53,224 nucleotides of DNA. Source: Alphaproteobacteria bacterium. GTDB taxonomy: Bacteria; Pseudomonadota; Alphaproteobacteria; UBA2966; CAIVPW01. The position numbers and the translations under genes were made by a program. Every line of letters begins with the position of its first letter. Position 1 is the first letter of the stretch. The stretch is from the NCBI GenBank assembly GCA_018658465.1, contig JABHVE010000014.1:1-53224 (forward strand), written 5' to 3'. The notes under the pieces were generated by a model that was not told the origin of the DNA, did not search any database, and saw nothing but the letters and a program-made list of their open reading frames with translations. This document shows, piece by piece, positions 1 to 53,224 of the stretch.

Positions 1-140
1 AACGCTGTGAATTCAGCGCCGCCGTGCTCCGCCAAAACCTTGGTGATCGCCGCCGTCAGCGTCGTCTTGCCATGATCAACATGGCCAATCGTGCCGACGT
101 TGCAGTGGGGCTTCGTACGTTCAAACTTTTCTTTCGCCAT
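1..140 (-). CDS. tuf: Elongation factor Tu, N-terminal part (runs off the window edge)
   Basis: Reverse strand from ATG at 140 reads [36 protein letters not shown], the EF-Tu N-terminus with the G1 motif. Not in the ORF track. Confidence 0.98.
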
Positions 141-230
141 CGCCTGTCATGCCTGTTCAAAAGGGTTGCCGATATCGTGTCGCTGTCTTTTTCGTCTATA
201 TGTGTTCGTGCCGCAAAGCGCCTTAAAATC

Positions 231-304
231 TGGAGCGGGTGACGGGAGTCGAACCCGCGCAACCAGCTTGGAAGGCTGGGGCTCTACCACTGAGCTACAC
301 CCGC
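231..304 (-). tRNA. tRNA-Gly(TCC)
   Basis: Reverse complement GCGGGTGTAGCTCAGTGGTAGAGCCCCAGCCTTCCAAGCTGG...GGTTCGACTCCCGTCACCCGCTCCA; anticodon TCC, encoded CCA end. Confidence 0.97.
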
Positions 305-408
305 GAGCCAATTCTGTTTCTGTTCTCTCTTCGTCCCCGTCTCTTTCATCGCGGAATCCCCCGCAAACTTTTCCTACGCGCCTTCCCGCAATTCAATCCC
401 CACCATAA

Positions 409-494
409 TGGTGGAGGGGGTTGGATTCGAACCAACGTAGGCGTACGCCAACGGGTTTACAGCCCGTCCCATTTAGCCACTCTGGCACCCCTCC
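409..494 (-). tRNA. tRNA-Tyr(GTA)
   Basis: Reverse complement GGAGGGGTGCCAGAGTGGCTAAATGGGACGGGCTGTAAACCCGT...GGTTCGAATCCAACCCCCTCCACCA; anticodon GTA, long variable arm, CCA end. Confidence 0.97.
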
Positions 495-680
495 GAAACC
501 TGAACTGACAAAAATTCGGCAGCGCCAAGTTCGTGTGTCGCACTATGGGAATTCGGTACCCGATGTCAATTGAAACAACGCGAATGGACGCGAAACACCG
601 CCTCACCCGCTAGCATTTTTGCCAACGAACGGAAAAGGCGGTGTTGCGCGCCAGTCACTAGATTAAGTATATGGAGCATC

Positions 681-1508
681 ATGGCACATCGCAAGGGCCG
701 CAAACCCCAAATTTTGCCCCAAAAATCGAACGAGGCTGGCCCAAATAGGCGGCCGTCTGGACGCACAAGAAGATCCAAGGCCTCTGGTCTGTGGATTTAC
801 GGTGTTCATGCGGTGACAGCGGTAATGAGGAACCCTGCCAGAACCATCGAAAGACTGGTTGTGAGCCCCGAAGCTGCGCGCCGATTGGATGCAGAGATTG
901 ACACAGCCGCTGCCGAGCGAAATATCAAACCCGAAGCCCTGAACCAGCGAGGAATTCAAGCGGAACTCCCGGCCGGAGCCGTGCACCAGGGAGTCGCGGT
1001 CCTCACCTCACCGCTGGCAAACCCTGATTTTGAGCAGGTCTGCACCCCAACCCCCGGTGACCGCGCCACCGTGCTGGTGTTGGACCAAATCACCGATCCC
1101 AGAAATTTTGGGGCCATTCTGCGCTCTGCCGGGGCGTTTGGTGCCCTGGCCGTGGTGGCCACTGACCGCCACGCGCCCCCTGAGAGTGGGGCATTGGCGA
1201 AGGCCGCATCCGGGGCCCTGGAAACCGTGCCTGTGGTGCGAGTGACCAACTTGGCCCGGGCATTAGACACCCTTGCAGACCTTGGGTATTGGCGCACTGG
1301 CCTGGCGGCCGAGGGGACCCAGCCATTGATCGCCCGCCCCGACCGATCCGCCATTGCCCTGGTGCTAGGGGCGGAAGGGTCGGGCCTGCGCCGACTAACC
1401 ACCGAGCATTGCGATTCACTTGAGAAAATCCCCGCTGGGGGCCTGAACGTTTCCGTGGCCGCCGCTGTGGCTCTGTACGAATTGACACGGGCGACACACC
1501 AAACCTAG
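681..1508 (+). CDS. rlmB: 23S rRNA (Gm2251) 2'-O-methyltransferase, SpoU/TrmH family
   Basis: Motifs IYGVHAV, HQGV, LDQITDPRNFGAILRS, LVLGAEGSGLR, LNVSVAA. Start set at ATG 681 behind GGAG. Usual neighbour of the tRNA-Tyr-Gly-tuf block. Confidence 0.93.
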   Translation: MAHRKGRKPQILPQKSNEAGPNRRPSGRTRRSKASGLWIYGVHAVTAVMRNPARTIERLVVSPEAARRLDAEIDTAAAERNIKPEALNQRGIQAELPAGAVHQGVAVLTSPLANPDFEQVCTPTPGDRATVLVLDQITDPRNFGAILRSAGAFGALAVVATDRHAPPESGALAKAASGALETVPVVRVTNLARALDTLADLGYWRTGLAAEGTQPLIARPDRSAIALVLGAEGSGLRRLTTEHCDSLEKIPAGGLNVSVAAAVALYELTRATHQT

Positions 1509-1544
1509 AGGTGCGCCGCCCGCTGGGGAGAGTTCCTTACTAAA

Positions 1545-2372
1545 CTAGAGGGCCGGGACCAGACCCAATCCGTCGTCACCCTCGACCGGCGGCTCTGGGT
1601 CAGGCTCTTCCTCGGCCAATTCGGCGAAGCGCAGCAGTTCGGCCATCAATTCATCGAACGTGCCGGACTCCAGGGTGAAGCCATCGGGCAAATTCAGAAC
1701 CAAGCCTTCTTCGGTCGCCAGCAGCTCAGCCTCGGCGATCAGCGCCGCCAACAGTTCCTCATCGACAATCAAGACCTCATCTTCGCCACCACCCGGGGGC
1801 GGTGCTGGGGGCTCGTCGCCCGCCGGGGGCTCACCACCCGCCGGAGGTTCATCACCTGCTGGAGGCTCATCTCCTGCTGGGGGCTCATCATCTACGCCAC
1901 CCTCGTTCGGCGGTTCACCATCTGCACCGTCATTTGTTGGGTCTTCACCTTCGCCGCCGTCACCGGCGCCGGGCTCATCGCCTCCTGGGGGCTCGTCGCC
2001 TGGGGGTTCGCCTCCTGGGGGCTCGTCACCCGGGGGTTCGTCACCTGGGGGTTCGTCACCTGGGGGCTCGTCACCCGGGGGTTCGTCGCCTGGGGGCTCG
2101 TCATCCTTTGGATCATCGTCATCTTTTTCATCGTCGTCATCCTTGTCCTTGTCATCACCAGCTTCTTTCGCTTGTTGCTTCTCCAGCACCTCTTCCAGGC
2201 GCTCTCTGGCCGCCTCTGGTGCTTTTTCCAGCACCCGCTCCAGTGCTGCCGCGGCCTTGCCCTGAGCATGGGCGGCGTTGTCGATGGCGGACAGGCCCAG
2301 AACCAATGCCGCAGCGCCAGCCCACACCAAGCCTTGGGATAGAGACGTATTGTTCATCAAGGTACGTTTCAT
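1545..2372 (-). CDS. Secreted acidic Pro/Gly-rich repeat protein, function unknown
   Basis: GGAG RBS before ATG 2372; hydrophobic signal ending AHA-Q; short helical segment; poly-Asp; GDEPP and GDEPPA arrays; acidic C-terminus. Confidence 0.75.
   Translation of the reverse strand: MKRTLMNNTSLSQGLVWAGAAALVLGLSAIDNAAHAQGKAAAALERVLEKAPEAARERLEEVLEKQQAKEAGDDKDKDDDDEKDDDDPKDDEPPGDEPPGDEPPGDEPPGDEPPGDEPPGGEPPGDEPPGGDEPGAGDGGEGEDPTNDGADGEPPNEGGVDDEPPAGDEPPAGDEPPAGGEPPAGDEPPAPPPGGGEDEVLIVDEELLAALIAEAELLATEEGLVLNLPDGFTLESGTFDELMAELLRFAELAEEEPDPEPPVEGDDGLGLVPAL
1803..1892 (-). repeat. 5 x 18-bp coding tandem repeat (GDEPPA-like)
   Basis: Translates as DDEPPA-GDEPPA-GDEPPA-GGEPPA-GDEPPA. Confidence 0.9.
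1986..2105 (-). repeat. 8 x 15-bp coding tandem repeat (GDEPP-like)
   Basis: Plus-strand units such as GGGGGCTCGTCACCT and GGGGGTTCGTCACCT; translates as DDEPP, GDEPP x5, GGEPP, GDEPP. Confidence 0.92.
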
Positions 2373-2519
2373 GGGTCTCTCCAAAATGGTTCGAAGCACC
2401 TCCGCGGTGCCCCGGTCCTGTAAACGTAGGGATGCGGACTCCGCCAAAGAATTGACGGATGAACATTTCGACCCGGATTTTGTGTTACCCCGTCACAGGT
2501 GACAGGCGTTTTGGCCGCC

Positions 2520-2978
2520 TTAAGAGTGACGCCCCATCTTTTCCAGATAGCGCTGGTGATATTCCTCGGCCCGGAAGAACGGTCGGGCCGATGTGATTTC
2601 GGTGGCGATACCCCGGGGGAAGCGGCCAGATGAGTTCAACGCTGCCACGGCCTGCCGCGCAGTTTCGGCCTGGTCATCGTCATAGGTGAAAATTGCGGAC
2701 CGGTATTGGGAACCGATATCGGGGCCTTGGGCGTCCTTTTGGGTGGGGTCGTGGACGTCCCAGAACAGATCCAGAAGTTCACGGTAAGAGACGACTTCGG
2801 GATCAAATTCCACCTCCACAGCCTCCGCATGGCCGGTGGTGCCGGAGCACACTTGCTCGTAAGTGGGATTGGCAAGGGCCCCGCCGGTGTATCCAGAGGT
2901 GGCTAGATCGACCCCCGCGCGTTTGGCGAAGGCCGCTTCAACCTGCCAAAAACACCCCGCTGCGAATGATGCCTTCAT
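2520..2978 (-). CDS. msrA: Peptide methionine sulfoxide reductase MsrA
   Basis: Motifs [46 protein letters not shown]. Start set at ATG 2978. Confidence 0.96.
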
Positions 2979-3088
2979 GTGTTTGTTCCGATCCGCCCTG
3001 GTTGGCCCGCATAAGGCTGATATTCGCCCGACCGGTGAAATTTGCAAGGTTTCTCCACCGCCGTCCCGGGCGTGGTAAGACTTCGCCC

Positions 3089-5116
3089 ATGGATCGCAAC
3101 CAAACATCGTTGCTGCGCGGAATGGCCCTTGGGGCGATTGCAGCCATCGCTGTGGCCTTCCCGGCCCACGCCCAGACATCGAGCCTGGGAGGCGCCATCG
3201 CCGCCCTGACCGATCAACTGTCTGCATTTGCCACATCCTTGTTCGAAGGCGAAAGCCTTTCCGTTTGGCTGGGCGCGCAATTTGAGGCGCCTCAGGGGCA
3301 GATTTGGGTTGATCTGGCGTGGATCACCGCAGTCGCCGTTATTGTGGGCTGGGGGCTGGCGTTCGTTTCCCGCCTCGCACTGAGCTCCACCATCCGCCGC
3401 GTCGAGGTAGGCGAGGCCCGCGTGTGGTGGGTGCGCATCCCCATGGCCTTGGGCCGTTTCCTGCTGGTTTCGATCCCCGCCGTCGTGTTCGCCGCAGTCG
3501 GGGCCGGGGTGCTGGTCTATTTAGCCCCCGATGACGTGGTGCGCCAGGGAGCCTTGACCTTTATTTCCTTCGTCACCGCAGCGTGGCTTGGGGTGGCATT
3601 GGCCAAAGCGATTTTCGCCCCTTTGGTGCCGTCGTTGCGCCCGGTCCCCTTGGGCGATGCCCAAGCCGTATATCTGTTTGTCTGGTCCCGACGGCTGATC
3701 AATGTCTTGGTGTTCAGCGCCGTGGTGGTGGAAATCGCCGAGGTCATGGCCATGCCCCAATCGGCCACGTTGCTGCTGGCAAAGGCATTAGGGCTAGTCG
3801 TGGCGTTGTTGATCGTCACCGTGATTTTGCAATCCCGAGCCACCGTCGGCCAGTGGATCGAGGGCGAAAAGGGTGGCCCCGCCGGATGGCGGCTGTTCCG
3901 AGCCCGTCTTGGAGATGTGTGGCACGTTTTGGCGATTCTGTACGTGGCCACCGCCTGGACCGTGTGGACCATCGCGATCCCGGGGGGGTTCGACTTCGTC
4001 GCCGGAAACACTGCCTCCACTGCCGCTATCGTCGCCGTGGCGTGGGTCGCCTCCTGGGCCACGCGCCTTGGATTGCAACGGTTGTTCGGGATCGGCAAAC
4101 AAATTCGCGCGCGCTATCCGTTTGTCACGGAACGGGCAAACTTATACCTGCCCATGGTACGCAGAATTTTGGTGGCGGTGATCCAAGTGATTGCCGGACT
4201 CACCATTTTACGGGTTTGGGGCCTGGATGTATGGAGCCTGTTGGCCACCGATCTTGGGCGCGCCCTGTCTGAACGGGCCATTGGTATCGCCGTGATATTG
4301 GCGGTGGCCTTGTTGGCCTGGGAAGCTTCCAGCGCCGCCATCCGCATCTACATGGAACGCACCGACGACGACGGACAACCCATTGTCCGATCCAAACGAG
4401 CCAGGACATTGTTGCCGCTGATCCGTAATGCTCTGTTGGTGCTGATTGGGGTGATGACCGCCATGGTGATTTTGGCGGAATTGGGGGTCAGCATCGGTCC
4501 CTTGTTGGCCGGGGCTGGGGTCGCCGGATTGGCCGTGGGATTTGGTGCCCAAACCCTGGTCAAAGACTTCATCACCGGAATGTTCATTCTGATCGAAGAT
4601 TCCATTCACGTGGGGGATGTTGTGCGGGTGGCCGGTAAGGCTGGCACCGTAGAGGCCCTGACCGTGCGCACCGTGCGCATGCGGGATTTGGGCGGTGTCG
4701 TCCACACCGTGCCGTTTTCCAGCGTCGACGTGATCGAAAATATGACCAAAGAGTATTCCCAGGCGGTCATCGATGTGGGGGTGGGCTACCGGGAAAACTA
4801 TGACGAGGTGGTGGAGGTTCTGAAGGCCATCTCGGAAGACATGCGCGCCGACCCAGATTTGGGCCCCAAAATCTTGGAGCCTATGTTGGTGCTGGGCCTA
4901 AACGAATTAGCCGATTCAGCGGTTATGATCCGGGTCCGGATCAAAACGGAACCCTCTCAACAATGGGCCATGCGCCGTGAATTCAATCGCCGGGTCAAAC
5001 AGCGGTTTGATGAACTGGGGATCGAAATCCCCTATCCCCACCGCACCGTGTATTTCGGCGAAGACGCCCAAGGCAATGCCCCGCCGCTGCGCCATCGCGC
5101 GGAGCCTAAACCCTAG
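3089..5116 (+). CDS. Large MscS-family mechanosensitive channel (YbiO-like)
   Basis: Signal peptide, many TM helices, then MscS core [26 protein letters not shown]...VGDVV...GIEIPYP. Confidence 0.92.
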
Positions 5117-5118
5117 GG

Positions 5119-5445
5119 CTATTCAATAAAGGCGTTGGCCCCGTCGTTTGCCGCGCGTCTTGACAAGGTGTCGGAAAATTCAAGGCCTTCACACAGATCC
5201 ATCACCCGGGTTTGGGCGCGGCTGGCGTTGGTCACCGCATCCTGGAAATGTTGGCGGTCCAGCATCATGAATACGGCGCCACAGGCCATGCGGTTTTGCT
5301 CGCGCACATTCGCTTCGGCGTAGACCGCACCGACCAGCATGGCCAACAACACCCAGCCGATCGGCGTTTTAAGGAACGACGCCACATTGCCACGGGACCA
5401 CCAGGGCTTGAGTTCAATGGAGGCTGTCAGGGTGCGGTCGTTCAC
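5119..5445 (-). CDS. Small membrane-anchored two-Cys protein B2 (108 aa), paralog of 5860..6201
   Basis: GTG start overlaps the upstream TGA (GTGA). Shares FLKTP-x-x-WV, CGAV-x-x-MLDRQ and CEG with B1. Confidence 0.75.
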   Translation of the reverse strand: MNDRTLTASIELKPWWSRGNVASFLKTPIGWVLLAMLVGAVYAEANVREQNRMACGAVFMMLDRQHFQDAVTNASRAQTRVMDLCEGLEFSDTLSRRAANDGANAFIE

Positions 5446-5798
5446 AGGACGCTCACATTGCCGCGTCTGGTGCGGCACACCTGCGGGAAGCTGGCCAAGG
5501 CACCATCGGACCAATGGGCCCGTCCGCCAGTACGGCAGTCGGACAATGGCCACCGGTAAACATAGTTTTCGGGGATGCGCCCGGCGCATATGTCAAAGGC
5601 GATGTTTTCGTACCGACCGACAAAATATTCTGGGATACCGGTGGCACCGACGACCACCGGGCTTAGGGCGACACAGGTTGCCGAAAAATTTCGGTCATTG
5701 CGGGCCGCGGTGGCGGAAACAAATGCAATCAGCACCACGATCCCCCAGGTGACTGGGTTGGTGGCCAGTTTGCGATTAAAACCGATCCAAGAAAGCAT
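5442..5798 (-). CDS. Small membrane-anchored four-Cys protein A2 (118 aa), paralog of 6198..6557
   Basis: N-terminal hydrophobic helix. Shares SPVVVG, VGRYE, WPLSDCR-x-GGRA-x-WSDG, FPQVCR and RGNVSVL with A1. Confidence 0.8.
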   Translation of the reverse strand: MLSWIGFNRKLATNPVTWGIVVLIAFVSATAARNDRNFSATCVALSPVVVGATGIPEYFVGRYENIAFDICAGRIPENYVYRWPLSDCRTGGRAHWSDGALASFPQVCRTRRGNVSVL

Positions 5799-5859
5799 GT
5801 TTGTTTGTTACCACGCTGGGGGCGACTAACAATCCCAATCCCCGCACATCGCTAAATTT

Positions 5860-6201
5860 TTACTCGGGTTCGAACCAATCCGCACCGACCAAACCACCGC
5901 GCAGATCCAAACTATCCGGCTGGGCAAAACCTTCGCAGGCCCGCATGAACCGGGCTTTGGTGCGGGAAACCCCATCGTATTCTCCGGTGAACAATTGCCG
6001 ATCAAGCATGACCGACACTGCCCCGCAAACGACCCGGGTTTCGGCCCGCACCGAGGCATCCATGGAGGCAAACCCAACCAGGGCCGTCAGCATCACCCAC
6101 GCCAAAGGCGTTTTCAGAAACGCTTTCAAATGGCCACGCGATGGCGGCCACAAGGCGATGCTCGCCGGGATGCGAGTCTGTGGCGCGGCGCTATCGGTCA
6201 T
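5860..6201 (-). CDS. Small membrane-anchored two-Cys protein B1 (113 aa)
   Basis: ATG overlaps the stop of A1 (ATGA at 6198-6201); TM segment LAWVMLTALVGFA; clear paralog of B2. Confidence 0.75.
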   Translation of the reverse strand: MTDSAAPQTRIPASIALWPPSRGHLKAFLKTPLAWVMLTALVGFASMDASVRAETRVVCGAVSVMLDRQLFTGEYDGVSRTKARFMRACEGFAQPDSLDLRGGLVGADWFEPE

Positions 6202-6557
6202 AGGACGCTCACATTGCCGCGGTTGTGACGACAAACCTGGGGGAACGCGGCCAAAGTGCCATCGGACCACATGGCCCGTCCCCCTGGGCGGCAGTCAGAC
6301 AGCGGCCAGGCGTCTATGTAATTGTCGGGAATGCGTTCACGTCCGCACGTTTCATAGGCGATGCGTTCGTACCGGCCCACATAGTACCCGTCTGCACCCG
6401 TGCCACCCACCACAACGGGGGAGATAACCTCGCAGGTATAAGTCAGATGCAGATCACTGCGGCTAGCCGCAGCACCAGCGATCAGCACCAACACCAGCGC
6501 CCCAAGGGTCACAGGGTTGGTCACAAACGAACGATTTATTCCGAGCCAAGAAAGCAT
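6198..6557 (-). CDS. Small membrane-anchored four-Cys protein A1 (119 aa)
   Basis: Start MLSWLG aligns with the A2 start MLSWIG; TM helix; four conserved Cys. Confidence 0.8.
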   Translation of the reverse strand: MLSWLGINRSFVTNPVTLGALVLVLIAGAAASRSDLHLTYTCEVISPVVVGGTGADGYYVGRYERIAYETCGRERIPDNYIDAWPLSDCRPGGRAMWSDGTLAAFPQVCRHNRGNVSVL

Positions 6558-6636
6558 GGGACCGTCATACCACAAGTCATGCCACAAATTGAATGGTTGG
6601 GTGAACTAGGCCCAGGGCCTTTAGTGAAACGTTGCC

Positions 6637-7740
6637 CTAATTGGCGGCTGGAGATGGGCCGTCTGCGCCGCCAGACAAGTTTCCCGAAACCTGGGGATCG
6701 CTGATGATTGGAAAATCCAGCCAGAATTCGCTGCCCTTGCCCATTGCGCTGTGAAACCCAATGCGCCCACCCATGTCTTCGACCATCCGCTTGGTCAGGG
6801 TCAAACCCATGCCCGTGCCTTCAAAATCTGAGTTTTCCTGACCCAATCGCTGAAAGGGCTCAAACACTTGGGACTGCAAATCTTCGGGGATTCCTTGGCC
6901 GGAATCCTTCACCGTGATGCGCAAAGACAAGTCTTGGGTTTCCAACGTGGAAAGGCTGACCGAGCCGCCGGATTGGTTATATTTCACGGCATTGGACAAC
7001 AGATTGAGCAACGCCTGTTTCAGCGCCACCTTATCAACGCTGATAACAGGCAACGATCCCGCCCCGACATTGTCGTGAAAGGTCACGCTGCCCCGGTCAG
7101 CCAAGGCCTCGGCGACCACCGCACATTCATGGATGACTTGGCCCGGATCCACATCCGAGACCTCCAAATCATGGGTGCCGGATTCGATCTGGGCTAGATC
7201 CAACAGGCCGTTGATCAGCCCCATCAAATGAGTGCCAGAATCCAAAATATGCTCGATGGCCTCGTCTTGGGGTTTGCTCAAGGGCTGGTAAACCCCGGCT
7301 TGCAGCATTTGGCCAAACCCCAAAATCGCGTTCAGGGGCGTGCGCAACTCGTGGCTCATGGACAGCAAAAATTTTGATTTGGCGACGTTGGCCGATTCGG
7401 CAGCGTTGCGTTCTTGGGAAACCCGCACGACGGTCACAAGTGTTGCGGCGGCCCAAACGGCAAATCCAGCCAACATGCGGTTCATCACCACCACCCAGGC
7501 CACTCCGCCCGGGGGCGACAGCAAGTACCCGGCGACAATCAGGCCAGTGGCAATGGCAGCCAGTACTAGAACGGCTCTTTTTTGGGGAAACCACCACCCC
7601 ACCATGACCAAAGCCACATAGGGGACTCCGCCCGCCACCCCCAATGGCAAAGACAAATCCACGAAAAAGACCAGCCCGGCAACGACGACAGCCGAGGTAA
7701 TCAAAAGTCTTGGATCAAGATGGGAGCGTGTCGGAATCAT
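6637..7740 (-). CDS. Membrane sensor histidine kinase (about 4 TM, HisKA, HATPase_c), orphan
   Basis: H-box SMSHELRTPLNAILGF, N-box NLLSNAVKYN, G1 DSGQGI, F-box FEPF, G2 GTGMGL. Confidence 0.95.
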   Translation of the reverse strand: MIPTRSHLDPRLLITSAVVVAGLVFFVDLSLPLGVAGGVPYVALVMVGWWFPQKRAVLVLAAIATGLIVAGYLLSPPGGVAWVVVMNRMLAGFAVWAAATLVTVVRVSQERNAAESANVAKSKFLLSMSHELRTPLNAILGFGQMLQAGVYQPLSKPQDEAIEHILDSGTHLMGLINGLLDLAQIESGTHDLEVSDVDPGQVIHECAVVAEALADRGSVTFHDNVGAGSLPVISVDKVALKQALLNLLSNAVKYNQSGGSVSLSTLETQDLSLRITVKDSGQGIPEDLQSQVFEPFQRLGQENSDFEGTGMGLTLTKRMVEDMGGRIGFHSAMGKGSEFWLDFPIISDPQVSGNLSGGADGPSPAAN

Positions 7741-7916
7741 CGCGGGCAGGAACTCTCAGACCAAATCGGTTGGCATCCCCCCCCCAGAGGATCGAAAGGA
7801 TACGGTAACCCTCAAATATTAAGGGATTGTTGCCCCTGTAGACTGAGGCACCCAGGCGACGGCGCGTTCGCGATGACCTTCACCGTCACCGCCGCCATGT
7901 GCTATAGCCGCCCTTG

Positions 7917-7992
<76 letters not shown>

Positions 7993-8009
7993 TATTTTCT
8001 GCCCAAAAT

Positions 8010-8252
8010 TTAGGCCGTGGGATTATCGAACCGCGACAACAGGCGGCGTATTTCCATATCGCGCGGGGCGAACCCGGTCAGCGCTGCGTTGAGCTCTTTA
8101 AAAAGCCCCGGCAAATCGGGATCACCAAGATCGTCGGTGTTTTGACGCAAGGCATCCAAGAACCCTTGGTACAGATCATGGCTGGCACGCAGCAGCATCA
8201 ATGACTGGCTCATGTCGGCTGGCAGTTGCGGGATTATCGGGTCGTCGGCCAT
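8010..8252 (-). CDS. Small helical hypothetical protein (80 aa)
   Basis: ATG at 8252 preceded by AGAAGGGA; fills the gap between tRNA-Thr and the Sel1 gene. Confidence 0.55.
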   Translation of the reverse strand: MADDPIIPQLPADMSQSLMLLRASHDLYQGFLDALRQNTDDLGDPDLPGLFKELNAALTGFAPRDMEIRRLLSRFDNPTA

Positions 8253-8345
8253 CAAAAAGTTCCCTTCTAAAAAAATCGACGGTGCCCGCGCCCGACCACC
8301 GAATGCTGTAGGATACCCATTGGAGCCAAATCGACGGAGCTGAAA

Positions 8346-9197
8346 TTGCGATCCGATAAGATATTTGTGTGGCTGATCGGGGCTTTCCTGATCGGCGGCG
8401 TCGCCGTTGTGTCGACAATTGCCATCCGCACGGTCCCCTATGGTGGCGATCCCGAGGCGGCATTTGCAGCCGAAGATTACGACGCGGCTCTGGAATTCTG
8501 GCAGGCCCAGGCAGTGGACGGTGACGCACGGGCACTGATCCAAATTGGCTTGATGTACGAAAATTCATTGGGGGTTTTCGAAGATTTCCCCAAGGCCGCC
8601 GAATCCTATCTCCGCGCCGCCGAACTGGGCCAAGCCGATGGCTATTCGAAACTGGGTGCGTTGTACGAACAGGGCCGGGGGTTCGACACAGACATGGACG
8701 AAGCCATGCGCCTGTACGGAATGGCAGCGGACCAAGGCGATGCCCAGGGGCAATTCAAATTGGGGGCATTTTACGAGATTGGCCGCTATACCCAACGGAG
8801 TTACGACGAAGCGGCCCGGCTTTACGCATTGGCCGCGAATCAGGGGCATTCGGACGCCCAGGTCAGCCTTGGATCGCTGTATTTGGCCGGGCGCGGCGTC
8901 GAGCGAAATAATCGCGAAGCGGCAAAGTGGTACCGCGCCGCAGCCGAGGGCGGCAATGCTGGGGGCCAGTTCAGCATGGGGATTTTGTTCGAAAACGGAA
9001 TCACGGTTCCCCGCGATTATGTCCAGGCATATGCGTGGTATCGTCTGGCTGCGGTTCAGGAATACGGGGGCGCGGCCCGAAGCTTGTCCACCATCGAAGA
9101 ACAGCTGTCGCCGCCGGAGCTAGAACGGGCCAAAACATTGTCCGTGGAAATGTGGGAACTGTATGTGGCCCCGTTCCAAAATGGGGCCGAAGGCTAA
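8346..9197 (+). CDS. Sel1-repeat protein with N-terminal membrane anchor
   Basis: Repeated A-x-x-x-LG-x-x-Y-x-x-G-x-G...A-x-x-WY-x-x-AA-x-x-G pattern. TTG start is uncertain. Confidence 0.92.
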   Translation: MRSDKIFVWLIGAFLIGGVAVVSTIAIRTVPYGGDPEAAFAAEDYDAALEFWQAQAVDGDARALIQIGLMYENSLGVFEDFPKAAESYLRAAELGQADGYSKLGALYEQGRGFDTDMDEAMRLYGMAADQGDAQGQFKLGAFYEIGRYTQRSYDEAARLYALAANQGHSDAQVSLGSLYLAGRGVERNNREAAKWYRAAAEGGNAGGQFSMGILFENGITVPRDYVQAYAWYRLAAVQEYGGAARSLSTIEEQLSPPELERAKTLSVEMWELYVAPFQNGAEG

Positions 9198-9222
9198 CCG
9201 GATAAAGAGAAGGAAGCGCGGA

Positions 9223-10731
9223 ATGTTTGCAAAGGTTCGGAATCAGCTGGTCGGCGGGTTAGCCGCACTGATCCTTGTTGCCTTCATGGTGCCCGCGCTG
9301 CCATCGACGGCTGCCGCCGATGCCATGGCAGATTTGGACGCCGCAATCACAGCGTTTCAGCGCAACGATTTGCAGGGGGCCTTGGACCTGATTGATGGAG
9401 CAATTGCGACGGGGGAACTGGAGCCAAGCGTTCTGGCCGGTGCCCACAACAATCGCGGCATTATTTTCACCGTTATGGAACGCCCGGAAGACGCGGTTGG
9501 TGCCTACACCCAGGCCTTGGCGGTTTCCCCCGGATTGCCCCAGGCATTGCGTGGCCGAGCCGTGGCCTTGAACGTGCTCAGCCGGTTTCTCGAGGCCCTC
9601 CCCGACTTTGACCTTGCCTTGGCCGACCGCCCCGACGATCCCTACATTTTGAACCAGCGCGGATTGGCCTATGTGGGGATTGGCGACCATGTCAGTGCCG
9701 CCAACGATTTCCAGGCCGCCCTTGATTTGGACCCGGGGTATTTGGAAGTCCGCCTGAATTTGTTGGAAGCCCTGAAAGCATCGGGCCAGAGCGATCGCAT
9801 TGGCGCGGTTGAAGCTGGCGAAGCCGTGATTGATGGGCAAACTCAGTATGGATTAGGCAATTACGAAAAGGCCCTGGCCTATTTTTCCCAGGCCTTAGAT
9901 TTGGATCAAAACAACGGGGATGCCCTGTTCGAGCGCGGTCGAGCCTTTATCAGCCTTGGCCGATTTGCCGAAGCCATCGAAGATTTTGACACTCTGATCG
10001 CCTTTGAGCTCGACAACCCCACGGCCTATTTTAATCGCGCTCTGGCTTATGAAAACTTGGATGAATTCGCCTTGGCTGTGGCCGACTACACATCAAGCAT
10101 TGCGCTGGACGCCACCAATCTAGACGCATTTTCCAGGCGCGCTCGGGGCTATGCGAAGTTGATGAATTACGAAGCCGCAGTGGCCGACTACACGGTGATT
10201 TTGGATCAGAAAGCGTTCAACACTTCGGCTCTGCGCAGCCGTGGTTATGCGGCGTTTAATTTGGGCCGGTTCGATCTAACCAATCGGGATCACGCCCTGG
10301 CGGTTCTGGACGAGCAAGTGTCCGACGCCACCCGGATGTTCAATGCCATTTGGTCCTATCTGGCGGCGAACCACCTGGGGCTGGACGCCTCAAGCGAGCT
10401 CGCAGCGAATATGCAAGAAATTTCCGATAGCACCAATCGGTTCGTGGCTCAGCCGGTGAATGTTTTCTCGATCTGGCCAGGTCCGGTGGCGGCGTTGTAC
10501 CTGGGATTCATAACCCCGGAAGCATTGCGGGCGTACGGGGTCGCCTCGGAATTCCAGACCCAGGCCCAACGTATGGCAGAAGTAACATTTTATTTGGGGC
10601 AGTATTATTTGGCCCAAGGCGACGTTGCCCAAGCCCGGGATTACTTTCAGCAAACCCTGGCCACCGGGGTTACCAGCTATTTTGAATACTCCGGGGCGGT
10701 CGCAGAACTGGGCCGCATCGGCGCACCTTAG
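9223..10731 (+). CDS. Exported TPR-repeat protein with NlpI-like C-terminus
   Basis: Signal peptide; about 9 TPR units (NNRG, NQRG, FERG, FNRA); C-terminal WPGPVAALYLG...EVTFYLGQYYL...YFEY resembles NlpI. Confidence 0.88.
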   Translation: MFAKVRNQLVGGLAALILVAFMVPALPSTAAADAMADLDAAITAFQRNDLQGALDLIDGAIATGELEPSVLAGAHNNRGIIFTVMERPEDAVGAYTQALAVSPGLPQALRGRAVALNVLSRFLEALPDFDLALADRPDDPYILNQRGLAYVGIGDHVSAANDFQAALDLDPGYLEVRLNLLEALKASGQSDRIGAVEAGEAVIDGQTQYGLGNYEKALAYFSQALDLDQNNGDALFERGRAFISLGRFAEAIEDFDTLIAFELDNPTAYFNRALAYENLDEFALAVADYTSSIALDATNLDAFSRRARGYAKLMNYEAAVADYTVILDQKAFNTSALRSRGYAAFNLGRFDLTNRDHALAVLDEQVSDATRMFNAIWSYLAANHLGLDASSELAANMQEISDSTNRFVAQPVNVFSIWPGPVAALYLGFITPEALRAYGVASEFQTQAQRMAEVTFYLGQYYLAQGDVAQARDYFQQTLATGVTSYFEYSGAVAELGRIGAP

Positions 10732-12551
10732 CCCTCGGCCATTATTTTGGACGCCCGTTTGCGTTCGTGGGGCAACAACAACCGCTTGCGCAGGCGGACG
10801 GATTTCGGCGTCACTTCCACAAGCTCGTCACGGTCGATATAGGCGATGGCTGCCTCTAGGCTCAGCTTGCGCGGCGTTGTCAGGCGCACGGCTTCGTCTT
10901 TTGACGTGGTGCGAATGTTGCTGAGCTGTTTGGCCTTCAAAGGGTTCACATCCAGATCGTTGGATCGGGAATGCTCGCCAATGATCATCCCCTGGTAAAC
11001 ATCAACACCCGGGTCGATGAACATGTCACCGCGGTCTTCCAGGTTCCACAATGCGAACGGTACCGCCGTCCCCATTGCGGTGGACACCAACACGCCGCTG
11101 CGGCGGCCAGTGATCTCTCCCCGATACGGGCCATATTCCAAGAACAGCCGGTTCATTACGCCGGTGCCCCGGGTGTCGGTGAGGAACTCCCCGTGGTAGC
11201 CAATCAGCCCCCGTGATGGGGCATGGAACACCAGCCGCTGGCGGCCGGCGCCAAAGGGCGCCATGTTCTGCATCTCGCCTTTGCGCTCGGCCATTTTTTC
11301 GACCACGGTCCCCGAATGCTCTTCGTCCACATCGATGATGACTTCTTCGATGGGTTCCAATCGCTGGCCGGTTTTTGGGTCGGTGGAATACAGCACTCTG
11401 GGCCGGCTGATCGCGACTTCGAAGCCTTCTCGGCGCATGGTTTCGATCAGCACCCCAAGCTGAAGTTCCCCACGCCCGGCAACTTCAAAACTGTCGGCGG
11501 AATCGGTTTCACTCACCTGGATGGCAACATTGCCCTCGGCCTCTTGGGCCAGGCGGGCACGGATCATGCGGCTGGTGACCTTCGATCCTTCGCGTCCGGC
11601 CAAGGGTGAATTGTTGACCGAAAATGTCATGGCCAGTGTGGGTGGATCAATGGGTTCCGCCGCGATCGGCTCTGTCACCTTTGGGTCGCACAGGGTGTCG
11701 GCCACGCTGGCGGATTTAAACCCGGTGATGGCAACGATGTCGCCAGCGTCTGCGCGATCTTGGGCGATCCGTTCCAGGCCGCGAAAAGCCAACAGTTTGG
11801 TGATCCTGGCTTGTTCGACTTCCTTGCCATCCCGGGTCAACGTCTTGACGGTGACATTCGGCGTGATGGACCCCGACAAAATTCGCCCCGTCAAAACCCG
11901 GCCCAAAAACGCATCGGACTCTAACGTGGTCACAAGCATTTTGAACGGCTGGTCCAGCTCCACGGTGGGCTCTGGCACATGGCGCACCACCAAATCGAAA
12001 AGCGGGCCTAAATCTTTTTGCGGGCCATCGCGTTCTTCGTCGGCCCATCCAGATCGTCCCGAGGCATAAAGCACGGGAAAATCCAGTTGGGTTTCGTTGG
12101 CCTCCAAGGCCACGAACAGGTCAAAAATTTCGTTCAGCACTTCGTCGGGGCGGGAATCAGAGCGGTCAATTTTGTTGATGACTACAATCGGGTTCAATCC
12201 CAACCGCAGTGCCTTACCGGTAACGAATTTGGTTTGCGGAAGAACACCTTCCGCCGAATCCACCAACACCACCACGCCGTCGACCATGGACAAAATCCGT
12301 TCCACTTCGCCGCCGAAATCGGCGTGTCCCGGGGTATCGACGATGTTAATGCGAACATTATTCCACACCAACGATGTGCATTTGGCCAAGATCGTGATGC
12401 CGCGTTCGCGCTCCAACACATTGGAATCCATGGCCCGTTCCGCCACCTGTTGATTGGCGCGAAAAGTCCCGCTTTGGGCCAACAGAGCATCCACCAGGGT
12501 GGTTTTGCCGTGGTCCACATGGGCGATAATGGCGATGTTTCGAATCTGCAT
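10728..12551 (-). CDS. typA: Translational GTPase TypA/BipA
   Basis: [58 protein letters not shown]; 607 aa from ATG 12551. Confidence 0.98.
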
Positions 12552-12748
12552 ACGCGGCGGCCGCAAGGCCCCTTCAATCAAAGTCAGTGTTGGTTCCGGG
12601 AAGATGGGTCCGGCCGGTATCGGCATCAGACGCCCATCCGCTGGCGGTTTATGTGCTGAATCTAGGCTGAGTGCAAAGGAAAACGGTGTGGCACATGGTA
12701 TGGGCCCGCCACTTAGCATAGATTTAAGGCCCATCCCACGGAGCCCAA

Positions 12749-13381
12749 ATGCCCAAATCCCCGCCCGAAAATTCAGCGTTGTTGATCATCGACCTGCAAA
12801 ATGATTTTTGCTCGGGCGGCGGCCTGGCGGTGCCGGGGGGCGAGGAAATCGTGGCAACCGTTAATCGCCTGGGCTCTGGGTTTTCCGCCACCGTTCTGAC
12901 CCAAGATTGGCATCCAGCGGGCCATTCGTCCTTTGCCTCAGCCCACCCTGGGGCGTCCCCCTATGCCCTGACCGAGGCCGCCTACGGCCCCCAGGTTTTG
13001 TGGCCCGACCACTGCATTCAAGGCACCGATGGCGCAGAATTTCATGGCGACTTGGACACTACACAAGCCGACTTGATCGTGCGCAAGGGCTTTCGCCCTT
13101 CGATCGATTCCTATTCAGCCTTCCAGGAAAATGACCGCCAGACCTCCACCGGCCTGGCCGGATATCTGCGCGATCGGGGCATAAAGCACGTCACCCTGTG
13201 TGGTCTGGCCCTGGATTTTTGCGTGAAATGGTCAGCTTTGGATGCGGTGACCAATGGATTTGCCGCGACAGTGTTGACCGATGTCTGCCGGGCGATCGAC
13301 CTGGATGGCTCCAAGACCACTGCGGAATCCGAGATGGCCGCCGCCGGTGTCACACTGGCCACCTCTGACGCCCTCCTTTAG
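12749..13381 (+). CDS. pncA: Nicotinamidase/pyrazinamidase
   Basis: Motifs [23 protein letters not shown]...[14 protein letters not shown]. Confidence 0.95.
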
Positions 13382-14844
13382 GCGGCGCGGTCCGCCACAT
13401 ACTGCTTCACGGCGCTAAGGCCACCTTCGAAAGCATAGGCCTCGAAGCCACTTTGTTGCATGACTTCGACGACCCCGGCGGAATGCATCCCGTGGGCGCA
13501 ATACACAACATAGGTCGGCGCTTTATCCAGGCGCCCCAAAGAATCCATCAGCGCCACCGGGTCCTTGTTTTGCGCACCTTGCACATGCCAATCCTGGAAG
13601 TGATCCGGCGTCTGACAATCAATCACCAGCGCGCCGTCGGGAATCCGATCCATGTAGATGTAGGGCTGGCGCATGTCGGCTGATGTCACTTGGTTCAAAT
13701 CGATGATTTTGCGTGTGGCCACTGCTTGATCGAGAATCGCCCGATCCAATTTCTGGTCTTCATGTTCCAGCCGCGCCCGGGTGCTGGTGACCACGGGCCG
13801 ACCCGGCGCAATGCCGCAGTATTCTTTGACCCGCTTCGAAAGTGCTGCGGTTCCAATGTCCCCAGCGGCATCGACGATTTCTTGTTTGTCGAACCCAACA
13901 AGCGGCCGCAGCACCGGCACCGAGGCCGCAGGCTCAATCGCCTGCAAATTTCCCAATGTCTGAGACGACACCTGGCCCAAAGCCTCGCCGGTAACGATGG
14001 CTTCGCCCCCGGTTTCCCGGGCGATAGCACTGGCGGCCCGATACATCAGGCGCTTCAACATGACCTGGGAATATTCCGGGCGGCCCGAAGCTTTTAGATC
14101 CCGAACCGGGCCATCAAAATCGATCACATGGAGCCGGGAATTATGGCCGAACCCCCAGGCGTCATTCAGGACCTTGGTGACCTGAAGCACCATGCGTTCG
14201 TAGGCACCGCCGCCCAAATTGCAAAACACGTGGTCCAGAGCAATGCCGCGTTTCATGATCCGCCACGCTGCCACCGGGCTGTCAAAGCCACCAGACATCA
14301 AAGCGACCGCCTTGCCGCCAACACCCACCGGCAATCCACCGGCACCCCGGCGGCGGTCAGTGAACAGGGTGCAATTGTCGGCACCAATTTCCACATGAAC
14401 GGTGATGTCGGGTTTGGTCAGGTTGACCGTGCCAAATGGGTTCAGAGCCGCGCCAAGTTGTTCGTTAATCGACTGGGTAGAAAATCCCAGTTGCACAGTT
14501 TTTTTGGCGCGCACGGCATAGGTTTTGCCCTTTAGACGCTCGGCGAATTTTTCCAGGCCCGTGGCAATAATGTCTTCCACCGTTGGCGGGCATTCGGCCT
14601 CGACCAAGGAATAGGTGCCGATGCCGAATACCCGGGGCAGTACGGTCATGGCCGCTTTGGGGTCTTGGGTGGTCAGATACAGGCGACCAAAATCTTGGCG
14701 CATGACCGCCGTGGCCCCGACGCTGCGCAGGGCATGCTTTATATTTCCGCGCAGAATCTTTTCGAACTTGCGCCGGGTTCGCCGGGATTTAATAGCAACC
14801 TCGGCGGCGGGACGAACAATGATCAGGCCGTTATTGTCGAGCAT
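13378..14844 (-). CDS. thiI: tRNA 4-thiouridine synthase ThiI (THUMP, PP-loop, C-terminal rhodanese)
   Basis: EVAIKS N-terminus, THUMP (VNLTKPD), SGGFDS PP-loop, TGEALGQVSSQT, EYCG, rhodanese YCAHGMHS. Confidence 0.93.
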   Translation of the reverse strand: MLDNNGLIIVRPAAEVAIKSRRTRRKFEKILRGNIKHALRSVGATAVMRQDFGRLYLTTQDPKAAMTVLPRVFGIGTYSLVEAECPPTVEDIIATGLEKFAERLKGKTYAVRAKKTVQLGFSTQSINEQLGAALNPFGTVNLTKPDITVHVEIGADNCTLFTDRRRGAGGLPVGVGGKAVALMSGGFDSPVAAWRIMKRGIALDHVFCNLGGGAYERMVLQVTKVLNDAWGFGHNSRLHVIDFDGPVRDLKASGRPEYSQVMLKRLMYRAASAIARETGGEAIVTGEALGQVSSQTLGNLQAIEPAASVPVLRPLVGFDKQEIVDAAGDIGTAALSKRVKEYCGIAPGRPVVTSTRARLEHEDQKLDRAILDQAVATRKIIDLNQVTSADMRQPYIYMDRIPDGALVIDCQTPDHFQDWHVQGAQNKDPVALMDSLGRLDKAPTYVVYCAHGMHSAGVVEVMQQSGFEAYAFEGGLSAVKQYVADRAA

Positions 14845-14994
14845 CTAAACGTCTTTCCAAAGTATCTGTGGAACTCCCTACACCCGGTGCCATCCGGGCT
14901 TCAAGCCCGAACCATCAACATGATTGGCCACAGCGTATTGCCCCGACCCGGCAACCCCGGTACGATTCACAGATTGCGGGGGTTGGAGGAAAGA

Positions 14995-15630
14995 ATGAAA
15001 CGATCACTGTTGGCGGCACTTGTGTTTGGATTCACTGCATTCGCCGTAATGCCATCGGCGGAGGCCCGCCAAGTGTATTCCGGCCAGGATCTAATTTTGA
15101 ACTGCCAGGATGTCGTCGTCTGTGACGAATTTCTTGTGGCGTTGTTGGACTCCCACGCGACCCTTGAAGGCTGGTATCAGCTCCCCGCAACCGTGTGCCC
15201 CCCCGCCGATCTTGGTATGAACTTGATGTGGGGATTGGTTCGGGCATTTCTTGATCGTACCGAAAACAGCTTGCCGGAGAGCAGTGCGGGAAGCCTCGCC
15301 CTGATCGCCTTGGAAAGCGCCCTGCCCTGCACCCAAGATGGGGCGCCAGTAACCTCGGTTTTGCCCAGGTTTCGCACCGGAATTGATTTAGCTGTCACCT
15401 GCGCCGACCCTATTTTATGCGAAGCTTTTTTGCTTGGGGTGTTGGACAGCCATCAGACCCTAATTGATTGGGGCAGAATTCAGCCCCTGGTGTGTTTGCC
15501 GGAAGAGGCCACAAACCCCGGACTGATGGTGACGGTGATCCAATATCTGGAATCCCATCAGGATAATTTGGATTTTTCCGCCGGAAGTTTGGTGCTTTTG
15601 GCGTTATCTGAGGCCCATGGGTGCTCTTGA
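14995..15630 (+). CDS. Exported protein with two tandem Rap1a/Tai-like Cys-rich domains
   Basis: GGAGG RBS; signal peptide AEA-R; two copies of (S/T)G-x-DL...C...C...LDSH...VC-x-P...AGSL...AL...C. Confidence 0.75.
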   Translation: MKRSLLAALVFGFTAFAVMPSAEARQVYSGQDLILNCQDVVVCDEFLVALLDSHATLEGWYQLPATVCPPADLGMNLMWGLVRAFLDRTENSLPESSAGSLALIALESALPCTQDGAPVTSVLPRFRTGIDLAVTCADPILCEAFLLGVLDSHQTLIDWGRIQPLVCLPEEATNPGLMVTVIQYLESHQDNLDFSAGSLVLLALSEAHGCS

Positions 15631-15750
15631 GCCACCATGGTGATTGATTTTTTCGCCTAGGTGGTGAAGATTGGGCTCGGTGCTGAGAAATCAGCGGCAG
15701 GAACCAGCAATTCCTGGGTTTTTTTGAACTTTTAATGCGGGCGTGAACCG

Positions 15751-15891
15751 ATGAACGAATTGTTTCTTCTGATTGCGATTATTGTTTTCACCCTCGCCGT
15801 CATGGGCGGCTTGGCCTATCTGGCCAAAATCTGGATGGCTGCCCGGGAAGTGGCGCTGAAAGAAGCCGGCCGCATCGACGGCGGCAGCTAA
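15751..15891 (+). CDS. Small single-TM protein (46 aa), not in ORF track
   Basis: MNELFLLIAIIVFTLAVMGGLAYLAKIWMAAREVALKEAGRIDGGS*, followed by a terminator-like hairpin. Confidence 0.65.
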   Translation: MNELFLLIAIIVFTLAVMGGLAYLAKIWMAAREVALKEAGRIDGGS

Positions 15892-15908
15892 CTAGAAGCT
15901 ATCCGCCG

Positions 15909-15931
15909 CCCTCGCCATCCGCGGGGGTTTT
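15909..15931 (+). terminator. Putative intrinsic terminator
   Basis: CCCTCGC-CATCC-GCGGGGG stem-loop followed by TTTT, between convergent genes. Confidence 0.5.
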
Positions 15932-16374
15932 CAAATACAGTTCGGAACCAGGACGCTAATGGCGTTCACTTTGTCGTTGAACGAAGTGGCTTTGGCGCCG
16001 GCGATCGAGATGACGTCCAGAAGCAGCGCACCTGGGTGGCCGTCTAACGTGATAAATTGAAACAAAATATCCGTGGTCTCCCCTGGGACCGTCACCAAGA
16101 ACCCTTCCCCGGTCATCTCCCCCGAAACATCTGGTGTGGAACGCGGGCGTTCCCCGGCGGCCACCAAGGCCTGGATGCGATCATTCGCACAACCAGCGAA
16201 CTGCCCGACTGAATACCCCGGGCCGTCGCCAGCCTCTGACAGGATCATGGTTTTATCGAATTCAGGCCCGGTCATGGGGGCGGCCTGGACGCTTCCGGTC
16301 ATACCGGCGAATAAAAGGCCTGCGAAACCCATTGCAAGGCCGACGAAGTTGGTACGCTGTGCTGATTTTTTCAT
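15931..16374 (-). CDS. Exported hypothetical protein
   Basis: MKKS...signal peptide ending VQA-A; two Cys; no family recognised. Confidence 0.7.
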   Translation of the reverse strand: MKKSAQRTNFVGLAMGFAGLLFAGMTGSVQAAPMTGPEFDKTMILSEAGDGPGYSVGQFAGCANDRIQALVAAGERPRSTPDVSGEMTGEGFLVTVPGETTDILFQFITLDGHPGALLLDVISIAGAKATSFNDKVNAISVLVPNCI

Positions 16375-16497
16375 GGGCAAACTAAAAACCGATCAGACGC
16401 ACTTTGTAAAGCCCGGCCAACATCGGCGGCCACCCCATGGGTGGCTGAACGGTGCTAGTATCCCCGCCCCACCGACCGCGACGCAACAGGGATAGGC

Positions 16498-17685
16498 ATG
16501 AACCTTCGAGGCATTGGAATTTTGGCGGCTCTGGCTGTGGCCGCCCTGGTCTTTTGGGTCACCGGTCCACCAAACCAGCCCGACCAGGTGCGCATCGGCT
16601 TTGTCACAACCTTGACCACCGGCACCGGGGTCATCGGGGCCGACATGCGCGACGCCTTCGAGCTTGCCCTGGACCACATGGGCCGGACCATGGGCGGACT
16701 TGATGTTTCGGTGTCCTATGAAGACGACGCGGTTGACCCAAGCATCGGTCGCCAAAAAACCGAACGGTTGGTCCAGCGGGACAAGGTGCATTTCGTCAGC
16801 GGGTTTATCTGGTCGAATGTCTTGCTGGCGTCCTATCAGGCCGCGACCGACAACGATGTCTTCCTGATTGGGGCAAACGCCGGGCCGTCACAATTGGCGG
16901 GGGAGGCATGCAATCGAAACTTCTTTTCCACGTCCTGGCAAAATGACCAAACCACCATGGCTATGGGCGAAGTTCTGAACGATCAGGTCAGCACTGTTTA
17001 CGTCATGGCCCCGAATTACGCCGCTGGGCGCAACATGATTGCGGGGGTCGAGCGCACCTTCCAGGGGGAGATCGCAGACAAAACCTTGACCCAATTCCCC
17101 GACCAATTGGATTTCGCCGCCGAGCTTGCCAACATTCGTGCGGCGTCCCCAGAGGCCGTCTGGGTGTTCTACCCAGGAAATTTTGGCACCCAATTTTTTC
17201 AGCAGTATTCCCAGGCCGGGTTGCTTGGGGAAATCCCCTTGTATTCGACCTTCAGCATCGACGCCCTGAACCTGCCGCAAATCGGTGAACTGGTGGAAGG
17301 TACCCAAATGACTCAGTCCTGGTCGCCGGACATGGACAACCCGGCCAATCAAAAATTCGTCGGCGATTTCCGCGCCAAATATGGGCGCTATCCGTCGTTT
17401 TATGCGGCCCAGGCGTATGACGCCGCCATGCTGATCCGCAGCGCGGTCGAGGCGGTGGAGGGGGATTTGGAAGACTTGAATGGGTTGCGCCAAGCGTTGG
17501 CCCGCGCCGATTTTCAATCCGTCCGGGGCAAATTTTCGTTTGGTGAAAACCATTTTCCCATTCAGGATTTCTTCCTGCGCGAAGTGGTGCGGGACGCCGA
17601 CGGCGCCTTCACCACCCGCATTGTCGACGTGGTCTATTCGGATCACGTTGATCCCTATGCCAAAGACTGCTCCATGCAGCCATAG
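16498..17685 (+). CDS. ABC transporter substrate-binding protein, Liv/HAAT family (possibly aromatic acids)
   Basis: Motifs IGFVTTL, GFIWSNV, NAGPSQLAG-x-x-C, APNYAAG, YAAQAYDA; first gene of a 5-gene Liv-type operon. Confidence 0.9.
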   Translation: MNLRGIGILAALAVAALVFWVTGPPNQPDQVRIGFVTTLTTGTGVIGADMRDAFELALDHMGRTMGGLDVSVSYEDDAVDPSIGRQKTERLVQRDKVHFVSGFIWSNVLLASYQAATDNDVFLIGANAGPSQLAGEACNRNFFSTSWQNDQTTMAMGEVLNDQVSTVYVMAPNYAAGRNMIAGVERTFQGEIADKTLTQFPDQLDFAAELANIRAASPEAVWVFYPGNFGTQFFQQYSQAGLLGEIPLYSTFSIDALNLPQIGELVEGTQMTQSWSPDMDNPANQKFVGDFRAKYGRYPSFYAAQAYDAAMLIRSAVEAVEGDLEDLNGLRQALARADFQSVRGKFSFGENHFPIQDFFLREVVRDADGAFTTRIVDVVYSDHVDPYAKDCSMQP

Positions 17686-17697
17686 GCCACCGGTCGA

Positions 17698-18618
17698 ATG
17701 ATGACTTTGGTGTTTGAACAGGCCCTGAACGGAGTCCAACTGGGGGTTCTATTGTTCCTGTTGGCGGCTGGACTGACCCTGGTGTTCGGGATCATGAACT
17801 TCGTCAACTTGGCCCACGGATCCCTGTACATGGTGGGGGCGTATTTCGCCGCCACGTTCATCCCATGGAGCGGTTCCTTCATTGTTGGTGCCCTGCTGGC
17901 GTTGGCCGCCACCGCCGCCGTCGGCATGGCGTTGGAAGTTCTGATTTTCCGGCGCCTATACCACCGCGATCACATGGACCAGGTTTTGGCCACCTTTGGG
18001 CTGATTTTGTTTTTCAACGAATTGGTTTTGATGGTTTGGGGGCCGGCCGGACTGTCCATTGCCGTGCCGTCTTGGTTGGTGGGCCAAGTCAACATCATCC
18101 CCGGCGTTCCGTATCCGGCATACCGATTGGCGGTGTTGGTGACGGGATTAGCCGCGGCCGCGTTCCTGTACGTTCTGGTGTCCCGCACCCGCACCGGAAT
18201 GCGTATCCGGGCAGGAGCCAGCGACCAGCAAATGGCCCAGGCATTGGGTGTCGATATCAAGCTGCTGTTCACCGGCATCGTCGGTTTGGGCGCGGCTTTG
18301 GCGGCCCTGGCCGGGCTGTTGGCGGCGCCCCTGCGATCGGTCTATGCGGGCATGGGAGAAGACATTTTGGTGCTGGCGTTTGTCGTCGTGGTGATTGGCG
18401 GGATTGGATCAATCCGAGGCGCCTTCGTCGCCGCGTTGGGCGTAGGCTTGATCGACACCGTTGGGCGCGCGTTCTTGCCCCGAGTGCTGGATGCGCTTTT
18501 GTCTGATCAGATTGCTGATGCCGTGGCTCCGGCACTGTCGACCACCCTGATCTACCTGACCATGGTGGTGGTGTTGGCCATCCGACCCCGGGGATTGTTC
18601 CCCGCCCCCGGCCAATGA
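17698..18618 (+). CDS. Liv-type ABC permease (LivH-like)
   Basis: Motifs AAGLTLVFGIMNFVNLAHG and VVVIGGIGSIRGA. Confidence 0.93.
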   Translation: MMTLVFEQALNGVQLGVLLFLLAAGLTLVFGIMNFVNLAHGSLYMVGAYFAATFIPWSGSFIVGALLALAATAAVGMALEVLIFRRLYHRDHMDQVLATFGLILFFNELVLMVWGPAGLSIAVPSWLVGQVNIIPGVPYPAYRLAVLVTGLAAAAFLYVLVSRTRTGMRIRAGASDQQMAQALGVDIKLLFTGIVGLGAALAALAGLLAAPLRSVYAGMGEDILVLAFVVVVIGGIGSIRGAFVAALGVGLIDTVGRAFLPRVLDALLSDQIADAVAPALSTTLIYLTMVVVLAIRPRGLFPAPGQ

Positions 18619-19577
18619 CGCCGACGACGCCCGCAAGCCGGTGGGCGATTGCCTTGCTGATCGCCTTGGCGGCAGCCCCGGTTTTTTCAGCACTGGCTGG
18701 GCAAACCTTCTACGTCTTTTTGCTGTCCAAAATGATGATCTTGGCCCTGGCAGGCGTCAGCCTGAATTGGATTTTGGGGTATGGCAATATGCCAAGCTTT
18801 GGCCATGCCGGATTCCTTGGCATCGGCGCTTACTCCGTGGCGATCATGTCGATGCGGGCGGCCGAAGCCCAGGGCGGTTGGCTTGCCACCGCCTTTGTCC
18901 AGTTACCAATCGCCACCCTTGCCGCCGCCATTGCCGCCATAATCATTGGTGCCGTCAGCCTGCGCACCCGGGGGGTCTATTTCATCATGATCACCTTGGC
19001 CTTTGGCCAAATGCTGTTTTCCTTGGGCGTCGCGCTGGAGCCCCTGGGAGGCGACGACGGCATGACTCTGCCCATGTATTCCACACTGGGGCCCGCCGAT
19101 TTATCGTCTGGCCCGGTGCTTTACTACGTGGTTCTGGGATTGCTTGTTCTGGCTTTGGCCGGTTCCCACCGCCTGATGCAATCGCCGTTTGGGGCGGTCA
19201 TTCGTGGGGCAAAATCCAATGAGACGCGTCTGGAGGCCCTTGGTGTCCCAACATATCGATACCGACTGGCCGCATTTGCCTTGGCTGGGGCCGTTTGCGG
19301 CCTGGCGGGGGCTTTGTTGGCCAATCAAGGAGGCTATGTAAGCCCTGCCCTTGCCGCCTGGACCCATTCTGCAGAACTGGTGGTGATTGTGTTGCTGGGG
19401 GGTGCCGGCACCCTGTTTGGGCCGCTTTTTGGGGCATTGGCTGTGGTGGGTTTGGAGGAAATTCTGTCCCAGCTTACCGAGCACTGGCGCATCATTTTCG
19501 GGCCGATTTTGATCCTGGTGGTTCTGGCCAACCGCGGCGGAATTTCAGGCTTGTTCAGGGCCCGCACCAATGTCTAG
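18615..19577 (+). CDS. Liv-type ABC permease (LivM-like)
   Basis: Motifs SFGHAGFLGIGAY, LRTRGVYFIMITLAFGQM, LGGAGTLFGP; ATGA overlap with the upstream gene. Confidence 0.93.
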   Translation: MTPTTPASRWAIALLIALAAAPVFSALAGQTFYVFLLSKMMILALAGVSLNWILGYGNMPSFGHAGFLGIGAYSVAIMSMRAAEAQGGWLATAFVQLPIATLAAAIAAIIIGAVSLRTRGVYFIMITLAFGQMLFSLGVALEPLGGDDGMTLPMYSTLGPADLSSGPVLYYVVLGLLVLALAGSHRLMQSPFGAVIRGAKSNETRLEALGVPTYRYRLAAFALAGAVCGLAGALLANQGGYVSPALAAWTHSAELVVIVLLGGAGTLFGPLFGALAVVGLEEILSQLTEHWRIIFGPILILVVLANRGGISGLFRARTNV

Positions 19578-20331
19578 CCCGGCCCTGGAAATTATCGGTT
19601 TACACAAGCAATTTGGCGGTGTGGCAGCCAATGATGGGATCGATTTGATCCTTGAGACCGGCGAAATCCACGCGTTAATCGGGCCAAACGGCAGCGGAAA
19701 AACCACGTTAATCAACCAAATAATGGGTATTTTGACACCAAATAGCGGCGAAATACACGTTTTTGGCCAAAATGTCGCCCATCGGCCCATCCATACCCGC
19801 AGCAAAATGGGGGTTGGGCGATCCTGGCAAATCCCCAGCGTATTTCCCGATTTGACCGTTGCCGAAAACGTCGCCTTTGGGGTGCGGGCCGCCCTTGGAT
19901 TGAGCGCTGGGTGGTGGACGAAGGCACTGACCGAGGACGTGACCGATAGAGTCGACAAACTGTTAGGCCAAGCCGGTCTTAGGCAAGTCATGGACGCCCC
20001 AGCCGGGGATCTTTCCCATGCAGATCAGCGAAAACTCGACGTGGCGATCGCCCTGTCGTCAGACCCAATATTGGTGTTGTTGGATGAACCTTTGGCGGGC
20101 CTGGGGGCGGATGAAACCACCCACATGCTGACCTATATTCGAAAAATTCGGGCAAATAGTACGCCCGGACCGAAACGCACCATTGTCCTGATAGAGCACG
20201 ATATGGATGCTGTTTTCGCCCTTAGTGACCGCATATCGGTGCTGGTCGAGGGCAAAATCGTTGCCACAGGAACCCCCCAAGAAATAGGACAAAACCCGAT
20301 TGTCCAACACGCCTATCTGGGGGAAGCGTAA
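19570..20331 (+). CDS. Liv-type ABC ATPase (LivG-like)
   Basis: Walker A GPNGSGKT, LLDEP, IEHDM, C-terminal AYLG. Confidence 0.93.
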   Translation: MSSPALEIIGLHKQFGGVAANDGIDLILETGEIHALIGPNGSGKTTLINQIMGILTPNSGEIHVFGQNVAHRPIHTRSKMGVGRSWQIPSVFPDLTVAENVAFGVRAALGLSAGWWTKALTEDVTDRVDKLLGQAGLRQVMDAPAGDLSHADQRKLDVAIALSSDPILVLLDEPLAGLGADETTHMLTYIRKIRANSTPGPKRTIVLIEHDMDAVFALSDRISVLVEGKIVATGTPQEIGQNPIVQHAYLGEA

Positions 20332-20335
20332 CCCC

Positions 20336-21058
20336 ATGAAGGCCGATCATCCTCCCATGCTGGAGCTTGCCGGGGTGTCTGGCGGTTATGGCAAAACGCA
20401 AATTATCGATCAGATCGACCTGTCCATAGGCGCAGGAGAATTCATATCGTTGCTTGGCCGGAATGGTATGGGCAAGACGACGACTGTACGGGCGATCATG
20501 GGGATAGCGGGATGGGTGCACGGGTCAATATTGCTGAATGGCAGCGAAATTTGCGGAGCGCCCACTCACATCATTGCCCAATCAGGCATTGGCTTGGTGG
20601 CGGAGGGGCGCCGCATCTTCCCGAACCTGACCGTGGCAGAAAACTTGGACGCCTTCGCGGCCAATCCTCATCACCACACCAATCCGTGGACCATGGACCG
20701 GGTTTTCGCCCTGCTGCCAACCCTGGGCGACCGTGTGAAGAGTATGGGAGAGACGCTGTCCGGCGGCGAACAACAAATGTTGGCCATCGGTCGCGCCCTG
20801 ATGACCAACCCCAAGGTGCTGATTTTGGATGAAGCCACGGAAGGGCTGGCCCCCACAGTTCGGACACTGATTTGGCAGATATTGGCCGAGCTCAAAGACC
20901 AGGGGCTGGCAATTCTGGCAATCGACAAACATCTGGGGCCCTTGGGGGCGCTTTCGGACCGCTATGGGATCCTGCACAAAGGCCGGCTGGTTTGGCGGGG
21001 AACACCTTCGGAACTTGGTGACCAGCCCAAGGTGATCGCGAAATACCTAGGGGTCTAA
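20336..21058 (+). CDS. Liv-type ABC ATPase (LivF-like)
   Basis: Motifs GRNGMGKT, LSGGEQQMLAIGRAL, LDEATEGLAP. Confidence 0.93.
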   Translation: MKADHPPMLELAGVSGGYGKTQIIDQIDLSIGAGEFISLLGRNGMGKTTTVRAIMGIAGWVHGSILLNGSEICGAPTHIIAQSGIGLVAEGRRIFPNLTVAENLDAFAANPHHHTNPWTMDRVFALLPTLGDRVKSMGETLSGGEQQMLAIGRALMTNPKVLILDEATEGLAPTVRTLIWQILAELKDQGLAILAIDKHLGPLGALSDRYGILHKGRLVWRGTPSELGDQPKVIAKYLGV

Positions 21059-21079
21059 GCGCGCTAGAACCCGAATGCC

Positions 21080-21847
21080 TTATGGGGCGGGAATTATCAA
21101 AAGTGGAGGTGCAGGTGCGCCCGCTGCCGGGGGATCGGCTGCCGGAACAGCCGGTGGACCCAAATCTTCAAGATTCACCCGAGGCCTCTCCGCTGGTTCT
21201 GGCTCTGGGTCACCTTCTATTTCCGGAGGCGGCTCAGGGATCGCGGTTGGCTTCCAGGCTGCCGTCATGCGCTGAGCTTCGGCCATCTGGGCGGACGACA
21301 ACTGGATTGCCACCCGTTCACGGTTGCTGATTGCCGCTTCTTCCCCTGCCCGTTCGGCCAACGCAAACCAAACGTGGGCCAACACTGGGTCCTCTTCGAC
21401 GCCCTTGCCCAGGATGTAAAGGATTCCCAAATTGTTCTGGGCCTTTGCCATGCCTTGCCACGCTGCCATTTCGTACAGCCTGGCGGCTTCCCTCAAATCC
21501 TGGGTGACCCCGGTTCCGTCCTGGTACATCACGCCTAAGGCATAGCGCGCCTCTGGGTGTCCCCGGGCTGAAGCCTCGCGGAAGTATCCCACCGCGCTGA
21601 TGGGGTCGCGGTCTGTGCCCCGGCCGTACAATTGCAGAATTCCCACCCCGAACTGGGCACGGAAATCCCCGCGCCGCGCCGACAAGGACCATTCTTCCAT
21701 CGCAGTTGTGAAATCGCCCCGCTGATAGGCCTCTAAGCCATCCAAATATCCGGCGAAGGCTGGTCCAGTGCCGGTCACCGCCGCCGCCACGAGGACAACG
21801 GTCGAAGCCACAGCCCTTATGATCCGGATTCGTAATGACATTTTCAA
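21080..21847 (-). CDS. Exported Sel1-repeat protein with Pro-rich tail
   Basis: Signal peptide AFA-G; AQFGVG, ARYALG and AQNNLG Sel1 repeats. Confidence 0.9.
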   Translation of the reverse strand: MKMSLRIRIIRAVASTVVLVAAAVTGTGPAFAGYLDGLEAYQRGDFTTAMEEWSLSARRGDFRAQFGVGILQLYGRGTDRDPISAVGYFREASARGHPEARYALGVMYQDGTGVTQDLREAARLYEMAAWQGMAKAQNNLGILYILGKGVEEDPVLAHVWFALAERAGEEAAISNRERVAIQLSSAQMAEAQRMTAAWKPTAIPEPPPEIEGDPEPEPAERPRVNLEDLGPPAVPAADPPAAGAPAPPLLIIPAP

Positions 21848-21865
21848 ACTCTTTTCCGCCGTCTT

Positions 21866-22483
21866 TCAGTCTCTGGTCCGTCGCCCCGGAAATGCCCGAA
21901 CAGTCGACCCTGTGTCCGCTTGGGGCTCCCCCCACCGTCGCACAAGATCGTGGTCGATGGGGAATAAATCCAGCACCCGACCCACCGTTTGATCGACCAT
22001 TTCGTCGATACTGGCTGGCCATTGGTAGAACGCCGGGACCGGCGGGAAAACAATCGCCCCCATTTCGGACACCGCCGTCATGGATCGCAAATGACCTAAA
22101 TGGACCGGTGTTTCGCGCACCATAAGCACCAACCGTCGGCGTTCTTTCAGCACCACATCCGCGGCCCGTGTCAGCAGGCCGGTAGTCACACCGGTGGCAA
22201 TTTCAGACAGGCTGCGCACGGTGCAGGGGGCCACGAGCATTCCCATTGTCTGGAACGAGCCCGAGGCGATCGCCGCACCGATATCGTCTGGGCTGTACAC
22301 CACATCGGCCAGGGCATGTACGTCAGCAACCTTGCGATCCGATTCCGACGCCAAGGTGATTTCGGCCGGTTTGGTCATCACCAGGTGGGTTTCGATGGGT
22401 GTTTGGGCCAATGCCTCTAGGGCCCGCAGGCCATAGGCAACGCCGGAAGCACCAGTAATTCCAATGATGAGCCTGTCCGTCAT
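21866..22483 (-). CDS. ubiX: Flavin prenyltransferase UbiX
   Basis: Motifs GITGASG, IASGS, TRAADVVLKERR, RETP, PPVPAFY. Start set at ATG 22483. Confidence 0.95.
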   Translation of the reverse strand: MTDRLIIGITGASGVAYGLRALEALAQTPIETHLVMTKPAEITLASESDRKVADVHALADVVYSPDDIGAAIASGSFQTMGMLVAPCTVRSLSEIATGVTTGLLTRAADVVLKERRRLVLMVRETPVHLGHLRSMTAVSEMGAIVFPPVPAFYQWPASIDEMVDQTVGRVLDLFPIDHDLVRRWGEPQADTGSTVRAFPGRRTRD

Positions 22484-22505
22484 ATTCAGCGCCCTTGGCC
22501 TTTGA

Positions 22506-23042
22506 CTAGGTGTACTTCTTGATGGCCTGCTGAAGTGAAGCGACCAGCGCTTGGCCGATTTCGCCGCCGTCGCCAGCAATGCGGTCATTGATAACGGCCC
22601 GCATCAGATCGATGTGGGATTTCACCAGTTCCAACTGGTTGTCGCCAACATCCACTGCGCCAAACGTCATTTCGTTCAGGGATTTACCGAAAATCGAAAT
22701 CAATGGATAGCCAAAGGTACCGCCTTGGCCCTTCAATTCATGGGCAACATTGCCAATCTTTTTCAGGATTTTATGGCGGACGCCTTTGTCATCGCTGGCC
22801 ACCATCGCTTTTTGATCAGCCGTCAATTCCGTCAGGGTCTTCAGCACCCAATCGGGATAATCCTCTTCTGCCTGCTTCATTTCCTTCATGGCCTTTTCCA
22901 AGGCACCCCCCGCCAATTGCGGTGGGCCGTCTTGGGGGCCGGCGCCAGCGGACTTGGCTTTCAGCCTGTTGCGGATGCGGAAATACCGGACCTTGGTTTT
23001 TGGCCGGGTGGACTGTGCTGCGCCGTTTTCAGGAGTCGTCAT
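22506..23042 (-). CDS. Hpt-like histidine phosphotransfer protein
   Basis: AHELKGQGGTFGY motif in an all-helical protein; overlaps the upstream receiver gene. Confidence 0.75.
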   Translation of the reverse strand: MTTPENGAAQSTRPKTKVRYFRIRNRLKAKSAGAGPQDGPPQLAGGALEKAMKEMKQAEEDYPDWVLKTLTELTADQKAMVASDDKGVRHKILKKIGNVAHELKGQGGTFGYPLISIFGKSLNEMTFGAVDVGDNQLELVKSHIDLMRAVINDRIAGDGGEIGQALVASLQQAIKKYT

Positions 23043-23580
23043 GGATTATCTCGATTTCGCTTTCCGGCATGATGCGACGGTTTTTGCCCGGGGGTGCCGC
23101 TGATCGGCGCCTGCGATCGGGTCCAAAATACGTGTCCAACAGCACGAATTGGCGGGGACTGCCCACCACCAACATCAGTCTGGTCAACAATTGGCCCACG
23201 GAATAGGGTTTTGCAACGAATTCTGTCGACCCCAAATCCCGCGCCTCGCCCACCTTTGCCACGTCGCCGTACCCGGACACCATCACGAACGGCATAAACC
23301 GGTTAGGAGATTCTTTTGACCGCCGCACCCATTTCAGCAACATGGCACCATCGATGGGCTCCATCTGCCAATTGGACATCATCAGGTCCACCGAGCTTAC
23401 CCCAGCTTCCGTTGGGTTTTCTTTCACTTTGCGGAGGAATTCGATCGCCTCGCCCCCGTCGGATTTTTCGATAACGTTTCCAACGCCCAAGGCTTGCAGC
23501 AACATGCGTTGCATGCGCCGCATGTAGCCATTGTCTTCCACAATAAGAATGGTCAGCAGGCCGAAGTCATAGGTCGCCAT
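23029..23580 (-). CDS. CheY-like receiver with Arg-rich C-terminal extension (Cle-like c-di-GMP effector)
   Basis: Receiver fold (ILIVED, FVAKPY) plus YFGPDRRRR motif; the phosphoacceptor position reads N (MMSNWQM). Confidence 0.8.
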   Translation of the reverse strand: MATYDFGLLTILIVEDNGYMRRMQRMLLQALGVGNVIEKSDGGEAIEFLRKVKENPTEAGVSSVDLMMSNWQMEPIDGAMLLKWVRRSKESPNRFMPFVMVSGYGDVAKVGEARDLGSTEFVAKPYSVGQLLTRLMLVVGSPRQFVLLDTYFGPDRRRRSAAPPGKNRRIMPESEIEIIHDDS

Positions 23581-23692
23581 AGGTGCGTCCACGTTGCGTT
23601 GAAAGTAAACCTAACCCCATAATAACACACAAGTATTTAAGATATCCACACGGCTAATCCCGCACCGAACATAGGGCCAACAATTCGAGGCG

Positions 23693-26600
23693 CTAGCGAA
23701 CCTCCAATGCGACCAAGCATTTGTCGACCCACAGGGCGGTTAGTTTTTCTTGTACTGAATTCTGCCGTAAACGTTGGCGCAGAGCTGGGAAGTCCACGTG
23801 ATCCAAATTTTGATCCTGATTGAAGCACGAAAACACCGCTGTTCGCTCCCCCGTTTCCGGGTCCAAATGGGGCTGCAGGCATTGGGCACAAATTTCTTTC
23901 ATCATGCACTGCATGGGCGAATTGATTGATGCGATCGCGGCGTGGTCGGGTTTCAGGTACTGGGCCAAAACCGTATGGCGCGCCTGGCCCACAGCCTCCA
24001 TCATGCGATCCGAGCCGATGGTAACAATGCGATCGATGTCGCTCATGGAAATGGCGCCGTCCCCCAAATCCCCTGCCCCATAGGCCTGCATTGCCTGGAC
24101 CACATTGCCGACGAACACTTTGTCCTGGGGCCGATCGGCGGTGAACCCCGGGCCGGTGTCGCAGCACCAAATCAGCACGTCAGAGGCGGCTTCAATTTCC
24201 TCCACCTTGAAGCGATCCTCTGGGGTGCGATAGGCGGCAAAATACAACACCTTGCTGCCCGCCGCCCGCAACGCCCGGCCGATGGAAAACAGCACCGCGT
24301 TGCCAAGACCGCCACCGGCCAACAGCACGGTTTCCCCCGCTGGTGTATCGGTGGGCTCCCCTGTTGGCCCCATCATTACCACCGGCTCTCCCGGCTTCAG
24401 AGCAATGCAAAGGTCCGACGATCCGCCCATTTCCAGGACAATCAGTCCCATTAGGCCTCGGGTCTTATCCACCCAAGCACCGGTCAGGGCGATGCCCTCC
24501 ATGGCCAAGGTCGTGCCATTGATTTTTGGTGCCAAGGTTTCGAAATTCTGCAGACGATAAAACTGCCCCGGCTGGAACTGGGCAACTGCCCGTGGCGCCC
24601 GTACCACCACCTCGACAATGGTGGGGCCCAGGCGATTGACCGCGTGGACCGTGGCCCGCAAGCCATCATGGAGGCCAGCCAGAAAAGCCGCATCGTCGGT
24701 GGAATTGGACGGATCAACCTGATCCAACATCCGCGAGACCACCGGATATCCTTGTTTGGAGCTGGCCAGGGCGCCCACCACGTTGCCGGCAAACGATGGA
24801 TGCAAGTCGCCGAAAAAGCTGATGGCGCGACCATCCGAACGCATTGAACACAGAACCTCGGCCTGATCCGGTTTGCGGGTGCGGTCCGGGGACACGGTTG
24901 ACCCAGTTTCGTCAATCGCCTGAAAAAACCGGCCATCAAGCTGAACGTTGGTCGGATCTTCCCGGGCCAAGACGGTGTTGGGCTGGGTTCCAGCGGCAAT
25001 CAAGACGGCCCGCGCGGGGAGACGCTCGATCGTTCCGGTATCGATCCAATGCCCTTCCCGCTCTTCCCGGGTGTATTGCTGTTTGGCCAAAGTGATGGCC
25101 TCGGCGTGACCATTGTCATCCACTTCCACGGCCACAGGCGTCAGCCCTTCAGCCAAGCGAATGCCTTCTTCGAAGGCCTTGCCGACTTCTTCGTGGTTCA
25201 GGGTGTAGCTGGGGGAATCGATCATGCGCTTGCGATAGGCGATGGTGACCCCACCCCAGCCTTGGACCAGTTCCCTAATTTCCGCCGGTCGGTGTTCCGA
25301 TGCTGCCGCTGTCCGCTCGGCCCGAATGGCCCGGCCATGGGCCAGAAATTCGTCGGCGATTCCCAGCTCTTCCGGATCCCACGCGGCGCGCACGGCATCT
25401 TCGCCGCGATCGGCGCACAAGCCTTCGTATCGGTCCAAGAATTTTTCAACCTGAACCGGGTAATACGCCATGGCCTCGGTGGCGGTATCGATGGCCGTCA
25501 GGCCGCCGCCGATGACCACCACCGGCAACCGCAACTGCATATTGGCAATGGTGTCCGCCCTGGCCGCCCCAGTCAGCTGAAGGGCCATCAGGAAATCACT
25601 GGCGGCGCGCACACCGCGGGCCAGGCCGTTTGGCAACGGCAACACGGTGGGCTTGCCGGCACCGGTGGCCAGGGCCACATGGTCAAACCCGGCGTCAAAG
25701 GCTTGATCGACGGTCAGGGTCCCGCCCAAGCGCACCGCCCCATGCAAGGCGAACTGGCGGCGGCGTTCCAACAACAGGCGAATGACTTTCAAGTAATTTT
25801 TGTTCCAACGCACCGTAATGCCGTATTCGGCGACCCCGCCAAACCCCGCCATGACCCGTTCATCAAGGTTTTCGTACAGGGTCTCAACATCTTCGATTGG
25901 GACAAATGGTACCCGTATTCCGTCCACGCCGATCCCGGAAATCTCCGCCGGCAGCGGCTCAATTTTTAGGCCGTCAACAGCCACCACCGTATGGCCGTCG
26001 TTCATCAGATGGTGGGACAGGGAAAATCCAGCCGGCCCGGTTCCAGCCACCAACACCCGTTTGCCGGTGGCAGCCTTTGGGATTGGCCGATTGAAATCCA
26101 TCGGGCTCCAACGGGTGAGTAGGGAATAGATTTCGAACCCCCACGGCAAAGCCAGCACGTCTTTCAGGGTGCGGGTTTCCACCTCGGGGATATCCACGGG
26201 CTCCTGGCGCTGAAAAATGCAGGCCTTCATGCAATCGTTGCAGATCCGATGGCCGGTGGCAGCCACCATGGGATTGTCAGCCACAATGATCGACAAAGCC
26301 GCCAAAGACAGGCCCTGAGCCTTGGCCGTATGCATTTCGGAAATTTTTTCTTCCAAGGGGCACCCCGACAGGGTGACGCCAAAATGGCTTTTCTTGAACG
26401 GGGCGGCCTGGTCCGGGCTTGTGGGTTTTTCCCGCAGTCCCTTGGAGCACGAGTCCTTGCCCTGATTGTGGCAAAAAATGCAGTAGTTGGCTTGGTCCAA
26501 GGCCTTGTCCAGCCCGCACCCGGTGTCGGTCAGGCCAAAGCCGTTCCGCCGTCGCAATTGATCCCCGGAATAGGCCCAGGCCTCCACGGCGGTGCCTGGG

Positions 26601-27232
26601 GAATCAACGGATCCAACCTTAGCTTCCAGCAGATTTTCCGGGTCAACCTTGCCAGGATTTTTGAACAGAATTCCGTTGCCATGGCGGTCCCGGCCTTGCT
26701 TGGAAAGGGTCGCCCAGGCGGCATATGCAGCGGCCGCCTCCAACCCATCAGTGTGAGCATCTTCGTCGATCTGCCATTCCCCGACCAATCGGGCAAAGGC
26801 AAGCTCGCCCCCCGGGCTGGCAATATTGACCTCTAAATGAGGCGACAGGGTTGCCTCCACCTGGGCCATCGCGTCCGTGGTCAGTTCGTCCAGCTTGCCT
26901 CGGTACTGCTTTACTGCACGACGCTGTACGAACATTCGTTTGCAAACGTACAATGGTGCCAGGGCATGATGTTCCGCCGCCAATGCTGCGGCTTGCGCTT
27001 CAATTCCGAACAGCCGTGCGATAAAATCGTCGACGTGGGGAGCAAGCGCCAAGATAAGATCCGACTCTGCCTTGGTATCAAGGGAGTCAGGGGCTCTACG
27101 GGCGGCGGCCAAAGCCTCGCCAAGTTCTGGATGGGCTTCAGATAACCAGCCAACGAATTCCAGATCGACCTTTTCCAAGCCCGATCGTTCGTATAGATCC
27201 CCGAATTTTAGATCGAAGCCCAGTGAAACCAT
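23693..27232 (-). CDS. Fe-S flavoprotein fusion: GltD/NfnB-like domain plus C-terminal PyrK/NfnA-like domain
   Basis: CIFCHNQGKDSC, GCP, CNDCMKAC; GTGPAG and GGGLTA dinucleotide motifs; C-terminal PGQF, GPTG, GGGLG and MQCMMKEICAQC. Confidence 0.88.
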   Translation of the reverse strand: MVSLGFDLKFGDLYERSGLEKVDLEFVGWLSEAHPELGEALAAARRAPDSLDTKAESDLILALAPHVDDFIARLFGIEAQAAALAAEHHALAPLYVCKRMFVQRRAVKQYRGKLDELTTDAMAQVEATLSPHLEVNIASPGGELAFARLVGEWQIDEDAHTDGLEAAAAYAAWATLSKQGRDRHGNGILFKNPGKVDPENLLEAKVGSVDSPGTAVEAWAYSGDQLRRRNGFGLTDTGCGLDKALDQANYCIFCHNQGKDSCSKGLREKPTSPDQAAPFKKSHFGVTLSGCPLEEKISEMHTAKAQGLSLAALSIIVADNPMVAATGHRICNDCMKACIFQRQEPVDIPEVETRTLKDVLALPWGFEIYSLLTRWSPMDFNRPIPKAATGKRVLVAGTGPAGFSLSHHLMNDGHTVVAVDGLKIEPLPAEISGIGVDGIRVPFVPIEDVETLYENLDERVMAGFGGVAEYGITVRWNKNYLKVIRLLLERRRQFALHGAVRLGGTLTVDQAFDAGFDHVALATGAGKPTVLPLPNGLARGVRAASDFLMALQLTGAARADTIANMQLRLPVVVIGGGLTAIDTATEAMAYYPVQVEKFLDRYEGLCADRGEDAVRAAWDPEELGIADEFLAHGRAIRAERTAAASEHRPAEIRELVQGWGGVTIAYRKRMIDSPSYTLNHEEVGKAFEEGIRLAEGLTPVAVEVDDNGHAEAITLAKQQYTREEREGHWIDTGTIERLPARAVLIAAGTQPNTVLAREDPTNVQLDGRFFQAIDETGSTVSPDRTRKPDQAEVLCSMRSDGRAISFFGDLHPSFAGNVVGALASSKQGYPVVSRMLDQVDPSNSTDDAAFLAGLHDGLRATVHAVNRLGPTIVEVVVRAPRAVAQFQPGQFYRLQNFETLAPKINGTTLAMEGIALTGAWVDKTRGLMGLIVLEMGGSSDLCIALKPGEPVVMMGPTGEPTDTPAGETVLLAGGGLGNAVLFSIGRALRAAGSKVLYFAAYRTPEDRFKVEEIEAASDVLIWCCDTGPGFTADRPQDKVFVGNVVQAMQAYGAGDLGDGAISMSDIDRIVTIGSDRMMEAVGQARHTVLAQYLKPDHAAIASINSPMQCMMKEICAQCLQPHLDPETGERTAVFSCFNQDQNLDHVDFPALRQRLRQNSVQEKLTALWVDKCLVALEVR

Positions 27233-27314
27233 GTGCCTTTGACTCGGTGCCCGCCCCGCAACGCTGGGAGGCTCCACAAATAAATGAATGAACTGGACGG
27301 TTCAGGTACAGGAG

Positions 27315-28160
27315 TTAGTCGAGCCTGACAACCAACTGTTCCCGAGCGACAAAGGTCCCGTTCCAGACTTGCCGCGCTTCCGCTTCCACATCGGCCATAA
27401 AGGAATCCACATGGGCCGGATCATGGTGGAAGATTGCCATCTGTTTCACATTGGCGGCTTGGCACAGGCGCACACCTTCTTGCCAAGTGGAATGGCCCCA
27501 ACCGACAAAGTCTGGGAATTCGGCATCGGTGTAGGTGCTGTCGTAAATCACCAGATCTGCGCCCTCGATCAACCCCAAGATGGCTTCGTCGGGTTTGTCG
27601 GGCCGATGTTCCGTATCGGTTACGTAACAAATGGAAATTCCGCCCTTTTTGACGCGATATCCAGTGGCCCCTGCTGGGTGATTAAGCTTTGCAGTTTTGA
27701 CATTGATGCCCTTGCCCACGACAAAATCGGCACCGCCACCTTCGAAGTCGATGAAATTTTTTGTGGCACCCATCAATTCCAGAGGTACCGGGAACAAGGG
27801 CTGATCCAGGTGATCTGCCAGGATCCGTTCAATGCCACCCTTGTCTTGTAGATGGCCACAATAAATGTTCATTGACCGGTCCTTGCGAAAAACCGGGGCG
27901 AAAAATGGAAACCCGTTGATGTGATCCCAATGGGTGTGGGACAGCAGAATGTTGGAATGTTTTGCACCCTCACGAATGCATTCGGCACCCAGATTGTGAA
28001 TCCCGGTGCCGCAGTCGAAGATCAATTTGTCTTCGTCGGGAAACACCACCTCAACACAACTGGTGTTGCCACCGTATCCAAGATGCTGCGGGGACGGGCA
28101 AGCGATGCTGCCTCGTACCCCCCAAAACTTTACTGACGCGGTCATATGATCAGAATCCAT
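27315..28160 (-). CDS. MBL-fold metallohydrolase (RNase Z/phosphodiesterase-like)
   Basis: Motifs WGVRGS, GGNTSC, SHTHWDH, DTEH, WGHST, FHHDP. Confidence 0.92.
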   Translation of the reverse strand: MDSDHMTASVKFWGVRGSIACPSPQHLGYGGNTSCVEVVFPDEDKLIFDCGTGIHNLGAECIREGAKHSNILLSHTHWDHINGFPFFAPVFRKDRSMNIYCGHLQDKGGIERILADHLDQPLFPVPLELMGATKNFIDFEGGGADFVVGKGINVKTAKLNHPAGATGYRVKKGGISICYVTDTEHRPDKPDEAILGLIEGADLVIYDSTYTDAEFPDFVGWGHSTWQEGVRLCQAANVKQMAIFHHDPAHVDSFMADVEAEARQVWNGTFVAREQLVVRLD

Positions 28161-28316
28161 TCCAATTGCCGGACGGCCCGCAATCCACCACCGACTGGCG
28201 AGCCGAAATTACTTCTATCCCGGCAATTCCCAAAAGCATGTGATTCAACATAGTGGATAGAATGTAAACAACATAGGCTGCCCGCTAAACTCGACAACCC
28301 CCAAGAACAGAACAAC

Positions 28317-28334
28317 CTGTGACCGCCGTCACAG
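28317..28334. promoter_or_regulatory. CRP-family consensus box TGTGA-N6-TCACA (alternatively a short terminator stem)
   Basis: CTGTGACCGCCGTCACAG in the intergenic region upstream of the MBL hydrolase. Confidence 0.5.
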
Positions 28335-28354
28335 ACAAAACTAACCTAAAGTCC

Positions 28355-28600
28355 TCAGGCCAATTCCCGGTGACGGACATTTTCCGCCACGGCCTTGCCG
28401 CTGTCTGTGAGCTTGCACACCGTCCAATCAGGTTTCAGCGGATTGCGGAACCAGGGCGTCGCCCAGCCGGCGCGAATACACGCCCGCACCGTTTGCTCAG
28501 CCACCCTTTGACCCTGGCGGTCAAAAATGGGCAGCTTTCCCCCGGCCTGGTCTAGGCCTCGTTGCAGATATCGACGCTGAGCTTGGGTTGGTGATGCCAT
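28355..28600 (-). CDS. Small hypothetical protein (81 aa), possibly winged-helix-like
   Basis: Clean ORF with GGKLPIFD, GWATPWF-x-NP and CKLTDSG; co-oriented with its neighbours. Confidence 0.75.
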   Translation of the reverse strand: MASPTQAQRRYLQRGLDQAGGKLPIFDRQGQRVAEQTVRACIRAGWATPWFRNPLKPDWTVCKLTDSGKAVAENVRHRELA

Positions 28601-28629
28601 AACAATTTCAAAGCGCGACCCGGCGCGCT

Positions 28630-28995
28630 CTATGAATCCCCGTTGGAGGCTTCGGTCATGTTGCGCAAACGTCGGGTCAGCACCCGCACCATAGACCGCA
28701 CAAATGGATCGGATTTTTCCAGGCGTTTGGCGAATTCGATCGCGGTAATGACCACGACGGTGGTGGGTTGTTTGGCTTCTGCGGTGGCCGATCTGGGTTG
28801 GGCATCCACTAACGCCATCTCCCCAAGCAAATCACCAGCAGAAAGGGTCCCGACCACGGTGGCCTCTTCACCCTCGCCGACAACGATGTTCACCGATCCG
28901 GCCTGTATCAAATAGGCCGCCCGGGGGGGTTCACCCTTTTTGAAGATGACCTCGCCAGTGGAAAACGACTGGCGCTCCAATACATCTTTTGCCAA
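28630..28995 (-). CDS. Stand-alone cyclic nucleotide-binding domain protein
   Basis: GEVIFKKG, AYLIQAG and phosphate-binding cassette GEMALVDAQPRSATA; no HTH. TTG start is inferred. Confidence 0.88.
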   Translation of the reverse strand: MAKDVLERQSFSTGEVIFKKGEPPRAAYLIQAGSVNIVVGEGEEATVVGTLSAGDLLGEMALVDAQPRSATAEAKQPTTVVVITAIEFAKRLEKSDPFVRSMVRVLTRRLRNMTEASNGDS

Positions 28996-29249
28996 AGCTT
29001 TCTCCCAACTTCGCCGACATCCCAACCAAACAACAGCCAGCGACGTCCACCCCGCCCAGGGTGATCCGCAGCCACAGGATACTGAATTCCGGGGCCGGTG
29101 TCGTCACCAACTGTTACCGGGCAAAAACTTGTCGGTTTGAAGATGCCCATTACTTGATGATAGGAAGGTCGCGTGCATATCAAATTTCGACACCCCTAAT
29201 CCACCGTCGTCACCCTGTTTCGGCAGGACCCAAAGGAACCCAAACCCCA

Positions 29250-30275
29250 ATGACTTCAGACCAAGACTCCGAGACAGGAACCGAACCAACCTCGAAACAC
29301 ACAGACGGGCCTGTGTTGCGGGTAAAAATTACCCGGGCCGACCATCTAACTTCGTCGATTCGCGGGTTTGAATTGATGTCAGAGCAAGGCGGGCCGTTGC
29401 CCGGATTCACGGCGGGTGCCCACATTGATATCGAGGTCTACCTTCCCGATGGGGAGCTGGTACATCGGTCCTTTTCCATCGCCAGTGCCCCCGATGGCGA
29501 ACCCTACCGGTACCACATCGGTGTGCTGTACGAAGAAAACGGCACCGGCGGATCCATTTTCATGCATGAACGGGCCAAGACTGGGTACGTCTTGAATGCC
29601 CTTGGGCCGAAGAATTTTTTTGAAATGGTGGAAGACGCCGACCATTCGATTTTGATCGCCGGAGGCATCGGCATCACTCCGATTTTGTCCATGGCCTATG
29701 CCCTGACCGCCGATGAAAAATCCATGGAAATGCACTACGCGGCGCGGTCGGAAGAAGACATGGCGTTCATGGCCGAGGTAACCGAAGTCTGCGGCGAGGC
29801 CGCCCACCTATATTTTGACGGCGGCGACCCATCCAAGGGCATTGATATACCAAGCGTTTTAGGGAGCCCCGAAAATGGCCGGCACGCTTATGTCTGCGGG
29901 CCTATTGGATTGATCGACGGTGTGCGATCCCAGGCAGAAAAATTGGGATGGCCCGAAGATCACGTACATTTTGAAGTCTTCACAAAGCCGGAAGCAAAGC
30001 CAGACGATCAGCCGATCGAAGTGACGATCAAATCCACCGGCCAAGTCCTGAACGTGCCGCCCAAAACCCCCATTTTGGATGTGCTTCTAGAAGCCGGAGT
30101 GGACACAGATTATGATTGTCGCACAGGGATTTGCGCTTCATGCGCTGTCGAAGTTCTGGAAGGGGTCGCCGACCATCGGGATACTGTGCTTGATAAGTCT
30201 GAACACGAAGAAGAGAAGTTAATGTGTACGTGTGTGAGCTGGGCGAAGACCCCCAAATTGGTGTTAAATCACTAA
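29250..30275 (+). CDS. PDR/VanB-family FMN/NADH/[2Fe-2S] reductase
   Basis: Motifs AGAHI, RSFS, GGS, AGGIGITP, YVCGP, HFE-x-F, CRTGICASC, CTCVS. Confidence 0.93.
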   Translation: MTSDQDSETGTEPTSKHTDGPVLRVKITRADHLTSSIRGFELMSEQGGPLPGFTAGAHIDIEVYLPDGELVHRSFSIASAPDGEPYRYHIGVLYEENGTGGSIFMHERAKTGYVLNALGPKNFFEMVEDADHSILIAGGIGITPILSMAYALTADEKSMEMHYAARSEEDMAFMAEVTEVCGEAAHLYFDGGDPSKGIDIPSVLGSPENGRHAYVCGPIGLIDGVRSQAEKLGWPEDHVHFEVFTKPEAKPDDQPIEVTIKSTGQVLNVPPKTPILDVLLEAGVDTDYDCRTGICASCAVEVLEGVADHRDTVLDKSEHEEEKLMCTCVSWAKTPKLVLNH

Positions 30276-30387
30276 GGTGCGGCCTTAGGCCGCTACCAAT
30301 TCTACGATCGGTATGATATTGACAAAATCTTGGTTTCGCGAATTTTCATGTCGTGTTTCAAAATTTCAATGTGATGGGAGTATTTAA

Positions 30388-30768
30388 ATGAAATCCAGCA
30401 AATTGGTTGCACTGGGCGCCGCGTGTGCCTTCATGGTTATGGGCGATGCAGCACTAGCCCAGGGTGACGCAGCCGCAGGGGCGACGGCCTTTGCACGGTG
30501 CCGCGCCTGTCACTTGTTTGATGACACCGGTCGCCACCGGGTCGGCCCGAATTTGGCTGGCGTTTTCGGACGTACTTCCGGAACGGTTGAAGATTTTCCG
30601 CGCTATTCGGAAAACATGCTCACATCGGGCATTGTTTGGGATGACGCCACCTTGGACTCATGGCTAGCAGCCCCAGGCGAAATAGTCGCCGGGACAACCA
30701 TGAAAATGATCATTGGTGACGAAACAATGCGCGCCAACATCATCGCGTTTTTGAAAGCCGGCATTTAG
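30388..30768 (+). CDS. Cytochrome c2/c550 family (class I)
   Basis: Signal peptide ALA-QGD, CRACH heme motif, VGPNL, GTTM axial Met. Confidence 0.95.
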   Translation: MKSSKLVALGAACAFMVMGDAALAQGDAAAGATAFARCRACHLFDDTGRHRVGPNLAGVFGRTSGTVEDFPRYSENMLTSGIVWDDATLDSWLAAPGEIVAGTTMKMIIGDETMRANIIAFLKAGI

Positions 30769-30789
30769 TAAAGAAGACGTTTTTCAGGG

Positions 30790-30828
30790 GGGCGGTCGGC
30801 GGGTGACCGTTGGCCGCCCATTCCTTTT
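30790..30828 (+). terminator. Putative intrinsic terminator after the cytochrome c gene
   Basis: GGGCGGTCGGCGG-GTGA-CCGTTGGCCGCCC hairpin (with G-U pairs) followed by ATTCCTTTT. Confidence 0.55.
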
Positions 30829-30908
30829 GAACGCCGCGTCGGTTTTTATGGCGTGGGGCATTGATGCCCGGCTTTGTGAGACGATTGGTAATTGACGTGG
30901 GGAGTCCG

Positions 30909-32276
30909 ATGACCAAAAAGTCCAAGCCACAGGTCTCTGACCTCTCTGCCACCCCTGTACTTCCAGTCAGTGGTCGGCAACCCAAATCCCTCGCTCAAAC
31001 TGCTGACCAAGACCCAACCCGACGCAGACTGCTTCTTGGGGCCGCGGCCGCAGCTGGGGCCGCCGCTGTTGCCGCCGCGCCAAAGCAAGCCCAAGCAATC
31101 GCCCCGCCCGGGGCCGTGGAATATCCCGTGCCGGTCGATCCAACCCAGGTTCCCGGTAGGCCCCCTGGTCTGAACGGTGGCTATGGAACCCGGTCGCAAT
31201 TCGAAACGGAAGTTCGCGAGTGGTCAGGCTCAGGAACCTCTAGTCGCACCCCACTGGCGTCATCCGAAGGGACAATTACCCCGTCGGCTTTGCATTTCGA
31301 GCGCCATCACAACGGCATCCCCGAAATTGACCCCGAAGAACATTCATTGTTGGTCCACGGGATGGTGAAACGCCCCCTGACGTTTACGATGGCTGATCTG
31401 AAGCGCCTGCCGTCCACCAGCCGCGTGGCATTTATTGAATGTGGGGGCAATTCAGCCGGGGAATACCACGCCGCCCGGGGCAAAGAAATCCACAACATGC
31501 ACGGCCTTGTGAGCTCGTCCGAATGGACGGGAGTGGCCTTGTCCACCGTGTTGCGCGAAGCCGGTCTGGAATCGGGTGCTGCATGGCTTTTGGCCGAAGG
31601 CCGAGACGCCGCGATGCTTAGTCGCAGCATTCCTCTGGAAAAGGCATTAGATGACGCGGTCCTAGCCTATGCCCAAAACGGCGAGGCTTTACGCCCGGAA
31701 CAGGGCTATCCGTTGCGGCTTTTGCTGCCGGGTTGGGAAGGCATTACCAACGTCAAATGGTTGCACCGGCTGGATGTGTCCGATGCGCCTTTCCAGACCC
31801 GCGAGGAAACATCCCATTACACCGACCTGAACATTGTGACCGGCGAAGCCAAGCAGTTCACCTTTGTCATGGCAGCCAAGTCGCTGATCTTGTTTCCCCA
31901 TCCAGAGGCCAAATTAGAAGGCCCTGGATTTTTCGAAATTACCGGTCTGGCGTGGTCGGGCCGGGGCAAGATCAAACGCGTAGAGGTCACCACGGATGGC
32001 GGCAAAAATTGGCATTTGGCGGAGCTTCAAGAACCGGTTTTGTCGAAATCCCAAACCAGATTTCGGTTCCCCTGGGTGTGGGACGGCGAGCCGACGATGC
32101 TGCAAAGCCGTGCCACCGATGAAACCGGTTACGTTCAGCCAAGCATCCGCCAGCTAAAAGAAGTGCGCGGCGATGCCGAACGGGGCAACGTCAACTACCA
32201 CAACAACGCGATCCAGACCTGGCGGGTCAACCGCGGCGGCACCATCGAAAATGTCCACTTTTCTGGCAATTCATAG
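30909..32276 (+). CDS. soxC: SoxC-like molybdopterin sulfane/sulfite dehydrogenase
   Basis: Tat signal TRRRLL; ITPSALHFERHH; Mo-ligand FIECGGN; QNGEALRPEQGYPLRL; QSRATDETGYVQP; YHNNAIQTW. Confidence 0.9.
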   Translation: MTKKSKPQVSDLSATPVLPVSGRQPKSLAQTADQDPTRRRLLLGAAAAAGAAAVAAAPKQAQAIAPPGAVEYPVPVDPTQVPGRPPGLNGGYGTRSQFETEVREWSGSGTSSRTPLASSEGTITPSALHFERHHNGIPEIDPEEHSLLVHGMVKRPLTFTMADLKRLPSTSRVAFIECGGNSAGEYHAARGKEIHNMHGLVSSSEWTGVALSTVLREAGLESGAAWLLAEGRDAAMLSRSIPLEKALDDAVLAYAQNGEALRPEQGYPLRLLLPGWEGITNVKWLHRLDVSDAPFQTREETSHYTDLNIVTGEAKQFTFVMAAKSLILFPHPEAKLEGPGFFEITGLAWSGRGKIKRVEVTTDGGKNWHLAELQEPVLSKSQTRFRFPWVWDGEPTMLQSRATDETGYVQPSIRQLKEVRGDAERGNVNYHNNAIQTWRVNRGGTIENVHFSGNS

Positions 32277-32838
32277 GCCGGCCTTGCAGCTGGGGCTTTT
32301 TGCCCTGGTGTTGGCCATGTGGACCGCGGCCCTGAGCCCCGCAAACACCCAAGGATTTACCCCCGGCAAATACGGGATCGGCACACCGGCCGAGGCCGCC
32401 TTGATCGCCGCCCTGGATGTGGACGTGCGCGCGGACGGCGTTGGGCTGCCTGCGGGATCAGGGAACTATGAAGCCGGGGGCACATTGTTTTCCCAACTGT
32501 GCGTGAACTGCCACGGGGACAATTTGTTGGGCGGTCGTGAGCGGGGCGGCGCTCTGATTGGCGGTCGCGGCACGCTGACCTCGGAATATCCCCGTCGCAC
32601 TGTGGAAAGTTATTGGCCCTATGCCACAACCCTGTTCGATTACATTCGCCGAGCGATGCCCTATTCGTCCCCCGGGGTCCTGGAGGCAGACCAAGTTTAC
32701 AGTCTGATCGCCTTTATCCTTGGGGAGGCAAAAATCATTGAAAAATCGGTGATTATTGGGGCTGACAATTTGGCCGCAGTAGAAATGCCCAATCGGGATG
32801 GCTTCAACGCCGATTGGCAGCCGGAAATGTTTCGCTAA
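32251..32838 (+). CDS. soxD: SoxD-like monoheme cytochrome c, copy 1
   Basis: YGIG, DG-x-GLP-x-GSG, CVNCH, TVESYWPYATTLFDYIRRAMP, MPNRDGF; overlaps the soxC 3' end. Confidence 0.85.
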   Translation: MSTFLAIHRPALQLGLFALVLAMWTAALSPANTQGFTPGKYGIGTPAEAALIAALDVDVRADGVGLPAGSGNYEAGGTLFSQLCVNCHGDNLLGGRERGGALIGGRGTLTSEYPRRTVESYWPYATTLFDYIRRAMPYSSPGVLEADQVYSLIAFILGEAKIIEKSVIIGADNLAAVEMPNRDGFNADWQPEMFR

Positions 32839-32845
32839 CGGACCC

Positions 32846-33457
32846 ATGAAAATTTTTTTCCGCTTGTGCTTCGTATTCGTCGCCCTGTCGATGTTGACCA
32901 TCGGGCTTCCCAGTGTTGCCAAGGCACAGATTCGCGTGGCCCCGCAGCTCTTCCTGGACCCCCCGTACACCGGCCGATACGGTCTGGGCACCGATGCTGA
33001 TCCTGATCTGATCGCAAAACTGGACCTTGACGTGATGGCCGATGGGAGAGGCCTGCCCCGCGGCAGTGGCACTGTTTTTGGCGGCGAATTTGTTTATCGC
33101 GAGCACTGCGCCCAGTGCCACGGAGACGATTTGCGCGGCATCGAAGGCGTTCGCGGAGGCCCACTGTTTGGCGGTCGGGGGTCTTTGGCTGGCCCTGCCC
33201 CATTGAAGACCGTGGAAAGTTTCTGGCCGTTTGCCACCACACTGATCGACTATGTGCGGCGCGCAATGCCAACGGAAAACCCCGGATCCCTTGGCCCCAA
33301 TGACCTGTACGGGGTGGTCGCATTCATTTTGTACCGTGGCGGAATAATCGGCGCGGACGATGTGATGAACCCATCCACGATGCAAGCGGTAGAAATGCCC
33401 AATCGGCGCGGATTCTCGAACGGCCGGGGAACCGTTGAGGCCTTCAATTGGCGCTAG
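32846..33457 (+). CDS. SoxD-like monoheme cytochrome c, copy 2
   Basis: Own signal peptide; DGRGLPRGSG, CAQCH, TVESFWPFATTLIDYVRRAMP, MPNRRGF. Confidence 0.85.
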   Translation: MKIFFRLCFVFVALSMLTIGLPSVAKAQIRVAPQLFLDPPYTGRYGLGTDADPDLIAKLDLDVMADGRGLPRGSGTVFGGEFVYREHCAQCHGDDLRGIEGVRGGPLFGGRGSLAGPAPLKTVESFWPFATTLIDYVRRAMPTENPGSLGPNDLYGVVAFILYRGGIIGADDVMNPSTMQAVEMPNRRGFSNGRGTVEAFNWR

Positions 33458-33612
33458 ATTTTCCAAATAGGCGACCGGCGTGCAACCCCGACAACCGCAA
33501 ATTGACAATCAAGTTTGGTTGGCACCCACTGGATTCCGTGTCCTGTTAAGTTGTTCTTTAGGAAAATCGGCTAAACCAAGTGCACAGACCCGAATTGTGG
33601 GGGGTCTAGGTT

Positions 33613-35403
33613 TTGCCTAGGAGTGGTCCAGACGTGCAGTCTTTGAAGGTTCTTTCAGCGCTTCCATCGCGCGCGGATCTTGCGGTGTTGAGCCAGTCCA
33701 TCAAGGACAGCGGGCTCGCCGCGACTGTTACGGAGCACCAGGAGTCCAGCAGTGCGCTGAACGCCCTGTTGGAGGGCGAATTCGATTGCGCATTTATTGG
33801 CGCAGGAAACCCAGGTTTCGACCGGGTCGACATTCTTTCCGAATTGCGCCGGGCAGGAAGCTCGGTTCCCATTGTTTTTGTGCTTGGGGACGGTGGGGAC
33901 GAAAAAATTGCGGATTATTTGTTGGCCGGGGCCCACGATTGCTTGACCCTGGCTGACCTTACCCCCGAAACGATTGCCCGGACCTTGAATACGTCCGCCC
34001 GTGTGCGCCGCGCTGAAGTCCGCGCAGCAGAAGCCGAAGCCCGCCGCAGCCGTCAGCTTTTGTACGACACGCTCACCGGCCTCCCCAATCGCGCCCTGTT
34101 TTTTGATCGGCTAGATCAATCCTTGGCCCTGGCCCGCCGCCAACGCCAACCGTTGTCAGTCATGGTCATGGATCTAAACCGGTTTAAAGAGGTAAACGCC
34201 ACATTGGGGCATCCAGTTGGCGACCAATTGCTTCAAGCCGTCGCGGGGCAGATCATGACATCAGCGCGGGAATCCGACACGATTGCCCGCCTTGGCGGTG
34301 ATGAATTTGCGCTGCTTTTAACCACCGGTGGCACCTACGCCGGGACAATTAGTGCGGCCGAAAAAATTCTGGAAGCGATCCAAGCCCCGATCATCATCCA
34401 AAATCAAAAGTTGGCCGTGGGTACCAGCATCGGAATTTCGTTCTTTCCGGAACACGGCGAAGACAGCGCCACCTTGATGCGCCACGCCGACATCGCCATG
34501 TACGCCGCCAAGCGCAATGCCACAGGATTTTCGGTGTACGCCGGCGAAGCGGCAGACCGGGTGGACGCGGACCATGTGTTCCAATTGTCCCTGTCTGGCG
34601 ACCTGCGCCGGGCGATCCAAGAAGATCAGCTGGAATTAATGTTCCAGCCAAAGATTGGCTTTGATCCGATCAAAATTCGTGGGGTCGAAGCCCTGGTGCG
34701 GTGGAACCACCCGCAACATGGAATGGTAACGCCTGATAATTTCATTCCCCTGGCGGAACAAACTGGTGTGATCGAGCCCTTGACCATTTGGGTCTTGAAC
34801 GCAGCCCTGCGGGAATACAGCCGCTGGCGCGATGAAGGCATTGAAATCCCGGTTGCCGTGAATTTGTCCCCTGTGACCCTTCATGACCGAAATTTCTCCC
34901 GGGATGTTGAAAAGATCCTGGAAATTTGGGACGTGCCGTCCGAGGCCTTGTCGTTCGAAATCACCGAAAGCGCCATCATGTCGGACGTGGCCCGGGCTAC
35001 CGAAACCGTGAACCGACTTCACGCTATGGGGGTCGGCATTTCCATTGACGATTTCGGGACCGGCTACACATCCCTGTCGTACATCCGCAAACTGCCCGTT
35101 CGGGAAATCAAAGTGGATAAATCCTTTGTCATGGGCATGCGGGAAACGGCCGACGACGCTGTCATCGTTCGATCGATAGTCGAATTGGGTCACAATTTGA
35201 GCCTCAGCGTGGTGGCCGAAGGCATCGAAGACACGGAAACTTGGGATTTGTTAGGGGCCCTAAAATGCAACGTGGCCCAAGGCTTTTTGATGAGCCGACC
35301 CTTGCCATCAGACGCAGTCCTTCCCTGGATTCGTGCGTCAGAATGGTCCGGCCACGCAGACAGTGAAGAAACGGCTAAACCCATCCAGGCCGTCATTCCT
35401 TAA
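33613..35403 (+). CDS. Degenerate REC-GGDEF-EAL diguanylate cyclase/phosphodiesterase
   Basis: DTLTGLPNR, I-site RESD, GGDEF, EALVRW, DDFGTGYTSL, EGIE, QG. Start uncertain (TTG 33613 or GTG 33634). Confidence 0.93.
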   Translation: MPRSGPDVQSLKVLSALPSRADLAVLSQSIKDSGLAATVTEHQESSSALNALLEGEFDCAFIGAGNPGFDRVDILSELRRAGSSVPIVFVLGDGGDEKIADYLLAGAHDCLTLADLTPETIARTLNTSARVRRAEVRAAEAEARRSRQLLYDTLTGLPNRALFFDRLDQSLALARRQRQPLSVMVMDLNRFKEVNATLGHPVGDQLLQAVAGQIMTSARESDTIARLGGDEFALLLTTGGTYAGTISAAEKILEAIQAPIIIQNQKLAVGTSIGISFFPEHGEDSATLMRHADIAMYAAKRNATGFSVYAGEAADRVDADHVFQLSLSGDLRRAIQEDQLELMFQPKIGFDPIKIRGVEALVRWNHPQHGMVTPDNFIPLAEQTGVIEPLTIWVLNAALREYSRWRDEGIEIPVAVNLSPVTLHDRNFSRDVEKILEIWDVPSEALSFEITESAIMSDVARATETVNRLHAMGVGISIDDFGTGYTSLSYIRKLPVREIKVDKSFVMGMRETADDAVIVRSIVELGHNLSLSVVAEGIEDTETWDLLGALKCNVAQGFLMSRPLPSDAVLPWIRASEWSGHADSEETAKPIQAVIP

Positions 35404-35515
35404 AGACCGCCTTGGTCGGACCACTTGGCACCGGCCTCCCCCATATGCTACCGCTGGATGGATTGGTGCCGCCTTGGGGCAGCGCCGAATTTTGTCGCAA
35501 ATGAAATCTTGAGCC

Positions 35516-36502
35516 ATGGGCCGTCGTCTCATCGTCCGCGAGGAAATTTGGGATATTGGCGGTGGGTTCAGTATGTCTCGCAGCCGCAAGTGGGCCGCGG
35601 AAGTCTTGATGGTGGAAATCCATGAGGGCGGCCTCCGCGGACGCGGCGAAGGGGTCCCCAACCGCAGACAAGGCGAAAAATTGGAGGATGTTGCCGCACA
35701 GATTGCCAAAGTCCGCGATTTGGTTGAATCCGGCTCCCTGAACCGCGCGGGTTTGCAAACCCTTCTGCCGCCGGGCGCCGCCCGCAACGCCCTTGATTGC
35801 GCCTATTGGGATTTGGAATCCAAATTGAAGGACGTACCCGTCTGGAAATTGGCCAGCCTGCCCGAACCAAAACCTTTGATCACCGCCTTCACTATTACTT
35901 TGGACAAGCCCGCGGCCATGGCCGCTGTGGCTCGGGAACACCGCCACCGACCATTGTTAAAGCTGAAGCTTGGCGGCCCCGATGATCTTGAACGGGTGCG
36001 CGAGGTCCGGGCGGCTGCCCCCGAAGCCAAATTGATCGTCGATGTAAACGAGGCCTGGACCCCGGTTACCTACAGCGAACACGCAACGGAATTGGCGCGC
36101 ATGGGGGTGAAATTGCTGGAACAGCCCCTTCCCGCTGGCCAAGATGCCGCGTTGGCGTCCCTTGGCCGGTCAGTGCCCCTGTGCGCCGACGAATCCCTGC
36201 ATGATTCCAGTGACTTGGCCGCCGTCGCCAAACTTTATGACTTCGTAAACATCAAGTTGGACAAGGCCGGCGGGCTTACCGAAGCCGCCAAAATCGCCGA
36301 CGCCGCGCGGGACCGGGGCATTTCCATCATGATCGGCTGCATGGTGGGGACGTCCCTGGGAATGGCTCCGGCCTTTTTGCTGGGGGCATATGCCCAGATC
36401 GTCGATTTGGATGGCCCCTTGTTGTTGGCCGAAGATCGCCCAGGCGGCATCCAATATGACGGCGGCATCATGCAGCCACCCACATCGGAGTTTTGGGGAT
36501 GA
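35516..36502 (+). CDS. Enolase-superfamily dipeptide epimerase / N-acetyl-D-Glu racemase (YcjG/DgcA-like)
   Basis: Motifs GAARNALDCA-x-WD, KLKLG, DVNE, EQP, DES, NIKLDKAGG, GCM, DLDG. Confidence 0.9.
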   Translation: MGRRLIVREEIWDIGGGFSMSRSRKWAAEVLMVEIHEGGLRGRGEGVPNRRQGEKLEDVAAQIAKVRDLVESGSLNRAGLQTLLPPGAARNALDCAYWDLESKLKDVPVWKLASLPEPKPLITAFTITLDKPAAMAAVAREHRHRPLLKLKLGGPDDLERVREVRAAAPEAKLIVDVNEAWTPVTYSEHATELARMGVKLLEQPLPAGQDAALASLGRSVPLCADESLHDSSDLAAVAKLYDFVNIKLDKAGGLTEAAKIADAARDRGISIMIGCMVGTSLGMAPAFLLGAYAQIVDLDGPLLLAEDRPGGIQYDGGIMQPPTSEFWG

Positions 36503-37188
36503 TCGAACCCCGAGACCCGGAGACCGCGCGGCCAATTGGTGTCGTGCTGGCGGACAAAAACCCCATCATTTTGTCGGGCCTAGAACGGGTGTTCAATGAC
36601 GCCAGCGCCTTCACCGTCGTGGCAGTGGCGGCGGACGGAGAACGCTTTTTGGAAGCCGTGAGCCGCCTAGAATTTGACGTAGGCGTCATTGGCTGGGAAA
36701 TGCCTTATCTGGACGGTCGTGGGGTGTTGCAAGAATTGCGTGACAATGCCGATGCCCCACGGATTGTGGTGTACGCCGGGGCGCCCTCCACAGAAATTCC
36801 CAAACTGGTGATGGCCTTGGGCGGAGCCGGGTTTTGCCCCGAAGACGCGCCGACCGACGTGCTGCTGGAAACCGTGGCAGCCGTGGCCCAGGGGCGCATG
36901 ATGTTTCCCTACATCGATGTCCGCACCCTGGAAACCGACCCGTTTTCCCACCTGACCCACCGGGAGCGAGAATTGCTGCCATCCCTGCGCACCGGACGCA
37001 CCACAGCGCAAATTGCCAGCGATCTGGGTATTTCAGTCAACACCGTGAAATATCATCTGAAAAATTTGTACGCGAAACTTGGGGTCCGCAATCGCGCCCA
37101 GGCGGTTGATGCATACCTGACAGCCCAGGCGAACCTTGGGACTCCAGCAATTGGAGGCCCCGGCCATGTGCCGGTTAGTCGCGGGTAG
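36499..37188 (+). CDS. NarL/LuxR-family response regulator with atypical receiver
   Basis: REC-like N-terminus (LADKNP; FDVGVIGWEMP with Gly at the phospho-Asp site) and LuxR HTH LTHRERE...ISVNTVKYHLKNLYAKLGVRNR; ATGA overlap with the epimerase. Confidence 0.9.
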   Translation: MIEPRDPETARPIGVVLADKNPIILSGLERVFNDASAFTVVAVAADGERFLEAVSRLEFDVGVIGWEMPYLDGRGVLQELRDNADAPRIVVYAGAPSTEIPKLVMALGGAGFCPEDAPTDVLLETVAAVAQGRMMFPYIDVRTLETDPFSHLTHRERELLPSLRTGRTTAQIASDLGISVNTVKYHLKNLYAKLGVRNRAQAVDAYLTAQANLGTPAIGGPGHVPVSRG

Positions 37189-37288
37189 GGTTTCCCAACC
37201 CCGCCGCATGATCGACCATTATCACCCTTTTAGGTAGGTCATTTCCTACCCGTCCGGGGGTTCTTTTCAAAATTCGGATTGGTATAAT
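37183..37288 (+). promoter_or_regulatory. Candidate cbb operon promoter with repeated GGTAG/CTACC half-sites and extended -10
   Basis: TGGTATAAT (TATAAT at 37283-37288); inverted repeat GGTAGG-N6-CCTACC at 37233-37250; related GGGTAG-N7-CAACCC at 37183-37201. Confidence 0.55.
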
Positions 37289-37347
37289 GGGGGCCTTAAC
37301 GAGAGGTGGTCGGCGCCACGTGGTGCACATGACCCCCGGGAGGATCA

Positions 37348-38562
37348 ATGTTGCAAGGTAAAGTGCTCGTCGCCCAGGGCGGCGGGCCTACGGCTGTCAT
37401 CAATCAATCGCTTGTGGGCGTTGTCCTGGAAGGCCGCAAATTCGAGTCATCGGACCGGATTTACGGTGCCCGGCATGGTGTCAGCGGCATTGTGAACGAG
37501 GATTTCGTCGATCTGACCCAGGAGACTACCGACCACCTGGAACGGATCGCGGCGACCCCCTGTGCGGCCCTTGGAAGCACACGGGACAAGCCAGATTTGG
37601 CCTATTGCCAGGAGATTTTCAAGGTCCTGAAGGCCCATGAAATTGGCACCTTTTTCTATCTTGGCGGCAACGATTCCTCCGACACCATGCGCATTCTGTC
37701 CGAAGAGGCGCAAAAGGATGGCTATGGGCTCACATGCATCCATGTGCCCAAGACCATCGACAATGATTTGATGGTTAATGACCACACCCCTGGATTCCCA
37801 TCTGCGGCGCGATTTGTGGCCAGCGCCTTCGCCGGAATTAATCTGGATAACGAGGCCTTAGAGGGTGTGTACGTGGGGGTCGTTATGGGCCGCCATGCAG
37901 GGTTCCTTACCGCTGCTGCGGCACTTGGCCGCACATTTCCGGATGATGGGCCCCACCTGATTTATTTACCGGAACGCGATTTCGATATGGAGCAGTTCCT
38001 GGGCGATGTGAAATCGGTTTATGACCGCCTGGGGCGCTGCGTGATCGCGGTTTCCGAAGGCATTCATGACGCCAGCGGCGAAGCCATGATGACGAAATTG
38101 GCGGACAAAGTGGAACGCGACGCCCACGGCAATGTTCAGCTTTCCGGCACCGGTGCCTTGGCCGACTTGTTGACCGGGGCGATCCGCGACAAACTCGGCA
38201 TCAAGCGGGTCCGCGGCGATACTTTTGGCTATCTCCAGCGGTCGTTCTTGGGCTGCGTGTCCGATGTGGATCAGCGGGAAGCACGGGAAGTCGGCGAAAA
38301 GGCGGTTCAGTACGCCAATGCGGGCAACAGCACCGGCACCGTCACCATTCACCGGGTGGGAAACTACGCCACGGACTACCAGCTCCGCCCCCTCACAGAC
38401 GTGGCTGGCAAGACCAAGGTGATGGACCTGTCGATGATTTCCAAGTCCGGCAATGACGTGACCCAAGAATTTCTTGATTACGGGACTCCGTTGTTGGGGT
38501 CCGGAATGCTGACACCGGCGCGACCTCGCGCCAACCCAGTGGCCAAAATTTTGGGTGCCTAG
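37348..38562 (+). CDS. pfp: Pyrophosphate-dependent 6-phosphofructokinase
   Basis: QGGGPTAVIN, GGNDS (Asp at the PPi/ATP determinant), PKTIDND (Lys), MGRHAG, GYLQR. Confidence 0.88.
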   Translation: MLQGKVLVAQGGGPTAVINQSLVGVVLEGRKFESSDRIYGARHGVSGIVNEDFVDLTQETTDHLERIAATPCAALGSTRDKPDLAYCQEIFKVLKAHEIGTFFYLGGNDSSDTMRILSEEAQKDGYGLTCIHVPKTIDNDLMVNDHTPGFPSAARFVASAFAGINLDNEALEGVYVGVVMGRHAGFLTAAAALGRTFPDDGPHLIYLPERDFDMEQFLGDVKSVYDRLGRCVIAVSEGIHDASGEAMMTKLADKVERDAHGNVQLSGTGALADLLTGAIRDKLGIKRVRGDTFGYLQRSFLGCVSDVDQREAREVGEKAVQYANAGNSTGTVTIHRVGNYATDYQLRPLTDVAGKTKVMDLSMISKSGNDVTQEFLDYGTPLLGSGMLTPARPRANPVAKILGA

Positions 38563-38616
38563 GCACAGTTTGGAACACCGGATTTCTGATCAAATGCGTG
38601 GACGAGGATTATAGCA

Positions 38617-39558
38617 ATGGCTGACACCGCGACGAAAAAGAAGCATACGGTTTTGGGAATCGTTGGCGACTCCGCCACCGGCAAAACCACCCTGACCAAG
38701 GGCATTGCCGATATCCTGGGACCAGACCGGGTCACCACCATCTGCACCGATGACTATCACCGTTATGACCGGGTGGAGCGTTCGGAAAATGGCCTGTCGG
38801 CTTTGGACCCGCGCTGCAATTACATCGACATCATGGAGCAGCACGTCAAACAGATTTCCGAGGGCAAGCCCATCCTGCGGCCGGTTTACAGCCACCACGA
38901 CGGCACCTTGGAACGCCCGATCTATGAAGAACCCAAAGAGTTCATCGTCTTCGAAGGGCTGCTGGGCTTCACTACCCGGTCGCTACGCGACCTGTTCGAC
39001 GTGAAGGTTTTTCTGGAACCCGATGAAGACCTGCGGATCCGCTGGAAGGTCGACCGGGATACCGGCAAGCGCGGCTACTCCAAAGAAGAAGTGATGAAGT
39101 CACTGAAGAAACGCGAAAGCGACAGCCCTGAATTTATCATGCCTCAGCGGACCTTCGCCGACATCGTGGTGCAGTTCTATCCGCCTGAGGAAAATGCCGA
39201 AGAATCCGGCGCGCATTTGAACGTACGTCACACCCTGCGCCCAACACTGCCGCACCCGGATTTGTCACCGATTTTGCAGTCCGGCGTACAAAATGGACTG
39301 CATCTGGAATTGGTCCGCGATGCCGACGGCAAGCCGGTGGACGTGTTGGAAATTCCCGGAAACATCACCGACGATTCCGCTGGCAAGTTGGAAGACCTGA
39401 TTTGGTCTTTGCTGCCAGAAGCCCAAGAGCTGCGCGCCAACGTTGGCAAATTCACCGACGGCAGCAATGCACCTCACATGAGCCACCCCCTTGCGCTGAC
39501 ACAGCTGTTGATCGCCTTCCACATGGTCAAAGCTCAGGTCGGCGTGCACGCGATCTAA
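38617..39558 (+). CDS. prk: Phosphoribulokinase of the cyanobacterial/actinobacterial-like type
   Basis: GIVGDSATGKTT, DDYHRYDR, NYIDIMEQH, EGLL, WKVDRD-x-x-KRGY; located inside the cbb operon. Confidence 0.9.
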   Translation: MADTATKKKHTVLGIVGDSATGKTTLTKGIADILGPDRVTTICTDDYHRYDRVERSENGLSALDPRCNYIDIMEQHVKQISEGKPILRPVYSHHDGTLERPIYEEPKEFIVFEGLLGFTTRSLRDLFDVKVFLEPDEDLRIRWKVDRDTGKRGYSKEEVMKSLKKRESDSPEFIMPQRTFADIVVQFYPPEENAEESGAHLNVRHTLRPTLPHPDLSPILQSGVQNGLHLELVRDADGKPVDVLEIPGNITDDSAGKLEDLIWSLLPEAQELRANVGKFTDGSNAPHMSHPLALTQLLIAFHMVKAQVGVHAI

Positions 39559-39581
39559 TTTTTATATAGTCGGAGGCCACC

Positions 39582-41564
39582 ATGGCAGAAAATACAAACG
39601 TCACGCACGACCAGATGGCTAACGCCATCCGCGCCCTGTCCATGGACGCCGTGGAGGCTGCAAATTCAGGCCATCCCGGCATGCCCATGGGGATGGCCGA
39701 TGTGGCCACTGTGCTGTTCACAAAGTTCCTGAAATACGATCCGTCTCAGCCCGATTGGGCAGACCGGGATCGCTTTGTGTTGTCCGCCGGCCATGGCTCG
39801 ATGCTGCTGTATTCGTTGCTGTATTTGACCGGCTACCCGGAAATGACCATCGACGAAATCAAGCATTTCCGCCAACTGGGGGCGAAGACCGCAGGCCATC
39901 CGGAGTACGGTCACGCTCCGGGGATTGAGACCACCACCGGGCCCCTGGGTCAGGGCATTGCCACCGCCGTTGGCATGGCCATAGCCGAGCGTCATTTGGC
40001 GGCCGAATTCGGTGACGATGTGGTCGATCACACCACCTATGTGATCGCCGGCGACGGGTGCTTGATGGAAGGCATCAGCCACGAAGCGATCTCGTTCGCC
40101 GGGCACTTGCGCCTCGGCAAACTGGTCGTCATGTGGGACGACAACGACATCTGCATCGACGGCCCCACATCCATGACAGTCAGCGATGACCAAATTGCCC
40201 GATTTAAAGCCTCTGGCTGGAACACCATGGCATGCGACGGCCACGACCCAGCAGCGGTGGAAAAATGCCTTGCAGCGGCGCAAGGCAGCGACAAGCCGAC
40301 TTTCATTGCCTGCAAGACCACCATTGCTTTCGGCTCCCCCAACAAGGGTGGCACATCGGCGGCACATGGCGCGGCTTTGGGCGCCGACGAAATCGCCGCG
40401 ACCCGCAAGCAATTGGGATGGGAACACGGCCCCTTCGAAATTCCCCAGGACATCATGGCCGCATGGCGCCTAGCCGGAACACGGGCGGCGAAGGCCGCAG
40501 CAGATTGGCAAATTCGTCTGGACGCTTCGGCGAAGAAGGCAGAATTCGGACGCCGCATTGCCGGTATTTTGCCGGAAAATTGGCTCGATGCAGTCAACGC
40601 GCTGAAAATTCGCTTGGCCGATGAAGCCCCGGCCATGGCCACCCGCAACGCCAGCCAAGAGGCGCTTGAGGTGATTAATCCGGCGGTGCCGGAAACCGTT
40701 GGCGGCTCCGCCGATCTGACCGGTTCAGTGAACACGTTGACGAAGGACTTGGGCGCCCTGAGCAGCGACAATTACGGTGGGCGTTATGTTCATTACGGAG
40801 TGCGCGAACACGCCATGGGCGCTGCCATGAACGGCATGGCATTGCACGGCGGCATGATCCCGTACGCCGGTACATTTTTTGTGTTCACCGATTATCTGCG
40901 CCCGGCCATGCGCCTGTCGGCGCTGATGGGCATCCGGGTGATCTATGTGATGACCCACGATTCCATCGGCCTTGGCGAAGACGGCCCCACCCATCAGCCG
41001 GTCGAACACCTGGCCAGCGTACGGTCCATGCCCAACGTCATGGTCTTACGCCCGGCGGACGCAGTTGAAACCGCGGAATGCTGGTCACTGGCATTGCAAA
41101 ACGACACTGGCCCGTCGGTCATGGTTTTGACCCGCCAAAAATTGCCGGCGTTGCGCACGACCCACACGGATAAAAATCTATGCGCAATGGGCGGTTATGA
41201 AATTTCCCCGGCAGAGGGCGATGCCCGGGTAAGCTTGTTGGCCACGGGTTCCGAGGTTTCCTTGGCGGTGGAAGCACAAAAACTTTTGGCAGCCGAAGGC
41301 GTCCCCGCCCGGGTGGTTTCGATCCCATGCTGGGAATTGCTGGAAGCTTTGGACGAAGAAGCTCGGGAAGCCGTTCTTGGGGTCGACACGGTACGGATCG
41401 CCGTCGAAGCCGGGGTTTCCTATGGCTGGGACCGCTACGTCGGCAGCGACGGCGCTTTCGTCGGGATGACCTCGTTTGGCGCCTCGGCACCAGCACCGGA
41501 TCTATACGAACACTTTGGAATTACCGCCAAAGAAGTGGCGGCAGCAGCAATCGCGCACCTTTAA
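39582..41564 (+). CDS. tkt: Transketolase
   Basis: Motifs [50 protein letters not shown]. Confidence 0.97.
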
Positions 41565-41581
41565 ATCGGGAGGCAGGGACA

Positions 41582-42592
41582 ATGGCAGCAACTCGCGTAG
41601 CAATTAACGGATTCGGCCGCATTGGCAGACTGGCACTGCGGGCCCTTGTGGAATCAAAACGCAAGGACATCAAAGTCATCGCCATCAACGATCTTGGCCC
41701 GGTGGCGACCAATGCTCACTTGCTGAAACACGATTCAATCCACGGGGAATTCCCCGGCAAGGTCAAAACCTTCAAAAACGCCATCGATGTGGGCGCGGGA
41801 AAAATTCAGGTGTTTGCGGAACGCAACCCCCTGGACCTGCCATGGAAAGAACTGAAAATCGACGTGGTTCTGGAATGCACCGGCTTTTTCACCAAGCGTG
41901 AAGATGCCGCTATGCACATCAAGGCAGGGGCCAAGCGCGTTCTGGTTTCGGCTCCGGCTGCTGGCGCTGATCTCACCGTGGTTTACGGGGTGAACGACAA
42001 GAAATTGCGGAAGAAACACAAGGTCATTTCCAACGCCTCGTGCACCACCAATTGCTTGGCACCGGTGGCTCAGACCCTGAACAACTCCATCGGCATTGCC
42101 CAGGGGTTCATGACCACAATCCACGCCTATACGGCGGACCAACGGGTCCAGGACACCTTGCACGGTGATTTGCGCCGGGCCCGTTCGGCGGCATCGTCGA
42201 TCATTCCGTCGTCCACCGGTGCGGCCAAGGCCGTTGGTCTGGTTCTGCCGGAACTGGCAGGCAAACTGGACGGCACCGCCATGCGGGTCCCCGTCATCAA
42301 CGTCTCGGTGGTGGATTTAAAATTCAATTCCAAGAAGCCGACGGATGTGGAGTCGGTAAACGCCGCGCTGATCAAAGCTTCAAAGGGCCCCTTAAAAGGC
42401 ATATTGAAAGTCACGAACGAGCCCCTGGTTTCGACGGACTTCAACCACACGATGGCGAGTTCCACCATCGATCTGAGCCAGACCCAAGTGGTGGGCAACA
42501 AATTCGTTCGGATTATGTCTTGGTATGACAACGAGTGGGGCTTTGCTAACCGCATGCTCGACACCGCGTCGGCCATCGGCAAACTCGGCTAG
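41582..42592 (+). CDS. gap: Type I glyceraldehyde-3-phosphate dehydrogenase
   Basis: INGFGRIGR, SNASCTTNCLAP, WYDNEWGF; GGAGG RBS before ATG 41582. Confidence 0.97.
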   Translation: MAATRVAINGFGRIGRLALRALVESKRKDIKVIAINDLGPVATNAHLLKHDSIHGEFPGKVKTFKNAIDVGAGKIQVFAERNPLDLPWKELKIDVVLECTGFFTKREDAAMHIKAGAKRVLVSAPAAGADLTVVYGVNDKKLRKKHKVISNASCTTNCLAPVAQTLNNSIGIAQGFMTTIHAYTADQRVQDTLHGDLRRARSAASSIIPSSTGAAKAVGLVLPELAGKLDGTAMRVPVINVSVVDLKFNSKKPTDVESVNAALIKASKGPLKGILKVTNEPLVSTDFNHTMASSTIDLSQTQVVGNKFVRIMSWYDNEWGFANRMLDTASAIGKLG

Positions 42593-42607
42593 TTGGGGCA
42601 AGGACGC

Positions 42608-43846
42608 GTGACCAACTTCGCAACTCTGAACGATCTGGACGTCAAGGGCCGCCGCGTATTGGTGCGCTCTGATCTGAACGTGCCGGTGCAGGATGGCGTT
42701 ATTTCTGACGCCACCCGCATTGATCGTGGCTCGATTACCATTGCCGAGCTTAGTGCTGCGGGGGCCAAGGTAATCGTCCTTTCCCATTTCCGCCGGCCGT
42801 TGGGTCAGCGCATTCCGGAAATGAGTCTGCGGCCGGTGGCCAAGGGTCTGTCCGATGCCTTGGGCGGAAAGGCCGTTGCCTTTTCCGACGATTGCATTGG
42901 CGAAGTGGCAATAAAGGCGGTCGCCGCCATGAAAAACGGCGACATTCTGCTGTTGGAAAATGTGCGGTTCCACAAAGGCGAAGAAGCCAACGATCCGGAA
43001 TTTGCCAAATCGTTGGCAGCCCTGGGCGATCTGTACGTGAACGATGCCTTCAGCTGCGCCCACCGCGCCCATGCCTCCACCGAGGCCTTGGCCGGCCTGT
43101 TGCCCAGTGCCGCTGGACGCAATATGGAAGCCGAACTGAGTGCCCTGGACAGCGCCCTGGGCACGCCAGAACGCCCGGTTGCCGCCGTGGTCGGTGGCGC
43201 CAAAATTTCCAGCAAACTGGAATTGCTTACGTCGTTGGTAGATAAGGTCGATACCCTGGTCATTGGCGGTGCCATGGCCAATACATTTTTGCAGGCCCGC
43301 GGGTTTTCCGTGGGCACCAGCCTGTGCGAGCCCGACCTGGTGGCGGTGGCCCGAACCATCGATTTGCGGGCCAGCGCCACGGCATGCGATTTGGTGCTGC
43401 CGTTTGAAGTGGTGATCGCCGAGTCCCTCACCGAAGGAGCACCGACCAGGACCATTTCCGCCGGCGAAGTGCCCGAGGACATGATGATCCTGGATGTGGG
43501 ACCGGCTGCGGTTTCTGAAACCGTCCGTCGTCTGACCCTGTGCAAGACTGTGGTTTGGAACGGTCCCATGGGGGCCTTCGAGATCCCGCCATTCGACGCG
43601 GGCACTAACGCCGTGGCCCAGGCGGTTGGCACTCTGTGCCGCCAAGGGGACCTGCTGGCGGTGGCCGGTGGCGGCGACACGGTCTCAGCATTGACCAACG
43701 CCGGGGTCGCAGATGAATTTACGTACCTGTCCACCGCGGGCGGGGCGTTTTTAGAGTGGTTAGAGGGCAAAGAGTTGCCGGGGGTCGCGGCCCTTAGCAA
43801 GGCAGCTGCAAAAGCCCCGGCCCAAGAGAATTTGGCACAAGTGTAG
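42608..43846 (+). CDS. pgk: Phosphoglycerate kinase
   Basis: VRSDLNVP, LLENVRF, NDAF-x-x-AHRAH, GGAKIS, WNGPMG, GGGDT, STAGGAFLE; GTG start. Confidence 0.97.
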   Translation: MTNFATLNDLDVKGRRVLVRSDLNVPVQDGVISDATRIDRGSITIAELSAAGAKVIVLSHFRRPLGQRIPEMSLRPVAKGLSDALGGKAVAFSDDCIGEVAIKAVAAMKNGDILLLENVRFHKGEEANDPEFAKSLAALGDLYVNDAFSCAHRAHASTEALAGLLPSAAGRNMEAELSALDSALGTPERPVAAVVGGAKISSKLELLTSLVDKVDTLVIGGAMANTFLQARGFSVGTSLCEPDLVAVARTIDLRASATACDLVLPFEVVIAESLTEGAPTRTISAGEVPEDMMILDVGPAAVSETVRRLTLCKTVVWNGPMGAFEIPPFDAGTNAVAQAVGTLCRQGDLLAVAGGGDTVSALTNAGVADEFTYLSTAGGAFLEWLEGKELPGVAALSKAAAKAPAQENLAQV

Positions 43847-43890
43847 ATCGGCCGCATTGGGCGGCAAACAACTCGACACGACATTCATGA

Positions 43891-45360
<1,470 letters not shown>

Positions 45361-45376
45361 CGGATAGGAGAAAACA

Positions 45377-45796
45377 ATGAAACTTACGCAAGGCACGTTT
45401 TCGTTTTTGCCCGATCTGACAGACGACGAGATCAAGGCACAAATTCAATACGCCATGGATCAAGGTTGGGCGTTGAATGTCGAATATACGGACGATCCAC
45501 ATCCCCGTAACACCTATTGGGAACTGTGGTGCCAGCCGATGTTTGACACCACCGATCCGGCAGCCGTAATGATGGAAGTCGCTGAATGCCGCAAGGTGTA
45601 TGGCAACATGTACATCAAGGTGAATTCGTTCGATAACACCCGCGGCAGAGAAACGGTTTCCATGTCGTTCATCGTGAACCGTCCCAAGGACGAACCGGGA
45701 TTTGGCGTTTCCCGCGAGGAATCTCATGGCCGCAACATCCGCTATCGGATTCACAGCTACGCCACCGATAAGCCGGAAGGCCGCCGCTACGAATAG
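45377..45796 (+). CDS. cbbS: Rubisco small subunit, red type
   Basis: MKLTQGTFSFLPDL, TDDPHPRNTYWE, C-terminal hairpin extension GRNIRYRIHSYA. Confidence 0.98.
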   Translation: MKLTQGTFSFLPDLTDDEIKAQIQYAMDQGWALNVEYTDDPHPRNTYWELWCQPMFDTTDPAAVMMEVAECRKVYGNMYIKVNSFDNTRGRETVSMSFIVNRPKDEPGFGVSREESHGRNIRYRIHSYATDKPEGRRYE

Positions 45797-45810
45797 GCGG
45801 TCCATTGGAC

Positions 45811-45838
45811 GCTGGGGTGGGATCAGTCCTGCCCCAGC
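45811..45838 (+). other. Intergenic stem-loop between cbbS and cbbX
   Basis: GCTGGGGTGGGA-TCAG-TCCTGCCCCAGC, with no U-tract immediately after. Confidence 0.6.
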
Positions 45839-45850
45839 CTCCCAATTTGG

Positions 45851-46798
45851 ATGCAAATGACAGAAGAACTGACGACCGAAGAGACTGAAAATGGCGACGG
45901 GGGCAACGAAGCCCCCAAAAAACCGCTGGCGACCTCGTTTGACCTCCAGGCCGAATACGAAGGGTCACACATCCAGGACACCCTGGATCAGCTTGACAAA
46001 GAGCTGGTTGGGCTGGACCCGGTAAAGGCTCGGATCCGAGAAATTGCAGCGCTGTTGCTGGTTTCCAAAGCCCGCCGAGAATTGGGGTTAGAGACCGAGC
46101 CCCCCACCCTGCATATGTCGTTTACCGGCAATCCCGGTACCGGCAAAACCACGGTGGGACTGCGCATGGCCGACATCCTTCATAAATTGGGATATGTGCG
46201 CCAAGGCCACATGGTCAGCGTTACCCGGGATGATTTGGTTGGCCAATACATCGGCCATACCGCACCGAAGACCCGCGAAGTGATCAAGAAGGCAATGGGC
46301 GGCGTGCTGTTCATTGACGAGGCGTACTACCTGTATCGCCCGGAAAACGAGCGCGACTATGGCCAAGAAGCGATCGAAATTTTGCTTCAGGTTATGGAAA
46401 ATAATCGCGACGACCTGGTGGTGGTTTTGGCAGGCTATGCCGACAAAATGGAGATCTTTTTCCGCAGCAATCCAGGCTTTCGCTCGCGCATCGCCCACCA
46501 TCTGGAATTTCCGGATTATTCGAAGGGTGAATTGCATGAAATTGCCCAATTGATGATGGAAAACCAGTCCTACAAATTTAGCGACGAGGCTCAGGAAGTT
46601 CTGCGGGAATACATTACCTTGCGCATGACCCAGTCGCATTTTGCCAACGCGCGGTCGATCCGCAACGCCATAGACCGCGCCAAGCTGCGCCAAGCGAATC
46701 GCTTGTTCGATGACCGATCCGGCAAACCCCTTGATCGGGACGCTTTGATGACCATCGAGGCTTCCGACATCCAGGCCAGCCGCATTTTCACGATGTAG
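45851..46798 (+). CDS. cbbX: Red-type Rubisco activase CbbX
   Basis: [56 protein letters not shown]. Start is 45851 or 45857. Confidence 0.98.
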
Positions 46799-46821
46799 TC
46801 TTCGGGAACTCAGGAAAAATC

Positions 46822-47379
46822 ATGGCAAAAAGTGGCGGAATTGGACCCCTTATCCCTGTTGCAGTAACTGGCGTCATGTTCGCCGTGGTTCTGGGAATAT
46901 TTTTCGGCTCTCAGTCGGACCCTGATCCGATTGCAGAAGACGTGGACGTGACAGCCATTGAGCCCGATGAACCCATCGGGCCCGCCATTGCCGTGTTGCC
47001 ATTTCTGATCCGGGCGAATTCGTCTATCGCTCCGGGTGTCGCCGATAACTTGGCTGATCAGATCACGAAAAACCTAATGGAAGCCGAGGGCCTGACGGTG
47101 TCGCCAAAGGATCAGGTGGCGGTGTACGAAAACGGCGTGCGGCCATCGTTGGGGGAAATGTCCTACGATTTGCGGGTTCGTTATATTTTCCAGGCGATTA
47201 TTTATGGGGAAGACAACGAAATCCGGGTCGATGCGCGGCTGGATGACGGCATGACCGGATACACGTTGTGGACCGGAAGCTATTGGGCAGAACGGGTCAC
47301 GTTGTTCGACCTGCACACCGAAATTTCGAATTCGATTCTCAACGAAATTGGCATGGCCGACGCTGCCCCTGCAAATTAA
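46822..47379 (+). CDS. Membrane-anchored protein with a stand-alone TolB-N-like (IAVLPF) domain
   Basis: N-terminal TM, acidic linker, then IAVLPF...ADNLADQI...LRVRYI...IRVDARL...G-x-x-LW...LFDL, as in TolB-like domains of cyclases; AGGA RBS. Confidence 0.75.
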   Translation: MAKSGGIGPLIPVAVTGVMFAVVLGIFFGSQSDPDPIAEDVDVTAIEPDEPIGPAIAVLPFLIRANSSIAPGVADNLADQITKNLMEAEGLTVSPKDQVAVYENGVRPSLGEMSYDLRVRYIFQAIIYGEDNEIRVDARLDDGMTGYTLWTGSYWAERVTLFDLHTEISNSILNEIGMADAAPAN

Positions 47380-47391
47380 AGCGCAAGAGCG

Positions 47392-47475
47392 CTATCCGCC
47401 GCTGAACGACACCACCATCGCGGCGACGATGATTGCCAGCAAGGCAGCGATCAGAATTAGATCCAGGAATTTCAT
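47392..47475 (-). CDS. Possible 27-aa single-TM microprotein
   Basis: MKFLDLILIAALLAIIVAAMVVSFSGG*, starting 8 nt after the PDO stop; weak RBS. Confidence 0.4.
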   Translation of the reverse strand: MKFLDLILIAALLAIIVAAMVVSFSGG

Positions 47476-47483
47476 TGCAAGGC

Positions 47484-48554
47484 TTAAGAGCCCCCACCGT
47501 CCTGGTTTGCACCCTCGTCATAGATTACCGGGCCGCCCGCTTCCATCCAGGCCTTAATGCCGCCCACAACGCTGGCGACATCCGTTAGGCCCGCTTCTTT
47601 GGCTGCTTCCACCGCCATGGCAGACCGTTCCCCATAGGAACAGAAAAAGATCAAGCGCTTGCCCCCGGTGGTGGACTCGAATTGCAGCAAGCCACCGGGG
47701 CGAAAATATTGGTCCAACGCCGCATAGGGCGCATGGACTGATCCGGCAATGTTGGCATCGTGCCGGCGCTCCGACACTTCCCGCAAATCCACCAACAGCG
47801 CTCCATCCCCGTCAGCCTCGGCAATGGCGTCGCCGGCGGATAAGCCCCACCCTTCTTTGACTCCCTTTTCCTGGGAAAGCCCCATGGCCCGATTAGTTGG
47901 CACAGCCACATCCATCATTTTCGGACTGGGCAGCGCCAGATTGTCCATGATTTTTGCGTATTCCTCTGGGGACGACACCTGAAGTCGGGGATTGAACGCC
48001 CGTTCCTCCGCCACCGTGCTAACCGTCATGCCGTTATAATCGTGTCCGGGGAAAATCAGTGTGTCGTCGGGCAATGTCAGCAATTTGCCGAAAATTGAGT
48101 CGTAGGCTTCGTGGGAATTCCCCGCCTGGAAATCAGTGCGTCCGGTGCCACGGATGAACAGAGCATCACCAGTGAACACTCGGTCATCCATGACGAAGCT
48201 ATAGGATTCCGCCGTGTGCCCGGGGGTATGGAGGGCTTTCAGGCGCAAATCACCGGCTTCCACCCAATCGCCGTCGCGAACCCGCATGGACACCACATCC
48301 GTGGGGCTTTCCTGCCCCATCACGGTCACGCACCGGGTGGCGTCGCGCAGGGCGCCAATGCCCGATACATGATCGGCGTGCATATGGGTATCAATGGCTT
48401 TGACCAGCTTCAAATCCAGCTCGTTAATCAGTCGCAAATACTGTTCAACTTTTTCCAGCACCGGATCGATAATCAGGGCTTCCGCACCCAGGCGAGCCGC
48501 CAGCAGGTAGGTATAGGTTGCTGACCCAGAGTCGAAAATTTGGCGAAACAGCAT
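47484..48554 (-). CDS. Persulfide dioxygenase (ETHE1-like) fused to rhodanese
   Basis: FRQIFD...TYTYLL, DTHMHADH, HTPGHT, FTGDALFIRG-x-GRTDFQ, PGHDY, NPRL; rhodanese FCSYGERS. Confidence 0.92.
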   Translation of the reverse strand: MLFRQIFDSGSATYTYLLAARLGAEALIIDPVLEKVEQYLRLINELDLKLVKAIDTHMHADHVSGIGALRDATRCVTVMGQESPTDVVSMRVRDGDWVEAGDLRLKALHTPGHTAESYSFVMDDRVFTGDALFIRGTGRTDFQAGNSHEAYDSIFGKLLTLPDDTLIFPGHDYNGMTVSTVAEERAFNPRLQVSSPEEYAKIMDNLALPSPKMMDVAVPTNRAMGLSQEKGVKEGWGLSAGDAIAEADGDGALLVDLREVSERRHDANIAGSVHAPYAALDQYFRPGGLLQFESTTGGKRLIFFCSYGERSAMAVEAAKEAGLTDVASVVGGIKAWMEAGGPVIYDEGANQDGGGS

Positions 48555-48679
48555 TGGATGGGCCTTAAAAAAACCAGTCGAACAACGTGATATCCTAACA
48601 GATAGCGTCAGGTTCGGGATGACATGAGCGCCGGGTTGTGCAAACTTCGCACTTCGTAGCGCAACGCTCTGGGGAAATT

Positions 48680-49126
48680 ATGGCGAATGTGACGGTTGCG
48701 GATCATATCAAGGCACCTGCGGACAAGGTGTGGGCCCTTATTGGGCCTTTCAAATCCATTGCGGATTGGATGCCCGGATTTGAAAGTACGGAGGTCGAAG
48801 GCGCCGGTGTCGGCGCTGTGCGGGTCATAACCACCGCAGACGGCGGCAAAGTTACCGAACGGCTGCTGGCGGAAAATCCATCGCCCCTTGGCTATACCTA
48901 CGAAATTTTATCCAGCCCATTCCCCATCCAAAACTATGTGAGCACGATCATGGTGGTGGACGAGGGGGACGGGTCCTGCACCCTGTCGTGGGTGTGCAAT
49001 TTCGAGCCCGTGGACGCCCCCGAAGATGAGCTCACCCAAGCGTTTTCCGACATGTACAAGGGTGCCATCGCCAATATTCAATCATTGACCGAGGGCGACG
49101 CCCCCGAAGGCCCGGAAGCGGCATAG
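48680..49126 (+). CDS. SRPBCC (polyketide cyclase/dehydrase-like) family protein
   Basis: APADKVWALIG-x-F...WMP, GVGAVR, YTYEI...P-x-x-NY-x-S. Confidence 0.88.
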   Translation: MANVTVADHIKAPADKVWALIGPFKSIADWMPGFESTEVEGAGVGAVRVITTADGGKVTERLLAENPSPLGYTYEILSSPFPIQNYVSTIMVVDEGDGSCTLSWVCNFEPVDAPEDELTQAFSDMYKGAIANIQSLTEGDAPEGPEAA

Positions 49127-49216
49127 AGCAGATCGTGGCGCATTTTTGTGCCACGTGAATCTGATCGCATCCAAAAAACTCGCCAACGGGCGGTCGGCGA
49201 AATTTCTCGGACGACC

Positions 49217-49738
49217 CTAGTCCCAGCCCCGCCCAAGGATGCGGTCGATCTCCACCCGTCCGTGACGCCGTGGATCAGGGTCCGGCTGGGCCGAAACACT
49301 TGCTAGCATATCGATATAGTCGCCGGGCAAGGCGTGCTGTCGTGCCCCGGCCACCACCAAATCCTGGTACCAATCATAGGGCTGCAAGCCATCGTCCATG
49401 GCTTTGGGTCTAGCGTGATAGGTGGCGGCCGTCAGACTGTGGCCCAGGGGAAATTGCGTAATCTCGAACAAATCGTCGCGCAGGTAGCCGGTCCCTTCGG
49501 CCTTGTCTAAGGCAACCACATCGGGTGCAGCGATGGTGAACAGGACGCCAAAGGCATTGTGCCCCGACGCCCGTACCAGCGTGGCTTTTCCTGATCCATC
49601 CTCACTGCGTTTGGAGAACCGAACCCGGTAGCCTTCCGCGTATCCCTTGCCAATCGGATGGGCCGAGGGGCACCGTGCCCGCAATCGCTCGGTCAACATG
49701 TTCGAGCCGAAGGCGAAATATTTCACAGGATGATCCAA
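49217..49738 (-). CDS. Gamma-glutamylcyclotransferase-fold protein
   Basis: YFAFGSNM, GVLF-x-I, LDKAEG-x-x-Y, P-x-x-WY...GA...LP. Start may be GTG 49726. Confidence 0.85.
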   Translation of the reverse strand: MDHPVKYFAFGSNMLTERLRARCPSAHPIGKGYAEGYRVRFSKRSEDGSGKATLVRASGHNAFGVLFTIAAPDVVALDKAEGTGYLRDDLFEITQFPLGHSLTAATYHARPKAMDDGLQPYDWYQDLVVAGARQHALPGDYIDMLASVSAQPDPDPRRHGRVEIDRILGRGWD

Positions 49739-49750
49739 CCGGCCGCAGGG

Positions 49751-52060
49751 CTATTTCGAAGTCATGACCCAAACCCCATTCCAATCTTTGGGGTTCTTTT
49801 TCTTCATGGTCTGATTCCGCTCGATATAAGTGTGCGACAGGGCGTCATTGGGGTTGGCATCCAGGACTTCCTTGAACCGGCCGATGGACTTATCCCAATT
49901 GCCCTGGCGGAATTCTTTGATTCCTTCGCGGAAGTAATTCACCGCATCCATCAGATTGGGGAAGCTTTCTTCCGTGTGGTAATCCAGCAATTCGATCACC
50001 CCCACCGGTTCCGTCTTGCCCTTGACGATCACATAATCGATCTCCCGTGACCGATAGGTGCCCTTCAGTTTGGCGTAGGTGAATTCGGAAATCAGCAGTT
50101 TGGCGGAATATTGCTTGCAGGCGCTTTCCAGACGCGCCGCCAAATTCACCCCATCTCCGATCAGCGTGAAGTCCATGCGCTTTGGCGACCCAATGTTGCC
50201 GGAAACAACGTGGTCCGTATTCAAGCCAACGCCCATCTCCACACGCATTTGTCCGGCGGCCTCGCGTTTGTCATTCCATTCGCGCAAATCAACCAACATT
50301 TTCAAAGCTGCGCGCACGGCCCGGTCTTCATCGTCGCCGTGATCCACCGGTATGCCAAAGGCCGCCATGATGGCGTCGCCGATAAACTTATCCAGCATCC
50401 CATCTTCTTCTTGGATGCAGTCCACCATCAGAGTGAAGTATTCGTTCAGCAATGAAACGGTGCCTTGGGGCCCCAACTGCTCGGTAAGGGTGGTGAAGCT
50501 GCGCACATCGGAAAACAACACTGTCGCCACAGATTCGGTACCACCCATAACGTCTTCGCCGGCGGCCAGCATTTGTTCGGCAATGCCGGGGTCCATGTAC
50601 CGGGACATGGTGGATTTCATGCGCTTTTCCGAACTGATGTCTTCGATCATCAGCAACGAGCCCAATTTCTTTTGCTGATCGGTTTCGTTAACCAGTGGCA
50701 ATATTGTGATGTTGGCGGAAACCTTCTCGCCGGGGGCATCTTCGTCCTCTCCGGCCACCTCCACATCCGCGTCCATGAAGATTTCTTGTTCTTGGCTTTC
50801 GCTGACACTGTCGATTTTTTCCAGGATCCATTCGTTGGCACCAGCGAAAAATTCTTTGGCCGACGCCCCGATGATCGCATCCTCGGCCACATTCAAAATC
50901 CGCAGACCCGCGGTGTTGCAGGTGACGATGACACCTTCGTCGTCCATGGTGATGACGCCATTGGACATACTTTCCAGCATGCTTTCGTTGTAGTTCTTCA
51001 TGGTTTGAACATCGTCGAACAGCTTGGCGTTTTCCAAGGCGATAGACACTTGGGCGGTAAATGCCTTTAGGCGGGATTCATCCTCGGAATTAAATGGCCC
51101 GCCGCGTTTGTTCAGAACCTGGGTGACGCCGATTACTTTGCCCTTTTTGTTGATGACCGGAACGCACAGCATGGATCGGGTAAAAAATCCGGTCTGCTTG
51201 TCGAAGGCTGGGTTAAAGCGCAGATCCGCATAGGCGTGGGGAATGTTGATTGTATGGCCCGAGGTAAACACGGCCCCTGCGATCCCCAAATGATTGGGCA
51301 GGCGAATTTCGCCAAGTGAGTCTCCCTGGGCCACACGCGAAAAAAGCTCATTGGTTTTTTCGTCGCTCAGGAACAGCGTTGAACGTTCCGCCTTCAACAT
51401 GCTGGTGGCCTCGGACATGACCTTTTGCAGCAATGCGCCCAAATCAATTTCCGCTGTAACGTCGGAAACCACATCCAGAAACTGCATTTCCGTGGCCCGG
51501 TCCCGGGCCATATTTTCCAGCCGTTGGGTGCTTTGCAATGCCGTGGCTGCCTGGGTGGTCATGGCCTCTAGGAAACTCATGTCGCGCTTTGTGAACCGGC
51601 CCTTTTTTTTGTTCAGGGCCTGGACCACACCAATGACTTCACCGCCAACCGTGCGAATTGGCGCGCAAAGAATGTTGCGTGTGACAAATCCCGTTTGCTC
51701 GTCCACTTCGGCGTTAAACCTGGGATCGGCGTGGGCATCGTGGATCATCAGACCTTCGCCGGCCGTAAAAGCCTGGCCGGCAATACCGCTAGAATTCAGT
51801 ATGCGGATTTCCCGCATGTGATCGCCCAGAGCCACGCGGGAATACAATTCGCCCGTTTGATCGTCATTCAAAAACAAACTGCCCCGTTCAGACTGGGTTT
51901 CCTGAGTCACGATTTCCACCAAGGTGCGAAGCACCTCGTCCACCGTTTCCATGGCCGCGACCGTCCGCGAGATACTCAGCAGAGTTTCCATCTCTCGCAT
52001 ACGGGTCCCGGAATCGGCGGAACCGCGGGTTCCGGTTTTAACCTGGGGACGAGTTGCCAT
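49751..52060 (-). CDS. Class III adenylate cyclase, GAF-GAF-PAS-CYC
   Basis: Two GAF domains ending NKK-x-G-x-F and NKRGGPF; PAS; VLFSDVRSFT, DKFIGDAIMA, MDFTLIGDGVNLAARLES (Lys/Asp ATP-specifying residues); C-terminal WNGVW. Confidence 0.95.
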   Translation of the reverse strand: MATRPQVKTGTRGSADSGTRMREMETLLSISRTVAAMETVDEVLRTLVEIVTQETQSERGSLFLNDDQTGELYSRVALGDHMREIRILNSSGIAGQAFTAGEGLMIHDAHADPRFNAEVDEQTGFVTRNILCAPIRTVGGEVIGVVQALNKKKGRFTKRDMSFLEAMTTQAATALQSTQRLENMARDRATEMQFLDVVSDVTAEIDLGALLQKVMSEATSMLKAERSTLFLSDEKTNELFSRVAQGDSLGEIRLPNHLGIAGAVFTSGHTINIPHAYADLRFNPAFDKQTGFFTRSMLCVPVINKKGKVIGVTQVLNKRGGPFNSEDESRLKAFTAQVSIALENAKLFDDVQTMKNYNESMLESMSNGVITMDDEGVIVTCNTAGLRILNVAEDAIIGASAKEFFAGANEWILEKIDSVSESQEQEIFMDADVEVAGEDEDAPGEKVSANITILPLVNETDQQKKLGSLLMIEDISSEKRMKSTMSRYMDPGIAEQMLAAGEDVMGGTESVATVLFSDVRSFTTLTEQLGPQGTVSLLNEYFTLMVDCIQEEDGMLDKFIGDAIMAAFGIPVDHGDDEDRAVRAALKMLVDLREWNDKREAAGQMRVEMGVGLNTDHVVSGNIGSPKRMDFTLIGDGVNLAARLESACKQYSAKLLISEFTYAKLKGTYRSREIDYVIVKGKTEPVGVIELLDYHTEESFPNLMDAVNYFREGIKEFRQGNWDKSIGRFKEVLDANPNDALSHTYIERNQTMKKKNPKDWNGVWVMTSK

Positions 52061-52063
52061 GGC

Positions 52064-52918
52064 TTAGTCTTCCTTTTTCCGGGTTCGGGTCGTCGATCCC
52101 CTGGGTTGCTTTGAAATTCGTTTCTTTGAGTCGGATTTCTTTGATTTGGGGCTCGATCGCCCTTTGTTTGCGGTATCCAATTCTGATCGCATGGTGGCGA
52201 TGGTGTTCTGCAAATGCTTCACTTCGTCGTGGCGGTCGCGTTCAGACACCTGAAGCTGTTCTGCGCTGGTGTACAGCTGGCCATCCAATTCGTCGCGCAA
52301 GGCCTGAGACGTGGATTTCAGTTGGATAACCTCTTCGGTGTACCCCACGACCGTTGCCTGGACCCTCGCATCCGCGTCAAACCGGTACTTTTCCAATTCG
52401 TCGCGCAAATTTTGAGCCGTAGTTTTCAGTTGGACAATTTCGTCGTTGGCATTGGCCACCGCATGCTGAACTCGAGCATCTGCATCGAACCGCATTTCTT
52501 CCAACTCGTCGCGCAAGTGCTGGGCGGTCGCTTTTAGTTGCACAATTTCGTCATTCGCGTTGGCCACAGCGTGTTGAACCCGAGCGTCGGCTTCGAACCG
52601 CATTTCTTCCATTGTGTCCCGCAAAGTTTGGGCGGTAGCCTTCAGCTGCTTGATCTCGTCAAAGGCATTGGCAGTTGCCTCTTGGACCCGGGCGTCGGCG
52701 TCATAATGCATCCGCTCCATTTGGTCGCGCAAAGCAGCTGCGGCCTCGCGCAGCTGACGCTGTTCGCCTTCGGCCGCCGCAACGGCGTCCTGAACCCGCG
52801 CCCTACCCTCTAAATGCTCTTGTTCGAGCTCTTTACGAAGAGCGGCAATGACGTTCCGCAAGTCGCGGATTTCCAGCTCGTCCCGTCGCATATCATAAGT
52901 TTGTTCAGTGGAAGTCAT
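52064..52918 (-). CDS. Coiled-coil protein of 36-residue repeats with a basic tail
   Basis: Repeat unit MRFDADARVQHAVANANDEIVQLKATAQHLRDELEE; Lys/Arg/Ser-rich C-terminus; ends 3 nt before the cyclase start. Confidence 0.85.
   Translation of the reverse strand: MTSTEQTYDMRRDELEIRDLRNVIAALRKELEQEHLEGRARVQDAVAAAEGEQRQLREAAAALRDQMERMHYDADARVQEATANAFDEIKQLKATAQTLRDTMEEMRFEADARVQHAVANANDEIVQLKATAQHLRDELEEMRFDADARVQHAVANANDEIVQLKTTAQNLRDELEKYRFDADARVQATVVGYTEEVIQLKSTSQALRDELDGQLYTSAEQLQVSERDRHDEVKHLQNTIATMRSELDTANKGRSSPKSKKSDSKKRISKQPRGSTTRTRKKED
52172..52819 (-). repeat. 6 x 108-bp coding tandem repeat
   Basis: Six ungapped 36-aa units (aa 34-249); the central units are nearly identical. Confidence 0.85.
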
Positions 52919-53123
52919 TAATTACCCATCGCCACGTACCTGTGCCCAACAGTTCCCCCAAAATTCAGCGCCGGTTGAGCTGACTTATTGGGCCTATCCT
53001 CGCCATTCCCGCGCCCACCGCAAGGGGTTTAGGTCATTCGTACCCAATGCGGATACGTACTGAACCTGATTCCTTCCGCGTAGAACTTGGTTAAGATACT
53101 ATCAGGAATATTGGGGAGTAAGG

Positions 53124-53224
53124 ATGATCGCGATGATCCCAGCCACAATCCCAGTCCGCCCACGCTCGATCCTTGCGCCGGCGTTGATCCTTCTTTGTGC
53201 GACGCTGCTCACCGCTTGCGGCGG
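53124..53224 (+). CDS. Putative lipoprotein, N-terminus only
   Basis: GGAGTAAGG RBS; MIAMIPATIPVRPRSILAPALILLCATLLTACG with lipobox LTA-C; truncated by the window edge. Confidence 0.6.
   Translation, partial: MIAMIPATIPVRPRSILAPALILLCATLLTACG

Follow-up and report, generated by a model that had tools for sequence, protein, structure and literature searches.

Organization of the A-B array

The window analysed here comprises positions 1-53,224 of contig JABHVE010000014.1 from assembly GCA_018658465.1 (genome G000). It carries two diverged pairs of small genes, A and B, arranged in tandem as four minus-strand genes in the order A1-B1-A2-B2. The genes and the short elements associated with them are as follows.

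6568-6573, minus strand: GTGGTA, 10-16 nt upstream of the A1 ATG (three upstream regions aligned)
6198-6557, minus strand: A1, predicted small exported protein of 119 aa; N-terminal motif LG.NR.F..NPVT, hydrophobic segment, cysteines 42, 71, 89 and 109
6202-6221, minus strand: A1/B1 junction, the same 20 nt as at A2/B2, constituting the final codons of A1
5860-6201, minus strand: B1, predicted small exported protein of 113 aa; motif FLKTPLAW, hydrophobic segment, cysteines 59 and 89; ATG start
5809-5814, minus strand: GTGGTA upstream of the A2 ATG (three upstream regions aligned)
5442-5798, minus strand: A2, 118 aa, paralogue of A1
5446-5465, minus strand: A2/B2 junction, 20 nt, identical to 6202-6221
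5119-5445, minus strand: B2, 108 aa, paralogue of B1; GTG start

Within each pair, stop and start codons overlap by 4 nt (ATGA at 6198-6201 for A1/B1, GTGA at 5442-5445 for A2/B2); the overlaps are exactly those given in a first-pass annotation of this DNA, and its tandem order is confirmed. A1 and A2 share 61% identity at the protein level (E 3e-54) and B1 and B2 46% (E 8e-28), and the nucleotide identity between the two cassettes amounts to 65% for A and 52% for B overall. The same annotation had described the junction DNA as identical, and the 20-nt junction is indeed the longest identical run between the cassettes. G001, the sister species, has this 20-mer ahead of its B start as well; synonymous sites have thus been kept at the junction, although dS is about 1.0-1.3 elsewhere. 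The A1/B1 junction probably holds the ribosome-binding site of B1, GTGAG. The GTGGTA element, which is found upstream of the G001 A gene too, possibly serves as a ribosome-binding or regulatory element.

The dN/dS ratios lie between 0.13 and 0.27 overall, with 0.13 for both A1 and B1 when compared to their G001 counterparts. These values, which reflect purifying selection and are not close to 1, mark A and B as real genes. Two RNA libraries from a single study contain contigs that match positions 5391-5647, spanning the A2/B2 junction, and 5020-5267 with 0 mismatches; because DNA may occur in such libraries, the contigs are only a weak sign of transcription, and the parts of the locus that lack cover in the two RNA runs are uninformative either way.

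A and B match no described family

The initial reading recognised no family for A or B, and the searches of Pfam, NCBIfam, PADLOC, PHROGs, PDB and BFVD bear this out. Pfam and NCBIfam assigned no family to the four window proteins, the sole row being at chance level (E 0.38), and when each of the 33 A and 23 B sequences was scanned singly, none scored better than E 0.029. PADLOC and PHROGs had no match for A or B (best PHROGs E 0.11), and a profile search against PDB sequences reached at best E 0.12 for A and 0.76 for B; weak rows for NrfH and amphinase (E 0.12-0.38) were judged to be chance. Fold searches were run on the whole A model, the B model being too weak for this purpose. With the A model, Foldseek against the PDB and a search of the viral folds in BFVD each found 0 matches at E <= 0.001; VIA-align reached Z 4.0 at best, none of 48,161 chains scoring Z >= 5. 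The ESM Atlas held nothing usable for A, and its best score for B (0.81) was often reached by shuffled proteins.

Among about 5.8 billion clustered proteins, there was no detectable relative of A or B outside one bacterial family. Three proteins returned by an exhaustive profile search (P0026-P0028) were discarded as spurious, each being a long repeat protein that matches in 4-10 weak stretches. A keyword search of full-text literature found no paper on A or B, though keyword matching cannot prove absence from print. What is new here lies in the protein families A and B and in their predicted assembly.

Conserved cysteines and a common N-terminal motif

Aligning the 33 A and 23 B sequences showed which residues are retained. 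In A, Cys42, Cys89 and Cys109 are invariant, whereas Cys71 is kept in at least 90% of the sequences. The block WPL..C..GG..S.G..A..PQ.C, originally noted as conserved between A1 and A2, is present across the whole family. In B, both cysteines (Cys59 and Cys89) are invariant, but the accompanying motif CGAV..MLDRQ is exact only within this genus and takes the form C-[AG]-A...D.Q family-wide. CxxC occurs in none of the A or B sequences, and neither alignment contains an invariant histidine.

The N-terminal motif is the most conserved region of both A and B and, apart from a hydrophobic segment, the only part that the two proteins have in common (hhalign probability 82, score 22.2, whereas 20 column shuffles reached at most 12.3). 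A relationship over the full length was rejected, as the periplasmic parts scored 10.5, a value reached by 3 of the 20 shuffles. The motif is absent from all other of the 31,051 open frames in this genome, and we therefore also discarded the idea that it represents a general sorting signal. Export and orientation of A and B were read from sequence features. The transmembrane helix that had been proposed for each protein corresponds to a genuine N-terminal hydrophobic segment, which may be either a retained membrane anchor or a cleaved signal peptide. In lipoproteins, the lipobox cysteine occupies position +1 after the hydrophobic region; A and B have no lipobox, their first cysteine being located 10-12 residues past the hydrophobic segment in the contexts T-Y-T-C (A) and R-V-V-C (B).

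The N-terminal region of A bears some likeness to a Tat signal, the consensus of which, S/T-R-R-x-F-L-K, stands ahead of a hydrophobic region. The N-R-x-F-L of A resembles R-R-x-F-L-K, a basic c-region residue often precedes a possible A-x-A cleavage site (AVRA, AVKA or AVHA), and a few copies of relatives do have the arginine pair. Unlike the Tat consensus, most A copies have a single arginine (N-R-S-F in A1, N-R-K-L in A2), B has FL[RK]TP with no arginine pair, and the NCBIfam models gave no match. The genome encodes TatC, as well as DsbA and DsbB.

A predicted complex of A and B

The periplasmic parts of A1 and B1 were modelled as a complex. The A1-B1 model scored 0.72, compared to 0.00 for the best of three controls, a mark that 58 of 80 solved complexes attained, as did 2 of 110 mismatched pairs. 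Over three runs the scores were 0.72, 0.69 and 0.72, with at least 76% of contacts in agreement, and the partner pLDDT in the complex was 59-60. In this one model, built with unpaired, self-made alignments, the result supports binding of A1 to B1, in line with the A/B complex suggested on first inspection. Taken alone, A1 was predicted with confidence (AF2; pLDDT 84.3, pTM 0.65) as a helical hairpin plus loops, whereas B folded poorly (pLDDT 64.3, pTM 0.34), which would fit a subunit in need of a partner. In the modelled complex, A helices at about 34-52 and 58-75 pack on B helices at about 48-69 and 80-90, placing Cys42 and Cys71 of A and Cys59 and Cys89 of B at the interface. The C-terminal part found only in A (WPL..C89...PQ.C109) forms a separate head, which is probably locked by a disulfide.

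If A and B were instead two independent small secreted proteins that are encoded in one operon but form no complex, unequal copy numbers and A copies standing alone (see below) would be readily accommodated, and the complex is known from the model alone. This reading, which we consider improbable, must be set against the overlapping stop and start codons, the difference between the complex score and its controls, the poor fold of isolated B, and the observation that B never occurs away from A in 10 genomes.

The array is a core feature of one family

The family carrying A and B consists of uncultured, small-genome marine alphaproteobacterial MAGs and is represented by 10 genomes. A occurs in all 10, and none of 31 genomes from outside the family has it; B likewise occurs in all 10 and in 0 of 13 genomes of the sister family. 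The two genes are co-located in every family genome, at one syntenic place, in arrays composed as AB, ABAB, AABAB, AAAB, AAABBB or ABB. All B copies lie in one array, as do all A copies except for three in G007. The A:B ratio is unbalanced in several genomes, being 3:1 in G009 and 3:2 in G004, G006 and G008. In G007, the array itself has a ratio of 1:2, and three more A copies lie on other contigs that have no B. The neighbours of two of these extra copies were inspected: one adjoins methyltransferase and Mrr-type nuclease genes and the other is located upstream of DUF2127 and ABC-ATPase genes, with no B beside either. The obligate A/B unit initially envisaged thus stands as far as co-location is concerned, but there is no fixed 1:1 cassette (AAABBB, AABAB, AAAB, ABB), and in G007 A also occurs without B.

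In the tree, copies group by genus (support 100/99 for g1, 96/97 for g3 and 94/92 for g4), indicating that duplication has been recurrent. Within the clade of its genus, A2 is placed with P0013 and P0014, two metagenomic proteins of the A2 type. Maintenance of two diversified versions, which had been proposed for the locus, is specific to this genome: the congener G001 has one A-B pair within the stretch assembled, and copies cluster by genus. The GC content of the array equals that of its flanks and hence gives no island signal. An attempt to trace the origin of the array by synteny was abandoned, as the CcdA neighbourhoods of four sister-family genomes had none of the other genes. On the sequence evidence, the module is a core, vertically inherited feature of one family that has been repeatedly amplified in tandem.

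These data bear on whether A could be a secreted, disulfide-rich, bacteriocin-like toxin and B its membrane-anchored immunity protein, the arrays representing cognate pairs. As in bacteriocin or microcin systems, A and B are small, adjacent and translationally coupled, form multi-pair arrays and are predicted to bind one another, a property that is compatible with such a role but not specific to it; the lone G007 A beside the methyltransferase and nuclease genes also points in this direction. However, toxin-immunity pairs are usually patchy and diversifying, while A and B are universal in the family, hold the same place in 10 of 10 genomes, match their flanks in GC and are under purifying selection. 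Bacteriocin and microcin pairs have a dedicated exporter or processing gene beside them, whereas no exporter, peptidase or lysis gene adjoins the array here or in two relatives. The AAAB and AAABBB arrays, moreover, leave A copies without an adjoining cognate, and the PADLOC and PHROGs searches linked neither protein to a defence or phage family. We regard a toxin-immunity function as unlikely.

The light-harvesting alpha/beta proteins of purple bacteria (pufBA, pucBA) offer a further comparison, being small single-helix proteins encoded by coupled, often tandem gene pairs that form heterodimers and belong to the lineage core. A and B resemble them as adjacent coupled pairs of small proteins in tandem repeats, as a lineage core and, according to the model, as a heterodimer. 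The antenna proteins have a conserved histidine in the membrane helix as ligand for bacteriochlorophyll; A and B differ in having no invariant histidine, no Pfam antenna match and no photosynthesis genes nearby, and in possessing periplasmic parts of 60-85 residues with cysteines.

Neighbouring genes

Upstream of A1, the window contains three further features.

6637-7740, minus strand: histidine kinase (Pfam HisKA and HATPase_c), located 79 nt ahead of A1 and transcribed in the same direction
7917-7992, plus strand: tRNA-Thr(TGT), a landmark that is kept upstream of the array in this genus
8346-9197, plus strand: Sel1-repeat protein (Pfam Sel1, E 6e-31) with an N-terminal hydrophobic segment

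The annotated neighbours here and in two relatives comprise an MscS-type channel, the histidine kinase, Sel1, TetR, CcdA, DUF2089 and CxxCxxCC proteins. A divergently transcribed Sel1-repeat gene adjoins the array in all 8 loci whose contig reaches that far; in this genome the kinase and tRNA-Thr intervene between the two. Conserved across the family, this neighbour is linked to the array by adjacency alone.

Given its position, the kinase could employ A and B as co-sensors, the two proteins supplying a missing periplasmic sensor in the manner of the accessory proteins of intramembrane-sensing kinases. The N-terminal third of the kinase is hydrophobic and has no long extracytoplasmic stretch, there is no terminator-like site between kinase and A1, and one metagenomic protein (P0025) fuses a kinase-like N-terminus to an A-like C-terminus. 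In spite of these features, a full-length match to the kinase is found only in this genome, the other 9 having the catalytic core only or no match, and G001 has tRNA-Thr rather than the kinase directly upstream of A. That the kinase is missing at the locus in most A/B carriers can already be seen in large part, and no response regulator was seen beside it. These findings weaken a functional link to the kinase and leave the sensing role put forward in the first-pass annotation unsupported; we consider the co-sensor reading very improbable.

In the three other genera, all 8 loci have a DsbD_TM/CcdA gene within about 0.1-2.8 kb on the downstream side of the array; in G003 the distance is 74 nt and both are on the same strand. 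In G004, where opposite-strand genes are annotated, an opposite-strand gene pair lies between CcdA and the array, and tblastn matches at the corresponding place suggest such a pair in other genomes too; co-transcription of CcdA and array is thus possible only in G003. A 437-aa minus-strand ORF between array and CcdA in G004, Arg/Ser-rich and of no family, was dismissed as an antisense frame of DUF2089 and SHOCT-like genes. In the genome studied here, the CcdA orthologue resides on another contig with DUF2089/SHOCT-like neighbours, which weakens a functional link.

The CcdA neighbourhood, together with the invariant or nearly invariant Cys42 and Cys71 of A and Cys59 and Cys89 of B within the modelled interface, could point to a redox or metal module, in which the four cysteines hold a metal or Fe-S centre or a thiol switch and are serviced by the transporter encoded nearby in most relatives. 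ResA, CcmG and TlpA, the periplasmic partners of CcdA/DsbD-type thiol-disulfide transporters, have a CxxC active site in a thioredoxin fold. A and B are similar in their conserved cysteines, predicted export or anchoring and proximity to CcdA in the other genera. They differ in having neither CxxC nor a match to a thioredoxin-like fold or family, and this genus has lost the proximity to CcdA. In addition, cysteines on antiparallel helices would fit plain intrachain disulfide staples equally well. We attach a low probability to this interpretation. Spelled out in full, it would describe a periplasmic four-helix, membrane-tethered A-B module of a previously unseen kind. Its four core cysteines, two per subunit, would make up either a site for a metal or Fe-S cluster or a thiol switch that works reversibly, and the module would act as an envelope redox or metal sensor or carrier that arose in this one family. 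The N-terminal motif would serve these proteins alone as a signal for membrane assembly, and repeated amplification would be a means of tuning; this detailed version, too, is doubtful.

A probable family-specific envelope module

The reading that we favour, and hold to be reasonably probable, is that A and B together constitute a new, family-specific heteromeric module of the envelope. Translational coupling would allow A and B to be made in fixed proportion, and the common N-terminal motif and hydrophobic segment would direct both proteins into or across the inner membrane. An A:B heteromer may then assemble in the periplasm, as predicted by the model, with the A head offering a working surface that could bind an envelope or periplasmic partner. 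The role of this heteromeric module is most likely non-enzymatic, structural or adaptor-like, and possibly exercised with the Sel1-repeat protein, an assignment that we make with low confidence.

A likely represents a new fold, and the module is small enough for expression, purification and structure determination. It also presents the case of two otherwise dissimilar proteins having one unusually conserved N-terminal motif in common. Should its function prove ordinary, for example as structural filler of the envelope, the gain would be one newly annotated family; should the cysteine cluster truly be a redox or metal site, A and B would define a new type of periplasmic module. For the organism, the fact that a genome of about 2 Mb keeps 2-6 copies under purifying selection argues that the module is a real and probably abundant component of the envelope.

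A and B are conserved genes with a constrained junction

Four open frames occupy the minus strand of the window within 5119-6557.

Features of the A/B array
6568-6573, minus strand: GTGGTA, upstream of A1
6557-6198, minus strand: A1, open frame, 119 aa
6201-5860, minus strand: B1, open frame, 113 aa
5809-5814, minus strand: GTGGTA, upstream of A2
5798-5442, minus strand: A2, open frame, 118 aa
5445-5119, minus strand: B2, open frame, 108 aa, GTG start
L033 (a relative's locus), upstream of the A gene: GTGGTA, conserved with the window copies

As described in the first-pass annotation, the B start overlaps the A stop in both pairs (ATGA at 6198-6201, GTGA at 5442-5445) and the junction DNA is identical, a 20-mer (6202-6221 and 5446-5465) being the longest identical run between the cassettes, whose overall nucleotide identity is just 65% in the A genes and 52% in the B genes. 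At the protein level, A1 shares 61% identity with A2 (E 3e-54), and B1 46% with B2 (E 8e-28). G001, the sister species, has the identical 20-mer ahead of its B start too, while dS outside the junction is ~1.0-1.3, so the synonymous sites of the junction are frozen. The junction holds GTGAG, six bases ahead of the start codon; at equal distance from the next start, the final A codons of other genera contain ..CAGGTG.. or ..GGGT... Judging from these sequences, the end of A probably doubles as ribosome-binding site for the next gene. Each of the three A starts in the genus has GTGGTA 10-16 nt upstream, while the remaining upstream sequence differs.

Comparing the copies as suggested at first pass, we obtained dN/dS values of 0.23 for A1 vs A2 and 0.15 for B1 vs B2, and of 0.13 for both A1 and B1 against their G001 orthologues. 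All four pairs thus indicate purifying selection rather than a ratio near 1, and A and B are real genes. Antisense open frames at the locus were dismissed as by-products of high GC content. Contigs from two metatranscriptome libraries of one study match 5020-5267, 5391-5647 (spanning the A2/B2 junction) and 6583-6721 with zero mismatches; because such libraries can contain DNA, this is a weak hint that the locus is transcribed.

A and B are restricted to one marine family

Searches among ~5.8 billion proteins returned 10 protein clusters for A1 and 6 for B1, and a B profile built from 23 sequences retrieved 37 clusters, every one unnamed or termed hypothetical. Only one relative is named, under the title of an alphaproteobacterial MAG, and sequencing runs that contain the stretch carry marine or seawater metagenome labels. 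An exhaustive A profile search of 1.84 billion representatives gave nine rows at E <= 0.001, three of which (P0026-P0028) were judged spurious, being long repeat proteins. A further row, P0025, is chimeric, kinase-like at the N-terminus and A-like at the C-terminus. This metagenomic protein of 91 aa resembles the window's kinase and A in its respective parts, both shortened, and may be a deletion variant or assembly artefact of a related organism. A is present in the source genome, G000, and in 9/9 other genomes of the family, which spans four genera, and was found in 0/13 sister-family genomes and 0/18 from other families of the class; B is present in 10/10 family genomes and in 0/13 of the sister family.

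Array orders in transcription direction, from HMM matches on open frames; several arrays stop at contig ends, which makes the G001, G002 and G009 counts lower bounds
G000 (source genome): ABAB
G001: AB
G002: AB
G003: AAABBB
G004, G006, G008: AABAB
G005: ABAB
G007: ABB
G009: AAAB

A-to-A and A-to-B junctions in these arrays mostly overlap or abut. The proposal that A and B form an obligatorily linked pair holds in that both occur in every family genome, but not for three extra A matches on other contigs of G007, which have no B match; likewise, the pair as repeating unit describes ABAB in G000 but not AABAB, AAAB, AAABBB or ABB in relatives. Two of the solitary G007 copies lie at L017 283-639 (+) and L022 169-531 (-), both without B; one has genes for a methyltransferase and an Mrr-type restriction nuclease as neighbours, and the other, with an S-R-R-F-F-L motif, sits upstream of genes for DUF2127 and ABC-ATPase proteins. 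The third is on contig C69. A maximum-likelihood tree of 33 A sequences groups the copies by genus (g1 100/99, g3 96/97, g4 94/92), joins the three G009 copies at 100/99, and places the A1/A2 split inside the genus of G000. Duplication or homogenisation has therefore been recurrent and lineage-specific. The first A of the G006 array (L027 8415-8735, minus strand) aligns to the profile from position 11 onward only, in an open frame without a usable start codon upstream, and may be a decaying copy.

The flanking kinase is not a conserved partner

Genes upstream of the array
6637-7740, minus strand: histidine kinase, preceding the array on the same strand
7917-7992, plus strand: tRNA-Thr
8346-9197, divergent from the array: Sel1-repeat gene

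No terminator-like site was found between the kinase and A1. However, a full-length match to the kinase occurs only in G000, and the gene immediately upstream of A in G001 is tRNA-Thr; the kinase is therefore not a conserved partner of the array. Its N-terminal third is hydrophobic. Kinase-core matches at E <= 1e-20 number 15 in G000 vs 0-3 in each of nine relatives, which suggests that sensor kinases have expanded in this species.

The divergent Sel1-repeat gene accompanies the array in 8/8 loci whose contig reaches that far. On the other side, the gene next to the G000 array is a convergent one for an MscS-type channel. The other three genera have a CcdA/DsbD_TM gene ~0.1-2.8 kb downstream of the array in 8/8 loci, and G003 alone has it immediately downstream on the array's own strand. 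In G004, for which opposite-strand genes were annotated, a DUF2089 and SHOCT-like pair sits on the other strand between array and CcdA, and tblastn matches at the equivalent position suggest this arrangement for other genomes too. In G000 this whole block is on another contig. Relatives also carry two or three tandem CxxCxxCC (PF03692) paralogues convergent to CcdA (L025 2516-5509, L026 1907-3576, L028 5479-8065). GC content is even across the region. A 300-aa open frame without Pfam family at 1545-2447 (minus strand) is partly conserved in G001 (77% over 78 aa).

A and B share an N-terminal motif and are predicted to bind

A begins with a conserved motif, L-G-x-N-R-x-F-x-x-N-P-V-T-[WL], followed by a hydrophobic segment (~16 residues), a frequent A-x-A-like site (AVRA, AVKA or AVHA, then D) and ~85 further residues. 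Of its four cysteines claimed as invariant, C42, C89 and C109 are so and C71 nearly so, alongside R75, P77, W84, P85 and Q107. B comprises a variable N-terminal tail, an F-L-[RK]-T-P-L-A-W motif, a hydrophobic segment and ~60 residues, with R52, D67 and the two expected cysteines, C59 and C89, invariant. Full-length profiles of A and B align in hhalign with probability 58 (E 1e-4). The N-terminal motif plus hydrophobic segment scored 22.2 (probability 82; 0/20 column shuffles above 12.3), whereas the periplasmic parts scored 10.5, a value reached by 3/20 shuffles; by these profiles, the similarity is confined to the N-terminal section. The motif occurs in no other of 31,051 open frames of G000. 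Neither A nor B has a region that is better conserved, and conservation of this degree suggests that the motif does more than serve as a disposable signal peptide. It resembles a twin-arginine signal, but the first Arg is replaced, RR occurs in only few copies and no curated model matched.

The AF2 model of A1 (mean pLDDT 84.3, pTM 0.65) shows a long helix (15-52), a second helix (62-75) and, after it, a C-terminal part with little helix; modelled on its own, B1 has a poorly defined structure (pLDDT 64.3, pTM 0.34). Whole-protein searches with A1 gave no match at E <= 0.001 in Foldseek against PDB or BFVD, and a best Z of 4.0 in VIA-align. For the complex, A1 30-119 and B1 46-113 were modelled, omitting the hydrophobic segments. 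Scores were 0.72, 0.69 and 0.72 vs 0.00 in each of three controls, contacts agreed by at least 76% between runs, and partner pLDDT was 59-60; the score mark is reached by 58/80 solved complexes and 2/110 mismatched pairs, a calibration that is rough with our own alignments. Of the disulfide-bonded periplasmic complex proposed at first pass, A1-B1 binding is thus backed by the model. The modelled interface (A 34-71, B 48-89) includes A41-42, A70-71, B58-59 and B88-89, with the Cys pair of A and that of B both turned towards the partner chain. Each pair would fit an intrachain staple across antiparallel helices; an interchain bond or a metal site instead is conceivable.

Interpretation

The first-pass reader had recognised no family, and membership has been established in none. 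The nearest analogies in gene organisation are antenna polypeptide pairs and toxin-immunity pairs, but the A and B alignments contain no invariant His, as antenna polypeptides would, and no exporter or processing gene, as expected for toxin-immunity pairs, was seen beside the array in G000 or two relatives. We rate both families and their predicted assembly as new. Lineage-restricted small proteins of unassigned role are common. G000 encodes DsbA, DsbB and TatC, so oxidative folding is available. For their function, a structural or adaptor role without enzymatic activity, in which the Sel1-repeat neighbour may take part, is tentatively preferred over toxin-immunity, a redox or metal site, or co-sensing with the kinase. 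In sum, the data fit a family-specific pair of small, predicted exported proteins that would be made in fixed proportion and may form a heteromer on the periplasmic side of the inner membrane, with vertical inheritance and repeated amplification of the pair.

Follow-up and report, generated by a model that had tools for sequence, protein, structure and literature searches.

A Calvin-Benson-Bassham operon of planktonic Alphaproteobacteria with a predicted pyrophosphate-type phosphofructokinase gene in the glpX position

On balance, the evidence favors reading positions 37348 to 47379 of the window (the whole 53,224-nt stretch of alphaproteobacterial DNA analyzed here) as a real Calvin-Benson-Bassham operon, passed on by vertical descent in a planktonic alphaproteobacterial family, in which pfp, encoding a putative pyrophosphate (PPi)-type phosphofructokinase (PPi-PFK), took the slot of glpX and would allow PPi-based energy saving. 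The host family comprises small planktonic bacteria with genomes of 1.3 to 2.5 Mb, found in marine and lake assemblies. Its 10 genomes, from 10 species, all encode prk and pfp, with pfp immediately 5' of prk in every one, and Rubisco is present in the source genome and all nine relatives. The original prediction had suggested searching other assemblies for the same gene order, and this order recurs in family genomes and metagenome contigs. The full arrangement (DgcA-like gene-LuxR-pfp-prk-tkt-gap-pgk-cbbL-cbbS-cbbX) was found in all seven family loci on sufficiently long contigs, and an eighth locus on a shorter contig shows a consistent part of it. Between genera of the family, proteins are 62 to 88% identical.

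The operon contains nine open reading frames, all on the + strand and annotated with Pfam and NCBIfam: pfp, prk, tkt, gap, pgk, cbbL, cbbS, cbbX and a gene of 185 codons. With refined starts, the intergenic gaps from pfp onward are 54, 23, 17, 15 (or 0), 62, 16, 54 and 23 bp, so that the predicted set of nine co-oriented genes separated by about 15 to 65 bp was borne out at 15 to 62 bp. Also as predicted, cbbR, cbbF, cbbA and cbbE are missing from the operon, which departs from the classic cbbR-F-P-T-A-L-S-X layout. The start of gap was placed at ATG 41582, and a long open reading frame start at 41327 was dropped; pgk probably starts at GTG 42608, with TTG 42593 as the alternative. GC content is even throughout the operon region. 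The operon feature should reach upstream to the LuxR-type response regulator gene at 36493 to 37188, which is conserved alongside it. Between the two lies a 159-bp leader, presumed to be the operon promoter region, in which there was no Rfam match and no promoter-like match above chance. The features are as follows:

36493..37188, + strand, LuxR/NarL-family response regulator, REC + GerE HTH, without phospho-acceptor Asp (Pfam GerE, Response_reg)
37189..37347, + strand, leader of 159 bp, presumed promoter region (largest intergenic gap of the cluster)
37348..38562, + strand, pfp, predicted PPi-dependent 6-phosphofructokinase (PFK-A, about 40 kDa type; NF010675, 478 bits versus cut-off 273)
38617..39558, + strand, prk, phosphoribulokinase, distinct PRK07429-like clade (NF005655, 375 versus 236)
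39582..41564, + strand, tkt, transketolase (TIGR00232, 832 bits)
41582..42592, + strand, gap, type I glyceraldehyde-3-phosphate dehydrogenase (TIGR01534, 429 bits)
42608..43846, + strand, pgk, phosphoglycerate kinase (PF00162, 465 bits)
43909..45360, + strand, cbbL, Rubisco large subunit, assigned to red-type form I (form IC; NF003252, 775 bits)
45377..45796, + strand, cbbS, Rubisco small subunit (PF00101, 131 bits)
45851..46798, + strand, cbbX, red-type Rubisco activase, AAA+ (TIGR02880, 519 versus 459)
46822..47379, + strand, 185-aa gene, predicted N-terminal membrane anchor and TolB-N/LpoB/PelC-like periplasmic domain (structure model, Foldseek)

The product of pfp scored 478.3 bits against NF010675 while all ATP-PFK models stayed far under their cut-offs, and its best PDB matches were the PPi-PFKs 3hno and 3k2q. 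It carries PKTIDND and, at residues 106 to 113, GGNDSSDT, in which the PPi-type Asp (D109) is invariant in seven family sequences. The PPi signature is given as GG(D/E)D(S/T), with Asp replacing Gly at the fourth position of GGDGS, and the ADP type as GGDGSxxI (PMC11609450); Asn at the third position deviates from the published Asp/Glu. Judged by sequence, pfp therefore appears to encode a PPi-type enzyme, for which PPi use, reversibility and activity on sedoheptulose phosphate are predicted. Use of sedoheptulose bisphosphate (SBP) by enzymes of this exact pfp clade is a prediction only. The operon had been proposed to combine parts of different origin, which for pfp did not hold: the family genes form one clade (SH-aLRT 97) nested in pfp clades of alphaproteobacterial metagenome-assembled genomes (MAGs; 99 and 98), and betaproteobacterial pfp is separate in the same tree, pointing to an alphaproteobacterial origin.

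The gene that pfp appears to have displaced can be read from related loci. This type of phosphoribulokinase (PRK; 5 of 401 sampled genomes) also occurs in three further families of the same class, in the order LuxR-glpX-prk-tkt-fbaII, to which one of them adds rpe. Immediately 5' of prk in 80 metagenome loci is glpX in 37, the LuxR-type gene in 24 and pfp in 6, the position not being visible in 13. The PRKs of the six pfp-bearing loci are 78 to 96% identical to that of the source genome, and those of all other loci 57 to 69%. This sister type (Asp-less regulator-glpX-prk-tkt-fbaII followed by rpe or Rubisco; L107 to L109 and 61 of the 80 metagenome loci) shares the regulator family, the PRK clade and the prk-tkt core with the operon studied here, but has glpX, or nothing, between regulator and prk and retains the class II aldolase, and often has its Rubisco genes in another place or of a different form (green type in 8 loci, about 30% identical in 12 loci). 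The closest other layout, glpX-prk-tkt-gap-pgk-fbaII-cbbL, is found in L181 and L183, which thereby also share gap-pgk and a red-type cbbL (75 to 76%); a LuxR-type regulator gene lies 5' of glpX in L183, and none was detected upstream in L181. Across the sampled genomes and metagenome loci, pfp occupies the glpX slot only in this family.

The PRK is itself unusual. It matched NF005655 over its full length (residues 6 to 307, 374.8 bits) and reached 44.2 bits against the classic proteobacterial class I model NF011997/PRK15453, whose cut-off is 362. Its best solved relative comes from cyanobacteria, the "cyanobacteria specific phosphoribulokinase" of PDB 9qko, matched at full length including the C-terminal half (331 and 325 bits across the 9qko, 9qkp and 9qkn entries); a literature search found no paper on these structures. 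Canonical cyanobacterial PRK was matched in the N-terminal part only, at 170 bits. The P-loop reads GDSATGKTT where the aligned canonical PRK 6gve has GDSGCGKST, and its Cys is therefore absent. The original description of this enzyme as non-proteobacterial is thus right in that it falls outside the classic proteobacterial class, but not as to distribution, given that its named homologues at 65 to 70% identity are alphaproteobacterial MAGs and that three further families carry it. The module of which it is part, Asp-less LuxR-type response regulator-glpX-prk-tkt, is widespread, being present in other alphaproteobacterial genomes and on many metagenome contigs.

A form ID-like Rubisco, as first suggested, was rejected on pairwise identities. 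Many bacterial proteins are 83 to 88% identical to CbbL, with named relatives at 83 to 85% in Ca. Methylomirabilis, Novosphingobium sp., uncultured Ca. Thioglobus, and Sphingomonadaceae, Anaerolineales and Pyrinomonadaceae MAGs, compared with about 80% (counted on the alignment) for the red alga Galdieria (PDB 1bwv). At 868 bits, Galdieria outscores the two form IC enzymes with solved structures (822 and 802 bits), and about 80% identity is described as normal within the red Rubisco lineage (PMC9833100). With cbbX following cbbL and cbbS, and with bacterial red-type enzymes as closest relatives, the Rubisco is best assigned to bacterial red-type form IC.

The last gene matched no Pfam or NCBIfam family. 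An AF2 model of its 185-aa product (pLDDT 74.9; residues 52 to 185 confident) gave FlgT, the TolB N-domain, GNA1162, PelC and LpoB as top Foldseek matches (E about 1e-7), which suggests a membrane-anchored, TolB-N-like envelope protein. It is 82% identical to the same-genus copy and 22 to 33% between genera (compared with 86% and 71 to 77% for CbbX), and it was not detected in G003. The gene is probably a passenger unrelated to the Calvin cycle.

No LysR-type cbbR adjoins the operon; upstream of it lie the LuxR-type regulator gene and a gene for a DgcA-like racemase. The regulator is an atypical member of the NarL/FixJ family, combining REC and a LuxR-type HTH with a replaced phospho-acceptor: Gly67 aligns with the Asp of NarL (DLNMP) and ChrA (DIQMP) in PDB alignments, and the motif IGW.MP is kept in at least 90% of 62 homologues. 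Its gene lies 5' of this PRK type in all family loci and in 45 of the 49 metagenome loci with at least 2.3 kb of room. There is no kinase gene among the annotated neighbors (33613 to 49738), the sole kinase seen in the window being at 6637 to 7740. CbbR is the usual regulator of cbb operons (PMC9833100), and its place in controlling transcription is here probably taken by the Asp-less regulator, whose target we infer from gene position. SecR-type regulators are described as NarL/FixJ-family REC and LuxR-HTH proteins that mostly lack the phospho-acceptor Asp, that have no partner kinase, and that in Alphaproteobacteria adjoin a C1-assimilation cluster for which other bacteria rely on a LysR-type homologue of CbbR (PMC13199381). 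The likeness, at family level, covers the Asp-less build and the C1-cluster setting, but the cluster described there is that of the serine cycle, whereas here the link, by position, is to Calvin-cycle genes. Standing in for CbbR, this conserved atypical regulator is perhaps what is newest about the system.

All 10 family genomes encode a membrane H+-pyrophosphatase (H+-PPase), so that it occurs together with PPi-PFK, PRK and Rubisco throughout, and none encodes a soluble PPase of family PF00719. In the source genome, hppA lies at the end of a different contig (G000:C140) and is not adjacent to pfp. Of the cycle genes that the original prediction listed for checking, hppA and two glpX genes are present in the source genome, searches there for rpiA and rpiB found neither, and the gene inventory contained no transaldolase. 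Class I aldolase, rpe, tpi and rpiB are encoded outside the operon, rpiB lying about 8 kb from hppA in three of the four relatives that have it (G001, G003 and G006).

We propose that the operon derives from a widespread type in which the gene for the Asp-less LuxR-type regulator is followed by glpX (encoding a class II FBPase/SBPase), prk of the special clade, tkt, a class II aldolase gene, and rpe or Rubisco. In the present family the glpX slot holds pfp of alphaproteobacterial origin, the aldolase slot appears to have been lost, and gap-pgk-cbbLSX come after tkt. Working reversibly, the PPi-PFK may convert FBP or SBP and Pi to F6P or S7P and PPi with no release of Pi. The H+-PPase, the only PPase found among the types searched, could then turn this PPi into proton-motive force, which would make CO2 fixation cheaper in ATP. 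Class I aldolase, rpe, tpi and rpiB from elsewhere would complete the cycle without transaldolase. The direction and substrates of the PPi-PFK, the energy saving and autotrophy as such are all predicted here from gene content and order.

A possible, though less favored, alternative is that the cycle does not serve autotrophic growth but acts as an electron sink or re-assimilates CO2 in a heterotroph or mixotroph. Searches of five family genomes for Photo_RC, SoxB, NiFe hydrogenase, DsrA and form I CoxL gave no match or only matches below cut-off, and, with no lithotrophic or phototrophic energy source found there, the operon may serve redox balancing or mixotrophy. The window also encodes amino-acid ABC transporter proteins and a D-glutamate racemase-like protein, and hypolimnion cbbL transcripts of unclassified Alphaproteobacteria have been reported from a lake, with their energy metabolism called speculative (PMC12642877). 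However, the energy markers searched were only a handful, and a SoxC-type sulfite dehydrogenase (TIGR04555, 529 versus 420 bits) and an MBL-rhodanese protein in the window make sulfur-compound oxidation possible. That a genome of 2 Mb should keep a conserved operon dedicated to the cycle, Rubisco activase included, also suggests heavy use. This alternative is one of physiology and can hold alongside the PPi mechanism.

A reading in which the operon is real but pfp is mainly glycolytic, or a bidirectional valve for hexose phosphates, with housekeeping glpX genes doing the FBPase/SBPase work and the position of pfp reflecting co-regulation of carbon flow rather than an energy-saving cycle, is unlikely. 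PPi-PFK is reversible, and Rhodospirillum rubrum is reported to retain FBPase alongside it (PMC6486704). Two glpX genes, apparently intact and in housekeeping contexts (hom-glpX-recJ for one of them), remain in the source genome and score 251 and 240 bits, just below the NCBIfam equivalog cut-off of 259; pfp is therefore not needed there to close the cycle and could run glycolytically. In total, glpX matches occur in seven of the 10 family genomes, two each in the source genome and its congener and one each in five other relatives. Against this stand the precise glpX slot occupied by pfp, the PPase inventory and the lack of class I FBPase in all 10 genomes. Moreover, no glpX was found in G002, G003 (98% complete) or G005, and that of G008 is a pseudogene, interrupted by an in-frame stop and with about 91 internal residues deleted; for class I FBPase and glpX, the two types searched, the first three are thus without FBPase/SBPase genes, and G008 effectively so. 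With glpX missing or degraded in four of 10 genomes, the originally suggested energy-saving variant fits the genomes, and we retain PPi-based energy saving as the preferred reading.

A sister family of the same order lacks prk and pfp (0 of 13 genomes each) and form I Rubisco, so the whole operon was either gained by the family ancestor or lost by the sister family. RNA-library contigs from three studies, at least 99% identical, cover 37345 to about 46210 and bridge six junctions (pfp-prk, prk-tkt, tkt-gap, pgk-cbbL, cbbL-cbbS and cbbS-cbbX) with no differing letters; such contigs neither prove a single transcript nor exclude carried-over DNA. The absence from the sister family and the cyanobacterial relative of the PRK notwithstanding, a chimera made in assembly or binning, or a patchwork put together very recently from foreign parts, is highly improbable, given independent assemblies of 10 species and further metagenome contigs with the same order, the bridged junctions (which together rule out the assembly artefact that the original prediction had allowed for), the uniform GC content, the alphaproteobacterial pfp, the LuxR-prk-tkt core common to other alphaproteobacterial families, and between-genus identities as expected under old vertical descent.

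The original prediction named no earlier description of this gene combination. A PPi-dependent Calvin cycle is in print, for chemosynthetic symbionts (Kleiner et al. 2012, as cited in PMC6486704) and for the alphaproteobacterium Ca. Riegeria santandreae, reported to use PPi-PFK and H+-PPase, with a cited ATP saving of up to 31.5% (PMC6486704); it is pfp in the glpX slot that is particular to this family. As here, PPi-PFK is proposed there to stand in for FBPase/SBPase, membrane H+-PPase uses the PPi, and, in Ca. Riegeria, both genes are alphaproteobacterial and mutually unlinked, whereas pfp and hppA are adjacent in gammaproteobacterial symbionts. Unlike in Ca. Riegeria, pfp here is the first gene of a cbb operon, and the family is apparently free-living plankton. 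Ca. Riegeria is described with form IA Rubisco instead of red-type form IC with CbbX, without the FBPase and SBPase for which the source genome retains glpX genes, and with rDSR sulfur-oxidation genes, which were not found in the five family genomes searched. The classic cbb operons of Cupriavidus necator and Rhodobacter sphaeroides share the co-oriented prk, tkt, gap, pgk, cbbL, cbbS and cbbX and the red-type Rubisco with CbbX, but differ in their adjacent LysR-type CbbR, in having class I FBPase, class II aldolase and rpe in the cluster, and in the class of PRK.

More tentatively, we suggest a widespread, undescribed alphaproteobacterial Calvin regulon with an Asp-less LuxR/NarL-type regulator for CbbR and a separate PRK clade whose solved relatives are only the "cyanobacteria specific" ones, in which one marine and lake family swapped the FBPase gene for pfp in situ and is now losing glpX. 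If true, this would be a natural stepwise record of a PPi-dependent, cheaper Calvin cycle evolving in free-living bacteria.

The nine co-oriented open reading frames (ORFs) read as an operon in the original prediction (37348-47379, + strand) were all confirmed, eight with a strong protein family match and one of 185 aa without any family. The window is contig C39 of the metagenome-assembled genome (MAG) G000, which comprises 2.05 Mb in 155 contigs at 95% completeness. The short gaps claimed between the genes measured 15 to 62 bp with ATG 41582 as the start of gap and GTG 42608 as the most likely start of pgk, and GC content was even over the operon region. The operon and the other features discussed here are as follows, in order along the window.

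23693-27277, - strand: 1194-aa ORF, its only Pfam match a weak one to Pyr_redox_2 (residues 407-605)
30861-32276, + strand: SoxC-type sulfite dehydrogenase (TIGR04555, 529 bits against a cut-off of 420)
33613-35403, + strand: REC-GGDEF-EAL protein, flanking the operon region
35516-36502, + strand: DgcA-like N-acetyl-D-Glu racemase (NF042940, 437 bits against a cut-off of 400)
36493-37188, + strand: LuxR-type response regulator upstream of the operon (Pfam REC and GerE)
operon, + strand: pfp (NF010675 PPi-PFK, 478 bits against a cut-off of 273)
operon, + strand: prk (NF005655, 375 bits against a cut-off of 236)
operon, + strand: tkt (TIGR00232, 832 bits)
operon, from ATG 41582, + strand: gap (TIGR01534, 429 bits)
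operon, most likely from GTG 42608, + strand: pgk (PF00162, 465 bits)
operon, + strand: cbbL (NF003252, 775 bits)
operon, + strand: cbbS (PF00101)
operon, + strand: cbbX (TIGR02880, 519 bits against a cut-off of 459)
operon, + strand: 185-aa ORF, no family match
47484-48554, - strand: metallo-beta-lactamase and rhodanese fusion, directly downstream of the operon
49751-52060, - strand: GAF-GAF-PAS adenylate/guanylate cyclase, flanking the operon region

The order to which the window's lineage belongs comprises 23 species in two families. Rubisco, PRK and pfp of the window's kind are present in all 10 species of its own family, and by coordinates pfp lies directly upstream of prk in every one. 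The 7/7 family loci on sufficiently long contigs share one gene order, running from the racemase through cbbX, and an eighth locus, on a short contig, shows the distal portion of the operon. Between genera the family proteins are 62 to 88% identical, values that indicate old vertical descent. In the sister family, prk and pfp were each found in 0/13 genomes and Rubisco of the window's type in none; Rubisco-like proteins at 34 to 37% identity occurred in only 4/13. Contigs from RNA libraries of three studies, labelled marine or seawater and at least 99% identical, cover 37345 to about 46210, and their pieces bridge six gene junctions with complete identity; one X1 contig departs from the window after 40163. 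These contigs demonstrate presence there, not a single transcript, and the stretches where none was found (35000-36867; 46675-47141, most of the 185-aa gene; 47609-48542) prove nothing, so no conclusion is drawn from them on expression of the regulator or the 185-aa gene, or on the operon ends. An assembly chimera, the possibility left standing by the original prediction, is excluded by the shared order in family genomes and metagenome loci together with the RNA-library contigs over the junctions, and the cluster is a genuine, conserved operon. Scanning 36400-47700 returned 1 promoter-like site (4.5 expected) and 11 terminator-like sites (13 expected), nothing usable in either case, and Rfam gave no match over 35000-49000 at E values up to 0.1.

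The first gene carries the motifs GGNDSSDT, with the PPi-type Asp, and PKTIDND, and PPi-PFKs are its best solved relatives. In PMC11609450, the signature of PPi enzymes is GG(D/E)D(S/T) and that of the ADP-dependent enzymes of some alphaproteobacteria GGDGSxxI; by this signature the decisive Asp is present in pfp, though Asn stands at the third position. The pfp tree, a quick search with SH-aLRT support only and midpoint rooting only for drawing, comprised 88 rows: the window, 80 named loci and 7 more from the family or from metagenomes. Family pfp formed one clade in it (SH-aLRT 97), nested in alphaproteobacterial MAG pfp clades (99, 98), and betaproteobacterial pfp stood separately. This nesting rules out a foreign pfp, and the proposal that the operon was assembled from parts of mixed origin is not supported. 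Relocation of a resident pfp into the operon is likewise not supported, given that the sister family has no pfp. Among 80 genomic pfp loci at 71 to 77% identity, cbb genes lay nearby in only 5, all of them family members.

The gene inventory of the family agrees with the PPi-dependent form of the Calvin cycle that has been proposed in symbionts. Class I FBPase was found in 0/10 family genomes, as was soluble family I PPase, and H+-PPase was present in 10/10. A full-length class II aldolase was matched in 0/10 (G000 lacked any match), and class I aldolase in 10/10. The class II FBPase gene glpX was matched in 7/10; G000 and its congener each carry two copies, and G002, G003 and G005 gave no match. 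Both G000 copies sit in housekeeping contexts (hom-glpX-recJ and purM-like gene-glpX-mipA). In the relative G008, the gene (locus L212, G008:C34:2500-6000, about 1363-2028) is a pseudogene, being interrupted by an in-frame stop and missing about 91 internal residues. These results depict a lineage in which PPi-PFK occupies the phosphatase slot of the operon, the proton-pumping enzyme alone would handle PPi, and the older FBPase appears dispensable in some family members. Of the remaining cycle genes, rpe and tpi are present in G000, and transaldolase, rpiA and rpiB were not found there. A search of four relatives found rpiB in 4/4; three of these (G001:C103, G003:C5, G006:C2) have it about 8 kb from the H+-PPase gene hppA, and hppA in G000 is cut by the end of contig C140, which probably explains the missing rpi.

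The PRK was originally considered non-proteobacterial, and it does score only 44 bits against the cut-off of 362 for the classic proteobacterial class NF011997. The solved structures most closely related to it are PDB entries named "cyanobacteria specific phosphoribulokinase" (9qko, 331 bits, full length), and canonical cyanobacterial PRKs match over the N-terminal part only (170 bits); a literature search on 9qko and 9qkn found no paper. However, this PRK is frequent in bacteria: among 6,339 homologues at E ≤ 1e-20, the named ones at 65 to 70% identity come from Hyphomicrobiales, Rhodospirillales and Alphaproteobacteria MAGs, and three of the five genomes with this PRK among 401 sampled from the class belong to other families, so that the description is not supported. 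These three carry, in this order, a LuxR-type regulator, glpX, prk, tkt and class II aldolase, one adding rpe. A metagenome scan with the PRK alignment gave 80 loci, in which the immediate upstream neighbor of prk was glpX (37), the regulator (24), pfp (6) or not visible (13). The PRKs of the six pfp loci are 78 to 96% identical to the window's, which assigns these loci to the family's clade, against 57 to 69% in every other locus. Where at least 2.3 kb of room was available, the regulator lay upstream of prk in 45/49 metagenome loci. The nearest layout without pfp, in metagenome loci L181 and L183, is glpX-prk-tkt-gap-pgk-fbaII-cbbL with a red-type cbbL at 75 to 76% identity; the LuxR-type regulator precedes glpX in L183 but not in L181. 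Since other families and metagenome loci hold the glpX-prk-tkt layout, the window's operon is derived from a type that is widespread: pfp took the place of glpX in situ, and class II aldolase was dropped. In 12 metagenome loci of the sister operon type (L126-L128, L132, L135, L140, L145, L152, L154, L189, L191, L193), the gene after the aldolase encodes a Rubisco that shares only about 30% identity with form I and probably represents another form; the module of regulator, prk and tkt thus pairs with several Rubisco forms.

The form ID-like impression given by the Rubisco is explained by its ranking against solved structures: 25hn (934 bits), Galdieria (868), Griffithsia (853), Cupriavidus necator (822), diatoms (about 813) and Rhodobacter sphaeroides (802). 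Identity to Galdieria, counted on the alignment, is about 80%, which is normal within the red lineage (PMC9833100). Many bacterial large subunits are closer, at 83 to 88%, named relatives including "Ca. Methylomirabilis," Novosphingobium sp., an uncultured "Ca. Thioglobus" and MAGs of Sphingomonadaceae, Anaerolineales and Pyrinomonadaceae. This ranking rules out form ID and points to a bacterial red-type form IC enzyme, an assignment made by identity. The closest solved large subunit, 25hn, has a six-residue insertion after VPNT relative to the window's protein. Two database large-subunit entries, P0122 and P0183, are over-long (680 and 632 aa); P0183 additionally carries transketolase C-terminal domains, which suggests either a contig where tkt directly adjoins cbbL or two genes merged during gene calling.

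The regulator upstream of the operon belongs to the NarL/FixJ family and combines REC with GerE. When it is aligned to NarL and ChrA, Gly67 occupies the position of the phospho-acceptor Asp, and of 62 homologues from the compared loci at least 90% keep the motif IGW.MP; on these grounds it is an atypical response regulator that probably acts independently of phosphorylation. No kinase gene occurs among the annotated neighbors (33613-49738). Its 10-base overlap at the TTG start is with the 3' end of the racemase, which precedes it in 7/7 family loci whose contigs extend there; among the other loci examined, the racemase occurred on family contigs only. Calvin-cycle operons are usually under an adjacent LysR-type CbbR, as restated in PMC13199381 (2026), whose Asp-less SecR regulators adjoining serine-cycle genes offer an analogy. 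Full-text literature searches found nothing relevant on cbb operons regulated by a LuxR-type protein, and the putative role here is inferred from gene position. Second-messenger signaling genes, such as the two flanking the operon region, are dense for a 2-Mb genome.

We regard the 185-aa gene as a putative passenger. A hydrophobic anchor at the N terminus of its product is followed by a C-terminal domain modeled confidently by AF2 (residues 52-185 high; mean pLDDT 74.9), whose nearest folds (FlgT, TolB N-terminal domain, GNA1162, PelC and LpoB; E about 1e-7) all belong to cell-envelope proteins. It is poorly conserved (22 to 33% identity between genera), and was not detected after cbbX in the relative G003. 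The fusion protein encoded downstream, also present there in G000's congener, is similar to persulfide dioxygenase or glyoxalase II, although it scores under every NCBIfam cut-off.

Searches of five family genomes for an energy source found Photo_RC, SoxB and NiFe hydrogenase in none, only weak, sub-cut-off matches to form I CoxL, and matches of the same kind to DsrA in two. The SoxC-type sulfite dehydrogenase is possibly a sulfite-oxidizing energy or detoxification route, and the operon may serve autotrophy or redox balancing. An energy-saving cycle, as first proposed, is the best-supported mechanism and one we hold to be reasonably probable, but the concept was already known: PMC6486704 describes a PPi-dependent Calvin cycle with genes of alphaproteobacterial origin in the alphaproteobacterium "Ca. 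Riegeria" and cites ATP savings of up to 31.5%, and a Thioglobaceae study mentions the same FBPase replacement (PMC13508795). Supplements aside (such as the gene maps and PFK tree of PMC6486704), no PPi-PFK within a cbb operon was found in the literature, nor was this lineage's operon, the nearest being the cbbL of unclassified Alphaproteobacteria from Lake Constance (PMC12642877; its cbbL tree, in the supplement, likewise aside). With the same proviso, two elements were not found in print and appear new: first, pfp replacing glpX in situ within the operon, together with the loss of glpX in stages; second, the conserved regulator without the Asp and the PRK clade that goes with it.

To date, support for a PPi-dependent Calvin cycle has consisted mostly of missing FBPase genes and symbiont expression data. 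With pfp in the FBPase position of a conserved operon and glpX loss at differing stages among sister species, the family offers a clean comparative system for this hypothesis. The regulator is a candidate non-CbbR regulator that accompanies many environmental Calvin-cycle operons together with a little-known PRK clade. In Lake Constance, cbbL transcripts of unclassified Alphaproteobacteria, possibly not of the window's lineage, were reported with an energy metabolism called speculative (PMC12642877). Taken with the marine and seawater RNA-library contigs, these transcripts suggest that the group may add to dark carbon fixation in the plankton.
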